Shown in pieces: positions 1 to 64,000 of a DNA stretch of 64,000 nucleotides. The notes under the pieces are model-generated. The model had not been told where the DNA came from, searched no databases, and was given only the letters and a program-made list of their open reading frames with translations. This DNA is from Candidatus Nomurabacteria bacterium (GTDB taxonomy: Bacteria; Patescibacteriota; Minisyncoccia; Phycocordibacterales; UBA918): positions 854,587 through 918,586 of the forward strand of contig CP060229.1 in the NCBI GenBank assembly GCA_023898585.1, written 5' to 3'. The position numbers and the translations under genes are program-made. The stretch's first letter is position 1. Each line of letters opens with the position of its first letter.

Positions 1-288
1 GAGTGTTTCCATCTTTCTTCCGCCCGGAAAACCGGAGTAACTCTGATAAATTTCACCCTTCTTCTTGTCTGCGATATCAAGTTTGCTGACGTTTGAAATT
101 TTAACGTTTACATCAGACTTGATATTTCTTGCGTAATGCGGATCGTTTTTTCCCAACAAAACAGACGTAGCTTCTGTGGCAATTTTACCTAATCTCTTTC
201 CGGTTGCGTCTATTTCATGCACGTTACCTTCCGGTATTTGCTTACTTTCTGAAAGTTCAGCTTTCGTTTTTAAATTATCTTTAGTCAT
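1..288 (-). CDS. rplM: 50S ribosomal protein L13 (N-terminal part; gene continues beyond window start)
   Basis: Manual translation of the minus strand from ATG (revcomp of cat at 286-288): MTKDNLKTKAELSESKQIPEGNVHEIDATGKRLGKIATEATSVLLGKNDPHY...YSGFPGGRK. This matches L13 (IDATGK.LG..A......LLGK; SG.PGG.K). Not in the ORF track because it runs off the window. Confidence 0.75.
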   Translation of the reverse strand, partial: MTKDNLKTKAELSESKQIPEGNVHEIDATGKRLGKIATEATSVLLGKNDPHYARNIKSDVNVKISNVSKLDIADKKKGEIYQSYSGFPGGRKMETL

Positions 289-289
289 A

Positions 290-646
290 TTATTCCACAA
301 AAGAAATTATCGCTTCATCTCGACCCGGTGATGTGTGTCCGAGCTTTACAATGCGGGTGTAACCTCCGTTTCTGTCTTTAAATCTAGGTGCGATTTCTGA
401 AAAAAGTTTTTGCACTGTAACACCCATCGGTTCTCCTAATCGTGAAGAAACAAGTCTGCGCGCTGACACCGTATCTTTTTTGGCGTGAGTAACTAATTTT
501 TCAATGTCTGGTTGCAACTCTTTCGCTTTGGCTAGGGTGGTCTTAATCTGTTCGTCTCTTATTAAAGACACAGCCAAGCCACGCAAAAGACCTGTCCTTT
601 GACTGCGATTTCTGCTTAGTGTTCGTTTGTTGCTTCCGTGTATCAT
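290..646 (-). CDS. rplQ: 50S ribosomal protein L17
   Basis: 118-aa ORF; L17-like sequence (RLVSSRLGEP..., GYTRIVKLGHTSPGRDEAIISFVE); directly downstream of rpoA as in the alpha operon. Confidence 0.9.
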   Translation of the reverse strand: MIHGSNKRTLSRNRSQRTGLLRGLAVSLIRDEQIKTTLAKAKELQPDIEKLVTHAKKDTVSARRLVSSRLGEPMGVTVQKLFSEIAPRFKDRNGGYTRIVKLGHTSPGRDEAIISFVE

Positions 647-650
647 AAAA

Positions 651-1610
651 TTATACTTCTAGTGTTAGGTTCATTTTTGCAAGCAGAGCTTCAATTTCCT
701 CAAGTCCCTTGGGGCCGATGCCATCGAGAGCAAGAATATCATCTTTTTTCTTTCTAACAAGCCCCCCCACCGTTCGGATGCTCGCTTCCTCGAGTGCTTG
801 CAAGGTACGGCTAGTCAAATCAAGTGTTTCAATTCGTGTTTTTAACACTTCTTGATCTGGTTCTTGGGATGTTTTTTCAACTTTCTCGACCACCTCTGTC
901 ACTTTCTCGCTACGCATCTCCTGAAAACCAATAATAGCTTTAAGTTGATGGATCATTATTTCGATTGACTTTTCGAGCGCCTCGCTGGCAGAATAGGTCC
1001 CATCGGTTTCCAAGATTATTCTCAATCGATTGTAATCTGTCCTGTCTCCGACACGCATGTTTTCCACTTCATAGTTTGCTCGCCTGATCGGAGTAAACAC
1101 AGCGTCAAGAGCAATTGTACCTATCTCAACTTTGTCTTTTTGGTGAACTTCTCGTGGCACATAACCAAGACCTTTTTCAACCGAGATTTCCATATTCAAT
1201 TTAGCACTCTTGTTGGTGATCTCACAAATGTGTTGATCCTTGTTAAGAATTTCAACTTGCGTTGGAGCCTCGATATCTCCGGCCGTTACGATTCCCGATC
1301 CGGACTTTTTCAAAGTAATTTTCATCGCTTCGTCTCCGTGTAAATGAAGTCTGACTTTTCGCAGATTTAACAAAATGGTTATAACATCTTCCTTCACTCC
1401 TTCCACGGTAGAAAATTCATGCTCGACACCATCGATTTTGACTTGTGTAATGGCAGCTCCCGGTAATGACGAAAGGATGATTCTTCTTAATGAATTACCA
1501 AGCGTGTGACCGTATCCAGGATATAGACCGTCAATCTCAAAAATACCTAAGTTGTCTTCTTCTGACACAACTCGTGGTTTTGACGGTAAAGTTACATTTG
1601 TTTCCAACAT
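651..1610 (-). CDS. rpoA: DNA-directed RNA polymerase subunit alpha
   Basis: 319 aa; N-terminal dimerisation-domain motifs ([35 protein letters not shown]) and a C-terminal alpha-CTD helix-hairpin-helix ([22 protein letters not shown]); position between rpsD and rplQ. Confidence 0.92.
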   Translation of the reverse strand: [319 protein letters not shown]

Positions 1611-1647
1611 AATTTATGAATGTAATTATTATTTGTAAACTCTTATC

Positions 1648-2259
1648 CTATCGACTGTAGTATTGCATCACTTGTTCCGGATCAAACAATGACTCTGCCG
1701 GGTTGTACACAGGTGCGGTTTTTATCACTCCTTCCATCTTTTTAACATCAAACGAAGCCCAAGCCGGTACACCGACCGCTTCGTGGGTCTCGCTTAAGTT
1801 GACGAAGAGGCCGGTTTGACGACTACCTTCGCGGACTGTCAAAACGTCACCAACCTTTACCTTATGGGAAGGTATGGTCATTCTTTTGCCGTTTACACAG
1901 ATATGTCCGTGAGAAGTCATTTGTCTTGCTAGGCGACGTGTTTTAGCAAGGCCCAGTCTGTAAACAATATTGTCGAGACGTGATTCCAGACGATCCATCA
2001 AAATGGCAACTGGTTGATTGCTTTTTTCTACCGCATCGTCGACGTATCTCCTCAACTGTTTTTCTGACAGCCCGTAGGTCATGCGCATTTTTTGTTTTTC
2101 GAGCAATTGTCGTTTGTAATCACTCATTTGACCCGGGCGTCTAGCATTTCGTTGATTGGCGCTTCTGGCCACCGATAACTCAAACTTTTGGGTTTGCGTT
2201 TTTTCAAATATTGGTGAGCCAAGTCTCTTGGCAATTTTAAATTTTGGTCCTATTTTCAT
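1648..2259 (-). CDS. rpsD: 30S ribosomal protein S4 (Cys-less form)
   Basis: 203 aa; S4 signature (MKIGPKFKIAKRLG..., S4 RNA-binding domain RLDNIVYRLGLAKTRRLARQMTSHGHICVNGKRMTIPSHKVKVGDVL). Confidence 0.9.
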   Translation of the reverse strand: MKIGPKFKIAKRLGSPIFEKTQTQKFELSVARSANQRNARRPGQMSDYKRQLLEKQKMRMTYGLSEKQLRRYVDDAVEKSNQPVAILMDRLESRLDNIVYRLGLAKTRRLARQMTSHGHICVNGKRMTIPSHKVKVGDVLTVREGSRQTGLFVNLSETHEAVGVPAWASFDVKKMEGVIKTAPVYNPAESLFDPEQVMQYYSR

Positions 2260-2268
2260 ATGTTAAAA

Positions 2269-2700
2269 CTATACTCGACGAGATTTCGGTGGACGTGGTC
2301 CATTAAACGGTACTGGAGTTTTGTCAGTAATTCTTGAAACGTTTATACCTTTTCCAGTAAATGCGCGTAAGGCTGATTCTCGACCGGCACCAACACCACG
2401 CACTATAACATTAGCTTCCTTCATTCCCATTTGCTGAGCTTTGTCTCCAATAATTTCTCCCACTTTGGCGGCGGCAAATGGTGTGCTTTTTCTTGAACCT
2501 TTGAAACCAAGAGCTCCACTAGAAGCAGACATCACCGCATTACCTTTCTCGTCACACAAAGTCACGAGTGTGTTATTAAAAGTGGCCAGAATGTTTAATG
2601 TTCCGTTTGCTAGCTTCTTTTTAGGGATTCGGTTGAGGGCTCTTGAAGTACCCGCAATATCAGAACCTCCACTTTTTTTCATTATACGTTTCTTACCCAT
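2269..2700 (-). CDS. rpsK: 30S ribosomal protein S11
   Basis: 143 aa; S11 core (ANVIVRGVGAGRESALRAFTGKGINVSRITDKTPVPFNGPRPPKSRRV). Confidence 0.9.
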   Translation of the reverse strand: MGKKRIMKKSGGSDIAGTSRALNRIPKKKLANGTLNILATFNNTLVTLCDEKGNAVMSASSGALGFKGSRKSTPFAAAKVGEIIGDKAQQMGMKEANVIVRGVGAGRESALRAFTGKGINVSRITDKTPVPFNGPRPPKSRRV

Positions 2701-2731
2701 ATGTCGTACGTTTATGAATTATTAATAATAA

Positions 2732-3109
2732 CTATGTCTTCTCTAACTTACGTTTTCCACTTCCCATTGTCTTCTTAGCACCTTTGAGAGTTCTAGCGTT
2801 TGTTTTTGAACGCTGTCCGCGTGCGGGGAGTCTTTTGGTATGGCGAGAACCACGATAGGAGCTGATGTCTTTTAACCGTTTAATGTTGTTTGTCACTTGA
2901 CGTCTTAGTTCCCCTTCGATGGTAAATGATTCTACTTTTTCTCGGATCTGATTTTCTTCCTCAGTCGTTAGTTCTGTCGCTTTTTTTGAGCTTTCAATCG
3001 AAAGTCCCTGCAAAATTTCTTTTGAACGTGACAAACCAATACCGTACACGGCAGTTAGTGCGTAAGAAAGTTGTTTTTCGTCTGGAATTGTAATACCGGA
3101 AATTCTCAT
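2732..3109 (-). CDS. rpsM: 30S ribosomal protein S13
   Basis: 125 aa; starts MRISGITIPDEKQLSYALTAVYGIGLSRSKEIL..., Lys/Arg-rich C-terminus typical of S13. Confidence 0.9.
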   Translation of the reverse strand: MRISGITIPDEKQLSYALTAVYGIGLSRSKEILQGLSIESSKKATELTTEEENQIREKVESFTIEGELRRQVTNNIKRLKDISSYRGSRHTKRLPARGQRSKTNARTLKGAKKTMGSGKRKLEKT

Positions 3110-3123
3110 AATAATATTAAAAC

Positions 3124-3240
3124 TTAACCCTGTCGTTGCTTATGTCTTGGTTTTTTCTTGTTTATCACAAACACAACACCACGTCGTTTGACGACCTTAT
3201 CATCCGGACTCATTTTTTTAACTGATGACCTAACTTTCAT
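3124..3240 (-). CDS. rpmJ: 50S ribosomal protein L36, zinc-independent (Cys-less) variant
   Basis: 38-codon ORF found by manual reverse-complement translation, missed by the >=60-aa ORF track: [38 protein letters not shown]. Aligns with canonical L36 [37 protein letters not shown], but the three Zn-ligand Cys are replaced (C11M, C14D, C27N). Sits between infA and rpsM as expected. Confidence 0.7.
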
Positions 3241-3250
3241 AAATAATTAT

Positions 3251-3478
3251 TTAAAGACGTTTAGTGATCCTCGCTTTTCCCCCATAAGGGTCAATGACCA
3301 TACCCACTTTGTCTCCGACCAGTACCCGTATGCGAAAACGTCGCATACGTCCAGCTAAGTACGCAAGTATTGTCTCTTTTGATTCTTCTAGAACTACACG
3401 GAACATTGCATTAGGGAGTGCTTCTTCCACAATGCCATACACTAAATCATCTTTTACGGTTGATGTCTCTTGATCCAT
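3251..3478 (-). CDS. infA: Translation initiation factor IF-1
   Basis: 75 aa; S1-like OB fold with IF-1 motifs ([18 protein letters not shown]...[20 protein letters not shown]...DPYG..KARI). Confidence 0.9.
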
Positions 3479-3565
3479 TAAACGAGGCTGAGTCTAACAA
3501 AAATACCGACTCACGTCAACTGTATATACTAGCCATGTGCTGTGGATAATTAAATAAAGGAAATT

Positions 3566-4900
3566 CTACTCTTGCCCATCCTTCAATTCTTCAATAATCA
3601 TTATTTCTTCAGCGTTATCGGGGAAAGATCTTTTCCAGAAAGGGGTAATACGGACGCTGGCACTGTCTATGCCGGAATAAGCCAATATCGCATTATGGAT
3701 TGCTGTTCTTGGTAATCCAGCCAAATCCTTGGTGAGCTTATTGACGTCATACTCCCAGACTAGTAGAGGTTTGCCTGTTAAATTAAACTTCAAGGAGGGT
3801 TCGTTGGCGATAACGCTGGAGCTGGTCGTTGGTGATGTATATCTGAACGAAAGAGCGTTCGGGTCATCTACTCTTACTTGATCACCGCTATATGTAGGGA
3901 TGGTTTCTCTTGCTAAGAATGACCCGAAATCCTTGGAATCAAAAAGAGGGATTTGCAATATCGCTTGCTCTTTTATCGTAACAAGGTCTTTTCCGTACTC
4001 GACAGCGGGAAGCTGGTTGTATGTTATTGCCACTGCATCTTGAAAAGCGATAAAATCAGCCGGTTTTTCGTTCTGGATTCTTGCTAGCAGGTTGTTGCGC
4101 AGGTCTATCTGTAATGCCTGTCTTGCAGTTTCAAGCGTACTGGTTCCGATTTGGAATTGTAGTCCGTCAAAGCCGTTGGTAAAAGGTTCTCTGTTTCTGG
4201 CAGAGATAGCTTTGAAAAGCTCGGTATAACCACCCTCTTCGAAGCCGGGTACATCAAAAGTCGTACCAGCCTTAATATTGTAGGTTTCTCCGACATCCTC
4301 GGCAAAAACCTCGGCTTGGATCGTACCGGGAACACTTGCACCATCATTATCCTTAACTGCACCGGGGACAACCACCGAATCCTTTATTTTAAATATCAAA
4401 CCTTCTGGTGTACGGAAGCGTGTGTTGGTGATAAGTCTCTCTGCTCCAGGGGTGGTTTTTATGATCTCTATGACTCCGGTAGCTTGTTCCTTTACTTGCA
4501 CTTGACCGGTTGCTTCGACTTGACTTTCGCTCGTTGCCTCAAGAGTCATTATTTCGTAACTCAACTCCCCGTCTCGTTTGTCGGGATAAGCCACAAAATC
4601 TGCATTAACATTTGGTTGGCGGTGTTTGGGATGAATTGTCAGTTCGGTTTTACCCAAAAGCGCACTCAAGCCGACAGCCGTACCAACTATAAACACAAAT
4701 AGAACAATTGACAGTATCAGTCTATTTCTGCCATTTTTATTACCGTCTTCTATCACAATACTTGGTATATCTTCCCGACTGGCTATTTCCGGTCGTGGCA
4801 CTTGTGGTTGTGCCGAAAGATCTGTCGTCGGTTGTAGGTAACTTCTTTTTTTTCTTGGTTGAGCGGGACGGATGTCCTGCAAATTCCATTTTTGTGACAT
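3566..4900 (-). CDS. Hypothetical membrane-anchored extracytoplasmic protein
   Basis: 444 aa; basic N-terminus then one TM helix (LILSIVLFVFIVGTAVGLSALL) and a large beta-rich ectodomain; no recognisable catalytic motif. Confidence 0.5.
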   Translation of the reverse strand: MSQKWNLQDIRPAQPRKKRSYLQPTTDLSAQPQVPRPEIASREDIPSIVIEDGNKNGRNRLILSIVLFVFIVGTAVGLSALLGKTELTIHPKHRQPNVNADFVAYPDKRDGELSYEIMTLEATSESQVEATGQVQVKEQATGVIEIIKTTPGAERLITNTRFRTPEGLIFKIKDSVVVPGAVKDNDGASVPGTIQAEVFAEDVGETYNIKAGTTFDVPGFEEGGYTELFKAISARNREPFTNGFDGLQFQIGTSTLETARQALQIDLRNNLLARIQNEKPADFIAFQDAVAITYNQLPAVEYGKDLVTIKEQAILQIPLFDSKDFGSFLARETIPTYSGDQVRVDDPNALSFRYTSPTTSSSVIANEPSLKFNLTGKPLLVWEYDVNKLTKDLAGLPRTAIHNAILAYSGIDSASVRITPFWKRSFPDNAEEIMIIEELKDGQE

Positions 4901-4923
4901 ATTTATATTCTACAGTATAGCTC

Positions 4924-6156
4924 CTAGAAATACTCAAATGACCTGGTTTTTTCCTGAGTGTGGAAAAACATGGCAGATAAAAGCAGGGCTGTGTCATTGG
5001 GGATAGTTTGTGGCGATCCCTTGGTCGTCTCCTCATAGGTGCGACTAATAATTTCTTTAGACATGGGAATAATGTTCGGCTCTGCTTTGATGGTGCGTTT
5101 TACGGCTTTTCCAAGTAGTTCTGTAAAAACGGGCTCGCTTCCCAAGTCAACATGAAGTGACAGACGCCTGGGAATAGAGAGAGTATCTCCTGTTTCGTGG
5201 AAAAGAGTCGCGATGCGGTCTACATATGCTTCGAACATGTTTTCGACTTCTTTTCTTTTTTGTGCGTTGAGTGTCTTTGTAAAACTGAAAGGAGCTTCTG
5301 AGTGTAGGTAACCAAAAGCTTCGTGTAGAGGCGCGCCGGTAATGCTTGATATTTCTCTTGCTAGAGAAAAGTAACCAAACGGCGTGTGGGTGCAATAGGT
5401 TAAAACTCCATCTCGCATGATGCCAATTTCACTGGCTTCATAGGTGATGTCAACCAAACACAGATCATATGTTTCCGGAAAAAGTTCTTTGGTGACTGCG
5501 TAAAGCATGAGCATGAAAGAAAGCTTTTTAGACTTAGTGCCAGCAAACAACTTGTCACGCATTTCGTCAATGGCGTCTGATACGTATTTCTGGGCAACAA
5601 CGCTGGTATGCGAAAGGGTTAATGAATCAGATTTTCCTCCTTCGGGGTGTTTGATTCTGTATCCGCTTGTTAACATTTCCATATTGGCGCGAGTGATTAC
5701 GGTAAGGCCAAGGTTGTACGCCATTTCATCCTCCTTAAGGTCTTCTTTAATTTTGTTTTGGATGGTTCTCGTGAGCTCGTCTACCAGCTCTTCTGTTATT
5801 ACGAATTTTTTCTCCTGTTTATAATTTATGGTCTTTGTAACAGTGTATGACCAAGGGGCTGCTATTCCACATTGTAACTCGGTCAATTTGGCGCTCTTGT
5901 CGTAGTCAAACAAAACTTTTCTTCCCTCACCGTCTAACATCATTGAGGCATTAACCAAGGCTGTCATAACAGCTTTCGCGCTTTGTTCGAGTGAATCAAT
6001 ATTTCTAAGTGGAGCATGTTCGCGATGTGCCCAGATGATGTCGGGGTGTTTTTGAGCTGGGGCGGAACGAATAATTGCTACCAGCACACTACCGGAACCA
6101 ACGTCAATAAGTACCCCATACCGTTCGGATGATTTAGACATCCCAAAAAATGACAT
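4924..6156 (-). CDS. Actin-like (ASKHA) ATPase, FtsA/PilM-like
   Basis: 410 aa; N-terminal phosphate-1 motif (GVLIDVGSGSVLVAII) and a second DxxxE/G region (LVDITYEASEIGIMRDG) arranged as in FtsA/PilM/Hsp70-fold ATPases; exact family unresolved. Confidence 0.4.
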   Translation of the reverse strand: MSFFGMSKSSERYGVLIDVGSGSVLVAIIRSAPAQKHPDIIWAHREHAPLRNIDSLEQSAKAVMTALVNASMMLDGEGRKVLFDYDKSAKLTELQCGIAAPWSYTVTKTINYKQEKKFVITEELVDELTRTIQNKIKEDLKEDEMAYNLGLTVITRANMEMLTSGYRIKHPEGGKSDSLTLSHTSVVAQKYVSDAIDEMRDKLFAGTKSKKLSFMLMLYAVTKELFPETYDLCLVDITYEASEIGIMRDGVLTYCTHTPFGYFSLAREISSITGAPLHEAFGYLHSEAPFSFTKTLNAQKRKEVENMFEAYVDRIATLFHETGDTLSIPRRLSLHVDLGSEPVFTELLGKAVKRTIKAEPNIIPMSKEIISRTYEETTKGSPQTIPNDTALLLSAMFFHTQEKTRSFEYF

Positions 6157-6221
6157 GCATACAGTATAACAGGTGTTATTTGTCTAAGTGGAGTTTCTGA
6201 AGCGGGTAGGAAGTGGATAGC

Positions 6222-6254
6222 TAAAAAGCCTCCCTGTTTTTATGCAGGAAGGCT
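6222..6254 (-). terminator. Rho-independent terminator after the 87-aa ORF
   Basis: Stem agcctccctg/caggaaggct (9 of 10 bp) followed on the minus strand by a U-run (A-run 6223-6227 on the plus strand). Confidence 0.45.
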
Positions 6255-6276
6255 TCGCAACAATTAACAAATTAAT

Positions 6277-6540
6277 TCATCTGCTTCCAAGCCACTCGCC
6301 AAGTTCGATGAGAAGACGTCTTCTTTTCACAGCTTCAACTGCCTGATTCAAAACCACTCTTTGGTGTTCTTTGCCGGACATAAGGAGCTCCACAACTTCT
6401 TGAGCTGAAAGTGAAAATTCGGATAGTATTCCCAAAACTTCGTACCTTTCATTTTTTAGAAAATTTTCAACATCAACACCAATTTGCTCGAAAGAAGCGA
6501 TTATTTTTGTGCGTAATTCTTCCGGTATTTTGTCTGTCAC
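6277..6540 (-). CDS. Hypothetical small helical protein
   Basis: 87-aa ORF immediately downstream of alaS with coding-like composition; no recognisable motif. An intrinsic terminator follows it. Confidence 0.35.
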   Translation of the reverse strand: MTDKIPEELRTKIIASFEQIGVDVENFLKNERYEVLGILSEFSLSAQEVVELLMSGKEHQRVVLNQAVEAVKRRRLLIELGEWLGSR

Positions 6541-6605
6541 GCTAACCCCCTTACTATGCTAATGGATTAAGTTTATCAGTACTTTCTCCAAAATACCACA
6601 GTATT

Positions 6606-8612
6606 TTAGAAAATCAAGGCGGGCTGATCCTCATGCAACACAGCCTTAATGCGACGAACTCCGGCTGATGAAGACTCTTCTTTGTTTATTTTGAACGTAC
6701 CTTTGATTTCCGTGAAATTATTCACATGCGGACCTCCGCAAAGCTCACGCGAAAAAACTGTGCCGTCACTTCCGGTCATGGTATAGACTTTGACTTCGTC
6801 CGGGTAACGATCCCAAAAACTACCTTCGATAGTCGAGTCTTTCTGGGCTTTGTCTTTGGTCATAGTTTCGATCGTGACTTCACCACCTGTTTTGATGGCG
6901 TCGTTAACCCAATCCTCAACTTCTTTCAGGGTCTCCGGGGTTAATTTTTCTGGATGGTAAAAGTCATAGCGTAGTCGCTCACCGGTAATATTGGAGCCCG
7001 CCTGGTGTACATGACTGCCAAGAATTTCACGTAGCGCAGCGAGCATAAGGTGAGTTGTAGTGTGGTACTGAATGGTTTTTTCACCTTGGTCAGCCAATCC
7101 GCCTTTAAACTTCTGCTCTGCTCCGGAGCGTGACTTCTCACGGTGCTCTGCCATGAGTTTCTCAAAACCGTGTCGATCGACAATTAAACCTTTTTCCATA
7201 GCAATTTCTTCGGTAAGCTCAATCGGAAAACCGTAGGTAGTGAAGAGGTCGAAGGCGTTTTTAGCGGAAATCGCCTTCTTTGCCTTGGCGTTTTCTTTAT
7301 CGAGTACTTTTTTTCCGTTAAGTTCCTTGGTATTAACGTGAATTTGTAATTCAATTTTGTTGAACTGTTTTAAGCCGTTTTCCAAAGTCTTACGAAACTG
7401 AACTTCTTCTTGCTCGATTGTAGCCATAATTTCCTTTCGATTAATCGAAAGGTTTTTGTAGTGTTCTTGATAAGATTCAATAACACTCTTAGCAAGCTCG
7501 GGGAATTTTCCGGCCGGCACCCCTAGGATGTCAGCATAGCGTACAGCTCGACGAAGGAGACGGCGTACAAAGTAACCCTGCTCGGTGTTGCTTGGCAAAA
7601 TACCATCGCCGATCATAAAGACCGCCCCTCGTATATGGTCGGTTACAATCCGAAATGCTTCTTTTGTTTTTGTACAAGAATCATAGTCTTTGTCATGACT
7701 AAGTTCACCTTTTACAAATTCATACTTTTTACCGGATAGTTCTGCAATTTGTTGAATGGTGTTCCAAAGGAGATCGACTTTGAATACATCATTGTTATTG
7801 ATAGTCGAGGCGACAATGCGTTCGAGTCCTCCACCGAAATCTACATTTCGTTTTGGTAGCTTTTCAAAACCGGTTTCAGTTTTGATGTACTCCATAAAGA
7901 CGGAATTTCCGATTTCCAAAAAACGTCCGCAATCACAGTTCGGATGACAGTGTTTACCGAATTCAGGATTGTGTTCAGTTCCAAAATCGTAAAAGACTTC
8001 ACTGTCCGGCCCACCGATTTCACCGATTGGCATTTTTTCCGGCTTGCCTGAGCGACTCCACCAGTTTTTGCTTGAATCATAATAAAAAATACGCTCATGC
8101 TCCTTCATTCCTCGCTCGCCTCCTTCCTTCTCAGACCCCATTTCTGCCACCCCATTACTGATGCCTCGTTCATTCAAAATTTTCTTCCATATCTCTACCG
8201 CCTCCGTATCTTTTGGTACACCAACCGAACTGTCTCCTTGAAATACTGTCACATAAATTTTGTTCGGATCCAGTCCTACTTCATCCACGAGAAAGGAATA
8301 AAACCAAGGTAATTGTTCGCTCTTGAAGTAATCACCAAGCGACCAATTACCGAGCATTTCAAAAAAGGTGGTGTGGCGGTTGTCGCCTACCTCATCAATA
8401 TCCTCAGCCCGGAAGCATTTTTGGGAGTTGGTGAGACGCACCCCTTTGGGGTGCGTCTCACCCATAAGATAAGGCACCAACGGTTGCATTCCACTACCAT
8501 TGAAAAGCGTAGTCGGATCATTTTCCGGAACCAGTCCGGCGGAAGGGATTACAGCATGGCCGTTCTTAGCCATAAAATCCAAATACTTTTTTCTGATATC
8601 GTTGCCCGTCAT
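6606..8612 (-). CDS. alaS: Alanine--tRNA ligase, short form (catalytic + tRNA-recognition + editing domains; no C-Ala domain)
   Basis: 668 aa; class II motifs (FTNAGM-like: TLFNGSGMQP, FRAEDIDEVGDNRHTTFFEMLGNWSLGDYFK) and editing-domain zinc motifs HTTTHLM...CGGPHV near the C-terminus; the protein ends right after the editing domain. Confidence 0.9.
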   Translation of the reverse strand: MTGNDIRKKYLDFMAKNGHAVIPSAGLVPENDPTTLFNGSGMQPLVPYLMGETHPKGVRLTNSQKCFRAEDIDEVGDNRHTTFFEMLGNWSLGDYFKSEQLPWFYSFLVDEVGLDPNKIYVTVFQGDSSVGVPKDTEAVEIWKKILNERGISNGVAEMGSEKEGGERGMKEHERIFYYDSSKNWWSRSGKPEKMPIGEIGGPDSEVFYDFGTEHNPEFGKHCHPNCDCGRFLEIGNSVFMEYIKTETGFEKLPKRNVDFGGGLERIVASTINNNDVFKVDLLWNTIQQIAELSGKKYEFVKGELSHDKDYDSCTKTKEAFRIVTDHIRGAVFMIGDGILPSNTEQGYFVRRLLRRAVRYADILGVPAGKFPELAKSVIESYQEHYKNLSINRKEIMATIEQEEVQFRKTLENGLKQFNKIELQIHVNTKELNGKKVLDKENAKAKKAISAKNAFDLFTTYGFPIELTEEIAMEKGLIVDRHGFEKLMAEHREKSRSGAEQKFKGGLADQGEKTIQYHTTTHLMLAALREILGSHVHQAGSNITGERLRYDFYHPEKLTPETLKEVEDWVNDAIKTGGEVTIETMTKDKAQKDSTIEGSFWDRYPDEVKVYTMTGSDGTVFSRELCGGPHVNNFTEIKGTFKINKEESSSAGVRRIKAVLHEDQPALIF

Positions 8613-8837
8613 AAGCTATGTTTTATAAAATAATACAGACATTGAATATAACAAATTAAACCGAGACGTCTAGAGCGTGTTCCCTAACCCCTAATTTTTG
8701 CGTTGTCTGCATCTCGATATGTCCACTGTAAGTCCATATGCTTTCCACCACCTCGATTAATGTCTTGAAAATGTGAATCAGAGACATACTTTGGCTGATG
8801 TTGTGACTAAAACCCACTGTCAGAAAACCCTCACTTT

Positions 8838-9113
8838 TCATTGTGACATAATAACCGACGCTTTGATGGCACAGTCAACACCGTGGCAAGTCAACATTTC
8901 TACAAAATCGTAGAAATAAATCTCCATAAAATAACCACCAACAATCAAAAGTATTCCGGTTAAAGTCAAAGTTCTTTCGAAGTGAAAAGATTGCAACACT
9001 TTGCGATCAAATCGTTTGTGATGAGCCAATTCAGTGTGGGCAACCAAAACTCCTATTGCCAACAGAACCTTGCCTATAACTCCAATAGTTAACGCCCAAA
9101 ATAACAAATTCAT
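8838..9113 (-). CDS. Hypothetical small membrane protein
   Basis: 91 aa with two predicted TM helices (LLFWALTIGVIGKVLLAIGVLV; LTLTGILLIVGGYFM); coding call is tentative. Confidence 0.3.
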   Translation of the reverse strand: MNLLFWALTIGVIGKVLLAIGVLVAHTELAHHKRFDRKVLQSFHFERTLTLTGILLIVGGYFMEIYFYDFVEMLTCHGVDCAIKASVIMSQ

Positions 9114-9145
9114 ACAAAGCTATTATAGCTCGGTATAAAATGGAA

Positions 9146-10978
9146 TTATCGCTTACTTGTGAGTTTCTCTAATTCTTTGATTTCTTGTTCCTGCATCTTG
9201 AGACCATCTAAATATGTTTTAATACTTCTGGTGTCGATCCCTATATTTTTAAATATATCATCAACTAACATACTACCTCCCGCACTTAAGAATTGGTGTA
9301 TTTGTTGGGCGTACGATGGGTCTTTTTCATAAAGTCGTATCATTTCCGCACTGATGAGGTGTCCGTAAGCGTAAGTGTAGACATAGAATCCACGACGGAT
9401 GTGTTGCCAATAGACATAAGAATAACCATCTTTTTCGCTTACATCTACTCCTCGGCCGAGATACGATTTCAAGTGTTTCTGCATCAGTTTCGCTAGCTCC
9501 TGCTTCGTCGCTAGTCCGTGCGAATTGATGTGTTCATACATATCCTTCATGAAGTTGAAACAGGCAATTTGTCGTTGAGTAGAAGCTATACTGCGATTGA
9601 TCGAATCATGTAACAATATCATCTTCTGCTCCGGGGGTAGAATTTCAACCAATCTCTTGGTAGTTAATTGCTCAAAAAGTGTACTGGCGGTCTCAGCGGA
9701 GCTCAGGGTGAAGTCGCTGTAAATGCCAGGTTGAACTTTACTCATCTCACCGTGAATAGCGTGACCCATTTCGTGGGCAATGGTCTCCAACCAGTAAAAG
9801 CTTGGGCTATAGTTTAAAAAGACGTAAGTCGGCACTCCATTAGTCCCGCTCATAAAGGCGCCACCTCGCTTGCCTGATCGTGGAAAAACATCAATATGTC
9901 CATTCACCAACATCTTATCGAACACTTCACCGTATTTCTTATTAAGACCGTAGAAGACATCACGACAAACTTCGATCGATTGGGCTAAAGTTGGTTTGGG
10001 TAGCTTTCCGATTTCCGCTGTGCGATTTGCGTAAGGAATGCTTTTTGCACCATGTAACTTGGCTTTAATCTGATAAAACTTCTTACTGAGGGTAAAACCT
10101 TTGGTGGAAACCGCTTCAACTAGAGCTTCCACTGCCCTTTCGTCGTTTTCAAAACTCAGTATGGAAGAAGTGTAGCTTTTATTATACCCGCGAAGTTCAT
10201 TTGTAACTTTGTCGTGATTTACTATGGCGGTTATTTCGTGCTCTGCAATATCACCCATATCCTCCATTTCAGCCATCACTAGGTCCCAAAGTTTTATCCT
10301 CTCATCAAAGCTGTACTGGTCTAAGCTGTCTAAAACTTCCATTACCCCCAGTGTTTTCTTCTTGTAGACAATCTGGCGGTTGGTTCTGATCTTGCTGACA
10401 GCTTCACTCCACATACCTCTTGAGGTGCTGGAACGCAAAGATAAAATTTTTTCCTCCGCTTCGGATAATTGATGCTTAGCTTCTTCAAATATTTTAGTCA
10501 GTAAGTAATGATATTTTTTAAGTCTGTCGTCGCCTAAGTAAGACTTTTGTTCCTTCTTTGCTATTTGGCCGATTTTTAAACTAAAAAATATAAGTTCATT
10601 CGCTAGTTTGCGAAAACGGTGGTCATACTGCAGTAATTTCTTTTTTGCGTTTGTGTCATTGACATTAAGTTGGGTGCGTAGCTCAAAATAAAACATCAAC
10701 TTTGTACCCTCGCTTATTTCTTCAAGCTTCTCGTAGTCCTCCAGAGCCTTTAGTAATTTCTGGGCGGAATCAGTAAAATTTACTTTACTATATTTCTTTA
10801 CAAATAATCTTACAGCACGCTCGTACACTTGCGCATCTTTTTCAATTTGTGGGTCATTTTCGCTTTTGTAGTAATGCTTCTTTAGGTCCCAGTTGGTTTT
10901 TGTCTTCCCTAATTTCGGTAAAACGTTTGTGGTTTCGAATGAAAATTCAGTCGATTTTTTCAAGTGTTTTTTGGACAT
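9146..10978 (-). CDS. pepF: Oligoendopeptidase F (M3B metallopeptidase)
   Basis: 610 aa; HEMGHAIHGE zinc-binding HExxH motif with a downstream E, and M3-family N-terminal region (NWDLKKHYYKSENDPQIEKD). Confidence 0.8.
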   Translation of the reverse strand: MSKKHLKKSTEFSFETTNVLPKLGKTKTNWDLKKHYYKSENDPQIEKDAQVYERAVRLFVKKYSKVNFTDSAQKLLKALEDYEKLEEISEGTKLMFYFELRTQLNVNDTNAKKKLLQYDHRFRKLANELIFFSLKIGQIAKKEQKSYLGDDRLKKYHYLLTKIFEEAKHQLSEAEEKILSLRSSTSRGMWSEAVSKIRTNRQIVYKKKTLGVMEVLDSLDQYSFDERIKLWDLVMAEMEDMGDIAEHEITAIVNHDKVTNELRGYNKSYTSSILSFENDERAVEALVEAVSTKGFTLSKKFYQIKAKLHGAKSIPYANRTAEIGKLPKPTLAQSIEVCRDVFYGLNKKYGEVFDKMLVNGHIDVFPRSGKRGGAFMSGTNGVPTYVFLNYSPSFYWLETIAHEMGHAIHGEMSKVQPGIYSDFTLSSAETASTLFEQLTTKRLVEILPPEQKMILLHDSINRSIASTQRQIACFNFMKDMYEHINSHGLATKQELAKLMQKHLKSYLGRGVDVSEKDGYSYVYWQHIRRGFYVYTYAYGHLISAEMIRLYEKDPSYAQQIHQFLSAGGSMLVDDIFKNIGIDTRSIKTYLDGLKMQEQEIKELEKLTSKR

Positions 10979-11543
10979 CGTAAATAAAATTCTTATACTC
11001 TTTAAAGGTGTGATTAAACTCGTGTACTATACCATCTGATAGTCGGCTGTTGATTGCGTTAGCGATGCTTTGGTAGGCTTCCAGTCGAGCGTCGAGATTT
11101 GGCCCAAAGTCTTTGAGGAATCTGTTGTGGTCTGTAAAGTACTCATCGACTGTAGAGCGAAAATTGTGGGACTTATCGGCAGCTGCAATCATGACCGCTT
11201 CAATTGGTCCCTTTCTGAGTCGTTTAGCATAATTTTTCTTAACGTCTAGCCATGGTAGTTTTACTTCTCCTTCGTGGGTTATCTCGGTAACAGTGGAAAC
11301 GAGTGTGGCGACTTCTTTTCCAAAATCTTCAGTTAACTCCTCGATTGTATAATCTGTGTTTTCCAAAGTGTCATGAAGCAACACGGCCACCAAAGCGTTT
11401 TCGTCGTCGGTGTAGTCGTGCAAGATTAACATCGTTGCTATCAGGTGGGTAATGTATGGAATAGGAACGGACCCTTTGCGTAATTGGTCTTGGTGCAAGA
11501 CCGAGGCCGCTTTAATGGCTTGTTCTATTCGGTAGGTGTACAT
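10947..11543 (-). CDS. HD-domain (p)ppGpp hydrolase-like protein (RelA/SpoT-type small alarmone hydrolase)
   Basis: RelA/SpoT HD motifs: HQDQLRKGSVPIPYITHLIATMLIL and AVLLHDTLENTDYTIEELTEDFGKEVATLVSTVTE. The ORF track extends it to 11618; the probable start is the internal Met (MYTYRIEQ...). Its 3' end overlaps the pepF start by ~30 nt. Confidence 0.65.
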   Translation of the reverse strand: MYTYRIEQAIKAASVLHQDQLRKGSVPIPYITHLIATMLILHDYTDDENALVAVLLHDTLENTDYTIEELTEDFGKEVATLVSTVTEITHEGEVKLPWLDVKKNYAKRLRKGPIEAVMIAAADKSHNFRSTVDEYFTDHNRFLKDFGPNLDARLEAYQSIANAINSRLSDGIVHEFNHTFKEYKNFIYDVQKTLEKID

Positions 11544-11626
11544 GATAGTTACTTTGTGGTGAATTCGATTGTGTCTAAATATTGTGTGAATTATTAAGGG
11601 TGTAATCAATTTCACCAAGTACAGAA

Positions 11627-11899
11627 TTATATTACAACACCTTCTGACTGAAGCAAGGCTTTTTTCACTGCCGGACCACCTCGATTATAACCGCCCGGCT
11701 GGCCGTCTTTACGAATCACGCGATGACAAGGTATCTTCTGGTCAAAATTTCCGGCCATTATATTTGCGACTGCTCGCGCACCTTTGGGACTGCCGGCTTT
11801 GTCGGCCACTTCTGCGTAAGTCATTGTTCGACCTCTTGGTATGTTGGCGACTATTTCTTTAACTTTTGTTTCGAATGTGGCCATAATTTTAAGCATCAC
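11627..11899 (-). CDS. ogt: Methylated-DNA--protein-cysteine methyltransferase, minimal DNA-binding/active-site domain
   Basis: 90 aa; PCHRVI active-site motif (IPCHRVIRKDG) and the HTH region of MGMT (TMTYAEVADKAGSPKGARAVANIMA). The catalytic Cys is present, so this is MGMT rather than an alkyltransferase-like (ATL) protein. Confidence 0.7.
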   Translation of the reverse strand: MMLKIMATFETKVKEIVANIPRGRTMTYAEVADKAGSPKGARAVANIMAGNFDQKIPCHRVIRKDGQPGGYNRGGPAVKKALLQSEGVVI

Positions 11900-11943
11900 A
11901 GATCAATCTCGTTCTCTTTAACATATTTACGTGCATCTTCGCA

Positions 11944-12723
11944 TTATTTCTTATTCGCAAAGTAAACCGCTTGTAGTTTCTTGCCGGACGCTTCTCGATA
12001 CTGACAAAACTCACATTTTTCACCGATACCGGGAAGGTCTTTTTGTTCCAAACAAACTTTGATTTTTTTTAGTGTTGGTTCGATCCAATCAATTTCCGTT
12101 TTAACTGGAACTAAGGTGGTTTCAAATATCAGTTGATTCCCAAAACCCGGCTCATCTTTGCTGGCATTGGCGTACACCAGATAACCCGTTTCATCGACTG
12201 TAAAACCATTTTGTTCTAGGAGCCAGCGATAAACGCCGAGCTGTCTCGTGTACTGTTGTTCCCATGGACTATCACCTAGCTTCTCGATTCGTTCTGCTTT
12301 TGAGGTGGATTTATAGTCAGCTATAATGAGTTTCTCGTCTGAATTGATCCAGATATCATCCACTCCCCCGCTTATCGTTAGCCCGGTTGGCTTATGGGTG
12401 TGGGTAATGCCGACAAAGGGGTCACGCCACTCATCCATTTTCTCGTGTTCAAACGGAATAGCGTCGAGATCGTATTCGTCGAAAATCGGGTGCGGAGTCT
12501 GATCTTTACGGTGTACATCAAATTCTTTTTTGAACAATTCATCAACGGCAATGTTAAGGTTAAACGAAGGAAAGCTTGGTCGTTTTGTACCCAGAACGTT
12601 GTCAAGATAAAAACACCTTGGGCACTCAAAGAAAAAATCAATTTTTGATCGAGAAAGTTTCCACTTTGCGCCACCGTAATTCCACTCAGCACTTCGGTTT
12701 GGGTTGTATGAATATTCCGCCAT
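11944..12723 (-). CDS. PD-(D/E)XK nuclease, Cas4/RecB-like with Cys cluster
   Basis: 259 aa; RecB-nuclease motifs (GGVDDIWI ... LIIADYKST ... QQYTRQLGVYRW) plus an N-terminal CPRC and C-terminal C-x12-C-x2-C (VCLEQ...KCEFC), as in FeS-containing Cas4/AddB-type nucleases. No CRISPR array nearby. Confidence 0.55.
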   Translation of the reverse strand: MAEYSYNPNRSAEWNYGGAKWKLSRSKIDFFFECPRCFYLDNVLGTKRPSFPSFNLNIAVDELFKKEFDVHRKDQTPHPIFDEYDLDAIPFEHEKMDEWRDPFVGITHTHKPTGLTISGGVDDIWINSDEKLIIADYKSTSKAERIEKLGDSPWEQQYTRQLGVYRWLLEQNGFTVDETGYLVYANASKDEPGFGNQLIFETTLVPVKTEIDWIEPTLKKIKVCLEQKDLPGIGEKCEFCQYREASGKKLQAVYFANKK

Positions 12724-12811
12724 TTTGAAAGTATAACATCTCTGAAGGGCAGAACGAAAAATGCTTCCCGAAGGGAAGCATTTTTCGTTCCAATATCTAA
12801 CAATTATAACT

Positions 12812-13375
12812 CTACTGTGCTACAAAAGTATCGAAGATATTGTCAATCTGAACATCGCCAGCCAAATTGAATTTGAAATCTCCGTCTTCAGTGAAGACGA
12901 CGATAGCGTAGCGATTTCCCGCTTTGGTTGAACGCTGTAGTAGAATTTCTTCCGGCACAAGTCCTTGGGATTCGCTAAATCGCACCACCCCGAGAATAAA
13001 GCCTAGCTGATCGTTGGTGTATTCTCTAACGCCGATCCAACCTTCGCTCACCGGATATACGGCACTATCGAGCTTTATGGATGTGCCAGCCGGTTGGTCT
13101 TCAACATTGACTTTACCATTTCCCACTTTAAGTTCGGGCACAGGCTTGACTTCTTCCGCTGTGTTTACTTTTTCTTCCGCTGATTCGTCTGTAGCTTCAG
13201 TGTCTACGTCTTCTGAATCATCCACGTCTACTTCTTCCGCTGTATCCTTTTTAATTTTGTCCTCAGGAGCACTTGCGGTAGGACCCGAAAAAGCCCACAC
13301 CAACATTCCGCCAATAAGGAGTCCGACTACAAAAGCCACCAATGTCTTCTGTCCGTCTTGTGTTTCTTCTGCCAT
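12812..13375 (-). CDS. Hypothetical membrane-anchored protein with acidic linker
   Basis: 187 aa; N-terminal TM (LVAFVVGLLIGGMLVWAF), a highly acidic Glu/Asp-rich segment, then a beta-rich C-terminal domain. Confidence 0.45.
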   Translation of the reverse strand: MAEETQDGQKTLVAFVVGLLIGGMLVWAFSGPTASAPEDKIKKDTAEEVDVDDSEDVDTEATDESAEEKVNTAEEVKPVPELKVGNGKVNVEDQPAGTSIKLDSAVYPVSEGWIGVREYTNDQLGFILGVVRFSESQGLVPEEILLQRSTKAGNRYAIVVFTEDGDFKFNLAGDVQIDNIFDTFVAQ

Positions 13376-13474
13376 ACAAAAAGTTTATGATTTGCTGAAT
13401 ACGAATAATGTGCTGAGTATATCATACGTAATTACGGCCGAAACATTGACAAAAACTCAGATTCAATCGCCTAT

Positions 13475-14308
13475 TTACCGGCTTCCGCAAATCTCTCCCA
13501 CCTCCTTCATCAACTCTTGCTGTTTTCCGGTCGGTAAGTGCAAAAGTGAAAGTGCATTTTCATTTTTAGCTATATCACTACACAGTATCATTCCTCTTGC
13601 AATCAATGTTTCCGCCTGTGATGCTGTCAAGCTCTGCAAGACGGTAATCGGATAAATCCCCGTACGCTGAATTCTGTCATGTAAATTATCATTTTTGGGA
13701 TAATCCCAACTAAGCATTTTTAACCCGACACAACGACCGTAGTTTTGAGCGGTGGTAGTAAATTTGGTATTCGTGATAAGCCAAAATTCCTTAATTTCAC
13801 ATATGCTCTCATCACAAACTCTACTATTCTTAAGGTCAAGAAATCTGGCGTAAGAATACATAGCTACTTGCAAGTCTGATTTTATTCCGGGGCGAGCATG
13901 GAATTTGGCCTCGCCTACGAAACTATGATCATCCTTATATGTTGCGATATCAATCTCATGCGGGGCGCAACTTCCTTGAATGATCAAACCGGTTTTGCAT
14001 TTATACCCATCGAGTTCAAACAATCTGGCTAGAAACTTTTCAAAGGGAAAACCGGTGGGGCCAAGACTAAACAGTGCTCTGCGGAGGGAATAACGAGCTG
14101 CAGCCGGTGGTTTTGCGTTACGAAGTAACGAAAAAGCTTTACTGTATATTTCTTGAGTTCTTATACCATCGTAAAGATTTGCTCCGACCTCGTCTACTAT
14201 TTCGTTGATTTCGGTCGGATTCGCTCCGGCTCGTCTTAATGAACGCCGTAATTTCTCCACTTTAAAGAATTCCGTGTCACCATCGGCTTTAGTGATTAGA
14301 AAGGACAT
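13475..14308 (-). CDS. ATP-cone domain protein fused to a restriction-endonuclease-like (Mrr-cat type PD-(D/E)xK) domain
   Basis: 277 aa; N-terminal ATP-cone (ITKADGDTEFFKVEKLRRSLRRAG...) followed by a nuclease core HEIDIATYKDDHSFVGEAKFH (D...EAK). Confidence 0.55.
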   Translation of the reverse strand: MSFLITKADGDTEFFKVEKLRRSLRRAGANPTEINEIVDEVGANLYDGIRTQEIYSKAFSLLRNAKPPAAARYSLRRALFSLGPTGFPFEKFLARLFELDGYKCKTGLIIQGSCAPHEIDIATYKDDHSFVGEAKFHARPGIKSDLQVAMYSYARFLDLKNSRVCDESICEIKEFWLITNTKFTTTAQNYGRCVGLKMLSWDYPKNDNLHDRIQRTGIYPITVLQSLTASQAETLIARGMILCSDIAKNENALSLLHLPTGKQQELMKEVGEICGSR

Positions 14309-14399
14309 TGTTAAATGTTAGCACACAAATACCGGTGAGATTGTGTAGGATGAGATGATTCGTTAATAAATAACTTTTTAATTCACATTCGTCGACAAC

Positions 14400-15464
14400 T
14401 CAAGCTACGATACCCCCGCCTATACAGAGACTCCCTTTATACAACACACAAGATTGACCCGAGGCCGGCTTTTCTACCGATTCACAGGGTTCGATCACCA
14501 TACTCCTATTGTCTTGGCTGATGATTTTTATCTCAAAAGGTTTTTGTCTGTATCTGAATTGCGCCTCTATAACGTCTCCACCAGATATGCGTGACCGCAA
14601 AGTCATATCATCCAATGTCACTTCATTGATTTCGGCTACAACCTCCCTTTTTTTCCCGACCGTGATCGTATTAGCTTCTATATCTCTTCCTGTCACAAAC
14701 ACAGCTTTCCTTTCCTCATCTTTGCTATCGAGAGTAAAACCGTGACGTTGCCCGAGTGTATACACCACGGCCCCTTTATGTCTGCCAATCACTCTCCTTT
14801 CTTCATCGAGCACGTCCCCTGGAGTCAAGTCAATGTAATGGGAAAGAAATTCAGGAATGTCTATATGCCCGAGAAAACATATACCCTGGCTATCTTTCTT
14901 GCGCGCCACCGGAATACCGGCCAATTCTGCCTCCGCACGGATTTTTTCCTTTGGAGTGTCTCCGACCGGAAAGAGCGAATAAGCCAACTGTTCTTTTGAA
15001 AGAGACCAAAGAAAATATGACTGGTCTTTATTATTATCAACTCCGCGGTGTAACTCGTAGTCACCCTCATTTTTAATTTTGCGAGCGTAGTGTCCGGTCG
15101 CTATAAAATCTGCCCCTCTTTCTTTGGCAAAACGTAAAAAAGCGCCGAATTTTACTTTTTGGTTGCACATCACATCGGGATTAGGAGTTCTGCCAGCTTT
15201 GTATTCGTCGATGAAGTACTTAGCAACCTCATCACGATATTCCGCTTCCGCGTCGCAGGTTAAAAAAGGAATTTCCAGGTGCGCCGAGACTCGCATGGCG
15301 TCCAACCTCTCTTTCTCCCAGTTGCAAACCATAAAATCCGGGTGCCAGACTTTTATAAAAACTCCGACCACATCATATCCCTGTTTCTTGAGGCGAAGTG
15401 CCGACACGCTCGAATCTACCCCGCCAGAAAGTCCTACAAATACTTTTTTTACTTTAACGCTCAT
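14400..15464 (-). CDS. mnmA: tRNA-specific 2-thiouridylase
   Basis: 354 aa; PP-loop SGGVDSS, catalytic Cys region (NPDVMCNQKVKFGAF), and an MnmA C-terminal domain. Confidence 0.85.
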   Translation of the reverse strand: MSVKVKKVFVGLSGGVDSSVSALRLKKQGYDVVGVFIKVWHPDFMVCNWEKERLDAMRVSAHLEIPFLTCDAEAEYRDEVAKYFIDEYKAGRTPNPDVMCNQKVKFGAFLRFAKERGADFIATGHYARKIKNEGDYELHRGVDNNKDQSYFLWSLSKEQLAYSLFPVGDTPKEKIRAEAELAGIPVARKKDSQGICFLGHIDIPEFLSHYIDLTPGDVLDEERRVIGRHKGAVVYTLGQRHGFTLDSKDEERKAVFVTGRDIEANTITVGKKREVVAEINEVTLDDMTLRSRISGGDVIEAQFRYRQKPFEIKIISQDNRSMVIEPCESVEKPASGQSCVLYKGSLCIGGGIVA

Positions 15465-15543
15465 AAGAAAACACTATCACAACCATTTCATTTATAAAGC
15501 GCCACTATGTGGCGCTTTAGCTAGACTTCTTTTGTGTGACTTT

Positions 15544-16911
15544 TTAAATCTCTTCAACTCTTGGAACCACTTCGATTCTTGCGTCTTTGACTATCTCAGG
15601 CACTGATGGGAAATGTGGGAATCTGCAAGATAAACGTACGATCTTGGTAGATGTGAGAGGATCGGTGAGGTAGCTATTACTCCAGGCACCCATAGTTGGT
15701 TCGTAGTTAATCGTAAGTGGACTCACTGCGGTGTTAAACAATTCACATGTCAGATTGGCGGTGGAATTTATTTCAATGTCAACTTCACCTTTTTCGCCAC
15801 TTCTGACGATATTCGGGTCGGCTGTGATTTTTACTGTTGGCGTTGGTATCGTTTCGCAATTAGTCGATGTGATGTTGGTAGCCAGTCCCGGGGCACAACC
15901 AGCGTTTAAAGTTAAGGTATCAAGTTCTATGTCTGAAGCATTTGGACCTGAATACAGAGTGTATGTGACAGGGTCAACAGTTAGAGTGATATTTTCGGAT
16001 GAGTCAGAGCTGATGTTGTTCTCAAGAACTGAACTATCTGTTACGTTTCTGATCAATCCATTTGTTACGTATTCGACGTCCCACTCTAAGTCCATTGTGC
16101 AAGATGAATTGCCTGATTGTATAGGGCAAGTTGAATTATCAGTACTTAAAACACCTTTGAGACAAGCACTACCATCCCATTTGTACCCGTTTGCTGTATC
16201 GCAATGAAACTCACATTTACTTGCCGTATCACTTGGTTGGTAAACCACATTCGTTGTTCCGTTTGTAAGGCCGGTATCATCTCCCGGCCAGAAGATAGAG
16301 CCGGGAGGCATAGAGGCTATATTGTTACAAGTGTTCACATAGGTGGCGCTAACATCATCCATGTCTATCCAGCCGAGATCACTCGACCAAGCGTAGCCAT
16401 CAAGGGTGCCGTCGGCATTGACAGTGACGCCATCCAACACGATACAGCCATCATAACCACCTGAATTGGAAATGGTTGGATCAGCATTATACTCGTCTCT
16501 TATAGCTAAGATACGCGCGCCGCCTACTATATTATTTCCAATTCTTTCGGCTGGCGCTATAGCGGGGTTACAACTAGCTAGATCCGCACTGTTGAAGCTT
16601 ATCCAACCATAACCTCCCTCCGGCTCGCCATCGGTTCCACCACTCCAGGCGTAGCCAGATAGAAATCCATCACCGTCCGGTATGTCTACACCATATAAAC
16701 CGGGTTGACCGATATCACCGCCGTTGAAACTAACCCACCCCATACCTTCGTACACACCGGCTTCGTTATTGTCAGCACCCCCTCCCCAAGCAAAACCTCC
16801 AGAGAGTGATGCATAAACTGTGTTCACAAGAATAGCAATAAATAGCAAAGATGATGAAAGTAGAATAGGAATCAGAAACCGCGCTTTTAGAACTGACTGT
16901 TTACTGATCAT
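15544..16911 (-). CDS. Secreted/anchored repeat protein (GYAWS...GWISF repeats)
   Basis: 455 aa; N-terminal TM/signal anchor and repeated Gly/Trp-rich motifs (GFAWGGG, GMGWVSFNGG, GYAWSGG...GYGWISFNS, GYAWSSDLGWIDMD); no enzymatic motif. Confidence 0.5.
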   Translation of the reverse strand: MISKQSVLKARFLIPILLSSSLLFIAILVNTVYASLSGGFAWGGGADNNEAGVYEGMGWVSFNGGDIGQPGLYGVDIPDGDGFLSGYAWSGGTDGEPEGGYGWISFNSADLASCNPAIAPAERIGNNIVGGARILAIRDEYNADPTISNSGGYDGCIVLDGVTVNADGTLDGYAWSSDLGWIDMDDVSATYVNTCNNIASMPPGSIFWPGDDTGLTNGTTNVVYQPSDTASKCEFHCDTANGYKWDGSACLKGVLSTDNSTCPIQSGNSSCTMDLEWDVEYVTNGLIRNVTDSSVLENNISSDSSENITLTVDPVTYTLYSGPNASDIELDTLTLNAGCAPGLATNITSTNCETIPTPTVKITADPNIVRSGEKGEVDIEINSTANLTCELFNTAVSPLTINYEPTMGAWSNSYLTDPLTSTKIVRLSCRFPHFPSVPEIVKDARIEVVPRVEEI

Positions 16912-16919
16912 AAGTTATT

Positions 16920-18125
16920 TTAATTAATCGAGGCTACATTTTTCAGACAAATTGCCTGACAATTAAAGTGTAGGGCAGAGTCCTCAGCGCGTGTAGTATT
17001 TGATTTACAGACCACACCGCTATTATTTATGCGTTCACCTATTGATTCAAGAGAACCTTGAGAATACGAAGTTCCTCCAATCGTCGTGTACCCATTGGGA
17101 CAATCAACCTGTACTGTACACATGCTTTTACTTTTGTTCACAACGCTTCCATTTCCGCTTTCTTTATGACAGTTGTTTGCATCAAAATCTTTTGCAAACA
17201 CACCCTCGCGTATGACATAAGTGGATTGGTTGTCGACATAGTCCTTTGTAACAACCGTTCGACCTACATCACCGGCTACTGTGGACTGGCTTCTAATTTT
17301 ACCCTCCACGACCAACTTTTCTTGTGGGTTTGTCGTCCCAATCCCCACATTCCCTGTATCGTTGTAGATGTCGCCATTGCCTTTGATGGTCCAGTCGGCG
17401 TCAGCGCTACCGCCGGGGCCGGTGAAGTAAAATGTTTTACCCTCCGCCTCTAAGGTTGTTATAGACTTACCGAAACAATCTGTTTGGGAAGTATGACTCT
17501 CGCCGTTAAAACTTTTATCTGAGTTGAAGGCTACATATCTACCAACAGCCTGTCCATTTTGTGTAGTGTACAAAACTGATGCACTACCGGAAATAGCGGG
17601 GGCTGTTACTGCCGAGCCATTGGAATCAAGATAATATATCCACTTTAGATCAACGTCCCCGTCGCCTGTTACTTTACAAGAAATAGCGTCAGGCCATCCA
17701 GGTAACATAGAACTTCCTCCAGGACCACCCCCAAACGGCACAGACTGACAGATAGTCCCGTCACCGTTACAATACTCATCCGCTCCGATTTTGCCGTTAA
17801 CATCAAATAGCAGTCCGTTGGTTAGGATACCGCCCGCGCTACCAGTAAAGCTACTCAATATACCCCCTGCGCTGGTATCGAATATGATAGGACCGACTAC
17901 ACCTAATCCTAGCGGACTTGAACCATTAGCGTTTATCGTCAACCCTCCATTTTTAGTCTGCCCGTTACCAGTGGTAATCGGAGCGTTTATGTTACCGCCA
18001 GGCGCTGACGCGGTCGGAGCTGTCCACGCCAAAGCTATTTGTATGCCGGTGCCAAGTAAAAAGGTTACAACTAAAGTGAGTGCAATTTGCACCACTTTAT
18101 TCGAATATATTGATTTGGTATGCAT
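16920..18125 (-). CDS. Secreted/anchored Gly-rich protein with tail-fibre-like motif
   Basis: 401 aa; N-terminal hydrophobic anchor, Gly/Asn-rich beta region, and the motif GNVGIGTTNPQEKLVVEGKIR typical of phage tail-fibre-like/collar domains; Cys-rich C-terminus. Confidence 0.5.
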   Translation of the reverse strand: MHTKSIYSNKVVQIALTLVVTFLLGTGIQIALAWTAPTASAPGGNINAPITTGNGQTKNGGLTINANGSSPLGLGVVGPIIFDTSAGGILSSFTGSAGGILTNGLLFDVNGKIGADEYCNGDGTICQSVPFGGGPGGSSMLPGWPDAISCKVTGDGDVDLKWIYYLDSNGSAVTAPAISGSASVLYTTQNGQAVGRYVAFNSDKSFNGESHTSQTDCFGKSITTLEAEGKTFYFTGPGGSADADWTIKGNGDIYNDTGNVGIGTTNPQEKLVVEGKIRSQSTVAGDVGRTVVTKDYVDNQSTYVIREGVFAKDFDANNCHKESGNGSVVNKSKSMCTVQVDCPNGYTTIGGTSYSQGSLESIGERINNSGVVCKSNTTRAEDSALHFNCQAICLKNVASIN

Positions 18126-18272
18126 ATTGAAATTCTAAGTTATTTAAATAAGTTTGGTATTTAAAATTTAATTGTTAATAAAACATTATCTTATTTTATG
18201 ACATATATTAATGGTAATGAATGTAAGGTGTGTATAATGTCTGTCGGAAAACAAAGATCGTAATTTGTGTTT

Positions 18273-18677
18273 CTAGCTTGACGGTTGCATTAAACGCTGT
18301 AGCTCCCCTCTCTGTCTTTTTTGCTCCTCCTCGGTTACTTTAGAGTCGGTTTGCTCCTCTGAAGGTTTCATCAGCTTGGTCAGTTCCTCTCGCTCTTCGT
18401 CTGTTGGCATAGCCTCAGGGTTGGTAGAAGTTGAGTTCATTAGTCTTAACAAATCTTCTTTAGAAACCGGTTTTTCCTCAGTTGTAGCTACCGGCACTTC
18501 CGCTCCTCCCTCTCTTGGTTGCTTTGACAGAAAATAAACTAGAGCGAGAACTACAACAAGAAAGACTAAAACAATCATTAAAATTGTTCTTCTGTTGCAT
18601 TTAAATCTACCGCCGAAACATGAATCTTCATATTCGGGCTCACTTTCTGGCTGTGGGTATATATTGTCGTTGTTCAT
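18273..18677 (-). CDS. Hypothetical membrane protein
   Basis: 134 aa; one TM (ILMIVLVFLVVVLALVYFL) and a repeated LxRLMxxS motif in the C-terminal region. Confidence 0.4.
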   Translation of the reverse strand: MNNDNIYPQPESEPEYEDSCFGGRFKCNRRTILMIVLVFLVVVLALVYFLSKQPREGGAEVPVATTEEKPVSKEDLLRLMNSTSTNPEAMPTDEEREELTKLMKPSEEQTDSKVTEEEQKRQRGELQRLMQPSS

Positions 18678-18796
18678 AAATAATTTAGGACTGTTAAACT
18701 ATTTGTATAGTACAGCTTACCTGTAGAGGTGTTTAGATAGCGGGTGTGTATAAAATCGCCCCTAAACAAAATGAAGCTCAGATAAAAGCGGTTAAG

Positions 18797-19828
18797 CTAA
18801 CGCAAATACCTTTCAATATTCATTAAATGTCGATCATAGGTTTCGGCAAAGTAGAATTCGCCCTCATCGTCTGTGATGTAGTAGTAGTACTCCGATAGGG
18901 TCGGCTCCAAAACAGCTGTTATGGCATTAAGACCCGGATTGCCAATCGGGGTTGGTGGTAGCCCAGTGTGCAGGTAAGTATTGTATGGAGACTCTATCTC
19001 AAGGTCTTCCGGAGTAAGGTCTGAAAGTGGTTTTTCCAAAATATATTCAATTGAAGCGTCTGCTTGCAGAGGCATACCTGTTCTAAGGCGGTTTTGGAGA
19101 ACACCAGAAACCAACTTCATGGATTCGGGCGTGTTGGCTTCTCTTTCGATTATCGACGCTAGTATTAAGATTTCGTCCATCGTTAGTTCTTGCTGTTCAA
19201 TCAGTGTTTGTAGACTGGTGGTTTTTTCAGCAAAAGTCTTTAGCAAAAGTTCCAACAATTCATCGTGAGTGAAGTCGGCCGGTATAAAGTAAGTGTCAGG
19301 GAAAAGTCTACCCTCTTGTGGCTCGGCCTTGTCTAAAAAATTTTTCGTATCAAAATTTGGCAATACTTCTTCTGCCCGCTTCGCCAACTGTGAAGCCCTT
19401 TCTCCCTCAATATGAGTGAAACGTATTAAATTGGTTGCAAAGTCACCCTTGGTCAGTCTCTCTGCCACTTCGGTGGTTGAAAGTGGTTGATCGAAGACAT
19501 AAGTGCTCGCTTTTATATCGGTTGGTTCATAGAAAAAGATGAGCGTGTAATACAGTAAACTGTTTGACCGAATCACTTTTTGCTCTTCCAGCGTTTCAGT
19601 GATGTCTTTAACCCCAGTTCCTTGAGTAATTGTGATTGGCACATTTATTGGAAAATCTTTCGGTGCTTCGTTGAGTGAGTTTGCCCAAAAATACAAACCG
19701 CCGAGTGTAATAAGAAGTAGTGCGCACAAAACTAACGTTAACTTAAAAAACTTACCTAAGGCAGTTCTTTGAGACTGTCCTTCCTGTAAACCCAATTCGG
19801 GACTGAATTTGATAGGTTCATCAGGCAT
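18797..19828 (-). CDS. mltG: Endolytic murein transglycosylase MltG (YceG family)
   Basis: YceG-family C-terminal motifs (GMPLQADASIEYIL...SPYNTYLHTGLPPTPIGNPGLNAITAVLEP). The ORF track's upstream extension to 19972 overlaps the neighbouring gene, so the internal Met (MPDEPIKF) is the likelier start. Confidence 0.75.
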   Translation of the reverse strand: MPDEPIKFSPELGLQEGQSQRTALGKFFKLTLVLCALLLITLGGLYFWANSLNEAPKDFPINVPITITQGTGVKDITETLEEQKVIRSNSLLYYTLIFFYEPTDIKASTYVFDQPLSTTEVAERLTKGDFATNLIRFTHIEGERASQLAKRAEEVLPNFDTKNFLDKAEPQEGRLFPDTYFIPADFTHDELLELLLKTFAEKTTSLQTLIEQQELTMDEILILASIIEREANTPESMKLVSGVLQNRLRTGMPLQADASIEYILEKPLSDLTPEDLEIESPYNTYLHTGLPPTPIGNPGLNAITAVLEPTLSEYYYYITDDEGEFYFAETYDRHLMNIERYLR

Positions 19829-21152
19829 AGGGCGTGTTACCGATTGGGAGATTGGCCGGAGCTTCTCTTCTTGTCGATTCCACCCTCGACATACTTGGAG
19901 TAAGAACAGATGTTCCGGGGATGTGATAAATAGTAGCCAGTTCCTCGACCGACATAACCTTAACCTTATCAACCCTTTTCTTTTTGTCGCCCGGCAAATA
20001 AAAACGGTGTTTGTAGTATTCTAGCTCGGTTTTTTTCATATTCCTTTTTCTTTGGCCGGAAAAGTCTGAAATGAAGTTGTAGTCGAAGTCGGTACGCCAG
20101 GTCGCTCCGAGTTGGTTCCTTCCCACCACATCATACTGCGCAAAAGCGCGCAAAAGTGGGCTGATCATGTCTGCGTCAAACTTTCCGGCTTCGGTTATGT
20201 ACATGGCTCTCACGACTGCGTCATACGCGTACTTACTGGTGTTGCGTTCAATGGCAGCGACCGTATCGCGCTCAGATAAAGTGAGGGTCGGTCTGTTTTC
20301 TGTTTCCTCTACCCCGCTACCTTCTTTGTCGCGCTTCATTATTTTGTCTATCACCTCCTTGGCGTGTACTTCCCATGTCGGCACATCAGATAGACTACCC
20401 CTCACTAAATTTTTGGGAGCGTGAGCGGTACAGAGAATTTGCACCCAGATTCTTTCGTGTGGTTTACACTTACCCAAATGTTCTATTAAGGGCGACATTG
20501 GTTCGAACTTTAATTCTTCTTTTGGTAGTTTATCCATCCCGAAATCAATGTAGGTTTTGATCGGGTAAACCTCGTCTTGTTTTTTTGTCATGTGGAATGA
20601 GATAAGGTCCCATTTTTTTTCGTCCCAAACCACTTCGGCGGCGTAGTCTATTAATTCTTCCACTATTTCAATACCCGGGTATTGAGCATAGAACTGCGCT
20701 TCGACAGCATTTTTGCCTTTTTTGGTTGGCACGTTGACATAAAAACGCACTTCTCCACCAATGGAGACAATCTCAAAGCTGTAGACCAAGGGGTGGCGAC
20801 CGTCGAAGTAGGTCTGCATGTAGTTGTCCGGTCTACTTGGGTTATGGATTTGGGTGAAGATACTTTCCATTGCTTCCGGTGACTTCAAAACTTCCTGTGG
20901 CAGTTTGATACGAAGAGTCGTTCGACCGTTATCGTATTTGAATTTTTCTGTCATGCTCCACATCCACATGTCAAACAAAACATAGAAAAAAACAACTGGT
21001 AGCCACAGCGGAGTCAAAACGATAACTACAGTGAGAATCGGTCTTATGTCTACATTGAGCAATGAAAAAACATAAAACATTATGCCTAAAGCAATGAATA
21101 AAAATAATGGTGTTGCGATGTTAACAACCATTGTTTTTGAGGAATCTCGCAT
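19821..21152 (-). CDS. Hypothetical membrane protein (2 N-terminal TM + large soluble domain)
   Basis: 443 aa; two N-terminal TM helices then a mixed alpha/beta domain; no recognised motif. Confidence 0.45.
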   Translation of the reverse strand: MRDSSKTMVVNIATPLFLFIALGIMFYVFSLLNVDIRPILTVVIVLTPLWLPVVFFYVLFDMWMWSMTEKFKYDNGRTTLRIKLPQEVLKSPEAMESIFTQIHNPSRPDNYMQTYFDGRHPLVYSFEIVSIGGEVRFYVNVPTKKGKNAVEAQFYAQYPGIEIVEELIDYAAEVVWDEKKWDLISFHMTKKQDEVYPIKTYIDFGMDKLPKEELKFEPMSPLIEHLGKCKPHERIWVQILCTAHAPKNLVRGSLSDVPTWEVHAKEVIDKIMKRDKEGSGVEETENRPTLTLSERDTVAAIERNTSKYAYDAVVRAMYITEAGKFDADMISPLLRAFAQYDVVGRNQLGATWRTDFDYNFISDFSGQRKRNMKKTELEYYKHRFYLPGDKKKRVDKVKVMSVEELATIYHIPGTSVLTPSMSRVESTRREAPANLPIGNTPYA

Positions 21153-21175
21153 GTGTCTGTTCTATTGTACACTAT

Positions 21176-21217
21176 AAAAACAGAGCGACTGGGCTAATGC
21201 CCAGTCGCTCTGTTTTT
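21176..21217 (-). terminator. Rho-independent terminator (bidirectional-capable) after the sigma-r4 gene
   Basis: Perfect 14-bp stem cagagcgactgggc/gcccagtcgctctg with a 4-nt loop, flanked by an A-run and a T-run. Confidence 0.7.
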
Positions 21218-21233
21218 AAAAATCTGCTTGTGT

Positions 21234-22259
21234 CTAATCAGCCAAAGCGTAGGAACCGTTGGCTAGTTTTTTGAAAATATTGGTGTCCTGAAGATTAACG
21301 AGAATGGTGTTATCTTTTACGTACCGTTCTTTTCTAACTTTATCAATCAGCTCTTCACGTGATAGTGGGCCTTCTTGGGCCAAAATTTCCCGGAGTACAT
21401 CTTTCACCACTCCGGCGGTGTAACCCCACTCAGTGAGAGCATATAAGCCACGACCTACCAAAACGAAACGTTCATCTTTGATCAATTCGTTGTGAGTGGT
21501 GGCAATATGTGCCTTGTGACCAAACAAGTCGCTGATGGTCTCAGCCACTTCGCGAAAGTGCATGGGAGAACCATGTCTTTTAACTGTGAGGTAAGCATAA
21601 TCTCGAATACCCTTCACGCGTATGTTCGGGCTGTCTGCCGGGCCCCAATCGCCAAGTGGATTACGCCCGATTTGCTTTGAAATCATTAGCCAACGCTTCA
21701 AGACACCCTCGTCGTGCTTGTCGGCGATATCAATCAGTTCGTTTCTGAAACGGTTTAGAATTTCTGACTCACTAATGAGTTCATCTCGGTTTAGATTGTT
21801 GTGAACATTGCGTAGCGCTTTTTCCACTGCTTCGGCAATTTTTCGTTCGGTAAACCAGCGGTGCTCATACTGAGGGTTCTCTTTACTTTTGTAAAAAGGA
21901 TCGCCAACCACCAGCAAAAAATACAAATGATTTCGAACTACCGGATCGTTACTTAGCTCATCAAGTAAAACATGTTCAGCGATCAGACCGCCCCCGAGCT
22001 GGTCGATTAGTTTTTGCATTTCTACGAAGAGATCGTAGTGTTTTTTGTATACATCGGATTTTTGGATCGATTGAATACCATAGTTTTCAATCTGTCGGAC
22101 TCGCTCTCTCGTTATGCCGTAAGACTGACCGATTGCTTCTAGAGTGTAGGTCTCTCCATCTTTGCCAAGCCCGTACCTTTTTTCAAGCACGTCACGAGCT
22201 CTCTCAGGGAGAACGTCCAGAAGAGTTTTGGTTATTTGTTTTGGTTTAAATGAAATCAT
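21234..22259 (-). CDS. Sigma-70 region-4 domain protein with C-terminal winged-helix-like domain
   Basis: 341 aa; N-terminal sigma-70 r4-like HTH (LPERARDVLEKRYGLG...TLEAIGQSYGITRERVRQIE); the remainder has no sigma r2/r3. Confidence 0.55.
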   Translation of the reverse strand: MISFKPKQITKTLLDVLPERARDVLEKRYGLGKDGETYTLEAIGQSYGITRERVRQIENYGIQSIQKSDVYKKHYDLFVEMQKLIDQLGGGLIAEHVLLDELSNDPVVRNHLYFLLVVGDPFYKSKENPQYEHRWFTERKIAEAVEKALRNVHNNLNRDELISESEILNRFRNELIDIADKHDEGVLKRWLMISKQIGRNPLGDWGPADSPNIRVKGIRDYAYLTVKRHGSPMHFREVAETISDLFGHKAHIATTHNELIKDERFVLVGRGLYALTEWGYTAGVVKDVLREILAQEGPLSREELIDKVRKERYVKDNTILVNLQDTNIFKKLANGSYALAD

Positions 22260-22357
22260 AAATAATTAAGTGAAGAATTGGTCATAGTCCTCAATGCGTG
22301 GCCAAATTTATAACATATCGGTCGTAATCGGTCAATGTTTTTAGTATAACACATGAT

Positions 22358-22551
22358 TAGAGCATGTCCAAAACCCTACACAAAGGAGTAAATCCTTCTC
22401 TAATATTTTGTTCCGGCTCGTCGGTTTGCAAAATTTGGTCAAAAAACCGCTATGATTTCTTACCGTACATCAGTATGGCTCGAAATTCTATCAATTTTTT
22501 GTCTCAAATTTTGCAAACCTTTGGAGCTCGGAGGGTTTTTGGACATGCTCT
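22358..22551. repeat. Nested inverted-repeat structured element (~190 bp) overlapping the leuS stop codon
   Basis: Outer IR tagagcatgtccaaaaccct (22358-22377) / agggtttttggacatgctcta (22531-22551); inner IR gtttgcaaaatttg (22424-22437) / caaattttgcaaac (22505-22518). No conserved ORF inside. Confidence 0.5.
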
Positions 22552-25339
22552 AAGAAATGATAAGGTTCAGAATTCTGCCTTGTACATAAATAATTTTTGT
22601 AATTTTATGATCTTTTATTCTGTTTGCGAGGGCTTCATTTTCATTGACTGCCTTCAGTGCTTCTTCTTCTGATGCTTCCCCCGAAATAGTTATCTCCCCT
22701 CTCATTTTGCCGTTAATTTGCACTCCGATAGTCACCGCTTCATCTTTAGTAAGGTCTGGGTCGTATGTGGGAAATTTTGCAATATGGATACTGCCTTCAT
22801 TGCCAATTTCGTGCCAAATTTCTTCGGTCAGATGTGGAGCGAAGGGGGCAAGAATCACCAAGAATTTTTTGTAGCTATCCGCAGTGAGACCGGTTTTTTC
22901 CGCCAGATTGACAAAGATCATCATCGCGCTGATGGCGGTATTAAATTTGAATTCTTTGATGTCTTCTGAAACCTTCTTGATTGTTTTATGGAGTTGTCTC
23001 GTCGTTTCATCAGGTTCGGTGTCGCTTATGTGCTCTCTCAAGCCGTTAACTCGTTCGAGAAACCGCCTTGCTCCAACCAGACCATCTTGCGACCAAGCAA
23101 TCGTGTTTTCGAACGGTCCCATGAACATTTCATAAACTCGTAAAGTATCCGCTCCCACCAAATTTACTATTTCATCGGGATTGATGACATTTCCCCATCT
23201 TTTACTCATTTTTCGTCCGTCTTCCGCCAAGATAAAGCCGAGAAATTCCAGTCTCTGGAAGGGTTCCTCTGTACTTACTACCCCGATATCGTAGAGAAAC
23301 TTGTGCCAAAAACGAGCGTAGATAAGGTGTCGTACAGCATGGTCGCCACCAACATAGACGTCAACCGGTGCCCAAAACTTCTCATTTTTCTTACTTACCA
23401 GTTCTTTAGTGTTGTGGGGGTCCATGTAGCGCAAGTAGTACCAGGAAGAACCGGCCCACTGTGGCATGGTATTGGTCTCTCGTCGGCCGGATCCGGCACA
23501 TTTCGGGCACTTTGTATTTACCCAATCCTCTATATTGGCAAGTGGTGATTGCCCGTCGCCTGCCGGCTCGTACTTCTCTACGTCCGGCAACACAACTGGC
23601 AACTCACTATCCGGTACTGGTACAGCGCCACATTTATCACAGTGAATGATCGGAATTGGCTCTCCCCAGTAGCGCTGGCGTGAAAACACCCAATCTTTGA
23701 TCTTGTATGTTTTGGTTAGTCGACCCCCTACCTTTTTGGTGATGGCGATTTTGGCTTCTTTGGAGTTCATGCCGTCAAACTCGTCGGAATTAATCAATTT
23801 ACCTAAAGCTATTGTCGGTTGATCAATCATGCTGTGAGCGAAGTCTTTTAATGAAAAAGCCCATTCATCATCTGGAATTCCTTCCAGGGAATCGAATATT
23901 TCCAATTGACCTTCATGAACTGATAAATTCGAATCGTCGACTTTATCTATGAAGTAAAAAGCATATTCTTCTCTTAAATCAGAACTAGATTTTCTAAGAT
24001 ATACGAGTCTGGGCGCTAGTTTATTTTTTATAATGTCTAATTCCAGTTCCTCATGCAGTTCTCTAGCTAGAGCTTGTTCGGGTGATTCTCCTTTCTCAAC
24101 ATGACCACCAAAAGTGCAAAGTTTATCAGGGCTGGTCGGTGCCCCTGTACGTCGCTGTAACAGGTACTTTCCTTCCCGATTCCTGATAAATGCGCCAGTT
24201 GCCTTTACTCTATTTATAGTTGGTATTTCGGTTATTACGTATCTAATCCCAATCCCAAACTTTTTCGCAAACGCAAAGTCTCGCTCATCATGCGCCGGGA
24301 CAGCCATAATCGCGCCCGTACCGTAGCTTGCGAGCACATAGTCAGCGATATACACCGGAATTGTCTCGCCATTGGCTGGATTGACTGCCGTTATCCCTTC
24401 CAGCTTCACTCCAGTTTTGTCTTTGGTTGCGTCAAGTCGATCCATTTCTTTTTTACCCTCCGCTTCTTTCACGTATGTCTCAACTTCATGCCAATTCAAA
24501 ATAACTTTACTGTATTTCTCTATAAATTCGTGCTCCGGTGCCAAAACCAAGTAAGTAGCTCCGAAAAGGGTGTCCGGACGAGTGGTAAAGACTGTTACTT
24601 TCCCACCAATCGACAATTCAAAGTCAATTTCCGCTCCCTCACTACGCCCGATCCAATTGCGTTGCGCCTCTTTAATATGTTCCGGCCACTCCAGGGTATC
24701 CAAATCTGCAAGCATCCGATCGGCGTACTCCCGGATTTTTAATACCCACTGTCGCATTGGTTTTTGCTCCACTTTACTCTCGCAACGCTCGCAGGTACCG
24801 TCCGCCTCCAGATCCTCATTAGCCAGTCCTGTCTGGCAACCGGGACACCAGTTGATCGGCTCATTGCTTTCGTAAGCCAGACCTTTTTTGAAAAGTTGAA
24901 TAAAAATCCACTGTGTCCATTTGTAATAATTTGGGTCTGTAGTATTGATTTCTCTTTCCCAATCATAGTCAAAGCCCAACACTTCCAACTGCTCTTTAAA
25001 GCGTGCGACGTTTTTCTCGACCGCCACGCGCGGATGGGTTTTGTTTTTGATGGCGAAGTTTTCTGCCGGCAGACCAAAAGCGTCCCAGCCCATCGGGTGT
25101 AGTACTTCGTGTCCGGTCATTCTCATGAAACGGGAGTAAATATCGGTCGCGATATAGCCTTTGGGGTGTCCAACGTGCAGTCCTTCGCCTGACGGATACG
25201 GAAACATGTCCAACACAAATGCTTTCGGTTTGCTGGTGTTTTCGTTAGTTTTATACAGTTTGTTCTCGCGCCAATTTTCGCGCCATTTGCTTTCTATTTG
25301 TTTGTGGTCGAAACGTTTATGCATACAAAATCTAGGCAC
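22550..25339 (-). CDS. leuS: Leucine--tRNA ligase with a NUDIX hydrolase domain inserted in the CP1 editing domain
   Basis: 929 aa; HVGH (LHVGHPKGY), KMSKR, editing-domain motifs TTRPDTLFGATYLVLAPEH and GTGAIMAVPAHDERDFAFAKKFGI, and an anticodon-binding domain. Residues ~376-510 (nt 23810-24214) form a Nudix fold with the Nudix box GGHVEKGESPEQALARELHEELEL. Confidence 0.9.
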   Translation of the reverse strand: MPRFCMHKRFDHKQIESKWRENWRENKLYKTNENTSKPKAFVLDMFPYPSGEGLHVGHPKGYIATDIYSRFMRMTGHEVLHPMGWDAFGLPAENFAIKNKTHPRVAVEKNVARFKEQLEVLGFDYDWEREINTTDPNYYKWTQWIFIQLFKKGLAYESNEPINWCPGCQTGLANEDLEADGTCERCESKVEQKPMRQWVLKIREYADRMLADLDTLEWPEHIKEAQRNWIGRSEGAEIDFELSIGGKVTVFTTRPDTLFGATYLVLAPEHEFIEKYSKVILNWHEVETYVKEAEGKKEMDRLDATKDKTGVKLEGITAVNPANGETIPVYIADYVLASYGTGAIMAVPAHDERDFAFAKKFGIGIRYVITEIPTINRVKATGAFIRNREGKYLLQRRTGAPTSPDKLCTFGGHVEKGESPEQALARELHEELELDIIKNKLAPRLVYLRKSSSDLREEYAFYFIDKVDDSNLSVHEGQLEIFDSLEGIPDDEWAFSLKDFAHSMIDQPTIALGKLINSDEFDGMNSKEAKIAITKKVGGRLTKTYKIKDWVFSRQRYWGEPIPIIHCDKCGAVPVPDSELPVVLPDVEKYEPAGDGQSPLANIEDWVNTKCPKCAGSGRRETNTMPQWAGSSWYYLRYMDPHNTKELVSKKNEKFWAPVDVYVGGDHAVRHLIYARFWHKFLYDIGVVSTEEPFQRLEFLGFILAEDGRKMSKRWGNVINPDEIVNLVGADTLRVYEMFMGPFENTIAWSQDGLVGARRFLERVNGLREHISDTEPDETTRQLHKTIKKVSEDIKEFKFNTAISAMMIFVNLAEKTGLTADSYKKFLVILAPFAPHLTEEIWHEIGNEGSIHIAKFPTYDPDLTKDEAVTIGVQINGKMRGEITISGEASEEEALKAVNENEALANRIKDHKITKIIYVQGRILNLIIS

Positions 25340-25470
25340 CTTTTATTGATAATTAATTAAACATTATTCTGCCACTGTTCAGTAAATGTGCAAATTATTT
25401 CTTTGAATTTATGTGTGAAGCATCAAGTTGTGTTTATTGGCCATTCATTCTGCTGTATAATCTGATTATT

Positions 25471-25740
25471 ATGAAACAAGAAGATTTGAGAAATGCACCC
25501 AAATTATTTTGCGAGAGCATAAATGTCGCCTTCACCCCGGAGTACTTTGTGGTTGGCATGACTTCAGGTAACCAAGGTTCGATTTATACACTTACCCCGC
25601 AACACGCTAAGAGATTGAAACAGTATTTGGAACATCAGGTAAAAGAATTTGAAGAAAAACATGGTGAAATCAATGCTAAGTGGGACCCGAATATCCTCAG
25701 TCCGATGCAAAGGGTTAAACCACTGGCCGAGGGAAGTTAA
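25471..25740 (+). CDS. DUF3467-like small protein
   Basis: Starts at the internal Met (MKQEDLRN). The motif INVAFTPEYFVVGMTSGNQGSIYTLTPQHAKRLKQYLEHQVKEFEEKHGEI resembles the DUF3467 family. It is one of the few plus-strand genes in the first half of the window. Confidence 0.45.
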   Translation: MKQEDLRNAPKLFCESINVAFTPEYFVVGMTSGNQGSIYTLTPQHAKRLKQYLEHQVKEFEEKHGEINAKWDPNILSPMQRVKPLAEGS

Positions 25741-25747
25741 ACGGGCA

Positions 25748-25777
25748 TAAAAAAACTGCCCCGGTACAACGCGGGGC
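25748..25777 (-). terminator. Rho-independent terminator after the 196-aa ORF
   Basis: Stem gccccg/cggggc with an 8-nt loop, followed on the minus strand by a U7 run (plus-strand A7 at 25749-25755). Confidence 0.5.
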
Positions 25778-25799
25778 GAGTTGAGAGACAGTTGCGAAA

Positions 25800-26390
25800 T
25801 CAAAGCATCTGTTTAAGAATCTCTAACCTATTTCTAAATGACACGCAAAGTTTTATGTTTTCCTTGAGCAGTCTTTCCAAGTCGCTGACTTCCTTTCTTA
25901 TCCTTGCCAGATAAAAATCCCTCCATTTGAGAGGAGAATGCCATTTTTGCTGAAACAAAGCCAACTTGCGCTTATCTTCGGTGTTTGTCTCGGGGTCTTG
26001 TAGCCACTGCATAATGGACACGAAAGGTCTTTTTCCTTTAATCTCTGGTCGACAATCGGGGTCGTAGTTCTTGAACGAAGCAACGATCTCTGTCGGCTGG
26101 TGCTTGATTGATATTTCGCCCCAAGTGTGATCGTCAACAATTAAGCACTTTCTAAACCTAAAATACTCAATTGAAACTACCGCATCAAAATCCTCAAGGA
26201 TCATAAGTCCCTGAAGGGCAGCTCTGATAGCATCCCTGTATGATGGACTCACTTCAATATCACAACCTCGTCCCGAATATATCGGTAGTTGCAACATATC
26301 TTCAGTGAGAGTGGTTCTTACGTGTTTCTCTGGTTCCGCCCAAGCAAAACAGAAAAGAAATTTTCTGCTACTAACGAGTCTAACGGTCAT
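25800..26390 (-). CDS. Hypothetical protein
   Basis: 196-aa ORF with coding-like composition; no recognised motifs. Confidence 0.4.
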   Translation of the reverse strand: MTVRLVSSRKFLFCFAWAEPEKHVRTTLTEDMLQLPIYSGRGCDIEVSPSYRDAIRAALQGLMILEDFDAVVSIEYFRFRKCLIVDDHTWGEISIKHQPTEIVASFKNYDPDCRPEIKGKRPFVSIMQWLQDPETNTEDKRKLALFQQKWHSPLKWRDFYLARIRKEVSDLERLLKENIKLCVSFRNRLEILKQML

Positions 26391-26463
26391 GTGTATTTCC
26401 CCTGTAAAAAAGCTTCTTTCACTAAGTTATAGCAAAGCGACTTGGTTGTCTATGGAAGTACGA

Positions 26464-26666
26464 GGAAGCGCGGCCGAAGTGGCTAAAAATATGTGTGAGA
26501 GACAAGCTGGAGCACGAGGCATATCGGGATATGTTGAGTGCGATGCGTGCGTTTCGTAGCCATATTTTAGCCACGACGACCGGAAATGAATTAGAATAAC
26601 ATTATTTTCATGGTGAGACTTCAGACAGTTTCACCTAGCCGAAGCGCGGCCGAAGGCCGCGCTTCC
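26464..26666. mobile_element. MITE-like palindromic repeat, copy A (inverted relative to copy B), flanked by a 15-bp direct repeat
   Basis: ~160-bp body (26480-26640) whose reverse complement is ~90% identical to 40498-40639. Flanked by the direct repeats gaagcgcggccgaag (26465-26479 and 26641-26655). The right-hand copy is part of a perfect GC hairpin gaagcgcggcc-gaa-ggccgcgcttc, 22 nt downstream of the ychF stop. Internal IR gtggctaaaaatatg / catattttagccac. Confidence 0.55.
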
Positions 26667-26688
26667 ATGCTCAATCAAATAGACGTTT

Positions 26689-27789
26689 TTACGAGTGCAT
26701 AAACTCAATCACGTCTCCGTCTTGCACCACGTACTCCCTGCCTTCGGTTCTGAGCTTACCTTGATCGCGAGCAACAGATTTTGACCCACTGGCCACCAAA
26801 TCTTCAAATTTTACCACCTGTGCGCGAATATACTTTGTCTGAAAGTCACTATGAATAACACCTCCCGCTTCCGGTCCAGTACTACCTTCTGGTATTGTCC
26901 AAGCACGCGTTTCTTTTTCGCCGGTCGTGAAATAACTGATCAGACCAAGACTATGGTAAGCGACTCTGATCAGCGATTCGACACCGTTTTCCTGTGCTCC
27001 ATACTCGCGACGAAATTCGTTTTTCTCACTCTCGGAAAAATCTTTTAGCTCGTGTTCCATTCCTGCGTCGACCACTACATACTCAGATCCGGTCTTTTCA
27101 AAAAACTCCACTAATTCGTCCCATCTTGGGTCGCTTTGTTCGTCCAGGTTAAAAGCATCTTGTTTTTTGTTGCAGACATATAAAAACTTCTTCATTGTTA
27201 AAAGATGAAGATCTTTAATCTGTTTTTTCTCATCTTTCGTCATTTCAAAACTATTAGCTAAAGATCCGGCATCCAAATGCACTAGAAGCTTTTCCAGCAA
27301 AGTTTTCTCTGCGATAGCCGGCTTGTCTCCTCGCTTAACCTCCTTCTCCAAGTTATTGACACGCTTTGCTACTGTCTCGGCGTCAGCCATGATAAGTTCC
27401 AGGTTAATAACTTCAATATCTCCCATCGGGTCAACTCCGCCGGAGACATGGTGGATATCACTGTCTTCAAAAATTCTTACCACCTCGGCAATCATGTCGG
27501 TTTCCCGAATATTAGCGAGGAACTTGTTCCCGAGTCCTTCGCCGGCCGAAGCTCCTTTTACCAGTCCTGCAATATCAACAAATTCCACAATGGCCGGGAT
27601 GATGTCTTTAGATTTTGAAATTTCGGCCAAAGTGGTGAGTCTATGGTCGGGTACGGCAACTACCCCAACTGTCGGGTCGATTGTGCAAAACGGATAGTTG
27701 GCCATTTCGACCGAATTTTTCGTGAGTGCATTAAAAAGGGTTGATTTTCCAACATTTGGTAGACCGGCAATTCCGACAGATAGTGACAT
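26689..27789 (-). CDS. ychF: Ribosome-binding ATPase YchF (Obg-family GTPase-like)
   Basis: 366 aa; G1 motif GIAGLPNVGKSTLFNALT, NYPFCTIDPTVG, and a TGS C-terminal domain. Confidence 0.85.
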   Translation of the reverse strand: MSLSVGIAGLPNVGKSTLFNALTKNSVEMANYPFCTIDPTVGVVAVPDHRLTTLAEISKSKDIIPAIVEFVDIAGLVKGASAGEGLGNKFLANIRETDMIAEVVRIFEDSDIHHVSGGVDPMGDIEVINLELIMADAETVAKRVNNLEKEVKRGDKPAIAEKTLLEKLLVHLDAGSLANSFEMTKDEKKQIKDLHLLTMKKFLYVCNKKQDAFNLDEQSDPRWDELVEFFEKTGSEYVVVDAGMEHELKDFSESEKNEFRREYGAQENGVESLIRVAYHSLGLISYFTTGEKETRAWTIPEGSTGPEAGGVIHSDFQTKYIRAQVVKFEDLVASGSKSVARDQGKLRTEGREYVVQDGDVIEFMHS

Positions 27790-27817
27790 GATAATTGTGT
27801 TGTTAATTTAGTTTATT

Positions 27818-27846
27818 AAAAAAGGCCAAGATAAAGGTATCCGGCC
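27818..27846 (-). terminator. Rho-independent terminator between the structured RNA candidate and ychF
   Basis: Minus-strand hairpin ggccggataccttta tcttggcc followed by UUUUUU (plus-strand aaaaaaggccaagataaaggtatccggcc). Confidence 0.5.
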
Positions 27847-27853
27847 TGAAAAT

Positions 27854-27967
27854 GACGTGGGAGGTTATGGAAACACGAATCGATCCCGAGGAGAGTCTGA
27901 GGAGTCGCTCCGCTGGGGAGACGGAGCCAGTTCGTGCCGGGTACTGCTGTGACCCACCTCCCACGTC
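27854..27967 (-). ncRNA. Unclassified GC-rich structured RNA candidate (114 nt) with its own intrinsic terminator
   Basis: Perfect 12-bp closing stem gacgtgggaggt/acctcccacgtc enclosing three internal hairpins (GGGU..ACCC; GCUCCG..CGGAGC; AAUCGAUUCG region). Local GC ~60% against a ~40% background, and the terminator follows immediately on the minus strand. No match to SRP, RNase P or tmRNA core motifs by eye. Confidence 0.3.
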
Positions 27968-28043
27968 AACTACACAATAGCATGATTATTTATTTTGTAA
28001 ATAGATTTATAGGTTCAGGACTTATGCTAGTTGTAAAGCACGA

Positions 28044-28883
28044 TCAAAACGGTAAGAAACCACGATCATACTCACAAAACGATATTTCAGAAGCGTCCAT
28101 TTCAAGGATACTAGCAAATATGTTTATTGCGTCTGATCTGTTTCCGAGTGAGTCAATAAGCCCGGCTTCAATAGCCTTCGCTCCCGGCATGGTTGATCCA
28201 TCTGCCAGAGCTTCGACTGCCGATACTTCCATGTCACGGTACTTGGCGACAATATTCACGAACTCTTTGTGTATTATGTCGAGATCAGCTTGTAATTTTT
28301 CTCTTTCTTCGTCCGTGATGGCGCGGTTTGGGCTGCCAATATCTTTGAATTTACCGGTTGTTAACTGTACGTACGTCAAACCTTCCTCTTCGTTTTTCAG
28401 TGACTCTTCTACGTACGACATATTGACTCCAATACTACCGACGTCTGACATCGGTGAAGCAATGAGAAAATCAGTCGAAGCCGCAACCATGTATCCGCCG
28501 GAAGCCGCGACATCGCCGACAAGACCGACAACCGGCAGACTGCTGTCTCTAAACCTCTCGGCGATACGCTCGGAAGCTACCGGAGTTCCTCCCGGAGAAT
28601 TTATTTCTAATAGCACTCCGTCAATGTCCTCGTCTTCCTCGGCGGTATCCATAAAAGTTTCGACCGCCTCCGGAGTAATAACCAAATCGAATTCAGTCAG
28701 GCCATGAAACGGTAAAATGGTGCCCTCAATTGGCAAAACGGCGATGTTGCAAGTGCCGTCACTGATTCCCGTTTCAACATCGTACAGGGCGGAGATTGAA
28801 ATCAGCACGGCGATAATGGTAAGAACTACAACCGTTGCTCGCATAACCGCTCCGGCCGTTTCTCTGAGGAATGATTTGTGCAT
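28044..28883 (-). CDS. sppA: Signal peptide peptidase SppA (S49 family), membrane-anchored
   Basis: S49 catalytic-Ser region GDVAASGGYMVAASTDFLIASPMSDVGSIGV and a Lys-containing region; N-terminal TM (VVVLTIIAVLISISAL). The probable start is the Met of MHKSFLRE (the ORF track extends to 28988). Confidence 0.75.
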   Translation of the reverse strand: MHKSFLRETAGAVMRATVVVLTIIAVLISISALYDVETGISDGTCNIAVLPIEGTILPFHGLTEFDLVITPEAVETFMDTAEEDEDIDGVLLEINSPGGTPVASERIAERFRDSSLPVVGLVGDVAASGGYMVAASTDFLIASPMSDVGSIGVNMSYVEESLKNEEEGLTYVQLTTGKFKDIGSPNRAITDEEREKLQADLDIIHKEFVNIVAKYRDMEVSAVEALADGSTMPGAKAIEAGLIDSLGNRSDAINIFASILEMDASEISFCEYDRGFLPF

Positions 28884-28961
28884 AAATTCACTACATAATA
28901 GCACGTCGTTATAGGTGGTTGGCCAAATTAGTGGTGAAAGTGAGGCGAACTCTGGTGTAGA

Positions 28962-28996
28962 TAAAAAAAAGCGCCTTGACCAAATCAATTTGGTCT
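28962..28996 (-). terminator. Rho-independent terminator downstream of the lipoprotein pair
   Basis: Stem gaccaaat/atttggtc followed on the minus strand by U8 (plus-strand A8 at 28963-28970). Confidence 0.45.
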
Positions 28997-29004
28997 CAGC
29001 GCCT

Positions 29005-29298
29005 CTAATTACATTCCATCTCCGCTTCCCTGCGGTGACGAGTGAATTTTAAGTCAGGGTTTTTTCGAGCAGACACTTTTGCTCGAACACTAGCACCACT
29101 CTGGCACTCAAAAGGCAATGATTGAGTCACACTCAACTGCACTTTAGTGCAGGCGTCGGCAATCACTGCCACGTCACTTTCGCAATGCCACGAGATACCA
29201 GCGCAACCCGTTATCATTAACAGTAAAGATGGCGCTAGTGTTTGAGCGATTTTATTCACCAGTCGATGAACAGTTGTGTGACTGTCCACTCTCTGCAT
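29005..29298 (-). CDS. Small lipoprotein (Cys-rich), in a GC-elevated segment
   Basis: 97 aa; signal peptide with lipobox LLLMITGC; six Cys in the mature part; local GC ~50-55%. Confidence 0.35.
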   Translation of the reverse strand: MQRVDSHTTVHRLVNKIAQTLAPSLLLMITGCAGISWHCESDVAVIADACTKVQLSVTQSLPFECQSGASVRAKVSARKNPDLKFTRHRREAEMECN

Positions 29299-29587
29299 TG
29301 TGCATGAACCATGTCCCAGCTCCGGTGGTACGAATCATGCTGTCCGCCGAACCGCCAGCTTGATGATTCACTCTCTTCATGCTTTTACGGGGGCATGAAT
29401 TGATGTCGTTCATTTCCGGAAGGACATCATTTGCTGCCCTTGCCACCGCCCTCCCCGATCTCTTATACTCTGAGATCTCAGAGGGCTCGTCCTCGCCCAT
29501 GTCAATTGTACGTACTGAGTAACCCCTGTACGGACAGCCTGTGAGAAGAGGAATTAACGCCATCACAACAATAAGTTTCATGTCCAT
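29252..29587 (-). CDS. Small lipoprotein, in a GC-elevated segment
   Basis: 111 aa; signal peptide MDMKLIVVMALIPLLTGC (lipobox LLTGC); overlaps the next lipoprotein ORF by 47 nt in another frame. Confidence 0.4.
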   Translation of the reverse strand: MDMKLIVVMALIPLLTGCPYRGYSVRTIDMGEDEPSEISEYKRSGRAVARAANDVLPEMNDINSCPRKSMKRVNHQAGGSADSMIRTTGAGTWFMHNAESGQSHNCSSTGE

Positions 29588-29665
29588 CTCGATCTCCTTC
29601 GAATCAAAAAAAATACCAAAAAGCTTACTTCACCAGCTCAAATTATACATAAAATCACTAAAAAG

Positions 29666-30247
29666 TCAAGCTCCCTTTGTTCCGAGATTACCCACTTCTT
29701 TCATCCAAGATTCTTTTTTAGCGTCATTAACCTTCTCACAGGGGCCGTAGATGGAAACTTGAGTTTTGATGCCGGCAAAATCAAGTATTCCGTACTGAAT
29801 TTCGTTAGTAAAATCGCCAAACTTCCACCAAGTCTTAAGTGGGCTGTGAGTGCCGGAAATAACAAAAACTCTGGCTGTTTTACCTTTCAAGTGCTGATCG
29901 ACTTTTTTAGTCTCTTTGTTGAAATTGAAAGCAAAGCCGGGAAGCCAAATGCGATCGAAAAGACCCTTTAATATGGCAGGCATCGTGCACCACCAATTGG
30001 GATAGCCTATTACTACGTGGTCACACTCTCGAATGGCATCTTGTATGTCGACCAAGTCAGGTTCAAGTTGTTGGATTTCCTTATAACCCTTGTGCAAAAT
30101 CGGGTCAAACTGCAACTCGCCAAGGTTAAAGCGTCGTACTTCATGTCCGGCCTTTTCAGCCGAAACTTGATATCGATCAAGCACAGCACCGGTAAAGGAA
30201 TCCGTGTCCGGATTACCACAAATAACAACAATCTTCTTAGTTTCCAT
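29666..30247 (-). CDS. Flavodoxin-like NAD(P)H:quinone oxidoreductase (Flavodoxin_2 / MdaB-KefF-like)
   Basis: 193 aa; KIVVICGNPDTDSFTGAV... and HVVIGYPNWWCTMPAILKGLFDRIW, typical of FMN-dependent NAD(P)H dehydrogenase (quinone) proteins. Confidence 0.6.
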   Translation of the reverse strand: METKKIVVICGNPDTDSFTGAVLDRYQVSAEKAGHEVRRFNLGELQFDPILHKGYKEIQQLEPDLVDIQDAIRECDHVVIGYPNWWCTMPAILKGLFDRIWLPGFAFNFNKETKKVDQHLKGKTARVFVISGTHSPLKTWWKFGDFTNEIQYGILDFAGIKTQVSIYGPCEKVNDAKKESWMKEVGNLGTKGA

Positions 30248-30327
30248 ATCAACATTCTACGCTATGAAGTAGCAATAAAAATGACGCACTGTTGATTATC
30301 GGCACAATTGATTGTGCAAGAAGTTAC

Positions 30328-30642
30328 CTACCTTCTGATACTGCCGTTCGGATTAAACTGCCCGGCTCCACCACCCTGCATTTTCATCAGCATCTCTTTC
30401 ATTTCCGGGCTCATGATAGCCATTATCTCCTTTTGGTATTTCGGCAAAACTTTGGTTGCTGCCGCCATTTGGTTGTTGCCATTTGCCTTCAACTCCGCCT
30501 GCATTTCCTTAGCGATTTTTTCGAACAAAGCCGGGTCTTTCTCTAATAATTCCAGAATCATTCGTTGCTGATCTTCAGGCACATTTTTCATCTGCGACTG
30601 AAGCACTTTCTTCATCGCGTATTGTTTTACTTTTCCAAACAT
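30328..30642 (-). CDS. Hypothetical Met/Lys-rich helical protein
   Basis: 104 aa; chosen over the overlapping plus-strand ORFs, whose Cys/His/Leu-rich translations look antisense. Confidence 0.35.
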   Translation of the reverse strand: MFGKVKQYAMKKVLQSQMKNVPEDQQRMILELLEKDPALFEKIAKEMQAELKANGNNQMAAATKVLPKYQKEIMAIMSPEMKEMLMKMQGGGAGQFNPNGSIRR

Positions 30643-30770
30643 ATGTCGAAGATTGTAACACAGCGATCATGATTGTAGAACTTTAATTACTAAGCTAAAA
30701 CGACCAAAAACCATAGACAAACATGTAAATCCATGGTACTGTCCACGATTATAATTTATTTTGAAATGAC

Positions 30771-32318
30771 ATGCAGTTTATAACCAATATCAGACAAAAA
30801 ATGATCGGTCGAAAATCAGCGACGTGGGTTGTGGCGTTTATTGTAATAGTTTTATTGATTGTCGTTATTGGAATAAAGCAAAACTCGGAAATTTCTGAGG
30901 AGGAGCTTGTTAAGAAACCACAAGTAACTGTGACTACTCCTTTTGAATTCTCAACTGAACAATCGGTCTCTTTACTCGGAAATGTTCGGGCTTTGAGCGA
31001 AGCTAGGATAACCTCTGAACGCTCCGGCCGTGTCGTTGCTGTTAATGTCAGATTGGGTCAAACAGTAACTCCTGGTCAAATTATCGCCACGCTGGAAAAT
31101 GCTTCCGAGCGAGCAAGTGTTCTACAGGCAGAGGGTGTTTATGATTCCGCACTGGCATTATCAGCCCAGAATGAAGTGGGAGTTACTCAAGCTGAAACAT
31201 CTCTTGTTAATGTGCAGAACGGCGCAGTTTCAACGCTTAAATCAACCTACAACATTGCCAACGGCATAGTTCTAAGTGACATTGACGCATTCTTCACAGA
31301 CCCTAATTCACGAGTACCTGGGCTACGAATAGACGGTCGTGGTTTTACCGAAGAGCTCAATTCCCGAAGAGTCTCGCTTCAGACATCCCTCCCTTCATGG
31401 CAGAATCGCGTCAACGAAGTTTCCCAAGATTCGAACTTGGAAGCGGAAATTCAGTACAGTAAGGAAAATGTACAAAAAATAATTGAAATAATCGACACCT
31501 TTTTGATTGTGTTTGATAAACAAGATAATAGCACTCGTTATACCGAAGCGGAGTTGATTTTGTTTCAAAGTAATTTTACGTCTTTACGCTCGACACTGAT
31601 CGGACTGCAGACGAACTTGGATGGTGCGCTGACGACCCTACAGTCTGCCGACGAATCACTTAAACGAGCGAAGCTGCAGGCCAGTGGAGGAGCTAATTCT
31701 GCTTCCGACGCGCAAGTCAAGCAAGCCCTAGGTTCACTTAGGTCAGCTGAGGCCAACCTTGCTAAAACAATTCTCCGCACTCCCGTCAGCGGAACTATCA
31801 ATTCGCTTTCAGTAAAGACCGGTGATTTCTTAAACTCCTTTAGCGAAGTAGCCATTGTCGCCAATAATTCTGCTTTAGAGATCGTGACTTATGTCGGCGA
31901 TAGTGAGCGCAACCTTATTGATATTGGTGATATTGTCATGATTGAGGGTGAGTTTGAAGGTCTGGTGACGGAAATCGCTCCAGCGGTAGACGTATCAACC
32001 GGAAAAACTGAAGTGAGAATAGCTACTGAAGGAACGGATATTAGAAACGGTGATACAGTGCGAATTACAAAAAAAGTTTCTGACAGCGATGCTTCCCTAG
32101 ATCAAATGGTAAGAATTCCCCTTACTGCCATCAAGTTTGAACGTGAGGATGGTTCGGTATTTCAAATAGTCGATGGAAAGTTGGAAAAACGTCCGGTTGA
32201 GCTTGGGGTTATTCTTGGTAACTCGGTTGAGGTGGTCTCGGGACTTAAAGCAACTGATGAGTTTGTGGTAGATGTTAGAGGTTTGGTAGCCGGCGAAAGC
32301 GTGGAAATAGCGAAATAA
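30771..32318 (+). CDS. Efflux RND transporter periplasmic adaptor subunit (HlyD/AcrA-like membrane fusion protein)
   Basis: 515 aa; N-terminal TM, biotinyl/lipoyl-like half-motifs (SLLGNVRALSEARITSERSGRVVAV ... ILRTPVSGTINSLSVKTGDFLN), a long coiled-coil hairpin and a C-terminal beta-barrel; directly precedes the RND pump. Confidence 0.7.
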   Translation: MQFITNIRQKMIGRKSATWVVAFIVIVLLIVVIGIKQNSEISEEELVKKPQVTVTTPFEFSTEQSVSLLGNVRALSEARITSERSGRVVAVNVRLGQTVTPGQIIATLENASERASVLQAEGVYDSALALSAQNEVGVTQAETSLVNVQNGAVSTLKSTYNIANGIVLSDIDAFFTDPNSRVPGLRIDGRGFTEELNSRRVSLQTSLPSWQNRVNEVSQDSNLEAEIQYSKENVQKIIEIIDTFLIVFDKQDNSTRYTEAELILFQSNFTSLRSTLIGLQTNLDGALTTLQSADESLKRAKLQASGGANSASDAQVKQALGSLRSAEANLAKTILRTPVSGTINSLSVKTGDFLNSFSEVAIVANNSALEIVTYVGDSERNLIDIGDIVMIEGEFEGLVTEIAPAVDVSTGKTEVRIATEGTDIRNGDTVRITKKVSDSDASLDQMVRIPLTAIKFEREDGSVFQIVDGKLEKRPVELGVILGNSVEVVSGLKATDEFVVDVRGLVAGESVEIAK

Positions 32319-32320
32319 TT

Positions 32321-35300
32321 ATGTGGGAATTTTTTATTAAAAACAACAAATTCGCGTATTTGTTTCTGATTGCTCTCATTGGGCTTGGTAGCTACAGTAT
32401 CGTTGCTATCCCCAAGGAATCTGCCCCAGAGGTTGTTATACCAGTTGGTGTTGTCACTACTGTCTTGCCGGGAGCGCCAGCAACCGACGTTGAGTCTTTG
32501 GTTACCAATGAAATAGAAAGCGGTTTATCTAGTTTGGAAAATGTCAAAAAAATTACCTCGACTTCACGCGAAGGTGTTTCCAGTGTGGTAGTCGAATTTG
32601 ACGCTTCGGCCGATATCGACACCTCAATTTCGGATCTTAAAGATGAAGTAGATACAATCAAACAAGATTTACCTCAAGACGCGGAAGACCCTTTCGTCTC
32701 GGAGGTAAATTTCGTTGACCAGCCAATTCTGACTATCGCTATTTCGGGAGAGCTGTCTGATTTTGCGTTGACCGAGCTTTCCAATGAACTCGAAAAAAGA
32801 ATCGAATCGGTCTCTGGTGTTTCTCGCGTCGAAGTAAGCGGTGTGCGCAATCGAGAAGTGACAGTTATTGTCAATCAAGAATCTTTGCTTCGATTCAACG
32901 TAAGTTTGTCCGAAGTATCGGGTGCGATTGGTAGAGCTAATTTGACCTTACCGGTTGGCCAAATCATTAACGACGGTGTTTCTTATAACGTCGCTTTTGA
33001 AGGTGATATTGCAGACAGTGAGCAAATTCAGCATATCGCCGTTGCCAGTCGTGGCGGTCAGCCAGTTTTTGTTAAAGACATAGCGGTGGTGGAAGATGGC
33101 CTGGCTCCAGCCAGTTCTTTGTCGAGACTGAGTGTTCAGGGAGAACCTTCTTTGAATTCGGCCACTTTCAATGTATATAAACAATCGGGTGGTGACATCA
33201 CTGTAATTACGGCGTCAGTCAATGACAAAATTGAGCAGTTGAAATCTTCCGGCGAGCTTCTTGATGGTGTAACAACAGCGGTGGTACTCGACGCCGGTCG
33301 CGATATTAAGAACGACCTGGTTCGACTTTCCACTTCTGGACTACAAACTGTTGCTTTGGTCGTCTTGTTGCTCGTGTTTGCTATCGGTTGGAGAGAAGGG
33401 CTTTTGGCTGGGCTCGCGATTCCCCTTTCGTTCTTGTTTGGTTTTATCGGACTTTATTTATCCGGCAACACCATCAACTTTCTCAGTCTTTTTTCACTTA
33501 TTCTCGGAATCGGTATTTTGGTTGATTCAGCTATTGTGATGGTGGAAGGGATAAATCGTCGCATGAAAGACAATCCGAACATCGACAAAAAAGAAGCGTC
33601 TTTAAAAGCTATAAAGGAATTTTCCGCACCTCTCATTTCAGGTACTTTAACAACGGTCGCAATGTTTGTCGGGTTATTTATTGTTTCCGGCGTTACCGGT
33701 CAGTTTATTGCCAGTATTCCTTTCACGCTTATTTTCTTACTCTTTGCTTCAATGTTCGTCTCTCTCGCCATTCTGCCTTTGATTGCATCGGTCTTTCTAC
33801 ACCGTAAAAGCACAACAGTATTTCAAAAGAAGCAGGTCGCGCAAGCTCATAGACTTGAGTTTTGGTACAGAAAGAAGCTCGAAGTGATACTGGATGATAA
33901 AGATAAGCAGAATAAGTTTTTGGCGGGTATATTCTCCACCCTGGTCTTTTCAGTTTTTCTACCAATAAACTTTTTTGCTGGAGCGCTGGCCGGACTGTTG
34001 GTTTACCTCGCCACCATGAAGTCCTATTCGATACAGAAAAAGAGACAATATAGTGAGTTCAAACGAAGATTGGTTTGGTTGCCTATGATGGCGGTTTCAA
34101 TCGTTGTTTCCGTGATGGTTGTTTCGGCAGTGTTGCCTTCAATCACTCTGGTCAAGGTTATTTTTTTCGACCAGAGTGATGTCGATTATGTAATCATCGA
34201 GGTCGAAAACCCAGAGGGAACAACTAAAGATGTGACCGACATAACCATACGTAGAGTTGAAGAGATTCTTTACGATGAGAATGAGATTGATTCATTTTCC
34301 ACCACAGTTGGAAGTGGAAACCAGTGGGGTGCGGGCGGAACCGGCGAAAAGTTCGCGAATATTTTTGTTAACTTAAAAAAAGACCGAGACCGCAGTAGTA
34401 CTGAAATTGTAGATGATTGGCGAAAACAAATGGCTGAACTGAAAGATATCAACGTAACTGTCAACCAGCCAAGCGACGGCCCTCCAACCGGCGCGGCTAT
34501 TATTGTAAAGTTTCTTGGTGATGACTTGATTGAAATTACAGACCTCGCAGATAAATCAGCTGAAGTATTTCGATCGACGCCGGATATAGTCAATGTCCAA
34601 ACCAGTACTAACAACAATAGTACTGAGTTTGTGTTGGAGCTTGATCGAGACAAAACAGCTTCACTTGGACTTAATCCTTTTCTGGTTTCAGAAGTGCTAA
34701 GAACCGCTGTCTACGGCACGAAAGCTACCTCTTTGACCACGCTCGAAGAAGATATAGATGTTATAGTTAAGCTTAATATAGAAAACGTCAATCAGCCGAC
34801 CAGTGGCGCGACAAATATTGCTACTATCAACGCGCTTAGCGAAATAGACATTCCTACCGCAACCGGCCCTGTGCCACTATCAAGCCTGGTCAGTATTACT
34901 CTCCGTGAATCTAGTTCGGTTATAAGTCACGAGAGTGGGAAAAGGGTGGTTTCTGTAACAGCTGATGTGGCGGGAGATGGAAATGCTCGTGAGTTACAAG
35001 CAAAAATAATTGAACAGATAGAAACCGAATTGGACATTCCGGCCGGTGTGACGATAAGTACGGGCGGTGGAGAGACAGATGAGTCAAACAAAGCGTTTAT
35101 GGAAATGTTTTTAGCCTTGATTGTCGGCGTTGGTCTGATGGTTGGAATTCTTACCCTGCAGTTCAATTCATACCTACACATGCGCTATGTTTTGTCTATT
35201 TTACCCTACTCAATAATCGGTATTATGTTTGGGCTCGCTATTACACAAAATACCCTGTCCTTCCCTTCCATGATGGGTTTTATTGCTCTCTCGGGTATTG

Positions 35301-35584
35301 TGGTCAACAATTCAATATTGTTAATTGACATGATGAATCACTTACGACGAATAAGGCCAGATGATGATATTAAAACAATCGTGTTGGATGCATCCGGTAA
35401 CCGACTGCGACCAATTCTACTAACCATGCTCACGACGGTAATCGGTATGATACCTCTCACTTACGCGGGTGATTTGTGGTCACCACTGGCTTACGCGGTA
35501 ATGTTTGGTCTTGTTTTTTCCGTCGTTATTACACTGATTCTTATTCCGATTATTTACACCAGAAAACCTGGTGATTTAGAGTGA
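32321..35584 (+). CDS. Efflux RND transporter permease (AcrB/AcrD/AcrF family)
   Basis: 1087 aa; 12-TM two-fold repeated architecture with AcrB-like N-terminus (FFIKNNKFAYLFLIALIGLGSYSIVAIPKESAPEV) and large periplasmic loops. Confidence 0.85.
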   Translation: MWEFFIKNNKFAYLFLIALIGLGSYSIVAIPKESAPEVVIPVGVVTTVLPGAPATDVESLVTNEIESGLSSLENVKKITSTSREGVSSVVVEFDASADIDTSISDLKDEVDTIKQDLPQDAEDPFVSEVNFVDQPILTIAISGELSDFALTELSNELEKRIESVSGVSRVEVSGVRNREVTVIVNQESLLRFNVSLSEVSGAIGRANLTLPVGQIINDGVSYNVAFEGDIADSEQIQHIAVASRGGQPVFVKDIAVVEDGLAPASSLSRLSVQGEPSLNSATFNVYKQSGGDITVITASVNDKIEQLKSSGELLDGVTTAVVLDAGRDIKNDLVRLSTSGLQTVALVVLLLVFAIGWREGLLAGLAIPLSFLFGFIGLYLSGNTINFLSLFSLILGIGILVDSAIVMVEGINRRMKDNPNIDKKEASLKAIKEFSAPLISGTLTTVAMFVGLFIVSGVTGQFIASIPFTLIFLLFASMFVSLAILPLIASVFLHRKSTTVFQKKQVAQAHRLEFWYRKKLEVILDDKDKQNKFLAGIFSTLVFSVFLPINFFAGALAGLLVYLATMKSYSIQKKRQYSEFKRRLVWLPMMAVSIVVSVMVVSAVLPSITLVKVIFFDQSDVDYVIIEVENPEGTTKDVTDITIRRVEEILYDENEIDSFSTTVGSGNQWGAGGTGEKFANIFVNLKKDRDRSSTEIVDDWRKQMAELKDINVTVNQPSDGPPTGAAIIVKFLGDDLIEITDLADKSAEVFRSTPDIVNVQTSTNNNSTEFVLELDRDKTASLGLNPFLVSEVLRTAVYGTKATSLTTLEEDIDVIVKLNIENVNQPTSGATNIATINALSEIDIPTATGPVPLSSLVSITLRESSSVISHESGKRVVSVTADVAGDGNARELQAKIIEQIETELDIPAGVTISTGGGETDESNKAFMEMFLALIVGVGLMVGILTLQFNSYLHMRYVLSILPYSIIGIMFGLAITQNTLSFPSMMGFIALSGIVVNNSILLIDMMNHLRRIRPDDDIKTIVLDASGNRLRPILLTMLTTVIGMIPLTYAGDLWSPLAYAVMFGLVFSVVITLILIPIIYTRKPGDLE

Positions 35585-35626
35585 CAAGGAGATGTCCTGT
35601 CGAACGATAGTAAGTAATTATTAAGC

Positions 35627-36160
35627 TTAAGAATCTGTCTCTTCTTCCCTTCTCTTGGCCTTTTCTTTCGCACTGAACATCAGCAAATTTATGACACCGA
35701 TAGCCAGAACTAGCCAAGTCATGTAGCTTAAAATAAATGTAGTGAATGAAAAATTAGTCCAACCGATGGTGTTTAGAGCCAACAGTATGCCTAGTGTGTA
35801 CCAACTACCGGCTTGCAACCCGGGCCCGAAAGTGGTCGACATAAGATGAGCCGTCATCAGCATGGCGTTAGTAAATAAAACAAAGAGTGTCAGCAGTTGC
35901 CCCAGACTGAAAGCGGATAATCCTGCGAGTCCAGCAGAACTATATTCGGCGGATATCAATAAAATTGTAGTGATTAAAATAATCACCATTGCGACACGTA
36001 ACACTACGTAAACAACTCCCATCATGCGACGTTCTGCATCGTCTATTTTGCCGTCTTTAATTGCCACCAAAAAATTGATAACGGCGAGAGTCGAGGAACC
36101 TACTCCGAGGGCAATCGAAAGAGTTTGGACGATAGAGACTAGTCCAAGAAATGTAATCAT
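35627..36160 (-). CDS. Hypothetical polytopic membrane protein
   Basis: 177 aa with ~5 hydrophobic helices. Confidence 0.4.
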   Translation of the reverse strand: MITFLGLVSIVQTLSIALGVGSSTLAVINFLVAIKDGKIDDAERRMMGVVYVVLRVAMVIILITTILLISAEYSSAGLAGLSAFSLGQLLTLFVLFTNAMLMTAHLMSTTFGPGLQAGSWYTLGILLALNTIGWTNFSFTTFILSYMTWLVLAIGVINLLMFSAKEKAKRREEETDS

Positions 36161-36232
36161 ATTTAAATGATAGCAGAGTAATCAGACATATTTACACCAG
36201 ACTGTGAATTTACAGACTACTCACTTCGGTTT

Positions 36233-36943
36233 ATGCTTAATGTTATGAACAAATATAAACACTTGTTTTTTGATATGGATCAAACTGTTGCTCCGTCGAG
36301 ACAACCAATTCTGCCTCATATGTATAAGCTCTTAAATGAATTACCTCACGATATTGTGATTGTCTCCGGTCAGGAAGTACCTAAAATCATGTGGCAAAGC
36401 AACAACCTGCCCGCTTACACCCTAGGGCAAAACGGCAATCACGCCACCAATATTGATAACGTCGAATTATGGAATGTCCCTCTAGATTATGAGCACCAAG
36501 AAGAAATAATGAGGCATATCGACTCAATAGTAGCTATCCTTGATCATGACCTAAATCATGAATGGAGCCCGGTTGAGAACCGTGGATCACAGATAACCTT
36601 TAGTCCGATTGGCAACACTGCTCCAGTCGAATATAAGAAAAACTACGACCCTGACCGGAAAAAGCGAGAATTATTGCTCGAGAAAATCCCGTTTCTCTCT
36701 GATGAGCTGGTGGTTAAAATTGGAGGCTCTACCAGCTTTGATTACATCCACAAAGACAGACACAAAGGTACAAACGTACAGAAACTGATTGATTACATGA
36801 ACTGGAACAAAGAGCAGTGTATTTACTTTGGCGATGGGCTATATCCTGGTGGCAACGACGAAGCCGTCATTGGTGTGATTGAAACAGTGGCGGTTTCTGA
36901 CCATGAGGATACGTATAGCAAATTAAGGGAAATGTTTGGGTGA
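36233..36943 (+). CDS. HAD-IIB hydrolase, eukaryotic-type phosphomannomutase (PMM)-like
   Basis: 236 aa; motif I LFFDMDQTVAPSRQPI (cf. PMM FDVDGTLT..RQ.I), IGGSTSFDYIHKDRHKGT and FGDGLYPGGNDEAV (cf. PMM FGDKT.PGGNDHEIF). Confidence 0.55.
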   Translation: MLNVMNKYKHLFFDMDQTVAPSRQPILPHMYKLLNELPHDIVIVSGQEVPKIMWQSNNLPAYTLGQNGNHATNIDNVELWNVPLDYEHQEEIMRHIDSIVAILDHDLNHEWSPVENRGSQITFSPIGNTAPVEYKKNYDPDRKKRELLLEKIPFLSDELVVKIGGSTSFDYIHKDRHKGTNVQKLIDYMNWNKEQCIYFGDGLYPGGNDEAVIGVIETVAVSDHEDTYSKLREMFG

Positions 36944-37082
36944 TTTTTGATGAGCTGACAAGTTCGTCAAGCATTTTACAATATCCACTTGTTTTGCCGT
37001 GCTCGTGTAGGTTACTTGATGCGTGTAGATATTCGCGAGTTTTTTCAGTCTCTAATCTTGTGCTCAAACTGTGATTATGACC

Positions 37083-37117
37083 AAAAAAACCGCTCCCGAC
37101 AAAAACTTTCGGGAGCG
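37083..37117 (-). terminator. Rho-independent terminator after the GC-rich secreted-protein gene
   Basis: Stem cgctcccg/cgggagcg followed on the minus strand by U7 (plus-strand A7 at 37083-37089). Confidence 0.55.
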
Positions 37118-37133
37118 AACTTCACTGAGGGCG

Positions 37134-37883
37134 CTAGACAGTGCGCACGGCTGCATAAACAGCGTCGGGCGCAAGCTCATGTTTCAGGGGAACTATCGCA
37201 GCTGCCCATCGCCCGTTGTTACAAAACAACAGACTGCCGTGTAAATCGTCGTCTACACTTGCGTATGTCGTACCGAGAAACAGAATCTGCTTGCCTCCCC
37301 ATTCCTTTGGAATTATCCCCGGGTCAGAAAGCAGATACTCCAGTGCGGTCGCATTCAGAGGTTGCTTGTTCACGAGCATTTTCATGTAGTCGTAGCCACG
37401 CGGCCACTTGTTACAGGAAGGTGGTTTGGGTGAGAACAACTGAATGCTAGTCTGATCCCACGTAAAGAGTCCGTCGTTATGCATCACCACTTGCATGTTC
37501 GGTGGAGGAGAGGGTGACTTCGTGCAATCGAAGATGTAGTTGATTCCTCCATATCCATCAAACTCCCACTCTGCACGACGTGATGCTCGCACATACACCG
37601 TGCCAGCGGCAAGATAGTGCCAATCCTCGTGACGGAAGACGTCATCACGAAGTGAGACAAGCAATTTTCGTTTTGCAGGAATAACCTGGTGCTTCAAACA
37701 CCATTCGAGCGACTCTTCAGTCATGTACATGTAGGCATCGCAGTAACCTGGCTCTCTGAACACATTTGCTGTTTCGTCATACACGGTGTTCCTTGGTGAC
37801 ATTGGTGACCATTCAGGCACCAATGTTATATCGATTTTGACGAAGAACAGAACGGCTATTGCTACTAAAATGAGTTTCTTCAC
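37134..37883 (-). CDS. Secreted hypothetical protein encoded in a GC-elevated segment
   Basis: 249 aa; signal peptide MKKLILVAIAVLFFV; mature domain Trp/Tyr/Cys-rich; local GC ~50% over 36.95-37.9 kb against a ~40% background. Confidence 0.45.
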   Translation of the reverse strand: MKKLILVAIAVLFFVKIDITLVPEWSPMSPRNTVYDETANVFREPGYCDAYMYMTEESLEWCLKHQVIPAKRKLLVSLRDDVFRHEDWHYLAAGTVYVRASRRAEWEFDGYGGINYIFDCTKSPSPPPNMQVVMHNDGLFTWDQTSIQLFSPKPPSCNKWPRGYDYMKMLVNKQPLNATALEYLLSDPGIIPKEWGGKQILFLGTTYASVDDDLHGSLLFCNNGRWAAAIVPLKHELAPDAVYAAVRTV

Positions 37884-38163
37884 TTAATACACCCCTCAAA
37901 AGTTATTAACGATTTGTTAGTGAATCAATCAACTGATTGAGACTTTGATCAAGTTCTCGTGTCGCTTTCTCTGCACGTACCAGAGCAGGATCTTCTCTTT
38001 TGAGTAAAAAACTGTTTGTCTAGGAACCTCTTACGGTAGTCGTGTAGTTTCTTGGTGTCTTCGTTGTTACCAAGACAAAGTTGTGAGACGGTCATGTCAG
38101 TAGCCTCCGTAGTTTTGGTGTGTTGTCAGACTGCAATTTCTGGAGACATCCTAGCATTTCGAT

Positions 38164-38176
38164 TTGACACTGTCAA
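38164..38176. promoter_or_regulatory. Palindrome ttgaca-c-tgtcaa (second copy of the TTGACA-N-TGTCAA motif)
   Basis: Perfect 6-bp arms with a 1-nt spacer, in the 400-bp non-coding gap between the GC-rich secreted-protein gene and tRNA-Ala. Shares its arms with the palindrome at 46798-46818. Confidence 0.3.
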
Positions 38177-38287
38177 TAAATCGTTATATATTCATAGTCA
38201 TAAACTGCTCCCCACGATAACCCGAATATTAGAACACCAGGTGTCATTCCTAGCTAGGTGGTTATTTCGCCCCTTGCAACTTTTTTG

Positions 38288-38360
38288 TGGACTGTACAGG
38301 ATTCGAACCTGCGACCTCTTCCATGCCATGGAAGCGCTCTACCAGCTGAGCTAACAGCCC
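38288..38360 (-). tRNA. tRNA-Ala (anticodon GGC)
   Basis: Minus-strand sequence GGGCTGTTAGCTCAGCTGGTAGAGCGCTTCCATGGCATGGAAGAGGTCGCAGGTTCGAATCCTGTACAGTCCA: G3:U70 pair, D-loop AGCTCAGCTGGTAGAGC, anticodon loop AT-GGC-AT, T-loop GGTTCGAATCC; 3' CCA is not encoded (..GTCCA then CAAAA). Confidence 0.85.
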
Positions 38361-38463
38361 AAATTTTTTAAAACTGCAAATCTAGAAGCAGGTGATACTA
38401 ACATTACTATGAGTTCGGACAGACACTACTTTATCTCAATTTAGCAATTTGTACAGTTTAGTA

Positions 38464-38745
38464 TTAATAATCTAATGAAATCATCCCCCCTTCCAAGTAC
38501 TGTGCATTGTAGCCGTTGTCTACCAAAAACTCATTGAGTATCTGGCATCTCCTGCCACTCCTGCAAACAGTTACTATAGGTTTGTCTTTCATTAAGCTCC
38601 CGTTTTTCACTCTTTCGATTACAGTCGACAAAGGAATGTGAGTCGTGTTCCGAAGAAGAGGAATGCTTTCTACTTCATCATCTTCACGAATATCTATAAT
38701 CTCAACTTTCTCTGGATCTAGCTTTAAAAATTCATCTTTGGTCAT
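38464..38745 (-). CDS. Rhodanese-like sulfurtransferase (single domain)
   Basis: 93 aa; active-site loop TVCRSGRRC (CRxGxR). Confidence 0.7.
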   Translation of the reverse strand: MTKDEFLKLDPEKVEIIDIREDDEVESIPLLRNTTHIPLSTVIERVKNGSLMKDKPIVTVCRSGRRCQILNEFLVDNGYNAQYLEGGMISLDY

Positions 38746-38790
38746 TCCTTGTATTACTTCATTAGATTAGATTGTTAAAATTACAAAATC

Positions 38791-39582
38791 CTATTTGTTC
38801 ATGTTGCTGAGTTTTTCAGCTGTGCTGGCTTGCATCCATTCCTTCATTCCTTCAAAAGCTCTCAGTACTTCTATCGGGGTAGCAAAAACAACGGTGTTTG
38901 ATTGGTCAGAAGACAAATCATTAAGACTTTGTAAAGTACGAAGATGAAGCGCGCCGTTTGCTGAAGATAATATACTAGCCGCTTTGGCCATATTCTCAGC
39001 TGCTACCACTTCTCCTTCCGCCTTGATAATCACTGCTCTTCTTTCTCGCTCCGCTTCGGCTTGTTTGGCAATAGTTCGCTCCATATCTTCAGGTAGGAAA
39101 AAGTCTTTCAGCTCAACATTCTCTACCTTAATACCCCAAGCATCAGTCTCAGCGTCGATGATTTGTTGTATTCGTTCTGAAAGCTTGTCTCTTTCTGCTA
39201 ACACTTCATCTAAATCAGCGCCTCCTACAATATTGCGCATGGTCGTTTGAGCTAGTTGAGATACAGCAAAACGAAAATTTTCAACCTCCAAAATTGCTCT
39301 CGCCGCGTTTGATACCCTATAATAGATAACAGCATTAATACTGGCTGAAACATTGTCCCGAGTTATAACTTTTTGGTCAGGCACATCGACTGCCTTCACA
39401 CGCAAATCTACCTTCTCCATGCTTTGAAAAATAGGTACTACAATCCTCCAACCCGGCATTCTTAAGCCATTAGCATGGAACCTTCCCATCGTCAAAACAA
39501 CGCCTCTTTCGTATTGTTTTACTTCACGCAGAAAAACAACCAGTAAAAGTACAACAACAGCTACGATACTTAATATTTCCAT
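38791..39582 (-). CDS. SPFH/band-7 (stomatin-like) membrane protein
   Basis: 263 aa; N-terminal TM then SPFH core (YERGVVLTMGRFHAN... RDNVSASINAVIYYRV) and a coiled-coil tail. Confidence 0.75.
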   Translation of the reverse strand: MEILSIVAVVVLLLVVFLREVKQYERGVVLTMGRFHANGLRMPGWRIVVPIFQSMEKVDLRVKAVDVPDQKVITRDNVSASINAVIYYRVSNAARAILEVENFRFAVSQLAQTTMRNIVGGADLDEVLAERDKLSERIQQIIDAETDAWGIKVENVELKDFFLPEDMERTIAKQAEAERERRAVIIKAEGEVVAAENMAKAASILSSANGALHLRTLQSLNDLSSDQSNTVVFATPIEVLRAFEGMKEWMQASTAEKLSNMNK

Positions 39583-39621
39583 ACTATTATATTATTAGCG
39601 ACTCATTTTTGTAGTATATAT

Positions 39622-40461
39622 TCAAAGTCTTTTTTTGAGAATACCCATCGCCCCGTAAAGACCGGCTTCTTCACCGAGCTCTGCCATGGTGATGTGAGGA
39701 GTCGGAACAAAACCGTCAAGAACGGCGACCGTATACTTACGAATAGCGTCTATCTCAATTCTCGGGTCACCGGTTATCATCGAACCACCAAGAACAATCA
39801 CGTCCGGCGACCAGTACATGATCGTGTTTCTAAGACCCTGAGCGAGATACTCCGCGAGTTCGTCCCACACCACGTCACTTTGTGGAATTTCATAAGCCTT
39901 CATGCCAAATCTTTCCGCCACTGCTGTGCCGGAAACTAAGTTTTCTAAGGTTGGTGTTATATCATCTCCCAAGACCGTTCGGTCTATGTCAAGAATTTGG
40001 TGACCAGGTTCGAAACCTACGCTGGCCATATCAATTTCGCCGTCCTCAATTTTAACCCCCCCTACCCCGCTACTTATTGTGTGGAAAGCGACCACATCAA
40101 GACCTTTGCCGGCTCCGTAAACCGCCTCACCCAATCCGGCGATAGCTGAGTCGTTTTCCAAAAAAATCTCCACCTTATAGTGTTTTTTAAGAGCATCCAC
40201 AACTGACTTACCGGCCCATTTAGGAATTAAACTGTCGTTTGTGATACCGGTTTTTTCTTCATTTAAAGGCCCACGAATTCCTCCAGCAATAGCTGTTACT
40301 TTATCGTTTGTCAGCTTCTTAACTGTTGCCACCATTTGCTCGATGCCTTTGTCAAATTCTTGTGGGGTGTTAAAAGATTCTGATTTATCTAGAGTTTTTA
40401 AATCCCCACTTACTCCCATTCGAATTTTAGTCCCCCCGATATCAAAAAGTATGTATGTCAT
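39622..40461 (-). CDS. ROK-family sugar kinase (glucokinase-like)
   Basis: 279 aa; N-terminal ATPase motif ILFDIGGTKIRMGV and a glycine-rich ROK region (ENDSAIAGLGEAVYGAGKG). Confidence 0.6.
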   Translation of the reverse strand: MTYILFDIGGTKIRMGVSGDLKTLDKSESFNTPQEFDKGIEQMVATVKKLTNDKVTAIAGGIRGPLNEEKTGITNDSLIPKWAGKSVVDALKKHYKVEIFLENDSAIAGLGEAVYGAGKGLDVVAFHTISSGVGGVKIEDGEIDMASVGFEPGHQILDIDRTVLGDDITPTLENLVSGTAVAERFGMKAYEIPQSDVVWDELAEYLAQGLRNTIMYWSPDVIVLGGSMITGDPRIEIDAIRKYTVAVLDGFVPTPHITMAELGEEAGLYGAMGILKKRL

Positions 40462-40497
40462 GTTATGGATTATATCTTATCATGGATAATAGTTTGA

Positions 40498-40740
40498 GAA
40501 ACTGTCTGAAGTCTCACCATGAAAATAATTGTTATTTAAATTCATTTCGGGTCGTCGTGGCTAAAAATATGGCTACGAAAATACGCTTCGCACTCAACAT
40601 ATCCCGATATGCTTCGTGCTCCAGCTTGTTTCTCACCACTAGAGTACTTCCGTCTTCATAGTCGCTAATCTCTCCTTGAAGACTAGGTCGCGCTCATATT
40701 TTTAGCCACTTTGGACTCCGATGAGACTTCAGACAGTTTC
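40498..40740. mobile_element. MITE-like palindromic repeat, copy B (243 bp) with 19-bp terminal inverted repeats
   Basis: TIRs gaaactgtctgaagtctca (40498-40516) / tgagacttcagacagtttc (40722-40740); internal IR gtggctaaaaatatg / catatttttagccac; core is ~90% identical to the reverse complement of 26494-26640. The right TIR overlaps the pgi stop codon by 1 nt. No conserved ORF. Confidence 0.6.
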
Positions 40741-41999
40741 TAAGACCTGAGACCAAGAATGGCCCGGGTCTTGATTTTATAAAGTTCAACATTTGGCTGA
40801 TCGAAGGCGTTGACATTCATAAGCTCCGCTACATACATTGTTTCCAACATACGCATACCCATAAAAAGGCCGAGAGCGTATGGCAAATCTTCAGTAAATA
40901 TTGTTGAGCGGTATGGCAACTGACGTTCTCTGTAAGCTTCTATCACCCCTCCATAAATAGCTGTTGCTACCTCCTCCGCATCAAACCTTCCAAAAATTTT
41001 TGACATTCCTTTTTTAGGAATATCGTAGTTAGCGGAGTCATCGTCGAAAGTGACAAAATCAGTATATACTCCTTGAAAACCGCTGAAATATAATTGTCCA
41101 ACTGAGTGTAGTTCCGTCGGGGTCGAGACTGTAGGTAAAAAACCGCTCTTGACTAGCTTTCCCGCACGGTCTTTTTCTTTGCCAATACTTTCCGCAAATA
41201 GTTGTCTGTACCATGCTCCCAGCTTATACAATCGCGACTCAAAGGCGAAAAAATTATAGTGCTTGAAATTCTTTACCATGTAGTGTTGTAGCTTGACTGC
41301 GCTTTCTGCTACCACAGACTCAAACTCATCCTCCAGAACATCAACCACTCCCGAGATAAAGGAGTCGGTATCGTGACCTAAAATCGCTAGAGGCAGGAGC
41401 CCGACTTCTGTCGCAACAGAGTATCTACCACCAACGATTGTCGGCATATCAACGATGTTTGCACCCAATCTTTTCCCTGTCTTCATAAAATCCGTCCCGG
41501 GGTTGCCGATAAAAATCGTTTGACCGTATATAGTTTTACTGAACCTTTTTTCTAAGATATCTAAAATAATTCCGGCGTTGACCAGAGTTTCAGTGGTATT
41601 GCCCGATTTGCTCACAACACAAACAGCTATTTTTTTTACCGAACGAACACTTTGCAGTTCCTCGACCAACAAACTCATTTTATGGGTAGAGACATGATCC
41701 AATGAATGAAGTTTCACTTTACCTTTGTCGAGAACTTCATGAACAGCTTCCGTACCCAGATTTGAACCACCAATTCCAACCAGCACTAGGTGTTGCACGC
41801 CTTTAAACTGCTTTTTGATATTATCAACGAGATCGTGTACTTGCGGATTTCTTGTATGCACGAGAGAGTATTCAGGTCTACAGTTGTCATTGTCTTCCCT
41901 AACTTTCTTCACTTCATCTCGATACTTCTTCAACTTTTTCATCCCTACCTGCTGTGTTTTCGGAGTGAGTGAATTAATATCAAAATAAGAAAAATTCAT
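40740..41999 (-). CDS. pgi: Glucose-6-phosphate isomerase
   Basis: 419 aa; PGI signature region (HLVLVGIGGSNLGTEAV) and SIS-domain organisation. Confidence 0.8.
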   Translation of the reverse strand: MNFSYFDINSLTPKTQQVGMKKLKKYRDEVKKVREDNDNCRPEYSLVHTRNPQVHDLVDNIKKQFKGVQHLVLVGIGGSNLGTEAVHEVLDKGKVKLHSLDHVSTHKMSLLVEELQSVRSVKKIAVCVVSKSGNTTETLVNAGIILDILEKRFSKTIYGQTIFIGNPGTDFMKTGKRLGANIVDMPTIVGGRYSVATEVGLLPLAILGHDTDSFISGVVDVLEDEFESVVAESAVKLQHYMVKNFKHYNFFAFESRLYKLGAWYRQLFAESIGKEKDRAGKLVKSGFLPTVSTPTELHSVGQLYFSGFQGVYTDFVTFDDDSANYDIPKKGMSKIFGRFDAEEVATAIYGGVIEAYRERQLPYRSTIFTEDLPYALGLFMGMRMLETMYVAELMNVNAFDQPNVELYKIKTRAILGLRS

Positions 42000-42000
42000 A

Positions 42001-42741
42001 CTATATCTGTCTTACATTCTTAATTTTCTTTACTTCTTTTTCTATGTATCTCAGTGCATCTTCGACATTATCGACAATGTGAAATAGATCCAAATCTCCT
42101 TGACTAATAGTCTTGTACTTCTTAATAAGGTTCTGCTCAAAAAATTGAATCAGTGGTCCCCAATAATCTTTTCCATAAAGAACGACTGGGATCGGATCAA
42201 TTTTTTTAGTCTGTATCAGTGTGATAATTTCAAAAAATTCATCGAGCGTGCCAAAGCCACCTGGAAAATAAACATATACTTCCGACGCGAAAGTCAACAT
42301 AACTTTTCGGGAAAAGAAAAAGTTGAAATTGAGAGACTCTGTCGTGTATGGATTGAGCTTTTGCTCAAATGGCAGTTCTATATTTAAACCGACCGATTTA
42401 CCACCCACTTTAAACGCTCCGACATTGGAAGCTTCCATTATACCTGGTCCCCCACCGGAAATAACCGTAAAGCCTTTTTTTGCTAACTTGGAAGCAAGTT
42501 CTTCCGCTTCTTTGTAATACTGGTCATCGGGAGTTGTTCTGGCGCTTCCCCAGAAAGTCACTGCTAAACCATGACTTCGTAGCAACTCAAAGCCTTGGAC
42601 AAATTCCGACATGATACGGAAGACTCGCCACGATTGGACTGCGTCTCCGTCTGCTCCCTCTGGATCCAAGAGTTCTGTTATTACCCTACAGTTTTCCGGT
42701 TGACTGACTACTTTCTTAGCCTTTTTTCTATTTCCAAACAT
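42001..42741 (-). CDS. LOG-family (TIGR00730) nucleotide N-glycosidase / cytokinin riboside 5'-monophosphate phosphoribohydrolase-like
   Basis: 246 aa; VTFWGSARTTPDD..., ISGGGPGIMEA, and YVYFPGGFGTLDEFFE (the PGGxGTxxE motif). Confidence 0.7.
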   Translation of the reverse strand: MFGNRKKAKKVVSQPENCRVITELLDPEGADGDAVQSWRVFRIMSEFVQGFELLRSHGLAVTFWGSARTTPDDQYYKEAEELASKLAKKGFTVISGGGPGIMEASNVGAFKVGGKSVGLNIELPFEQKLNPYTTESLNFNFFFSRKVMLTFASEVYVYFPGGFGTLDEFFEIITLIQTKKIDPIPVVLYGKDYWGPLIQFFEQNLIKKYKTISQGDLDLFHIVDNVEDALRYIEKEVKKIKNVRQI

Positions 42742-42762
42742 ATCTTGATTGTACCACCCCTG

Positions 42763-43350
42763 CTACAGCCAAGGTATTTCAAATTGTTCAAATTCGGGGA
42801 GAAGTTTTTTGTCGAAAAGGAGCCGAGATGTCACTTCAGCGTGAGACATGGCGCCGGTTAGTGCTACATGTGGCCTTGGTTCTTCTGGGATACCAACATA
42901 GTTGAGAATCGCGTCGAGATCCAAAGCGGAGTGGTTATTCTTGGTTGGTGGTACTAGACCACGCTTGATCATATGCATGTAGCCGAGTGTGTGAGTATCG
43001 ACCACCTTATAACCAAAAGGAAATTCGAGGTTTTCACGATAAGCTGCGTTCATAAGAAACATCCGGTCAAAAAAAACGTTCTGTCCGACCAAAGTTCTTT
43101 CTCCAGTTAACTCTGACCAACCGATAAAGTTTCGAATAAGCTCACCTTCGGTCGGTTTTGCCTGGTCTGTCACTTCTTCCTTAGTGTAACCGGCATACTC
43201 GATTGACTCGTTATTGATGTGTGCTCCGTCCCAGACTCGACACTCCATGACAAAACGATTTTCGGGTTTCTCAAATTCAATAGCTGCCAAACTTACAATG
43301 GAAGCTTCGTGTGGTACCAAGCCAGAAAATTCACCATCGACTATTATCAT
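42763..43350 (-). CDS. DEDDh 3'-5' exonuclease domain protein
   Basis: 195 aa; Exo I IIVDGEFSG (D-x-E), Exo II FFDRMFL, Exo III HSALDLDAIL. Confidence 0.6.
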   Translation of the reverse strand: MIIVDGEFSGLVPHEASIVSLAAIEFEKPENRFVMECRVWDGAHINNESIEYAGYTKEEVTDQAKPTEGELIRNFIGWSELTGERTLVGQNVFFDRMFLMNAAYRENLEFPFGYKVVDTHTLGYMHMIKRGLVPPTKNNHSALDLDAILNYVGIPEEPRPHVALTGAMSHAEVTSRLLFDKKLLPEFEQFEIPWL

Positions 43351-43398
43351 GTTTAGAACTATATCATGCCGTGGTGATTTTCTGCTCCTACCTCAGCC

Positions 43399-43426
43399 TT
43401 TACAAGCTCATAAAGTGTGATATTAG
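43399..43426 (+). promoter_or_regulatory. Candidate sigma-70-type promoter for the 100-aa coiled-coil ORF
   Basis: -35 tttaca (43399-43404), 16-bp spacer, extended -10 TGa-tattag (43418-43426); strong RBS aaaaggagaaaag ahead of the ATG at 43464. Confidence 0.3.
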
Positions 43427-43463
43427 TATTATTAGGTCTAGCAAAACAAAAGGAGAAAAGTAA

Positions 43464-43766
43464 ATGCCGAGAGTGACAATCCAAAGCCTGCAGGAAGAAA
43501 TCAAAAAGTTACAAAGTGAGGTGGACAACCTAAACAGATCACTTCGAGCTGAAGCCGAGTCGAGGATAGCAATAGGCGAACTACTTAAGACAACAAAACG
43601 TGACCTCGCAAATGAAGTAGACAGGAGGCTAGTTATTGAGGGTTTTCTGGAAAACAAACGTAATGAGGTGGACGAGTATAGGAGTTACTACGAAGCAAAA
43701 AAAGTCGAAGTGAGTTTCTGGAAAGAAGCTCATCGGACTGTTATAGAAATTTTGTGCAAAAACTAA
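43464..43766 (+). CDS. Hypothetical coiled-coil protein
   Basis: 100 aa; strong Shine-Dalgarno (AAGGAG) 8 nt upstream; heptad-rich sequence; followed by an intrinsic terminator. Confidence 0.45.
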   Translation: MPRVTIQSLQEEIKKLQSEVDNLNRSLRAEAESRIAIGELLKTTKRDLANEVDRRLVIEGFLENKRNEVDEYRSYYEAKKVEVSFWKEAHRTVIEILCKN

Positions 43767-43786
43767 TGAGTGTTTCTCTTCATGAT

Positions 43787-43813
43787 CCCGGCTAAGTTGT
43801 AGCCGGGGTTTTT
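43787..43813 (+). terminator. Rho-independent terminator
   Basis: Stem cccggct/agccggg, loop aagttgt, then gttttt. Confidence 0.65.
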
Positions 43814-43817
43814 CAAT

Positions 43818-43902
43818 TCCTCCGAAGGGTTACCCTTCGCGAAGGGTAACCCTTCGGGATGTAAATTACCCTTCGCGAAGGGTAACCCTTCGGGATGTAA
43901 AT
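43818..43902. repeat. Tandem 36-bp palindromic direct repeats (2.3 copies)
   Basis: Unit tacccttcgcgaagggtaacccttcgggatgtaaat at 43831-43866 and 43867-43902, plus a partial copy at 43818-43830; each unit contains the perfect palindrome acccttcgcgaagggt. Lies between convergent genes. Confidence 0.6.
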
Positions 43903-43903
43903 G

Positions 43904-44275
43904 TTACTTCAGTCCTGGGCAGTTGGCGGCCGGCTGAAAGCCGGCCGCCTTTGCCAGCTCTACTGAGTCAAAAAATATTTTATTGTCATCTTTAATTTGG
44001 TTTGCGCCGGGACAGTCTAGCAGATGATATTTAGTACCGGAACGTGAAGCGACTACTGTAATTGATGGTTGGGCAGGTTCTTTGACCACACTTGTTGATG
44101 GGTCAGCTGGAGCCTCCGTTATGATTACAGACGCTAAAGAATGCGATTCTATTTCACGTCCTCCCGTTTCCCAAGATCTTCTTCCTAAACCGAACGAAAC
44201 TATACCGACCAGCAGTATTAAAATCGAATAAAAGAACGCGTCTTCAGACAATAATGACTTGAATTTTTCGTACAT
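43904..44275 (-). CDS. Membrane-anchored protein with Ada-type metal-binding-like C-terminal domain
   Basis: 123 aa; N-terminal TM (FFYSILILLVGIVSFGLG); C-terminal YHLLDCPGANQIKDDNKIFFDSVELAKAAGFQPAANCPG resembles the Ada N-terminal Zn domain (...FF.S.EEA.AAGFRPCKRC). Confidence 0.4.
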   Translation of the reverse strand: MYEKFKSLLSEDAFFYSILILLVGIVSFGLGRRSWETGGREIESHSLASVIITEAPADPSTSVVKEPAQPSITVVASRSGTKYHLLDCPGANQIKDDNKIFFDSVELAKAAGFQPAANCPGLK

Positions 44276-44317
44276 ATGTCGTATACTCGCGAAGTTAAAT
44301 TCTAATTATTATATCGT

Positions 44318-44599
44318 ATGGCACATAAAAAAGCTGGCGGAACAAGTAAAAACCTACGTGACTCACAACCAAGTTATCTAGGTGTGAAACGTAGTGATGG
44401 ACAAGCGATTAAGACTGGTCAAATTATTGTGCGCCAACGAGGAACTAAGATTGAGGGTGGAAAAGGCACAAAAGTTGGCAAAGATCATACTATTTTCGCA
44501 ATAACCGATGGTACAGTATCATTTAAAAACGTAAGAAAGACACGTTTCAACGGTAAGACTGTTTCTAAAAAAGCGGTAGAAGTAGTCGCTTCAGCTTAA
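44318..44599 (+). CDS. rpmA: 50S ribosomal protein L27
   Basis: 93 aa; [25 protein letters not shown]...[11 protein letters not shown], a classic L27 N-terminus. Confidence 0.9.
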
Positions 44600-44641
44600 A
44601 TCTTCTTAAAACCCGCTTGTGGCTTTGAAGCATAATAATTT

Positions 44642-44670
44642 AAAAAGCACTCCCTAGGGAGTGCTTTTTA
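44642..44670. terminator. Bidirectional rho-independent terminator between rpmA (+) and the cyclophilin gene (-)
   Basis: aaaaagcactccc-ta-gggagtgcttttt: 9-bp stem flanked by an A5 run and a T5 run. Confidence 0.7.
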
Positions 44671-44687
44671 GATGGTTGTGAATAGAC

Positions 44688-45392
44688 TTACTTAATTGTT
44701 GCCGATTCTATCACCACATCTTCCAAAGGCAAGTTATTAGCGTTGGTTTCGACTTGTCCGATGGTATCAACCACGTCCATGCCGGAAATTACTCTACCAA
44801 ATACAGGATGTTTGGATGACAACGGTTGTTTATCAAAGTCCAGATTAGTATTATCCACCAAGTTAATGAAGAATTGACTTCCACCAGAATTTGGTCCGCT
44901 GTTAGCCATAGAAATGGTACCGCGTTCATTCGTCAGCAATTTCCCTTTCACATGTTCATCTTGAATCACGTAACCTGGTCCACCCGTTCCGTAAGTTAGC
45001 ACGTTGTCTGTCTTGGTATTTGGGTCACCGCCTTGTATCATGAACCCGTCAATCACACGATGGAATTTAATACCATCGTAATAACCTTCCTTAACAAGTT
45101 TTACAAAGTTGCCAGCCGTAATCGGCATATCATCTTGGTACAACTCTATTTCGATAACTCCTAAATTTGTATTTAAAACAGCGATTGGATTCATATCATT
45201 ATTTACATCTACATTATAAGCCTCAAGGGCGGTAGCTTTTAAAGGTGCCGGTAGCGTTTCCGAACTAGTAAGTTCTAACTCTGGACTGTTACCAAACCCA
45301 CCATTGATCAAGAACATGACTCCGACAACCAATGCTGCACAAACCAGCAAAAGTATCACTATCGGCTTTGATTGTTGTAGTAAGTTATTCAT
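44688..45392 (-). CDS. Peptidyl-prolyl cis-trans isomerase, cyclophilin-type, membrane-anchored
   Basis: 234 aa; N-terminal TM; cyclophilin motifs YDGIKFHRVIDGFMIQGGDP and GTISMANSGPNSGGSQFFI. Confidence 0.8.
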   Translation of the reverse strand: MNNLLQQSKPIVILLLVCAALVVGVMFLINGGFGNSPELELTSSETLPAPLKATALEAYNVDVNNDMNPIAVLNTNLGVIEIELYQDDMPITAGNFVKLVKEGYYDGIKFHRVIDGFMIQGGDPNTKTDNVLTYGTGGPGYVIQDEHVKGKLLTNERGTISMANSGPNSGGSQFFINLVDNTNLDFDKQPLSSKHPVFGRVISGMDVVDTIGQVETNANNLPLEDVVIESATIK

Positions 45393-45404
45393 AAATTTAA
45401 ATTG

Positions 45405-45845
45405 TTACTTTTTTATCACTTCAATCTTAAATTTACCTCTTTTTTCACCCAAAACCAATTCGACTTCATGCTCGCCAATTTCCTTAATCGGCGCTTCAAA
45501 TGAAATCATGTTTGAATCGATTTTTACTCCGATAGCCTTTCCTGCCAGTGCGACATCTTGAGCATTAACAGCCTTAAAAGTGTGACCTTTTTCGTTCACG
45601 TCAGCTTCAATTTTTAACTTTGTTTCAGTCAGCGCTTTTAATGCTAATGTAAAGTGAGACTCATCAGCCAACTTGCTTAACTCTACCTCCGCGTGCAGTT
45701 TATCGATCCGCTTTTTGTTGTTTGCGGTTGCTGGCTCTGCCATTTTCATCGGGATCAGCTTGTTTAATGCGTAACCGTCCGGAACCACTACCAAATCTGA
45801 TTTCCTGCCAATTTTAGCTACGTCTTGTAAAAGGATAACTTTCAT
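45405..45845 (-). CDS. rplI: 50S ribosomal protein L9
   Basis: 146 aa; MKVILLQDVAKIGRKSDLVVVPDGYALNKLIP is an L9 N-domain; two-domain layout. Confidence 0.85.
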   Translation of the reverse strand: MKVILLQDVAKIGRKSDLVVVPDGYALNKLIPMKMAEPATANNKKRIDKLHAEVELSKLADESHFTLALKALTETKLKIEADVNEKGHTFKAVNAQDVALAGKAIGVKIDSNMISFEAPIKEIGEHEVELVLGEKRGKFKIEVIKK

Positions 45846-45949
45846 ATTCTTTTCATTATATTAAAACTTCAAACAGTGCTTTTTGATCGCTTGCATCATA
45901 TCAGAACAAAGCAATATTCTCCAGTTTTAGTCTTCACTTTTGGAATTGA

Positions 45950-45980
45950 AAAACCGTTGCAATCTTTTGCAACGGTTTTT
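45950..45980. terminator. Rho-independent terminator (bidirectional-capable)
   Basis: aaaaccgttgcaa-tctt-ttgcaacggttttt: 11-bp perfect stem flanked by an A-run and a T-run. Confidence 0.65.
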
Positions 45981-45987
45981 GTGGTTC

Positions 45988-46668
45988 TTAACACAGATTA
46001 TTCTTGAACGAGGCGAGGTAATCGATTTTAACTGCCTCGAACTTGTTTTTTCCGTGACTGAATATTTTGTCTGAGATCTTTTCTGTCGCCACAAAAGACT
46101 TTAGCCTGATATGGAGGCAGACGTAGATCATGGCGTACACATATCTGTAGCCTTCACAGAATGTCCACTGTAAGACTCCCAGACTGAGAATCCTTAGGAG
46201 TCTTTCTCGCATTGTCTTAGACTGACCTCTGATGTCAATACAGAAGCGAGAAAGTTCAACACTGCCAGCCGGCACCAAATCTACCGCTTCCTGAACCGGT
46301 AGTTTCTTGCCTTTAGGAAGACGGTCTGAGTGTATGACTCTACAGCCACCCACCACTTTTCCGTTCAACACCAAAACCAGATAAGTAGAATAATTACTAC
46401 TGTCATAGTAGTCAAAATTCACTTTCTCCCAGTCCTGGTGCTTTTCGAGATAGTAATGCTTTCTTATCTCGAAGTACTTCTCTTTGAAATAGTTTGCAAT
46501 TTGTAAATCGTTGAGGATATACACCTCAATCAAATCCTCTTCATTTTTGTATCGCAACGAAATGAAGGGGAATAATTTTTCTTCAAGTTGCGGAACTAGT
46601 TTCAGACCTGGCTGATGCTCTGAACTTCTTACTGGTAACTGATACTGTTGTTGCAGTGCGTTTTGCAT
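45988..46668 (-). CDS. LuxI / N-acyl amino acid synthase (PF00765/PF13444-like) family acyltransferase
   Basis: 226 aa; matches autoinducer-synthase-family landmarks in order: R..YY....DWE, FDYYD, YLVLVLNGKVVGGCRVIHSD, and VELSRFCI (the E-x-SRF motif). No LuxR-type gene nearby. Confidence 0.45.
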   Translation of the reverse strand: MQNALQQQYQLPVRSSEHQPGLKLVPQLEEKLFPFISLRYKNEEDLIEVYILNDLQIANYFKEKYFEIRKHYYLEKHQDWEKVNFDYYDSSNYSTYLVLVLNGKVVGGCRVIHSDRLPKGKKLPVQEAVDLVPAGSVELSRFCIDIRGQSKTMRERLLRILSLGVLQWTFCEGYRYVYAMIYVCLHIRLKSFVATEKISDKIFSHGKNKFEAVKIDYLASFKNNLC

Positions 46669-46797
46669 TTTACACCTCCGGTGTATTCAGTGCCGACAGG
46701 CACTATGCTCATCACCTGTCAGCGACAGTAATTGAATCTTTTCCTTTCAGTGGTTCAAGAAAGGCAATATAAAAGTACCTGCTGGTAAGATAGCACA

Positions 46798-46818
46798 TTA
46801 TTGACAGACTGTCAATAA
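46798..46818. promoter_or_regulatory. Perfect 21-bp palindrome ttattgacag-a-ctgtcaataa (candidate operator)
   Basis: Located ~130 bp upstream of the LuxI-like gene start and 20 bp past the thioredoxin stop. No U-tract, so it is unlikely to be a terminator. Confidence 0.35.
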
Positions 46819-46836
46819 TAAGCTTGAAATTATTTA

Positions 46837-47406
46837 CTATTCATTATTTTGTGGGACAGCTAAAGCTTTATCTAAATATTTATGCATTTCGGCTGGTGTC
46901 AATTCTCCGTGTTGGTGATGTACAATTTCTCCGTTACGGTCATAAAAGAGAGTTTCGGGCATAGTATACCCCCCTATCGATTTGTAGTATTTGTCTGAAG
47001 CGTCTAAAACCAGCAATATTTTCTCTTCCGCATTTATGAATTTAAGAAAACTTTGAGCCGTAGTTCCTGGTTCTGCCCGGTTTATACCGATTACCTTAAC
47101 ACCCTCGTTTTTATATTTTTCGTACAATTCCGTTAACTCTTTCATCTCACTTACACATGCCGGACACCAGCTAGCCCATGAATTGACAATCAAAACTTCA
47201 CCCACAAAATCAGACAAAATGACTAGATTACCGTTCAAATCTGTGTAAGTAGCAAGCGGGTCGTTCTCTAATGATTGCTGAGCTGGACTTACTTCTTCGG
47301 TCGCCTCATTGTTCTTTTTTACAACTGTCCACGTGTAAAAAACAACACTGATCGTTACCAGCGCTATAGTCGTGATCGTTAGAACGTTGTCTTTGCTTAA
47401 CTGCAC
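46837..47406 (-). CDS. TlpA/ResA-like thiol-disulfide oxidoreductase (membrane-anchored thioredoxin fold)
   Basis: 189 aa; N-terminal TM; WCPAC active site (VNSWASWCPACVSEMKEL). Confidence 0.7.
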   Translation of the reverse strand: MQLSKDNVLTITTIALVTISVVFYTWTVVKKNNEATEEVSPAQQSLENDPLATYTDLNGNLVILSDFVGEVLIVNSWASWCPACVSEMKELTELYEKYKNEGVKVIGINRAEPGTTAQSFLKFINAEEKILLVLDASDKYYKSIGGYTMPETLFYDRNGEIVHHQHGELTPAEMHKYLDKALAVPQNNE

Positions 47407-47415
47407 AAAAAAATT

Positions 47416-47922
47416 TTAACCTTTTATGAACAACTCAAATTCGTCCGGTGATTCACCTTCGCTGGCAGGAATTAAATTCAGTTCAATATTTCTTCCCATG
47501 AAAAGGGCAGAAAATGTAGCACTGTCTGATGCGCTTGCTTCCACTTTAAAGCGTTGCGCTGTTACAACCTGTACGCAAGTGTCCGAGTTGTTGATTACGT
47601 CGAAATTGATAACCACTCTCTCCGGGTAGGATTCTTGAATCGTTGCTTTTGCTTCTAAGAGGTCACAAGGAGTTGGAAAATTTATCTCACCAACCAAAGT
47701 ATGGACACCATCAATAAAGTAGTGCTTGGCATCAACGCGAGTAATATCAGGGTATTTGTTTGAATCTTCGATTTTTTCAATCGGGGTCACATCGACTGGT
47801 GCTTCTTGCTGTATTTCTCCCTTTTTCAAGTGTGCATATATAAACATCCCAACTACCAAAAGAGCAAATAGTGTAACCACTAAAATAATTGATTTTTGAC
47901 TCATAAGTATTGTATTAGCCAT
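47416..47922 (-). CDS. Hypothetical membrane-anchored protein
   Basis: 168 aa; N-terminal TM (IILVVTLFALLVVGMFIYAHL) and a beta-rich ectodomain. Confidence 0.4.
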   Translation of the reverse strand: MANTILMSQKSIILVVTLFALLVVGMFIYAHLKKGEIQQEAPVDVTPIEKIEDSNKYPDITRVDAKHYFIDGVHTLVGEINFPTPCDLLEAKATIQESYPERVVINFDVINNSDTCVQVVTAQRFKVEASASDSATFSALFMGRNIELNLIPASEGESPDEFELFIKG

Positions 47923-47939
47923 TAAACCTCTCCTTACAG

Positions 47940-49607
47940 TTATTGTACAATATTTACGATATCTTTGCCTACATAAATTGATATTTGAGCTTTGGATTCG
48001 GACAGTCCGCTATACGATGACAACAAGGCGCCTTCCAAGATATTACTTAGAGTCAGAGCTTGATCTTCGAGGCCTGGTTCGAAAACGATTATGGTATTGT
48101 TCTCCTTAGTTTCCAAATCGTTAGACATTGACACTATTTCATAACCCATATTTTCAAGATAGATACGTAGTGAGGCGGCAAGGCCATTGATGCCACTGCG
48201 GTTTACGATTTTTATTTGCGGAAGTTCAGGATTTGTAGCTACTTTTTCTTTTTCGCCCTGTACGAGTTTTTGGTAAGCTGTATCTTCCGAAGTTATCTTT
48301 ACCCCCTCACCTACCCCTTCAAAAGTGACTTCATATGGTCGCTCCGGTGTGGATGCAGATTTTACGTACCAAACAACAGCAGAGATAAATAAAATTGCCC
48401 CAAGCAAAGCTAGGAAGAAAAATTTGTAATTTGAGACGAAGCCGGCCACAGTTTTTAAACGATCTGTGTTTGTGGTTGTGTGTTGTAGTCGACCCCTCAA
48501 ATCTAACATGCCGGCTTCAATCGGGGCCACCACCGACAGTCTGGCCTTTTGATTATTCGAAATCATTTTACCGCTAAACTGCTGACTGGAATTAAGACCA
48601 GCCAGGTTTAGCATTTTTCTTATGTAGAGTTTAACAGCCCAGGTAAATAAATAAGCAAAGCCGAGCAGAACCAATATTACCGCGCCCATTATTTTCCAAG
48701 GTATTACCCAAAATGCAGTTTCACTGTTAACAAACTGTCTTTCCTTATCTCCGTAACCGATGGTGGCTATGGCTGTATATCTACCAATGTCTGCCATAGA
48801 CCACTTTCCAGTCCAAGTGAAAGTAAACATCCTAATGCTTTCCGGAAGCACGTTACCAAACATGGTTGAGCGGTTGATAGGGATAACTCCGCGCTCTTGA
48901 CCCCACATGTTAAGTATTTTTATATCCCCTTGTGGCTGAATATGGACATTGCCTTTGTTTTCAAAACGCAGTTCAAAAGTTGCTTCCGGTTTTTCTAAGA
49001 TGGCTGATGTGGTGCGAAATGATCTTATATTGCCAGATTCGACTACGTCGCCGGTAACACGCAAAAAGACCAGAGAGGTTACAATCTGTGACGTTTTTAC
49101 CTCAGGAACTCCGGTTTCATTTGCTGGAGGTTTTGTTCCAATCAATACAGCCGCGAAGTGACCTCCAGGCGAGGCGTCCTCAGGGACTTTGATAGTAAAA
49201 TCAAGTTTATGAGTCTGTTCAGGCGGAATAATAATTTCACTTTCCGGAATACTTATCCATTCAGCGATTGTTTGACCTTTGCTTTCTTCTTCTATTATAG
49301 GGACGAATTTACCCTGCCCATCTTCACCTTGTGGAGCAAAGTTGACAGCATTGGCAAAAATAGTAATTGGGTATGAGTTTGAGTTCACTACACGAATTGA
49401 GCTACTCCATTCCTGTCCCGGGTTGGCTGACATTTCGAATAAGGTCGGAGAAACTGTGAGCGATAAAGCACTTTGAGCAAACGTTATGGCCGGCAAAAGC
49501 GACATTAAGAAAATACCTGAAAACAAATATAGGTGCGCTTTATTGGGTTTTGTTTTTGAGATCGATATCATGTTCCTTGGGATTTTGTGTATGACCTTCA
49601 CGGACAT
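47940..49607 (-). CDS. DUF916-like cell-surface protein with internal TM pair and C-terminal LytR_C-like domain
   Basis: 555 aa; signal peptide; N-domain SLTVSPTLFEMSANPGQEWSSSIRVVNSNSYPITIFANAVNF (DUF916-like pattern SP....E....PGQ....I.V.N.S); two TM helices; C-terminal PQIKIVNRSGINGLAASLRIYLENMGYEIV... resembles LytR_C. Confidence 0.45.
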   Translation of the reverse strand: MSVKVIHKIPRNMISISKTKPNKAHLYLFSGIFLMSLLPAITFAQSALSLTVSPTLFEMSANPGQEWSSSIRVVNSNSYPITIFANAVNFAPQGEDGQGKFVPIIEEESKGQTIAEWISIPESEIIIPPEQTHKLDFTIKVPEDASPGGHFAAVLIGTKPPANETGVPEVKTSQIVTSLVFLRVTGDVVESGNIRSFRTTSAILEKPEATFELRFENKGNVHIQPQGDIKILNMWGQERGVIPINRSTMFGNVLPESIRMFTFTWTGKWSMADIGRYTAIATIGYGDKERQFVNSETAFWVIPWKIMGAVILVLLGFAYLFTWAVKLYIRKMLNLAGLNSSQQFSGKMISNNQKARLSVVAPIEAGMLDLRGRLQHTTTNTDRLKTVAGFVSNYKFFFLALLGAILFISAVVWYVKSASTPERPYEVTFEGVGEGVKITSEDTAYQKLVQGEKEKVATNPELPQIKIVNRSGINGLAASLRIYLENMGYEIVSMSNDLETKENNTIIVFEPGLEDQALTLSNILEGALLSSYSGLSESKAQISIYVGKDIVNIVQ

Positions 49608-50553
49608 ACATTAAGACTTCTTCACCGTCCTCATCATTGTAATTGTCTCGCGAAAATGTTCTTCTAAGCAATAACGTAACCAGTATTACCACGATTAAGA
49701 TACCGCCAAATATCGTTACCAGCAAATGTATCGGCATCATGTAAAAAAAAGTTGTGTCGTGCAACGACGCCCCCATGTTCTTTCCGTATTGTAATGATAC
49801 ATTGGCTTTGAATCGACCCAACTTGTCATCTATCGGCACTTCGCTGGTTAGAGTAACTGTTTCGCCCGGTTCGATCACTTTAGCTTCGCTGTTTACTTGA
49901 ACTGAGCCGATTTCTGAGCCTCTAGAATCATAAAAAATAACTTCACCACTCGGAGCAGACGGTATGTCCCCTAAGTTCTCTACCACTATACTAATTTTCT
50001 TTTTGTCATCGTCTGTGATGAATCTATCCACCAAAAACCCAGCTATCTTCATGCTGTCTGCTCGTTGATCAGCAACTGTTATTTTTACAACAACACCATC
50101 AGCTTCGCCTTTCATAGCAATATCTTCCGCGATGTCTCGATTTTTTGCCGGTACAAAACCGATAAACGCGTGGTACTCCCCAGGTTTAGCGAGTGGGTTG
50201 ATTCTGAAGGTCACCGGTATCTCCTTTTTGTCTCCCGGCAGAATTTCGATTCTGCCTCTTGTTACTTCTATCCAGCTGGTAATTGTATTGGTTCTGTCTG
50301 TCATGACCGGAGTAACAAATTCCTTAATTTCACCTTTTGTGTCCACGGAAATTTCGTTAACCGTGGCGTAGACAACATATTTTGTGAATTTGCTTTCGTT
50401 AGTCAACAAAACCGTCTCTTCGATGATGTCTCGCGGTCCGGCTACTTTATCCATCAAAAAAGGTCGGACTGAGTACTCGGACGCCGAGGAAAATGCCGGC
50501 GGGATAAAAATGGTCAGCAAGAATAAAAGTTTTATAGCAAAATGTCTTTTCAC
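49540..50553 (-). CDS. DUF916-like cell-surface protein with C-terminal TM anchor
   Basis: 337 aa; signal peptide; YSVRPFLMDKVAGPRDIIEETVLLTNESKFTKYVVYATVNEISVDTKGEIKEF (DUF916-like); a C-terminal TM (LLVTIFGGILIVVILVTLLL) and an acidic cytoplasmic tail, the same topology as Gram-positive CscA-type proteins. Confidence 0.45.
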   Translation of the reverse strand: MKRHFAIKLLFLLTIFIPPAFSSASEYSVRPFLMDKVAGPRDIIEETVLLTNESKFTKYVVYATVNEISVDTKGEIKEFVTPVMTDRTNTITSWIEVTRGRIEILPGDKKEIPVTFRINPLAKPGEYHAFIGFVPAKNRDIAEDIAMKGEADGVVVKITVADQRADSMKIAGFLVDRFITDDDKKKISIVVENLGDIPSAPSGEVIFYDSRGSEIGSVQVNSEAKVIEPGETVTLTSEVPIDDKLGRFKANVSLQYGKNMGASLHDTTFFYMMPIHLLVTIFGGILIVVILVTLLLRRTFSRDNYNDEDGEEVLMYVREGHTQNPKEHDIDLKNKTQ

Positions 50554-50569
50554 AGAAGTAATATACCAT

Positions 50570-53500
50570 TTAAAATACCGGTACCGCTACATAGGTTATT
50601 GTTGTAGTGTAGTCACCAGCCGGCTGAAGCTCTCTGGCTTTGATTCTGTATATGATGTTTTCTACGTCGACTGAGGCTATGGAACTGTACATTATTTCAT
50701 CCAATGAAGTACTGAGAGAAGCGTACGAATCAAGTGGAGCAAACCTGGCCGAGCCACCTTCGAGTGTAGCGTCGGTGGTGTGGTAGCCGGAACAACTAAT
50801 CGCACCTCCTGTGCATCCAGTAGACCAACCGACCGGTGATGCGTTTGTGCCGGTTATCGGTATGATTTGGTTTCCATAGGAATCAAGTAGTTGCTGATCC
50901 ACATACTTAAAGACCTGATAACCTTCGATCGCGTTAGTATCGACAGTAATTTGCTGTGCCACTTCAACATCGGTATCAAGAGGCAGTGACCCGAAATCGA
51001 CAGAAGTTGCCGTCGTGGTAGCGTCTGTCGTTATTCCTGCTATCGAAGTGTTGGCGTCGACACCATCGATGGTAAAAGTAAGAGAGGCACTTTCTCCAGC
51101 CAGGCTGGGGTTTGAAGTACTCGCGAAGACCACTTCGTTATTAGCAAGATCATACAGTCTGAAGTGATAAACCCTGCCGTAATTACGTTCCACATTGGTG
51201 TACTTAAGAGCAAACTCGTATTCCGTCTTATCTCCTCCATTATGTGTGAAGCCGTTGTAGTAATAAGAACTTTCATTATGAGTGCCACATCCGGCCCCGA
51301 CACTTGCCACGCAACTATCAGAATCGGAAAGTACCGCCGTTGTAATTACTTCATTGTCAACTCCTCCACCATCTTCATAACACCAAACTGAACTGGCCAC
51401 ACACGAAGATGTGGCGACAACATCTTGAGCATCACTGAAATCAGCCTGTTCAGCAAACTGTATTTTGAATCGAGCATTCACTTGGGTCAAGTTCTTTATC
51501 TCGTCCAAAGTGACTCTCAACTTAACCGAGTCGTCTTTTAAAACATTGGTTGGAGCTATGTTCTCCGGTGCTAGATCAACGGTTGGTGTTTCGTTTGTCT
51601 CATCGCCGTACCAACGCCAGGAAGTGATGACCGGTGTGTAACCTTCTGTCCTTATTTCAGGGTAATAAAGATAACCATCGAGTGGAGTGTCGTCAGACTT
51701 AATCATGCGAAAACAGTAAGTGGTTCTTTGTGCGGCTCCGTTTTGCTCAATTAACCAATCGTATTCAACATCTTCACCATCATAAACCGGATACTGATTG
51801 GCTAACGACGGGTTGTTTTCGGTGTAGCGCCCGGCACGATCTGATATTGAAATTAGCAAATCGCCTCCGGTTGGCGGATTGCCCGAAAGTGAAACACCGT
51901 CTGTGATTCCTGGCGCATCGTATCCTCTCCAAATCGCACCACTTCCAACTGAACCGACATCAGTCCATGAGACAACTGCCGAGCAAGTTGTGCTTCTAAC
52001 AGCGTATTGCAATTTTGTCGTCACCAGACCAGCGGGTAAAGTAGCATTACTTACTTTCAAACTCATTCTTATGCGGATTCTGTCACCATCAGCCAGTGGT
52101 GCATCAAGCGCCCCAATGGAAGTATTCTCTCCAAGATTGTCAATTCCCGGTGGCCATGGATCAGTCGGTTTCAAAGCGTCGTTATCCACATAAAAACGAT
52201 AGTAATTTTGTCGCACTGCGAGGTCTGCGGCTGGCCATTGAACAACCTCGGTTCGGTAAGCTAATACTTGACCGGTGTCACTACGCCACAATTCATAGGT
52301 GCTGGTCGACATTATAGTAGCTCCGGCTATCATTCTTGGATAATTATTTCCCGTTCCGGTAACGGACGTAGTCAAAAATATGGATGCGTTATTGGTTGCA
52401 TTGAGAGGCGTCGGGATGTTAACCGAGATACTAAGTGGCTCTGAACCGCCGGTTGTGTTTCCATTACTTCTTTGTACGAGCATTTCTCCGGTACTGGTCT
52501 GGGTGTTTTCGATAATCCAGGCTACAGAAACGTGATTGGAGGTAAGTAGAGCTTGCGGTTCCAAAAGAAATGACACAGCGCCAATACTCGATAGCCATAC
52601 TTCATGACCGAAGTCGGCCAAGCCAAGACTACTGGCGTATCGTTTTTGCGAATGAATGAAAGTGCGAGCTAGGCTATTAACGGCGGTTATGTTTTCAGTC
52701 TCCGTCACTCCGACCGCTGAATAAGAATGCTCAACTCTCTGCACTTTCCAATTTAGTCCCACGAATTCAACTACAGCGTAACTCACGTAACCATCATTAG
52801 CTCCGGTGTCATTACGAGTAAAGACCGGTTCATTTGTTGAAGATGACCAAGAAGCGGTCGACTGATGCCCGTAGCCTTCAGATCGGTTACCGCCGGTGTG
52901 TTGTTGTCCTGTAATAAAGACAACAATGTCGCTGTCATCAACTACGGTTGAAACTGCGGTACCTGTCCCTATAGTATCCGCCACACCATAATTTATAAGA
53001 CTTTGACTTCTAACGAAAATTTCGTTATCTCCACCCGGTGGACCAATATATTCAACAATCTCCCAAGCTACATAAGTATTATTTATAGAGTCACTGTCTC
53101 TCGCAATCGTGAAACTCGTTTCTATATTCCAAGGGTTAGAAATATAAGCGGCATAGTCGTCGGTGTTTTGGTTCCCTCCATTAGAGTCTTTACCAGCACC
53201 TGTGTAATGTGAATTCGTGATCCTAACAAAGGCACTCGTTGAGGCACTCGGTGCGACATAATCTGTACCGGCTGTTAATGTGACACCAGAGCCACTCACT
53301 ATATTGACTCCCCGCTGAATTTTAAAATCTCTTCTTGCTTCTATCGACACTTCAGCGTACTGGTCGTACTGCAAGAGAGGATCACCATTTTGAGTTGCTC
53401 TAAAACAAAAAGTAGTTTCGTAAGGCGTGTCGTTTGTAGTTGTAATGGCATACTCAAGATCAACGTACTGAGTCTGCGTTAAGGTGGTGGTAGCTGAAAA

Positions 53501-56500
53501 TGATTCAGTATCTCGAACGCCACCGTTTGAACCTAAGAAGGTTTTTCCACCCGGGTTGCTTACTCCACCGTTTGCCACAGCTATGTCAGTCGTGGTTTCA
53601 CCGTTGGTGAGATTGGGAGAATCGTACATATCCCAGGAAATTCCTCCACCGTCTGCATCGCTCCAAACCGCAATCGCTTCGCAAGTGGTAACTTTAATAC
53701 CATATTCGAGGCCGTATTTGTGAGGAATTGAGCTGGTTGAGCCCTCGTTCGAAAGACCCAGCCTCAATCGAATTGAGCTGTTTTTACCAAAATCTAGCAA
53801 AGGGGTGTCTTCCGACCCTCCGGTAGCTGAAGTGGCCCCAGTCTCGTTTCCGTCGTCGTTTCGCCAGTGATAATGTATTTGCGTAACAATTCCACCGGAG
53901 AGCGTGGTTGAGCTAGTTATGTCGAGAGCGGTTGATGGAGCGACTGAACCTCCGTCTGTGACCAAAACATCGGACGATCCTGAATTGATGATAATGTTAA
54001 GAGTTTCACCATTGTTAGCTGTGTTAGTAACATCAAGGACTGGATATACGCACATCGCCTGGGTAGTTGTGATGCCAACCGAGCCGGTAAAAGTGGCAGT
54101 TCCGTCAGGACCACTAAAAGAGGAGAAAGCACTTCCGAATTGCGAGTCAGATATGGAAAAAGTTTCGCTGGCACAATCGTATGGAGAGCTGGTATCAAGA
54201 TCGTAGTAAAGTCTGATATTTTCCACTCCACTTGTGCCGTCAACAGTGCCGTTCTCGGTAATAGTTATACTTGTTACATTTCGTGATGAATTGTTTTCTT
54301 TTATAACAAAAGCTCCACCAACATGAAAATCGGCTGTCGGTATATCGACCGTGGCGTACTGCGTGCTAGTGGCACTTACTCGTACATCAGCAGCGATCGT
54401 AGCCTTGGGGTAATTGGTATATGCTGGCAACTCTTCGCCATTGTTTGTTAGTCGAAAGCAATAGGTATTACCTTCGGTAGCTGAGGTGGAAGCGATTATT
54501 GAAAACTCCACTTCTGTCCAGTTAGTAGGTAAAAATGTCAGTGGACCAAGTGTGGAAGAAGTATCACGTAGTCCACCATTGGGGGTCAACAAAACAGTAT
54601 TCTCATTTGTCACACCACCGATACCAACACTAATGTCCGTCGAGTTCGACCCGTCTGTTAAAAATGTCGAATCATACATGTTCCAATCGTCATCAGTGGC
54701 TCCGACATCTGTCCAGCCGGTCGCAACATCACAAGTTGCGGTGTTAAGCGCGTACTCAAGTCTTAATGTGGTTGGAAAAGATGAAGTTGAACCTTCATTG
54801 GAAATACCGAGTCGCAATCTCCTTGGTGTGTCTTGCTGGAGCGCAGTCAATGAAGTGTCTTCTATCCCACCAGTCCTAGATGTGGCACCGGTTTCGTTAC
54901 CATTATCATTTCGCCAATGGAAGTGAGTTTGAGTAAGATCTGAATCGAGTATATTTGTTGTTCCGGACAAAACCTGCACCGTATCAGGAACGGCAGTCAC
55001 CGACCCTGATACAAGAACATCTGTTGCCGGATTGGAAATTTCAATTTCCATATTACTTCCGTCAACCGCCGATTTGAGAACGTCCAACACAACATAAACG
55101 CACATTGACTGTGTTGGCGAAATACTGACGGAGCCAGTGAAAGCTGAAGTTCCGTCTGCACCAGAAAAACCGTTGGCATCAGTACTACCAAATTGTGACT
55201 CAGAGCCGGAGTATGATTCGCTCGCGCAGTCGTAGGGAGAACTGGTGTCAAGGTCGTACTTCAACTTTATATTATTCAAGCCACTTGAAGCATCTACCGT
55301 ACCGTTTTCTGTAATCTGAATATTGGTGACGTTTCGTGCTTCAGTAAACTCTCGAATTACGAATTGCCCACCCACATACTGATCGGTGGTACTTGCTCTC
55401 ATTGTCGTTGCTTGTGTGCCGGAAGCAGACACAACGGTTTTAGGGGAGAGGTCAGCAACTGTATCGCCGAACACATCATCAACGTTAGCTTCAAACCATG
55501 ACAAAAATAATCTTTGAATTGACGAGTAATTAAATGAAACCCCGTACATATCACCGGAAACAGTATTGACAGGACCTTGTTCAGCGCCCCAACTGGTCAT
55601 GGCGGAGGTCGACGTTGCCCAATACACGTTAGCTGTAGATGCACTGTTAATGGTGGTACGGGCAGAATAAGCAACGTAGACGGTCTCTGTATTTTCATCA
55701 ATTGTAAGGGAAACGGATGTTAAACCACGGGTATCGTTGGTAATGATGTCGGGTAGATTTGACCAAGAACCACCTGAATATTTCGCTACTCTAATATCGT
55801 GGTCAGCGGTAGTGAAGGTGTTAGCATCAGCGATATAAGCAAGGAAAACATCTCCGGAAACTGGGCTCCTTACCGCCGACATTTGGAAATCGTAGGTTGA
55901 GCTTTCAACGGCATTCGCATCAATAGTAAGCCAGTTTGTGTCCCAACTTGTGCCATTCCATACCTTGGAACGCATGTCGTTGGCACTAATATCACGATTG
56001 ATGAGAAGTATGTTTCCACTGTCTAGAGGTAGGAGCATAGTAGCATCTTCATCAGCGTCCATGAATGTGCCATCGCCAACTTCAACCCAGTTCGTTGCTG
56101 TGCCACAGGTAGCAGAACAAGAAACAACAAAGCGATCGCCATTGTCAGACACTGATATATAAAGGATCCCGTTTGTACCTTTTGTTAGAGAATGATTAGC
56201 CGTAGCAGCACTTAGTGACATTGGACTTTGGCTCAGTACAGCACTTACAGGACTTGAGCCGAGCAACAAAGTATCACTAGACACATCAAGACGATTGTAC
56301 CAAATATCATCGTCACCCGAATCCATCGTGGCGATGTGTATGTAGGATCCAGTATCACCCGGTGTCCACTGATCGTACCAAACAACAATTGCTTGACAGT
56401 CGGTCTGTGAATCCACAAGTACCTGTGTCCCCCATGTCGCCCCACCGTCTGTAGTTTTCTTGTAGACACAAGTGCCGTTTGTTCCAGTTCCTCCGACACC

Positions 56501-56707
56501 ATCTCGATAAAATTTATATCCAACTTGATCCGATATAAACACTGAGGACGGTTGAACTTGGTTGTGAGAAGGGCCGTTTGTGCTCGGAGTGTCATCAATA
56601 ACTACTTCTGCTGCTAAAGCATAAGGAAATAGTGGCCAACTCAAAAATTTGTCTGCGCCTGAAAAAACAAAAGTTGAAATAAGTATAAAAGTAATTAACT
56701 TTTGCAT
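50570..56707 (-). CDS. Giant secreted surface protein (~2045 aa): BNR/sialidase-like N-domain, four repeated ~230-aa modules, conserved C-terminal domain
   Basis: Probable start is the Met of MQKLITFILISTFVFSG (signal peptide; GGTGG-like RBS upstream). BNR/Asp-box TTDGGATWGTQ. Repeated modules signalled by FHWRNDNGNETGATS / HYHWRNDDGNETGATS / YYRFYVDNDALKPTD / SWRWYGDETNETPTV, each followed by RLRLG(I/L)SNEG... and ...(T/Y)(Y/F)CFR... Duplicated beta-sandwich segments (YDLDTSSPYDCASE...). C-terminus ...YRIKARELQPAGDYTTTITYVAVPVF. Confidence 0.6.
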   Translation of the reverse strand: MQKLITFILISTFVFSGADKFLSWPLFPYALAAEVVIDDTPSTNGPSHNQVQPSSVFISDQVGYKFYRDGVGGTGTNGTCVYKKTTDGGATWGTQVLVDSQTDCQAIVVWYDQWTPGDTGSYIHIATMDSGDDDIWYNRLDVSSDTLLLGSSPVSAVLSQSPMSLSAATANHSLTKGTNGILYISVSDNGDRFVVSCSATCGTATNWVEVGDGTFMDADEDATMLLPLDSGNILLINRDISANDMRSKVWNGTSWDTNWLTIDANAVESSTYDFQMSAVRSPVSGDVFLAYIADANTFTTADHDIRVAKYSGGSWSNLPDIITNDTRGLTSVSLTIDENTETVYVAYSARTTINSASTANVYWATSTSAMTSWGAEQGPVNTVSGDMYGVSFNYSSIQRLFLSWFEANVDDVFGDTVADLSPKTVVSASGTQATTMRASTTDQYVGGQFVIREFTEARNVTNIQITENGTVDASSGLNNIKLKYDLDTSSPYDCASESYSGSESQFGSTDANGFSGADGTSAFTGSVSISPTQSMCVYVVLDVLKSAVDGSNMEIEISNPATDVLVSGSVTAVPDTVQVLSGTTNILDSDLTQTHFHWRNDNGNETGATSRTGGIEDTSLTALQQDTPRRLRLGISNEGSTSSFPTTLRLEYALNTATCDVATGWTDVGATDDDWNMYDSTFLTDGSNSTDISVGIGGVTNENTVLLTPNGGLRDTSSTLGPLTFLPTNWTEVEFSIIASTSATEGNTYCFRLTNNGEELPAYTNYPKATIAADVRVSATSTQYATVDIPTADFHVGGAFVIKENNSSRNVTSITITENGTVDGTSGVENIRLYYDLDTSSPYDCASETFSISDSQFGSAFSSFSGPDGTATFTGSVGITTTQAMCVYPVLDVTNTANNGETLNIIINSGSSDVLVTDGGSVAPSTALDITSSTTLSGGIVTQIHYHWRNDDGNETGATSATGGSEDTPLLDFGKNSSIRLRLGLSNEGSTSSIPHKYGLEYGIKVTTCEAIAVWSDADGGGISWDMYDSPNLTNGETTTDIAVANGGVSNPGGKTFLGSNGGVRDTESFSATTTLTQTQYVDLEYAITTTNDTPYETTFCFRATQNGDPLLQYDQYAEVSIEARRDFKIQRGVNIVSGSGVTLTAGTDYVAPSASTSAFVRITNSHYTGAGKDSNGGNQNTDDYAAYISNPWNIETSFTIARDSDSINNTYVAWEIVEYIGPPGGDNEIFVRSQSLINYGVADTIGTGTAVSTVVDDSDIVVFITGQQHTGGNRSEGYGHQSTASWSSSTNEPVFTRNDTGANDGYVSYAVVEFVGLNWKVQRVEHSYSAVGVTETENITAVNSLARTFIHSQKRYASSLGLADFGHEVWLSSIGAVSFLLEPQALLTSNHVSVAWIIENTQTSTGEMLVQRSNGNTTGGSEPLSISVNIPTPLNATNNASIFLTTSVTGTGNNYPRMIAGATIMSTSTYELWRSDTGQVLAYRTEVVQWPAADLAVRQNYYRFYVDNDALKPTDPWPPGIDNLGENTSIGALDAPLADGDRIRIRMSLKVSNATLPAGLVTTKLQYAVRSTTCSAVVSWTDVGSVGSGAIWRGYDAPGITDGVSLSGNPPTGGDLLISISDRAGRYTENNPSLANQYPVYDGEDVEYDWLIEQNGAAQRTTYCFRMIKSDDTPLDGYLYYPEIRTEGYTPVITSWRWYGDETNETPTVDLAPENIAPTNVLKDDSVKLRVTLDEIKNLTQVNARFKIQFAEQADFSDAQDVVATSSCVASSVWCYEDGGGVDNEVITTAVLSDSDSCVASVGAGCGTHNESSYYYNGFTHNGGDKTEYEFALKYTNVERNYGRVYHFRLYDLANNEVVFASTSNPSLAGESASLTFTIDGVDANTSIAGITTDATTTATSVDFGSLPLDTDVEVAQQITVDTNAIEGYQVFKYVDQQLLDSYGNQIIPITGTNASPVGWSTGCTGGAISCSGYHTTDATLEGGSARFAPLDSYASLSTSLDEIMYSSIASVDVENIIYRIKARELQPAGDYTTTITYVAVPVF

Positions 56708-56837
56708 ACGCAAAAAACCACCTTTTTTGTGTGCCCAAAAAAACATGATATGTGGTTATATTTTACTCTATAAACTACAAAAATGTGGTTCTGGTAGTGG
56801 AAAATGTTACTTCATGACACCAATCGTTATTCCTTTA

Positions 56838-58685
56838 CTAGTCGCCCTGGTTGATTGCTGTACTAGAAGAACCAGATTCGTTTGTTGGCTGAATAATCAA
56901 GTCGTAATCAGTCAGTTCCAAGAACTGTTGATCTTCAGTGGTTTTCAGCGATGTACTAGATAATTGCATATCATCCGGTTCATCGGCGGTAGAACTGCCG
57001 TTAGCTGAAGCCTGCTTGAGATTTAGAGTTTCAGCTTCATCAATCTCTCCGACACCCGAGGTACTAGAGCCAGTAACATTCTTTGTTCCATCGATATTGA
57101 ACTCACCTTTACTTGAAGATTTGTTTTGAATAAGAGCTCTTGTCTCACCTGTCCCATCAGCATCTGGAATCTCAACCGGATTATCAGCCGGTCGAGAAGC
57201 GATGGGCGCGGAGATTCCCGTGTTAGGATCAAATCCTTGCGTTACAACGTCACCATTGTCGTACATAGTGTCGTATACAAGCACAAAGCGTGGATTTGCT
57301 ATAACACCCCCTTCGTAGCCATTAATAGTTAAAGTCTCACCACTCTTGAGTGAATAAACCTTGGCTTCTTGCTCTTCCAAGCCTAGCACGCTCCAGAGAA
57401 CATAGCCGTCATCAATCGCCGGAGCAACATCTTGAGTCAGATTATCTGTCAATTGGTCAGTGTATGTGCCATCAAACATCATTATCTCCCAATCATTACC
57501 GTCCCAAGCTTGCCACACCACACCTTCTTTTGAGACTTTTGGCTCCATGTTGTTGGTGCGTGAAAATGTCAGCTGGTCTTCTTTTTCTTCTTTTATGTCG
57601 TATAAGATAATTTGGTACCTGCCATCTATCTGTCTTTGCCACACTACTTGCATTGATTCGGCGTTGTAGTGAGGAGAAGTATCTTCGTACTCATTGTCAG
57701 TTAATTGTTTTACTTCACCCATCGACGTACGCAAGAAAATTTCCATATTTGAATTGGCGCCCAAATCAGCGTACACCACAGCGTTCAAATCTATTCCGGT
57801 TTCCGTATTAACACTACAGTGGTAAGTTCCATCACCAATGGCAACACATGACTGACGGTTGAATTGATAATAATTATCTTCAGTAACTAGACTCTGCGCC
57901 TCAACCTGATTAATTTGTTGAGGAGCAAGATCGTCGATAATTCCAGTCAGGTCAGTATCTTGTGTTTCTGTACTATCGGCACCTGTCGAAGAAGCAGAGA
58001 AAGAAACATGGTCATCCAGTGATGAATCAGCACCAACGGTTGTTGTCATCAGGTCTGAAGAACTCGCCGATGAACTATCATTATCACTATACGAATTTGA
58101 GCTAGTACTCGATGATTCTGTTTCACCCGTATCACTATTACTCTCCGAACCAGTTTGAGTAGTTGTTGACACGCTGGTTTGAAGGAGCAACGATTTGTTA
58201 CTACTACTAGCTACTTTACTTGAAGTGGCAAAAGTTTGTTTAGTAGAAGAAGCAGTTATATTGCTAGATTGAATATCAGCTTGGACATTCGTGTTTACAA
58301 CATTGTTATTAATGGAAGTTGACGAATTTTTAGTGTTTTTTAAGAGCGAGTCTTCGATTGTTGTTGCTGGCTCATTATCGATATCGTCATCTAACGTGGA
58401 TGCTTCAATTGATTCATCTGAATCTCTTATTGAATCATTTATGGTAACAGTTTCTGCAGATTTTGATGAGGCTTGTAAAGCAACCGATTCAGCAACTGGT
58501 GAATTTTTTTCAACATCAACAGTAATAGCATCTTCACTCGCAAAGGCTTTATGAATTGGTTGAATCAAAAACGAAATAAAGAGAGTTAAAACCAAAACAA
58601 CCGAAAAGCCACTGTTAAAGGTAACAGCATAAATAAATGCGGCGGACCGCTTATTATTCTGATATAGCTTTGGTTTGTACCTCAT
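56838..58685 (-). CDS. Membrane-anchored Ser/Thr-rich protein with TolB-like beta-propeller domain
   Basis: 615 aa; N-terminal TM; ~200-aa low-complexity Ser/Thr/Asp tract; C-terminal repeated W/D-rich blades (QVVWQRQIDGRYQIILYD...VVWQAWDGNDWEIMMFDG...YVLWSV). Confidence 0.5.
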   Translation of the reverse strand: MRYKPKLYQNNKRSAAFIYAVTFNSGFSVVLVLTLFISFLIQPIHKAFASEDAITVDVEKNSPVAESVALQASSKSAETVTINDSIRDSDESIEASTLDDDIDNEPATTIEDSLLKNTKNSSTSINNNVVNTNVQADIQSSNITASSTKQTFATSSKVASSSNKSLLLQTSVSTTTQTGSESNSDTGETESSSTSSNSYSDNDSSSASSSDLMTTTVGADSSLDDHVSFSASSTGADSTETQDTDLTGIIDDLAPQQINQVEAQSLVTEDNYYQFNRQSCVAIGDGTYHCSVNTETGIDLNAVVYADLGANSNMEIFLRTSMGEVKQLTDNEYEDTSPHYNAESMQVVWQRQIDGRYQIILYDIKEEKEDQLTFSRTNNMEPKVSKEGVVWQAWDGNDWEIMMFDGTYTDQLTDNLTQDVAPAIDDGYVLWSVLGLEEQEAKVYSLKSGETLTINGYEGGVIANPRFVLVYDTMYDNGDVVTQGFDPNTGISAPIASRPADNPVEIPDADGTGETRALIQNKSSSKGEFNIDGTKNVTGSSTSGVGEIDEAETLNLKQASANGSSTADEPDDMQLSSTSLKTTEDQQFLELTDYDLIIQPTNESGSSSTAINQGD

Positions 58686-58801
58686 TTGGGCTACATAATT
58701 TTGATTTTGCGTGGGAAGTTAGAATATCCCCACATCATAATAATACCAACAGTGCTGTGCCACTGTTAGTATTATTATCAACAGATATTTTGTCTTTTAA
58801 A

Positions 58802-59548
58802 TCATTTGAAGAATAGGTCTGCCAAAATAATTGAAAAGTCTTTAAACGTCATTTTTCCGTCTCCATTAAAGTCGTAAATTTTATCCTTTGTTCCCCATGC
58901 TGACATAAACGCACTAACATCTTTCAGTGTAACTTCGCCATCGCCGTCAACGTCTGTTAAAATACTAACTTTGACATCTAAACCGATACTGGTTGGGTCT
59001 GTATTCTGGTCATATATGTATAAATTTACATTTGAACTCAAAGCTTCAGCAACTTTTACCTTGGTGCCGGCCCCATCACCAGCCAACAAAACCACATCGG
59101 ATGTTTTTACACTACTTTGCCCAGTTTGTTTAGCCTGAAGTTTTATTGTGGCGATCTTATGTTCACCTTTAAAACCTTTCTTGTATGTCCCACCTTGCAA
59201 TATTACGTGATCCGGCATTATTACTGGCTCTTTTGTCCAAATTGTTAAAACAGACTGTCCCTTATCAACCCCCAGGACTTTCACAGCAGACTCATTGAAG
59301 CGTAGTGTAATATCTATGGCATTAACCGGAACATGTGCGTACGCAAAAACATCTAAAGAAAAATTTTCACCTGCTTTGATAGCTGTCTTGGATGCTTCCA
59401 GTCTCACATATGAAACATCAGTCGAAGTAACTACCGCCGCGCCAAGCAAAGCAATTAATGTTAGTGAAGCGGAGAACATGTAGCGGACAGTTCCCTTTCG
59501 TTTTAGAGGGTTAAAGAATACTTTAACGAAACGAAGGAAAAAATCCAT
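58802..59548 (-). CDS. Cohesin-dockerin protein
   Basis: 248 aa; signal anchor; cohesin-like domain (ENFSLDVFAYAHVPVNAIDITLRFNESAVKVLGV); C-terminal type-I dockerin duplicate Ca-binding segments DVDGDGEVTLKDVSAFMSAWG and DFNGDGKMTFKDFSIILADLF. Confidence 0.65.
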   Translation of the reverse strand: MDFFLRFVKVFFNPLKRKGTVRYMFSASLTLIALLGAAVVTSTDVSYVRLEASKTAIKAGENFSLDVFAYAHVPVNAIDITLRFNESAVKVLGVDKGQSVLTIWTKEPVIMPDHVILQGGTYKKGFKGEHKIATIKLQAKQTGQSSVKTSDVVLLAGDGAGTKVKVAEALSSNVNLYIYDQNTDPTSIGLDVKVSILTDVDGDGEVTLKDVSAFMSAWGTKDKIYDFNGDGKMTFKDFSIILADLFFK

Positions 59549-59556
59549 AATTAGGG

Positions 59557-60243
59557 CTAGATGGAAATTAAATCAGAGCGAATGCTTGAAGTTTTTGTAG
59601 CAGTAACAGTGAGTGCCTCTTGGACGGAGCGAACTTCGACTAATATATCCGTGATCTCAGATGAATCTACCGCACTTCCTGCCAGCAGTGTGGAAATGAT
59701 TTGATCCTGAAGTCTTACCAAAGTAGCAAAAAGATCACTTTGCTTTTGTTCCTCATCGGCTAAACTTTGCCACAAAGAAAGTTTATACTCTTCGGAAACG
59801 CTTTCACCAAGGACAAGTTCGAGCTGATTCACATAAGACTCGAACACTTCTATTTCTCTCGCAAGTTTTGTCACCATGACCGACTTAGTGTCGGAACGAA
59901 ATTTACCACACCTGCCAAAAAGCCTTTCCAGCTCTGTAAGTTCAGCGTTATTGAGTCTGTTATTAAGCTGATTAAGCAAACTATCAAACTGCGATCTTTC
60001 AGCCACTGAACAATCGATAATGATCGATTCTGTGATTTGATCAGCACCATTTCTAGCAGTAGTCTCAGCTATGGCAACTAGCAGGGCTTGCTGATTGGCG
60101 ATAAGGAGTCTAGTGCCGAGCTCGATATCCTTAAAATGGTTGTTGATGATTACGGTAACCAATGAATACATTACGCCTATTCCAGCCACAACCACGATTA
60201 CGTTCTTTATATTTAACCAGTTAAATTTACTTGTTTTGTTCAT
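59557..60243 (-). CDS. Hypothetical membrane-anchored helical protein
   Basis: 228 aa; N-terminal TM (VIVVVAGIGVMYSLVTVII) and a predicted alpha-helical ectodomain. Confidence 0.4.
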   Translation of the reverse strand: MNKTSKFNWLNIKNVIVVVAGIGVMYSLVTVIINNHFKDIELGTRLLIANQQALLVAIAETTARNGADQITESIIIDCSVAERSQFDSLLNQLNNRLNNAELTELERLFGRCGKFRSDTKSVMVTKLAREIEVFESYVNQLELVLGESVSEEYKLSLWQSLADEEQKQSDLFATLVRLQDQIISTLLAGSAVDSSEITDILVEVRSVQEALTVTATKTSSIRSDLISI

Positions 60244-60249
60244 AAAAGT

Positions 60250-62025
60250 TTATGCGTTATTTTGCTTTTCAGTTAATTCTGTAACATCCCTCATTTCCTT
60301 TTCGACCTTTTCTTGTGATGATCTCAAGGCCTTATCGAGAACATCCACCATGTTTATTTCCGCTCTAGTTAACTTCTTTGTTTTGCGAGAATCTTGCAAG
60401 ATTAGTTCTTGATCCTGTAAAATCTTCTGCAACACTGAAAATTCGCGGTGCAAAATCTCAAGCGCCTCGACGGATTCTATTCGTACTTTTTTCCTGAATC
60501 TACGTACATACAATAGCATATACCATGCTCCGAGAATTAAGACAAAAGTCAATACTATGAGTGGCACGATCACCGATAAAACACTGACTATAAAGGAACC
60601 GATTCTTAAGTATCCAGGTTGTTGGACTGCGATTCTGATAGATTCAGACACATCACTTTGGGCTCCAAATTTATCTGTCGCTATAGCTGATAGTTCATAC
60701 ACACCGTTTGAAAATGTCCCTTCTGGTATGAATATAAATTCACCAACTTCGTTGCTCATTAAAACATGCTCGTTCGGCTCGGCACCTATCTTGTTAATGT
60801 AAATTTGCACAGTCGATTCAGGTCTGGTTTTACCCTTTATTACCGGTATAACCTCTTCATTAATTTCAGACGGATACTCGGTAAAGATTGGTCGGTCGAA
60901 GGCTTCTATAGTAAACGAATGAGTACCGATTATACTATTTCCAGCTTGGTCAAAGGCTTCTATTATTACCGAGTGGTAACCTGGCTCTAAACCAAAGAGC
61001 AAAATTGTACTTGAACCCGATTTATCAATGTACTCATAGGCTTCGTCTGAATCGAGCTTCACCATGAAACGATTCACTTTTGTAGTTTCATCTTCGACGT
61101 CAACCTTGAGTACTTGTTCAGGACTCGACAAATCGACTTCTTCCAAGTGCGAAATTTTTATTGCGGTTGGGCTTTTTGTGTCAACAGCTAACCGATAATG
61201 AGTTACTTTACCCCAGCCGTCTTGGTTTCTGAATTGCACATGAAAATAGGATTCTCCTTCTGGCAGATCGGTAAGTTTTATATTGTTAATCACGTTGTCG
61301 TATACTTTGGTCGGAACAGAAGTGGGAACTTCGTTTAACAAAGTCCGAACGCCGGTTACGTCTCTTGGGGTACTCCACTTCAGTTCAGCGACATTGTTTT
61401 TGTACCAGGCAGATGTGTCGGGATGAGTGACGGACGTGACACTCGGCGCTTGTGGTGTATTAGCCGGAGCGACATACTCAATCACTTCCGGTTCCGGAGC
61501 GGTGGAGGCTGCTTGAATAGTGAAAGAACCACCATTCATGGTAGTTAGAATATTTGTGCCTCGTCCGTCATTTGCCAGAACCGAACCGTTTTTAAAATTA
61601 ACTCTGGCTGTTCCTGCTCCTTTGGTGCGAAAAGTGACGTTCATGATAGTTCCGGTTTGTAGAGAAAAGCCCGAGGGTAGACCACCACTAAAACTTATCG
61701 TACCCGCACTGTTAGAGAAAGTCGGCTCCGTCACCCAGAGATTGAATATTGACCCGCTTCGATTAACCGATACCACAGACAATTCATTGGGGTTAAAAGC
61801 AAGCGTCCCTTCGGCGGCATTGACCGATTTCCCTTCAGTATTAACGATTACTTTCGTTGTAAATGTACTGTTGGCCGTATATACACCGGTGGTAGGTGAT
61901 AAAGATAGTGAAGCGGCTTCTGCAACTGAAAAGAATGGTACAAGATAAAGAACCACTAACAACATTAAGAAAAGGACTTGGTGACAAAAACGTGAATTAA
62001 TTGGGTTCGTCATAATCAGATCCAT
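60250..62025 (-). CDS. Type-I membrane protein with N-terminal cohesin domain
   Basis: 591 aa; signal peptide; cohesin-like domain (SLSLSPTTGVYTANSTFTTKVIVNTEGKSVNAAEGTLAFNPNELSVVSV...GTISFSGGLPSGF); Ig/Fn-like middle; TM near the C-terminus (FIVSVLSVIVPLIVLTFVLILGAWYMLLYV) and a charged cytoplasmic tail. Confidence 0.5.
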   Translation of the reverse strand: MDLIMTNPINSRFCHQVLFLMLLVVLYLVPFFSVAEAASLSLSPTTGVYTANSTFTTKVIVNTEGKSVNAAEGTLAFNPNELSVVSVNRSGSIFNLWVTEPTFSNSAGTISFSGGLPSGFSLQTGTIMNVTFRTKGAGTARVNFKNGSVLANDGRGTNILTTMNGGSFTIQAASTAPEPEVIEYVAPANTPQAPSVTSVTHPDTSAWYKNNVAELKWSTPRDVTGVRTLLNEVPTSVPTKVYDNVINNIKLTDLPEGESYFHVQFRNQDGWGKVTHYRLAVDTKSPTAIKISHLEEVDLSSPEQVLKVDVEDETTKVNRFMVKLDSDEAYEYIDKSGSSTILLFGLEPGYHSVIIEAFDQAGNSIIGTHSFTIEAFDRPIFTEYPSEINEEVIPVIKGKTRPESTVQIYINKIGAEPNEHVLMSNEVGEFIFIPEGTFSNGVYELSAIATDKFGAQSDVSESIRIAVQQPGYLRIGSFIVSVLSVIVPLIVLTFVLILGAWYMLLYVRRFRKKVRIESVEALEILHREFSVLQKILQDQELILQDSRKTKKLTRAEINMVDVLDKALRSSQEKVEKEMRDVTELTEKQNNA

Positions 62026-63070
62026 TAGTGTTTTCTAAAATATCGGCTCTTTCCACACTATTTTTACGCCCACGATTTCTTTTCAGCCAGTAAAATACAA
62101 CCAGTGCTGTTAGCACTACGACTATCAAAGTTGCAAAACTAATAGCTATCGTAAGCACTTGAGCGCGTGAAATAGTCCTCATCGACTCATCCGGTATAAG
62201 GGTGGCTATATATTCATTACCCGCCTTATCAACCGCTTTAACACGAATAATACTATTGAGACTTTGGTCTTTTAACACATAAGGACTACGTTCAATAACC
62301 CAGGGGGCATCCGCTCTTCCCCACTGAAACGAACCTAGTTGAGCAAGCGGTTCTTCCATCACCTCGTAGTGGTCTATTCCTGTCTGTTTGTCTGTAGTAT
62401 TGAAAACTATGAAATGATCGCCTGAAAAAGCTTTGTTATCCTTTTGGACAGAAATACTAAATTCTTCGGGTGCTATCTTATCTGCCGTTATTTGGTTCTT
62501 CCAATCATTAACTTGCGATTGACCGGCTTGTGGTTTTAGCTCAACCGTAGCTCCGTAAGTCGAGAGATCTGCCTTTGTTCCCAATCCATCATTTAAATAG
62601 GCTGTAGTTTCGTCAGAAAAAGATAGTTTTGCTAAAGCTTCCTCGGAGGAGCCTCCCCCAACTGAAAAACCGGGTGACCTGAACACAATTTCAGCAACTA
62701 CATTAGTTAACATTGGATCACCAACTATTCGTCCGCAATAACCGTTGGGTACTCCTCCGGCAAAAGTCACTGTCCTGTCTTCTTTATTTATTGTTGGGGT
62801 TTCCACCCACACACTGAATATTGATGAACCGAGTGAGACATCAACCGGAGCTATGTTGTCAGTATATGTTAAAACACCATCGATAGCATTAACGCACTCA
62901 TTATTTGCCTCATCGGTGTCTAGCCTGACAGCAACTTTGATTGAGTCACCCCGATACAATGTGCTACTGGCCGGATCGATATACAAAGACGCACCGAGAG
63001 TTACGTTCGGTAACAAGACAAACGTCACTAACATACATACAAAAAGTCGCCGAACACGAATTCTATTCAT
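61997..63070 (-). CDS. Type-I membrane protein with N-terminal cohesin domain (paralog)
   Basis: Probable start is the Met of MNRIRVRRLFVCMLVTFVLLPNVTLGA (the ORF track extends to 63121). Cohesin-like SLYIDPASSTLYRGDSIKVAVRLDTDE...LTYTDNIAPVDVSLGSSIFSVWVETPT...TVTFAGGVPNGY; C-terminal TM (VLTIAISFATLIVVVLTALVVFYWL) and a short tail. Confidence 0.5.
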   Translation of the reverse strand: MNRIRVRRLFVCMLVTFVLLPNVTLGASLYIDPASSTLYRGDSIKVAVRLDTDEANNECVNAIDGVLTYTDNIAPVDVSLGSSIFSVWVETPTINKEDRTVTFAGGVPNGYCGRIVGDPMLTNVVAEIVFRSPGFSVGGGSSEEALAKLSFSDETTAYLNDGLGTKADLSTYGATVELKPQAGQSQVNDWKNQITADKIAPEEFSISVQKDNKAFSGDHFIVFNTTDKQTGIDHYEVMEEPLAQLGSFQWGRADAPWVIERSPYVLKDQSLNSIIRVKAVDKAGNEYIATLIPDESMRTISRAQVLTIAISFATLIVVVLTALVVFYWLKRNRGRKNSVERADILENTNGSDYDEPN

Positions 63071-63227
63071 GACAAAATTATAACAAGCACTTGTAAAAAA
63101 ATAAGTGGCTGTACACAACACTGAGAAGATAAGAGTCGCATAGACAAATTAGCAAAACAAAAAACCCTTCTCGTGGTGGGAGATAGGGCTTTTTGTTTTT
63201 AACTCCAAGCTTAGAGTCAGTATTCGA

Positions 63228-64000
63228 CTAGAATACTGGGGTTGCTACGTATGTCAGGGTAGCTGTGTAATCATCAGCTGCCTCTTGTAAGGCGCTGATT
63301 TGAACTTTGTAACCAACTCTGGTTGTACCGACACCTTGGGTTGTACCATTGGTTGGTCCGGTATGACGGAATATTTCAACCGGTGTGGTGGAAGCCGAAA
63401 GGTAACGGTCACCACCTCCTCCAACGTTGAATGGATTCGTCAAACCTGAGGTAAGAGCACCATCATCTGAGGTAATTCCCCAGTGACCGTATGTTTCCTC
63501 AGAACCGAGAACCGGTGTTGGACCTTCCCACGCAACCGGTGTTGTATCGTAATTTCCATTACGGAAACCATCGATATCTGCACCAGTGGCTGAAACGAGT
63601 TGACCATCGGCGGTCACTGTAACAACAAAACCATTCTTAGCGTTGGTGTTTACAGTCAAGTCCTGAGCTGTTGTGCTGGCGCTTCCATTTGTCAAAACGC
63701 CAAACGGAATCGTCGTCGCAGTCGTTGGACCGTCAGTTATATCAGCTGTGTTAACTGTTGCTCCACCGGATACCCCCGCTACAGAAAAGGTAAAGAGTGT
63801 ATCTACCGATGCGGTAACAGTGACGGAATCAACTATCGCTACACGAGTGGCACCTGAATCAGAGGCACCAGCAGTGACGGCTATTTCGTATGAACCGACG
63901 GCTGGGTTTGTTAATTGGTTTACACCAGGACCGGAATCACCACTGAAGGTAGCATTGGTACCAATCTTAACGGTAGTTGTACCGTTAGCTGGTATGGATG
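63228..64000 (-). CDS. C-terminal part of a large surface protein (gene continues beyond window end) sharing the C-terminal domain of the giant protein
   Basis: The ORF-track entry 63228-63695 starts at a TTG only because the upstream reading frame is open to the window edge (manual translation gives ...SVTVTASVDTLFTFSVAGVSGGATVNTADITDGPTTATTIPFGVLTNGS... with no stop). The C-terminal ~150 aa align with the giant protein (LTVNTNAKNGF / ITVDTNAIEGY; PVAWEG / PVGWSTG; ...DDYTATLTYVATPVF / ...GDYTTTITYVAVPVF). Confidence 0.5.
   Translation of the reverse strand, partial: SIPANGTTTVKIGTNATFSGDSGPGVNQLTNPAVGSYEIAVTAGASDSGATRVAIVDSVTVTASVDTLFTFSVAGVSGGATVNTADITDGPTTATTIPFGVLTNGSASTTAQDLTVNTNAKNGFVVTVTADGQLVSATGADIDGFRNGNYDTTPVAWEGPTPVLGSEETYGHWGITSDDGALTSGLTNPFNVGGGGDRYLSASTTPVEIFRHTGPTNGTTQGVGTTRVGYKVQISALQEAADDYTATLTYVATPVF

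Follow-up and report, generated by a model that had tools for sequence, protein, structure and literature searches.

A C-terminal domain (CTD) carried by two secreted proteins, A and B, of a Paceibacteria-lineage CPR bacterium appears to belong to a Pam-type pilus, as the C-terminal domain of its pilins, a reading to which we assign a probability of roughly 70%. In this putative pilus, protein B would serve as the shaft pilin, protein A as the tip adhesin, and WxLIP-like proteins as the chaperones. The shared domain is genuine, and its best placement is as a divergent branch of the Pam pilus family, which was described only recently; it does not represent a novel cell-wall sorting signal. To that family it adds a Paceibacteria branch lying below the NCBIfam cut-off, a giant putative tip adhesin that carries the CTD, and the WxLIP homology of the putative assembly proteins.

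Two secreted proteins share a C-terminal domain

Within the window, the 64-kb stretch of DNA that was analyzed as a whole, translation yielded 2058 aa for protein A (50570..56746) and 256 visible aa for protein B (63228..>64000), the N-terminus of which lies beyond the window. Both genes are encoded on the minus strand, a correction to the earlier annotation. A BLASTP comparison of A against B aligned residues 1889-2058 of A with residues 69-256 of B (32% identity, E = 1e-12) and returned no significant similarity outside the C-termini, in agreement with the original prediction of a C-terminal domain common to two otherwise different secreted proteins. The predicted motifs TFxxxGV, TTAT..FG.L, LTV(N/D)TNA..G(F/Y), PV(A/G)W and DYTxT(L/I)TYVAxPVF were found in both CTDs, and in both genes the stop codon directly follows TYVA(V/T)PVF. 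A six-frame HMM search identified exactly two copies of the domain in the window, those of A and B. The predicted size of ~150 aa agrees with the NCBIfam core of 148 positions, which covers 50573..51013 in A, whereas the full region of similarity extends over 172-190 aa (Table 1).

Table 1 Coordinates of the CTD-bearing proteins and of neighbouring genes in the window
Feature	Position	Strand	Basis or remarks
WxLIP-like 555-aa protein, proposed second chaperone or anchor	47940..49607	minus	PF06030, PF13399
WxLIP-like 337-aa protein, proposed membrane-anchored pilin chaperone (PamC/PamD analogue)	49540..50553	minus	signal peptide, two Ig-like domains, C-terminal TM helix ~aa 272-296
Stop codon, protein A	50570-50572	minus	
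CTD of protein A, Pam-type pilin domain, proposed donor-strand acceptor	50573..51085	minus	aa 1888-2058; ends GDYTTTITYVAVPVF; NF058581, BLASTP vs B
Passenger part of protein A, proposed adhesin/host-binding portion	51086..56746	minus	translation, internal repeats
Five co-directional, tightly spaced genes between pilin and giant gene	56838..63121	minus	Pfam and NCBIfam matches; candidate anchor/scaffold components
Stop codon, protein B	63228-63230	minus	
CTD of protein B	63231..63797	minus	visible aa 68-256; ends DDYTATLTYVATPVF
Linker strand TRVAIVDSVTVTASVDT of protein B, proposed donated strand	63798..63848	minus	alternating hydrophobics; conserved; missing from A
End of N-terminal domain, protein B	63849..64000	minus	gene runs past window edge

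The shared domain is related to Pam pilins

In an NCBIfam scan, the CTD of protein A matched NF058581 (CPR_Pam_pilin_C, "Pam pilus system pilin subunit") with E = 2.7e-8 over positions 2-148 of 148, and this was the sole specific NCBIfam match. The same model was matched by 42/64 members of the B-type family (best 1.1e-9), and P0113 aligned over profile positions 2-148 with 1.2e-5. Protein A scored 34 bits and protein B 15-22 bits, both below the curated NCBI cut-off of 55 bits; because all scores fall short of this value, we regard the proteins as a divergent branch, which NF058581 would leave unnamed. Pfam searches detected no family in A, in B or, even at E ≤ 10, in the isolated CTDs, hence neither SLH nor the T9SS CTD, which the original prediction had named as parallels, and a PDB sequence search with the CTD profile produced no match. 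On the strength of the profile similarity, we conclude that the CTD is homologous to the CTDs of Pam pilins.

Structure prediction supports a donor-strand-pilin-like fold. An AlphaFold model of the B CTD, computed from a 64-sequence alignment, reached a mean pLDDT of 92.8. Foldseek matches of this model to the PDB were weak (best E = 1e-3), with TasA fibre, CfaB, PapE, PapA and FimA/FimG among the top matches; many of the leading matches are subunits of donor-strand-exchange filaments.

The Pam family was defined in a preprint by Troman et al. (2026; bioRxiv 10.64898/2026.03.03.709456), in which cryo-EM of filaments of the Saccharimonadia parasite Ca. Mycosynbacter amalyticus led to the pilins PamA and PamB. 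The operon encodes PapD/FimC-like chaperones with C-terminal TM helices (PamC and PamD; WP_260763277.1, WP_260763284.1), a tip subunit consisting only of a CTD (PamT) and a membrane anchor (PamR). The documented role of the Pam CTD is to accept the donor strand of the next pilin; in PamA and PamB the donated strand is the linker, and linker and C-terminal strand are highly conserved, as they are in the family studied here. The system was reported mainly in Saccharimonadia and Microgenomatia, with Paceibacteria unmentioned (bioRxiv 10.64898/2026.03.03.709456). Structures of the PamA and PamB CTDs are available as PDB 25PZ and 25QA.

Distribution and position of the domain

A word-indexed search with the CTD of B retrieved 135 proteins, all hypothetical, the few named ones being assigned to Paceibacterota or Kaiserbacteria. 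When 1.84 billion representatives were searched with a profile, 2088 matched at E ≤ 1e-3; most are proteins of 370-395 aa, but a few larger ones (570-1022 aa) likewise carry the CTD unit at the C-terminus. Among the best 150 of the 2088 representatives, almost all align through to the last residue, and a motif of the T/I/M-Y-V/I-A/C-T-P-x-F type terminates 118/120 of the closest homologues. These results bear out the expectation that the domain always occupies the extreme C-terminus and that more proteins ending in it exist. The outcomes that would have spoken against the original prediction, a lack of further proteins or an internal domain, were thus not observed.

The CTD of A defines a smaller subfamily, whose 33 members come from Kaiserbacteria or Paceibacterota and are for the most part fragments of genes. 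Nearly all named matches and GTDB loci were assigned to Paceibacteria, Kaiserbacteria, Nomurabacteria, Parcubacteria or generic Patescibacteria, with a non-CPR label on 1/80 GTDB loci (L064). The CTD family thus has the restriction to CPR/Patescibacteria that is a trait of the Pam system.

Protein B is probably a shaft pilin

We aligned protein B to an HMM built from 93 full-length B-type homologues, of which it covers positions 134-374 of 374. As the alignment starts at position 134, about 130 N-terminal residues, including the signal peptide, should lie beyond the window. Orthologous ORFs span 383-418 codons. Across the 93 homologues, the linker between the two domains is conserved at about 2.2-2.7 bits per column, compared with 1.7-2.1 in the central part of the N-terminal domain. 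Although several segments of the CTD exceed the linker in score, linker and C-terminal strand both rank among the best-conserved parts of the family. The linker consensus in the pilin HMM reads "etrVaiiddVtvtAsVdt". Protein B is described here as a probable shaft pilin of ~385 aa, made up of a signal peptide, an N-terminal domain, the linker TRVAIVDSVTVTASVDT and the CTD. The view of B as a second large protein, part of the original prediction, was rejected, its orthologues being ~375-395 aa long.

Protein A is probably a giant tip adhesin

Protein A begins with a hydrophobic signal-like segment and contains a tandem duplicate of a ~335-aa module (aa 453-786 and 804-1137), a sub-module of which is repeated again at aa 1540-1617 and 1710-1796. 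Pfam and PDB sequence searches with the passenger part (1887 residues) detected no relatives. Of the full-length pilin HMM, A aligns with positions 191-374 alone (E = 2e-31), a stretch that begins directly after the linker segment; the pilin N-terminal domain and the linker strand are absent from A. Having the CTD but neither of these elements, A would be able to accept a strand but would have none to give, and its place in the proposed filament would thus be the distal tip. Wherever the contig extends far enough, giant orthologues of 1181 to 2075 aa, among them those of 1997-2075 aa, end in an A-type CTD. By analogy with known tip subunits, we consider this giant, repeat-rich protein a probable tip adhesin and thereby a candidate determinant of host recognition.

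Neighbouring genes encode WxLIP homologues

The genes from B through that of the 555-aa protein are co-directional and separated by gaps of at most about 116 nt or overlapping, in the order pilin B, 374 aa, 591 aa, 228 aa, 248 aa, 615 aa, giant A, 337 aa and 555 aa. Among the products of the five intervening genes, the 374-aa and 591-aa proteins have a cohesin-like N-terminus and a C-terminal transmembrane helix, the 248-aa protein combines cohesin with dockerin/EF-hand, and the 615-aa protein contains a Ser/Thr-rich region and a beta-propeller repeat, with the 228-aa protein encoded between the 591-aa and 248-aa proteins.

The cluster was compared across 80 GTDB loci, which come from MAGs assigned to Paceibacteria, Kaiserbacteria, Nomurabacteria and "Parcubacteria" (82 loci in the gene counts); L002 was left out of the synteny comparison on account of its fragmented assembly. 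The five intervening genes occur in the same order in 52-72/82 related loci, and a JGI contig has the identical cluster order. The 337-aa gene is syntenic in L001, L077 and L079, the latter two showing the order giant, chaperone-like, chaperone-like, pilin, pilin, chaperone-like.

The original prediction of DUF916-type neighbours was confirmed. The 555-aa protein matches PF06030 (WxLIP_PGBD, formerly DUF916) at 6.8e-7 with 29.8 bits, above the gathering cut-off of 27.3, and PF13399 (LytR_C) at 4.1e-9. Its predicted architecture comprises a signal peptide, WxLIP_PGBD followed by a second Ig-like domain, TM helices at ~aa 306 and ~aa 396, and a C-terminal LytR_C domain. PF06030 was matched by 19/23 members of the WxLIP-like family, and a profile of alignment A3, which includes the 337-aa protein, matched the solved structure of EfmWxLIP1 (9i1y/9i25) across both domains (E ~ 1e-6). 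A tblastn search with the 555-aa protein retrieved proteins from Streptomyces, Clavibacter and Deinococcus that are annotated as DUF916 and align over ~85-90% of its ectodomain; a PDB sequence search with this protein alone gave no match. Taken together, the profile and alignment data identify the 337-aa and 555-aa proteins as WxLIP homologues.

Proposed assembly and comparison with pilus systems

In chaperone-usher systems, the subunits bind the chaperone or the donor strand through a conserved C-terminal strand and its carboxylate, a role that the strict C-terminal position and near-invariant end motif of the CTD would fit. We propose that the CTD is an incomplete Ig-like beta-sandwich that would be completed by a beta-strand from another protein. 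By analogy with PamA and PamB as seen by cryo-EM, the linker strand of one B subunit would fill the CTD of the next subunit tipward, and A would accept a strand at the distal end, thereby capping the filament as a two-part adhesin like FimH or PapG. The 337-aa and 555-aa membrane proteins may act as chaperones, holding the CTDs open by strand complementation before handing them over. CPR bacteria have no outer membrane, and an usher would thus not be needed; Pfam and NCBIfam searches of the cluster proteins detected no usher family.

We compared this arrangement with the Pam system through NF058581 and the published descriptions. The likeness to PamA, PamB, PamE and PamT includes a significant HMM similarity that spans the entire CTD profile. 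Both systems have pilins with a conserved linker and two domains, the N-terminal one being putative here (~38 kDa for the B type, like PamB), a CTD with a chaperone-usher-pilin-like fold (predicted here), a proposed CTD-only tip subunit, and neighbouring two-Ig-domain proteins with a C-terminal TM helix. They differ in that the present cluster represents a divergent Paceibacteria/Kaiserbacteria branch scoring under the curated cut-off, and in that its proposed tip subunit is 2058 aa long with a large passenger, whereas PamT is a single domain. Furthermore, one chaperone-like protein is fused here to LytR_C, cohesin/dockerin genes lie inside the cluster, no RbmA-like terminator or anchor resembling PamR was recognized in the cluster, and no ATP synthase was found among the other window ORFs scanned.

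There are also differences from the chaperone-usher pili (Fim, Pap, Csu, CFA/I). Besides the missing usher and outer membrane, we found no sequence similarity, the chaperone-like proteins are membrane-anchored here, and the proposed donor strand is an inter-domain linker, whereas theirs is an N-terminal extension. Their two-domain tip adhesins FimH and PapG are the parallel to the giant protein A.

CPR/Patescibacteria are a large, mostly uncultured group of host-attached bacteria whose way of making contact is largely unknown, and the locus would extend the Pam pilus to Paceibacteria-type lineages.

Relationship to WxL domains

The original prediction interpreted the CTD as a cell-wall sorting or anchoring module, possibly a divergent WxL analogue. 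WxL clusters encode a small and a large secreted protein with a common, strictly C-terminal WxL domain, plus a WxLIP (PMC9772566, PMC10599100). WxLIP consists of DUF916, DUF3324 and a transmembrane helix, and AlphaFold2 models predict that the WxL sandwich has a gap into which a strand of WxLIP fits (Hassan & Williamson). The present cluster conforms to this layout, its C-terminal domain being shared by a small and a large secreted protein next to a DUF916/WxLIP gene. It thus resembles the WxL/WxLIP (Csc) clusters of Bacillota (Hassan & Williamson 2022, 2023) in the homologous partner protein, in the small-plus-large arrangement, in the predicted completion of the shared domain by a WxLIP strand, and in the C-terminal motif (Y-x-x-T-L-T-aromatic). 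It is plausible that the two kinds of cluster work alike.

The CTD itself could be a very divergent WxL domain, a non-covalent peptidoglycan anchor that is stabilized by its WxLIP neighbours and acts in a surface complex without any filament. We consider this unlikely. No match to PF13731 was obtained for the 64 CTD family members or the two isolated domains even at E ≤ 10, and comparison with a bona fide Paenibacillus WxL alignment, a shallow one of 8-9 sequences to which a plasmid collection contributed too few further WxL or actinobacterial sequences, gave hhalign P = 0.11 and 0.16 with ~11 residues aligned in the tool's run. An hmmsearch of the CTD against WxL proteins gave p ~ 0.03-0.06. 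Similarly, hhalign and hmmsearch comparisons of the CPR CTD with the neighbours of actinobacterial and Deinococcus DUF916 genes were not significant, WxL proteins were not matched by NF058581, and a PDB sequence search with the WxL profile returned nothing. The CTDs lack the two conserved Trp-x-Leu motifs that WxL domains have on adjacent strands; at the equivalent sites they show NGF-V-V or EGY-Q-V, and T-Y-V, with no Trp. A Paenibacillus member of PF13731 was also seen to carry Y for W. On these comparisons, we do not count the CTD as a WxL domain.

WxL has been described as a peptidoglycan anchor, not as a filament subunit. Homologues of the CTD were observed as filaments by cryo-EM, and peptidoglycan binding by WxL is itself debated because the AlphaFold2 models show WxLIP completing its sandwich. 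Neither A nor B has an LPXTG or transmembrane tail, both ending in TPVF-COOH, and no LPXTG protein was recognized among the ORFs read. Of the WxL analogy, the C-terminal position, the DUF916/WxLIP neighbours and the cluster layout therefore stand, and the domain similarity does not; a Pam pilin CTD, accepting a strand and not binding peptidoglycan, is the better assignment for the supposed sorting module.

The parallels allow a broader proposal, to which we give somewhat less than even odds. Pam pili, the WxL/WxLIP (Csc) clusters of Bacillota and the DUF916 clusters of Actinomycetota and Deinococcota may represent one ancient, usher-less monoderm system, in which a small and a large secreted protein each end in an incomplete Ig-like domain that a membrane-anchored chaperone of WxLIP type completes and then passes on through strand exchange. 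Under this proposal, the primary task of WxL domains would be to accept a donor strand, as pilins do, and not to bind peptidoglycan, and the products of WxL clusters might assemble into short fibres with the large WxL protein as the adhesin at the tip. The Pam preprint (bioRxiv 10.64898/2026.03.03.709456) mentions neither WxL nor DUF916, and the literature searched contained no published link between Pam and WxL/DUF916. The WxLIP/DUF916 homology provides a testable bridge from CPR pili to the poorly understood surface clusters of WxL type in lactobacilli, enterococci and Listeria, for which roles in adhesion and virulence have been implicated.

Comparison with matrix fibres and generic Ig-like domains

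Donor-strand exchange also occurs in filaments such as TLP-1b, an unidentified pond fibril. The cluster might in principle encode a chaperone-independent matrix fibre or sheath akin to TasA, TLP-1, archaeal threads or cannulae, with B self-assembling through its conserved N-terminal segment (SDTLSDSxP...HTIxFT) in place of the linker and the membrane neighbours playing no part in assembly, an interpretation that we hold to be quite improbable. The TLP-1a/b fibrils (PDB 9IKJ/9IKK, CryoSeek) and TasA fibres have no sequence similarity to the CTD, use an N-terminal donor strand (from protomer n+4 in TLP-1), consist of single-domain protomers and have no known chaperone genes. Here, by contrast, the homology is to Pam pilins, which donate their linker, WxLIP-like genes recur in tight linkage with those of the pilins, and no such N-terminal strand accompanies the A-type CTD.

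Finally, common descent or shuffling might have given both proteins an Ig-like domain of a generic kind that plays no part in sorting or assembly. For the CTD this is very improbable, given its strictly C-terminal position and near-invariant end motif across >2000 representatives, its significant match to a family-specific HMM, and the conserved gene cluster in which it is found.

Extent of the probable pilus cluster and its neighboring genes

Related loci contain a third chaperone-like gene of approximately 315 codons (L008:7069-8019, L013:6853-7806, and approximately 20 other loci), which is placed 2–3 kb upstream of the pilin gene, past position 64000 of the window, suggesting that the cluster probably extends beyond the edge of the window. 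The encoded protein has a mature N-terminus reading GFGITPPYV... and, at its C-terminus, a transmembrane helix; it shows weak similarity to the 337-aa WxLIP-like protein, the proposed membrane-anchored pilin chaperone (E 1e-4 to 1e-7). Within the cluster, the three cohesin-like genes are kept in approximately 70 of the 82 related loci; two of the three proteins possess C-terminal transmembrane anchors, one of the three carries a dockerin/EF-hand besides its cohesin-like part, and anchor or scaffold of the pilus are candidate roles. At the other end, the genes for a thioredoxin/redoxin-like protein and a 168-aa membrane protein share synteny with the related locus L001. Because the giant protein contains 20 Cys residues, including two within the C-terminal domain (CTD) that it has in common with the pilin, these two proteins may have a role in disulfide formation.

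Coordinates of features within the window and at related loci
Feature	Coordinates	Strand	Remark
Leucyl-tRNA synthetase, 929 aa	22550..25339	-	
HlyD-like membrane-fusion protein and AcrB-type RND transporter	30771..35584	+	
LuxI-type autoinducer synthase family match, 226 aa	45988..46668	-	PF00765
Membrane-anchored thioredoxin/redoxin-like protein (189 aa) and 168-aa membrane protein	46837..47922	-	directly after the cluster
Three cohesin-like proteins	58802..63121	-	between pilin gene and giant gene
DUF916-like gene cluster	L085 4892..10638		Deinococcus psychrotolerans plasmid
DUF916-like gene cluster	L083 4876..6690		Clavibacter plasmid

Possible relatives of the pilin and of the gene cluster

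The solved structure nearest to the AlphaFold model of the pilin CTD was PDB 9ikk (TLP-1b), an environmental fibril of the donor-strand type that CryoSeek (PMC11494351) described from the water of Tsinghua Lotus Pond. The source organism of TLP-1b, whose template UniProt entry (A0A2M8AA21) carries no functional annotation, may be a relative of bacteria of this type. A homologue from our profile search, P0138 (570 aa), has the pilin unit at its end and an N-terminal match to the NCBIfam TafC family fimbrial protein (4.1e-11), hinting that this pilin unit also occurs fused to other fimbrial modules.

Outside Bacillota, small unannotated secreted proteins flank the DUF916-like genes, with a large one also present in Deinococcus. 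A WxL-like/CTD-like motif (...GDYSSTITLSLFE) terminates the 208-aa Clavibacter protein; within the Streptomyces locus L084, the 646-aa GH43/ricin protein beside the DUF916-like gene has ...GDYAGTLTLTLL as its end. Together, these flanking proteins and terminal motifs suggest that similar clusters are widespread among monoderm and Deinococcus lineages.

Other genes in the window

The AcrB-type RND transporter match scored 574 bits, with the HlyD-like gene alongside; the lineage carrying these genes is thought to lack an outer membrane. The leucyl-tRNA synthetase harbors an unusual insertion, a NUDIX hydrolase domain (PF00293, 3.7e-15; aa 378–478) immediately past the editing domain. Finally, the LuxI-type match (1.2e-6, 28.6 bits, over the gathering score of 24) is unexpected in a CPR genome.

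Follow-up and report, generated by a model that had tools for sequence, protein, structure and literature searches.

The closest described counterparts of the locus analysed here are the WxL/Csc gene clusters of Gram-positive bacteria. PMC10599100, PMC9772566 and PMC1534035 place such clusters in Lactobacillales, Listeria and Bacillus, and portray WxLIP as a protein with a DUF916 domain, a DUF3324 domain and a transmembrane segment. In the layout given by PMC10599100 and PMC9772566, a cluster comprises a WxLIP together with one small and one large WxL protein, the WxL domain of the latter being always C-terminal; Hassan and Williamson define a WxL cluster by a minimum of one WxLIP together with two WxL proteins within four genes.

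For Patescibacteria other than Saccharibacteria, the attachment literature that we searched covers mainly type IV pili. Here we describe a giant modular protein encoded in a 64,000-nt stretch of a Candidatus Nomurabacteria genome (GenBank GCA_023898585.1, contig CP060229.1, positions 854,587-918,586 of the forward strand; hereafter the window). This cell-surface protein of Paceibacteria is ancient and has been strongly conserved; the layout of its gene cluster resembles that of Gram-positive WxL surface-protein clusters.

Results

A secreted 2045-residue protein

A single minus-strand ORF occupies positions 50570..56746 of the window and encodes 2058 amino acids if the first ATG is used. Initiation at the second Met, at 56707, yields 2045 amino acids, in agreement with NCBI call P0001 and with the ORF (50570-56707) proposed in an earlier note made from the DNA letters alone. 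A start at the upstream ATG (56746) would lengthen the N-terminus by 13 residues. The order of domains is signal peptide, N-terminal domain, S1-M1-S2-M2, a central region of ~370 amino acids, M3-M4, and a C-terminal domain of 174 amino acids:

56609..56707, minus strand: signal peptide region, residues 1-33, MQKLITFILISTFVF...ALA, then AE (cleavage site judged by eye)
55436..56587, minus strand: N-terminal head domain, residues ~41-424, a putative BNR/sialidase-like beta-propeller
54941..55432, minus strand: S1 beta-sandwich, residues ~426-589 (AlphaFold2 unit model, HMM cross-matches)
54380..54940, minus strand: M1 module, residues ~590-776, first strand with FHWRNDNGNE (AlphaFold2 unit model, HMM matches)
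53891..54379, minus strand: S2 beta-sandwich, residues ~777-939, 53% identical to S1 (HMM cross-matches)
53327..53890, minus strand: M2 module, residues ~940-1127, YHWRNDDGNE, 44% identical to M1 (HMM matches)
52220..53326, minus strand: central all-beta region, residues ~1128-1496, of no known family (AlphaFold2 C-half model)
51638..52219, minus strand: M3 module, residues ~1497-1690, YYRFYVDNDA (M1/M2 HMM matches)
51095..51637, minus strand: M4 module, residues ~1691-1871, SWRWYGDETN (M2/M3 HMM matches)
50573..51094, minus strand: C-terminal domain of 174 amino acids, the proposed anchor, ending ...AGDYTTTITYVAVPVF-COOH (profile family, common to an upstream protein of ~390 amino acids)

Residues 4-22 form the sole strongly hydrophobic 19-residue window of the protein (Kyte-Doolittle 1.65), and the hydrophobicity scan revealed no membrane segment other than this signal-type one. 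There is no C-terminal LPxTG/hydrophobic stretch of the kind that makes a sortase signal: the sequence ends ...VAVPVF, and LPxTG-like motifs are exclusively internal (NPPTG at 1610, IPITG at 1949). The earlier view of a giant, modular surface-type protein is thus upheld, in that the product is secreted, all-beta and equipped with one N-terminal signal-type segment. Searches of the giant protein against Pfam (empty at E<=1), NCBIfam and PDB sequences returned no match, and the repeated sandwich modules, whose family the earlier note had left unplaced, are covered by no curated family.

Repeated S and M modules

The repeat unit is S+M, of ~351 amino acids (S ~165, M ~185), S preceding M1 and M2 only. 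Four modules had been announced, each opening with a quoted motif; the motifs lie at residues 596, 946, 1502 and 1696, and the count of four holds for M, while the announced size of ~230 amino acids fits neither M nor the repeat unit. In chunked self-BLAST, residues 426-773 align with 777-1124 at E values down to 5e-43. The S1 HMM finds S2 at 2e-65 (S1/S2 cross-matches span 1e-65 to 1e-72), M3 is detected by the M1/M2 profile HMMs (E 1e-11 to 1e-16) and M4 by those of M2/M3 (E 9e-4 to 3e-5). A duplicated sandwich segment, YDLDTSSPYDCASE, occurs twice as claimed, at residues 484 and 835; its reported identity of ~85% is approached locally, the best 40-residue window having 32/40 identical residues (80%), but not overall (S1/S2 53%, M1/M2 44%). 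Invariant cysteine pairs lie within the individual domains, as in S1 (494/536), M1 (659/750, within the TC..A and CFR motifs) and M3 (1575/1665), and M4 holds four invariant cysteines.

Predicted fold

AlphaFold2 models together cover residues 420-2045. Both the S/M unit (pLDDT 94.6) and the C-terminal half (including the central region; pLDDT 90.4) were modelled as all-beta; the pTM of the latter, 0.52, makes its domain orientation uncertain. Residues 420-2045 are accordingly predicted to form a chain of all-beta domains, S1-M1-S2-M2-central-M3-M4-Cterm. By Foldseek, the S/M model matched integrin thigh/calf, PrgB Ig-like and transglutaminase barrel domains with probability 1.0, at TM-scores of only 0.2-0.4 and 6-13% identity, and the matches of both models were solely surface proteins built of several sandwiches (integrin alpha legs, PrgB, antigen I/II, alpha-2-macroglobulin). 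In these models, S and M therefore resemble Ig-like beta-sandwiches, as a generic match. A LamG/jelly-roll fold had been suggested earlier as a candidate, with HHpred or Foldseek as the check; Foldseek returned Ig-like sandwich chains instead, LamG-type structures are absent from the top 50 hits of either model, and the giant protein has no Pfam LamG match.

The N-terminal head domain

Sequence features suggest that residues ~41-424 form a BNR/sialidase-like propeller. PF13088 (BNR_2), with a gathering cut-off of 31.4 bits, scores 33.7 bits on P0026 and 31.7 bits on P0035, two relatives of greater length; the stretch it matches sits inside the domain that an HMM of residues 40-425 matches at ~1e-155, and the head-domain alignment contains an internal repeat of ~60 residues (E 3.6e-5). 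PF13088 gave no hit at E<=1 on the window protein itself, and the Asp-box (S-x-D-x-G-x-T-W), rather than recurring once per blade, was located in a single canonical copy (TTDGGATW, residue 85). Sequence searches with the window protein and with the family profile both returned no solved sialidase. The head domain is tandemly duplicated in 2440-aa (prop-prop) variants and replaced in orphan paralogues, which keep the trunk; in some paralogues a central-type region serves as N-terminal head, and the same region occurs in proteins with the order central-M-M-Cterm.

A family of C-terminal domains

A profile search with the C-terminal domain recovered 1,948 cluster representatives (clusters at 50% identity). 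In 148 of the 150 members listed (protein lengths 106-5226 amino acids) the match reaches to within 5 residues of the C-terminus, and in 108 of the 150 an M module stands immediately before it. The domain thus defines a large family and is nearly always terminal, and M-(M)-Cterm is a cassette re-used beneath many different N-terminal passenger regions, including fn3, LamG_3, DUF2341 or CUB. WxL proteins share the trait of a common C-terminal domain in both small and large secreted proteins. At the sequence level, the Pfam WxL model PF13731 produced zero hits at E<=10 on 24 C-terminal domains; hhalign gave E 0.023 with 12 WxL domains from Firmicutes and E 0.067 with WxL from Actinobacteria, unrelated controls lying at 0.057-0.9; and Trp-x-Leu motifs are absent from the domain, the collinear positions reading G-Y-Q-V and T-Y-V.

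The gene cluster

Genes encoding a smaller protein with the same C-terminal domain, two DUF916/WxLIP-type proteins and several further co-directional products surround the giant gene:

63228..64000, minus strand: g3, 3' part of a small protein of ~390 amino acids with the C-terminal domain, ending ...DDYTATLTYVATPVF; runs past the window end
56838..63121, minus strand: g4-g8, co-directional syntenic genes (Pfam and synteny)
49540..50553, minus strand: g10, 337 amino acids, DUF916/WxLIP-like, with signal peptide, a region resembling two-domain DUF916 proteins and, at the C-terminus, a predicted membrane helix
47940..49607, minus strand: g11, 555 amino acids, WxLIP_PGBD, two hydrophobic segments and LytR_C (Pfam, hhalign)
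46837..47922, minus strand: g12 (168 amino acids, N-terminal membrane helix) and a thioredoxin-fold redoxin (Pfam Redoxin 8.5e-22)

The small gene g3, complete at positions 2308-3480 of L001, is located six genes upstream of the giant gene, and its product matches the giant's C-terminus (BLASTP E 4e-14; HMM E 3e-24). Of the genes between them, g4 and g5 code for cohesin-like membrane proteins, g6 for a membrane protein of 228 amino acids, g7 for a protein with cohesin and dockerin domains, and g8 for a Ser/Thr/Asp-rich protein of 615 amino acids. Dockerin_1 exceeds the Pfam cut-off in g7 and in the L001 orthologue of g2, an upstream gene beyond the window end, while the cohesin-like N-terminal domains of g4, g5 and g7 score below cut-off.

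Two DUF916/WxLIP-type membrane proteins are encoded directly downstream of the giant gene, g10 starting 16 nt past its stop codon and g11 following. The two are paralogous (hhalign E 3e-50), and hydrophobic helices are visible in both. g11 passes the cut-off of PF06030 (29.8 bits vs 27.3), scores 37.7 bits with PF13399 and aligns with DUF916 proteins at 97-98% hhalign probability; g10, which has no direct Pfam hit, aligns with actinobacterial DUF916 proteins at 95-97%. The hhalign alignments of g10/g11 span 233-273 columns of the actinobacterial DUF916 proteins, the equivalent of two domains, and Pfam gave no PF11797 (DUF3324) hit in either.

Synteny of ~13 genes extends across three distant genomes and most of the 83 related loci. 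The order of g4-g8 is the same in CP060227, CP060228 and JBGSSW01 and is found in 56-69 of the 83 loci, g10 is present at 76 of them, and g12 and the redoxin are syntenic in the same three genomes; L004 has an extra DsbA-like gene. We also sampled five unrelated loci (L100-L104) encoding proteins with the C-terminal domain. Large and small proteins with the domain are paired in four of the five, two of which also have WxLIP-like genes: L101 and L102 each encode one large protein (5226 and 4842 amino acids), two small ones and 2-3 g10/g11-like proteins, and thus closely fit the WxL cluster layout with a shared domain that is not proven to be WxL. In L103 and L104 the large and small proteins stand side by side. 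No g10/g11 was seen near L100 or the orphan paralogues.

Conservation and age of the duplication

More than 300 full-length orthologues (48-76% identity) were found, with relatives in at least 157 GTDB species genomes. Among 120 listed relatives, query coverage is near-full except for P0104 (67%), which carries an insertion of ~220 amino acids in M1, and 96 have 2000-2100 amino acids and identities of 48-76%. Past the signal peptide, conservation is even over the whole length (0.46-0.70 per 50-residue block). Comparison of four pairs of genomes gave identities of 76/62/54/51% for the giant protein, vs 53/39/41/34% for the adjacent redoxin, and the giant tops ten compared cluster genes or trails the top by a few points. 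The in-cluster copy has constant architecture in 50 of 83 loci scanned, and an identical protein was recovered on six contigs, the three locations shown stemming from three different samples. Both sequence and architecture are under strong purifying selection. In all 11 orthologues compared, units S1M1 and S2M2 have 42-51% identity to each other, whereas orthologous S+M units average 57%; the duplication is therefore older than the family, and there has been no concerted evolution. The earlier description of the modules as recently duplicated and of the protein as fast-evolving is contradicted by these values and by its slower change than that of neighbouring genes.

Conservation of this strength is unusual for a host-binding adhesin, which counts against such a role, and equally suits a structural one.

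Discussion

On balance, we favour the view that the protein is a Sec-exported, disulfide-stabilised, non-covalently anchored surface fibre conserved across Paceibacteria (Parcubacteria-type Patescibacteria). Its C-terminal domain would be a non-covalent anchor docking on the membrane-anchored, WxLIP-like g10 and g11, by analogy with Firmicutes, where WxL domains have been proposed to dock on WxLIP. The S and M sandwiches may build a stalk of tens of nanometres that carries the BNR-like propeller as a distal ligand-binding head, its ligand probably a glycan, which paralogues would exchange for other heads. Neighbours with cohesin or dockerin domains could mount additional components onto this same platform, and the neighbouring thioredoxin-fold proteins may serve the conserved cysteine pairs. 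A wider reading, to which we give tentative credence, posits an undescribed surface organelle of Patescibacteria, in which the C-terminal domain would act as a novel kind of anchor module, equivalent to WxL in function and either unrelated or diverged beyond recognition, plugging ~2,000 clusters of proteins (up to 5,226 amino acids) onto DUF916-type membrane docks. The propeller-headed giant would then be its sole universally conserved member, which would make it a candidate for a conserved contact of these ultra-small cells with hosts or substrate.

An unlikely but serious alternative is that the protein is no adhesin but a structural component of the envelope, for instance of a surface layer or a wall-spanning scaffold, so that it and its cluster would build a conserved part of the Paceibacteria envelope. 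Its best or near-best rank among ten cluster genes, above the adjacent redoxin, the constancy of the in-cluster copy (50/83 loci), the identical protein from several samples and the LytR_C domain of its partner g11, a domain that takes its name from LytR-type proteins related to the cell envelope, would all suit such a component; against it, exchangeable heads on a constant trunk are a pattern typical of binding proteins, paralogues occur outside the cluster, and there is no hint of lattice formation. We consider it improbable that the small protein (~390 amino acids) is the major subunit of a polymerising fibre with the giant as tip, joined through their shared C-terminal domains with the DUF916-like proteins as chaperone/usher-like factors. 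Small and large proteins do stand side by side in four of five unrelated loci and are paired in the giant's own cluster, and PMC10599100 describes an AlphaFold2-predicted insertion of a DUF916 beta-hairpin into WxL, but our analysis yielded no support for subunit-subunit contacts, and the DUF916-like proteins suit a dock better than a chaperone because a C-terminal helix is predicted to anchor them in the membrane.

That the BNR-type propeller is an active sialidase or glycosidase displayed on a stalk formed by the rest of the protein seems more improbable still. The BNR_2 matches on the homologous domain, a weak GH16 hit in other members of the C-terminal-domain family and the GH43 of actinobacterial WxL proteins point that way, yet the Asp-box is single and neither window protein nor family profile matches a solved sialidase. 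The notion of a fast-evolving host-interaction adhesin with recent module duplication is refuted for this gene, and we give it almost no weight: repeats exist, with a 40-residue S1/S2 patch 80% identical, and some relatives have extra duplications or insertions (prop-prop variants; ~220 amino acids in M1 of P0104), but the duplication is old, conservation uniform, and change slower than in neighbouring genes.

Through this analysis, an anonymous 'hypothetical protein' becomes part of a defined, testable four-part system: a conserved cluster of ~13 genes, a C-terminal domain family marking the cell-surface repertoire of these Patescibacteria, a reusable M-M-Cterm stalk-and-anchor cassette, and DUF916-type proteins as candidate docks. 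The narrower question raised by the earlier note is answered as well, the modules being predicted Ig-like sandwiches and the protein not fast-evolving.

Comparison with known systems

The cluster recalls cellulosomes in its Dockerin_1 domains (g7, g2 orthologue) and the cohesin-like N-terminal domains of g4, g5 and g7; however, the cohesin scores are below cut-off, the cluster lacks glycoside hydrolases, and the giant protein has neither domain. Gram-positive multi-Ig adhesins (PrgB, 8beg, the best TM-score at 0.40; antigen I/II C-terminal domains, 3qe5/6e3f/5dz9) likewise have stalks of tandem Ig-like sandwiches, but these are LPxTG-anchored, whereas the giant protein has no sortase signal and no sequence similarity to them. 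Integrin alpha ectodomains are among the top Foldseek matches of both models and, if the propeller holds, would share the arrangement in which a leg of Ig-like sandwiches (thigh/calf) bears a propeller as its head; at TM-scores of 0.15-0.26 and 7-9% identity this is an architectural match, and we claim no homology.

From WxL/Csc systems this locus differs in that the C-terminal domain here has neither Trp-x-Leu motifs nor a significant WxL profile match, in having a pair of WxLIP paralogues, of which one is fused to LytR_C, with DUF3324 undetected by Pfam, in the cohesin/dockerin proteins of the cluster, where no LPxTG protein was seen, and in the patescibacterial host, whose large protein is 2-4 times longer than described large WxL proteins (500-1000 amino acids). 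WxL/Csc systems share with this locus a large, multi-domain, beta-rich protein free of a sortase signal, a C-terminal domain common to it and a small protein, neighbouring DUF916/WxLIP-type proteins (g11 passing the PF06030 cut-off) with a predicted membrane helix at the C-terminus, and a last strand that is similar by eye (AGDYTTTITYVAVP vs AGEYVSTLTWTLLDAP). The WxL/Csc layout, on record until now for Firmicutes and encountered in this analysis in Actinobacteria, would extend to the candidate phyla radiation.

Repeat architecture of the giant protein

A single long minus-strand ORF runs from window position 50570 to 56746, encoding 2058 amino acids from its first ATG or 2045 from its second Met (56707); its start is ambiguous across 56707-56746, where translation could begin 13 codons before the annotated Met. 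The 2045-aa form, identical to the deposited P0001 (‘hypothetical protein H6782_04715, Candidatus Nomurabacteria bacterium’), is the giant protein described in an earlier note on this DNA from sequence alone (50570-56707), and the motifs quoted there are all found in it:

Giant protein residue 596: FHWRNDNGNE
Giant protein residue 946: YHWRNDDGNE
Giant protein residue 1502: YYRFYVDNDA
Giant protein residue 1696: SWRWYGDETN
Giant protein residues 484 and 835 (two copies): YDLDTSSPYDCASE

Because plain self-BLAST gave the identity match alone, the protein was compared with itself by BLASTing 120-residue chunks against the masked remainder. This pairs residues 426-773 with 777-1124 (47-63% identity, E down to 5e-43), and the second half of this unit recurs more weakly at ~1527-1688 and ~1724-1833. 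Module profile HMMs built from 96 orthologues confirmed four copies of one module (M) and two of another (S): M3 is detected by the M1/M2 HMMs at 1e-11 to 1e-16, M4 by the M2/M3 HMMs at 9e-4 and 3e-5, and S1 and S2 match reciprocally at 1e-65 to 1e-72. Chunked BLAST and HMMs agree, so the internal repeats reported in the earlier note are real. Its count of four modules holds for M, while its size of ~230 aa does not: strand positions in AlphaFold2 models give ~185 aa for M and ~165 aa for S, and the tandem unit is S+M, 351 aa long. The ~85% identity it quoted for the duplicated sandwich segments applies to a short patch only (32/40 in the best 40-residue window); overall, S1 and S2 are 53% identical, and M1 and M2 44%.

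Predicted fold and domain anatomy

The whole giant protein has no Pfam or NCBIfam match at E≤1, and PDB sequences yielded no match to its N-terminal 426 aa or to the full-length family profile (E≤1 in both cases), and nothing at E≤10 to the profile of its C-terminal domain (Cterm, residues 1872-2045). AlphaFold2 models, built with a 69-sequence alignment, comprise two all-beta domains for residues 420-780 (pLDDT 94.6, pTM 0.81), in which M begins with a strand formed by the W-R-N-D motif, and are all-beta throughout for residues 1125-2045 (pLDDT 90.4, pTM 0.52), where M3 and M4 likewise begin at motif strands. Foldseek searches of the PDB with both models returned only chains of Ig-like sandwiches, including integrin alpha thigh/calf legs, PrgB Ig-like domains, transglutaminase C-terminal barrels, antigen I/II C-domains and alpha-2-macroglobulin, with E-values to about 1e-7 but TM-scores of 0.1-0.4 and 6-13% identity. 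The viral BFVD database gave the same kind of generic multi-sandwich match (TM-scores ≤0.4), and neither a particular family nor a phage tail protein stood out among the matches of either model in PDB or BFVD. Since Foldseek returned such chains, the S and M modules are, as modeled, Ig-like sandwiches without a curated family, and the LamG/jelly-roll fold raised as a candidate in the earlier note was rejected.

Invariant cysteines are paired within domains (494/536, 659/750, 845/886, 1009/1101, 1575/1665, four in M4, and 1965/1972) and would form disulfides. The N-terminal export signal is the sole strongly hydrophobic segment, and the protein has no C-terminal LPxTG signal.

The N-terminal domain (the head, residues ~41-424) contains one Asp-box and a ~60-residue internal repeat (E 3.6e-5). 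It is tandemly duplicated in 2440-aa variants, whose homologous domain barely reaches the Pfam BNR_2 cut-off (33.7 and 31.7 bits vs 31.4). A six-bladed BNR-like propeller is thus likely from sequence features; the propeller proposed in the earlier note stands on these indirect lines, the window protein itself having no Pfam match there. The head is doubled (prop-prop) in P0021, P0026 and P0035 (L005 10001-17326), from a subgroup of 2413-2477 aa, and another variant, P0104 (2272 aa), carries a ~220-residue insertion within M1.

Age and conservation

A protein search identified 333 relatives among the candidates scored. The best 120 of these cover 95-100% of the query, except P0104 (67%), at 48-76% identity, and are mostly 2023-2079 aa long, with one subgroup of 2413-2477 aa; named sources are all Patescibacteria (Nomurabacteria, Kaiserbacteria, ‘Patescibacteria group’). 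Scanning one genome per GTDB species with the C-terminal half (921 aa) revealed 157 stretches encoding a relative, the best 80 of which span nearly all of the query at 47-75% identity. Across a 96-sequence alignment, per-50-residue identity to the window protein is 0.46-0.70 all along the sequence beyond the signal peptide. The Paceibacteria-type locus also occurs on many contigs labeled Saccharibacteria, Acidimicrobiales, Syntrophomonadaceae or Azotimanducaceae (L022, L029, L079, L081, L095 and others), probably mislabeled or mis-binned MAG contigs.

Within single proteins, units 1 and 2 share 42-51% identity (11 orthologues from across the family), vs a mean of 57% (minimum 46%) between orthologous units; the duplication is therefore older than the family, rather than recent as the earlier note had it, and no homogenisation of the copies has taken place. 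Its description of the protein as fast-evolving also fails. Rate was gauged as conservation relative to neighboring genes in four genomes, not as dN/dS, because the nearest non-identical relative shares 76% protein identity, a distance at which saturation of synonymous sites is to be expected, and all closer copies are identical (the exact 2045-aa sequence lies on six contigs, from at least three different samples). Across these four genomes, in order of rising distance, the giant protein retains 76, 62, 54 and 51% identity, ranking first among ten compared genes of the cluster or trailing the leader by a few points; the adjacent thioredoxin-fold enzyme retains 53, 39, 41 and 34%.

A C-terminal domain shared by small and large proteins

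A partial ORF at the right end of the window (63228-64000, minus strand) ends ...DDYTATLTYVATPVF, compared with ...GDYTTTITYVAVPVF in the giant protein. The complete protein (~390 aa; L001 2308-3480) is 33% identical to the C-terminal 170 residues of the giant one (E 4e-14) and is matched by the Cterm HMM at E 3e-24. Searched against 1.84 billion cluster representatives, the Cterm profile matched 1,948 proteins at E≤1e-3, 1,044 of them at E≤1e-10, and no curated model exists for either Cterm or the giant-protein family. Host proteins span 106 to 5,226 aa; the match ends ≤5 residues from the C-terminus in 148 of the 150 listed, and at least one M module, detected by our own HMMs, directly precedes Cterm in 108 of them. 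This ‘M-M-Cterm’ cassette recurs beneath very different N-terminal parts, whose Pfam matches, where any, are to fn3, Laminin_G_3, DUF2341 and CUB. Some genomes with an in-cluster copy encode a second giant protein outside the cluster that keeps the trunk (S-M-S-M-central-M-M-Cterm) under another head (L078, L080, L087, L097), and in two loci a second giant gene, with this trunk under a ‘central’-type head, immediately follows the first (L024 13297-19947, L045 13257-19454).

Gene neighborhood

The giant gene belongs to a co-directional cluster of ~13 genes, in the same order in two closed genomes (CP060227, CP060228) and a third MAG; individual members are present in 56-76 of 83 related loci. 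Sixteen nt past its stop codon begins g10 (337 aa), followed by g11 (555 aa); the two products are paralogous (hhalign E 3e-50) and have hydrophobic helices past the DUF916-aligned region. g11 exceeds the Pfam cut-off for WxLIP_PGBD (DUF916), with LytR_C also present, and both proteins match annotated Clavibacter and Streptomyces DUF916 proteins and a Deinococcus relative (probability 95-98%, 233-273 columns). The public 304-aa call for g10 (start region 50454-50553) drops the signal peptide, which a GTG start at 50553 (337 aa) restores, fitting orthologues of 338-344 aa. A thioredoxin-fold redoxin lies downstream, as does a DsbA-like protein in other genomes.

Upstream genes include the following, identified with Pfam:

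Window 58802-59548 (minus strand): protein with cohesin-like domain and Dockerin_1
Window 60250-62025 (minus strand): membrane protein with cohesin-like domain
Window 61997-63121 (minus strand): membrane protein with cohesin-like domain
L001 878-1978: protein with Dockerin_1

Cohesin-like N-terminal domains, with matches below the Pfam cut-off, occur in three cluster proteins, two of them membrane-anchored; Dockerin_1 exceeds its cut-off in two, one also containing DUF4215 and Big_6. The same surface cluster may thus encode a cohesin-dockerin network. The upstream neighbor g8 (56838-58685, minus strand; 615 aa) has an N-terminal membrane helix, ~200 Ser/Thr/Asp-rich low-complexity residues and a C-terminal part with no Pfam match; it is syntenic in 69/83 loci, yet poorly conserved (29-71% identity).

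A promoter and terminator scan of window 46-64 kb stayed at chance level. At 45988-46668 (minus strand) lies the gene for a 226-aa protein with a Pfam match to Autoind_synth (LuxI-type autoinducer synthase; 28.6 bits vs a 24-bit cut-off) and weaker ones to GNAT Acetyltransf_5 and FeeM N-acyl amino acid synthase. Such an acyl-homoserine-lactone or N-acyl-amino-acid synthase-like gene is unusual for a Patescibacterium; it is missing at that place in loci L004-L006, where an AI-2E transporter family gene is found instead. The sole tRNA gene of the 64-kb window is tRNA-Ala(GGC) (38287-38360, minus strand).

Possible modes of action

Given the export signal, fold class, conservation, Cterm family and terminal position, cassette, WxLIP-type neighbors and recurrence of the gene set, we lean towards a secreted, disulfide-braced fibre. 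Its Cterm would dock non-covalently on membrane-anchored g10/g11, the S and M sandwiches would provide a stalk, perhaps tens of nanometres long, the propeller might act as a distal binding head, and cohesin/dockerin neighbors could supply further parts.

The unusual conservation of the giant protein favors a structural component of the envelope, which we nonetheless consider rather unlikely. That the small and large proteins are subunits of a polymerising fibre seems improbable, and a displayed glycosidase somewhat more so. Least credible is the fast-evolving adhesin of the earlier note; the docked fibre remains our preferred reading.

Comparison with WxL clusters

According to two published accounts, Firmicute WxL clusters encode one small and one large type of WxL protein, the WxL domain of the large type always being C-terminal, behind a row of beta-rich domains, and a WxLIP (DUF916+DUF3324+TM helix) whose proposed role is to retain WxL at the wall (PMC10599100, PMC9772566). 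The window cluster has the same cast: small and large proteins sharing a domain, with the small one encoded six genes upstream of the large, and WxLIP-type proteins. At two unrelated loci (L101, L102), different large proteins (5,226 or 4,842 aa) each accompany two small Cterm proteins and two or three g10/g11-like genes; large and small Cterm proteins are adjacent in L103 and L104, and a large one stands alone in L100.

Pfam WxL is absent in 24/24 Cterm members. A CPR Cterm alignment of 241 sequences was compared by hhalign with 12 Firmicute and four actinobacterial WxL domains, the sets being drawn from plasmid records, giving E 0.023 (with the last strand alone aligned confidently) and 0.067, respectively, vs 0.057-0.9 for unrelated control pairs. 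Cterm matches neither set better than controls, and homology to WxL is not supported; the actinobacterial set itself is clearly WxL (E 1.5e-9 vs the Firmicute set). A greedy alignment places Cterm F-G, G-Y-Q-V and terminal A-G-D-Y...T-Y-V opposite WxL F-G, G-W-x-L and A-G-x-Y...T-W-x-L, a strand correspondence that is suggestive only.

Plasmids of Deinococcus, Streptomyces and Clavibacter likewise encode DUF916-like proteins (L007, a Deinococcus psychrotolerans plasmid, 6892-12638; L008; L009). In the actinobacteria, the neighboring gene product (a GH43-Ricin protein in Streptomyces, a 208-aa ‘hypothetical’ protein in Clavibacter) carries a divergent but genuine WxL domain, and WxL clusters therefore reach beyond Firmicutes; the Deinococcus neighbors gave nothing significant.

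No published description of this cluster in Patescibacteria was found in an incomplete coverage of the literature. The window system resembles WxL clusters in layout and includes a true WxLIP-family member, whereas its Cterm is not recognised as a WxL domain by profile or motif; we regard the locus as a Patescibacteria surface cluster of WxL/Csc-like type whose proteins share another, proposed anchor domain.
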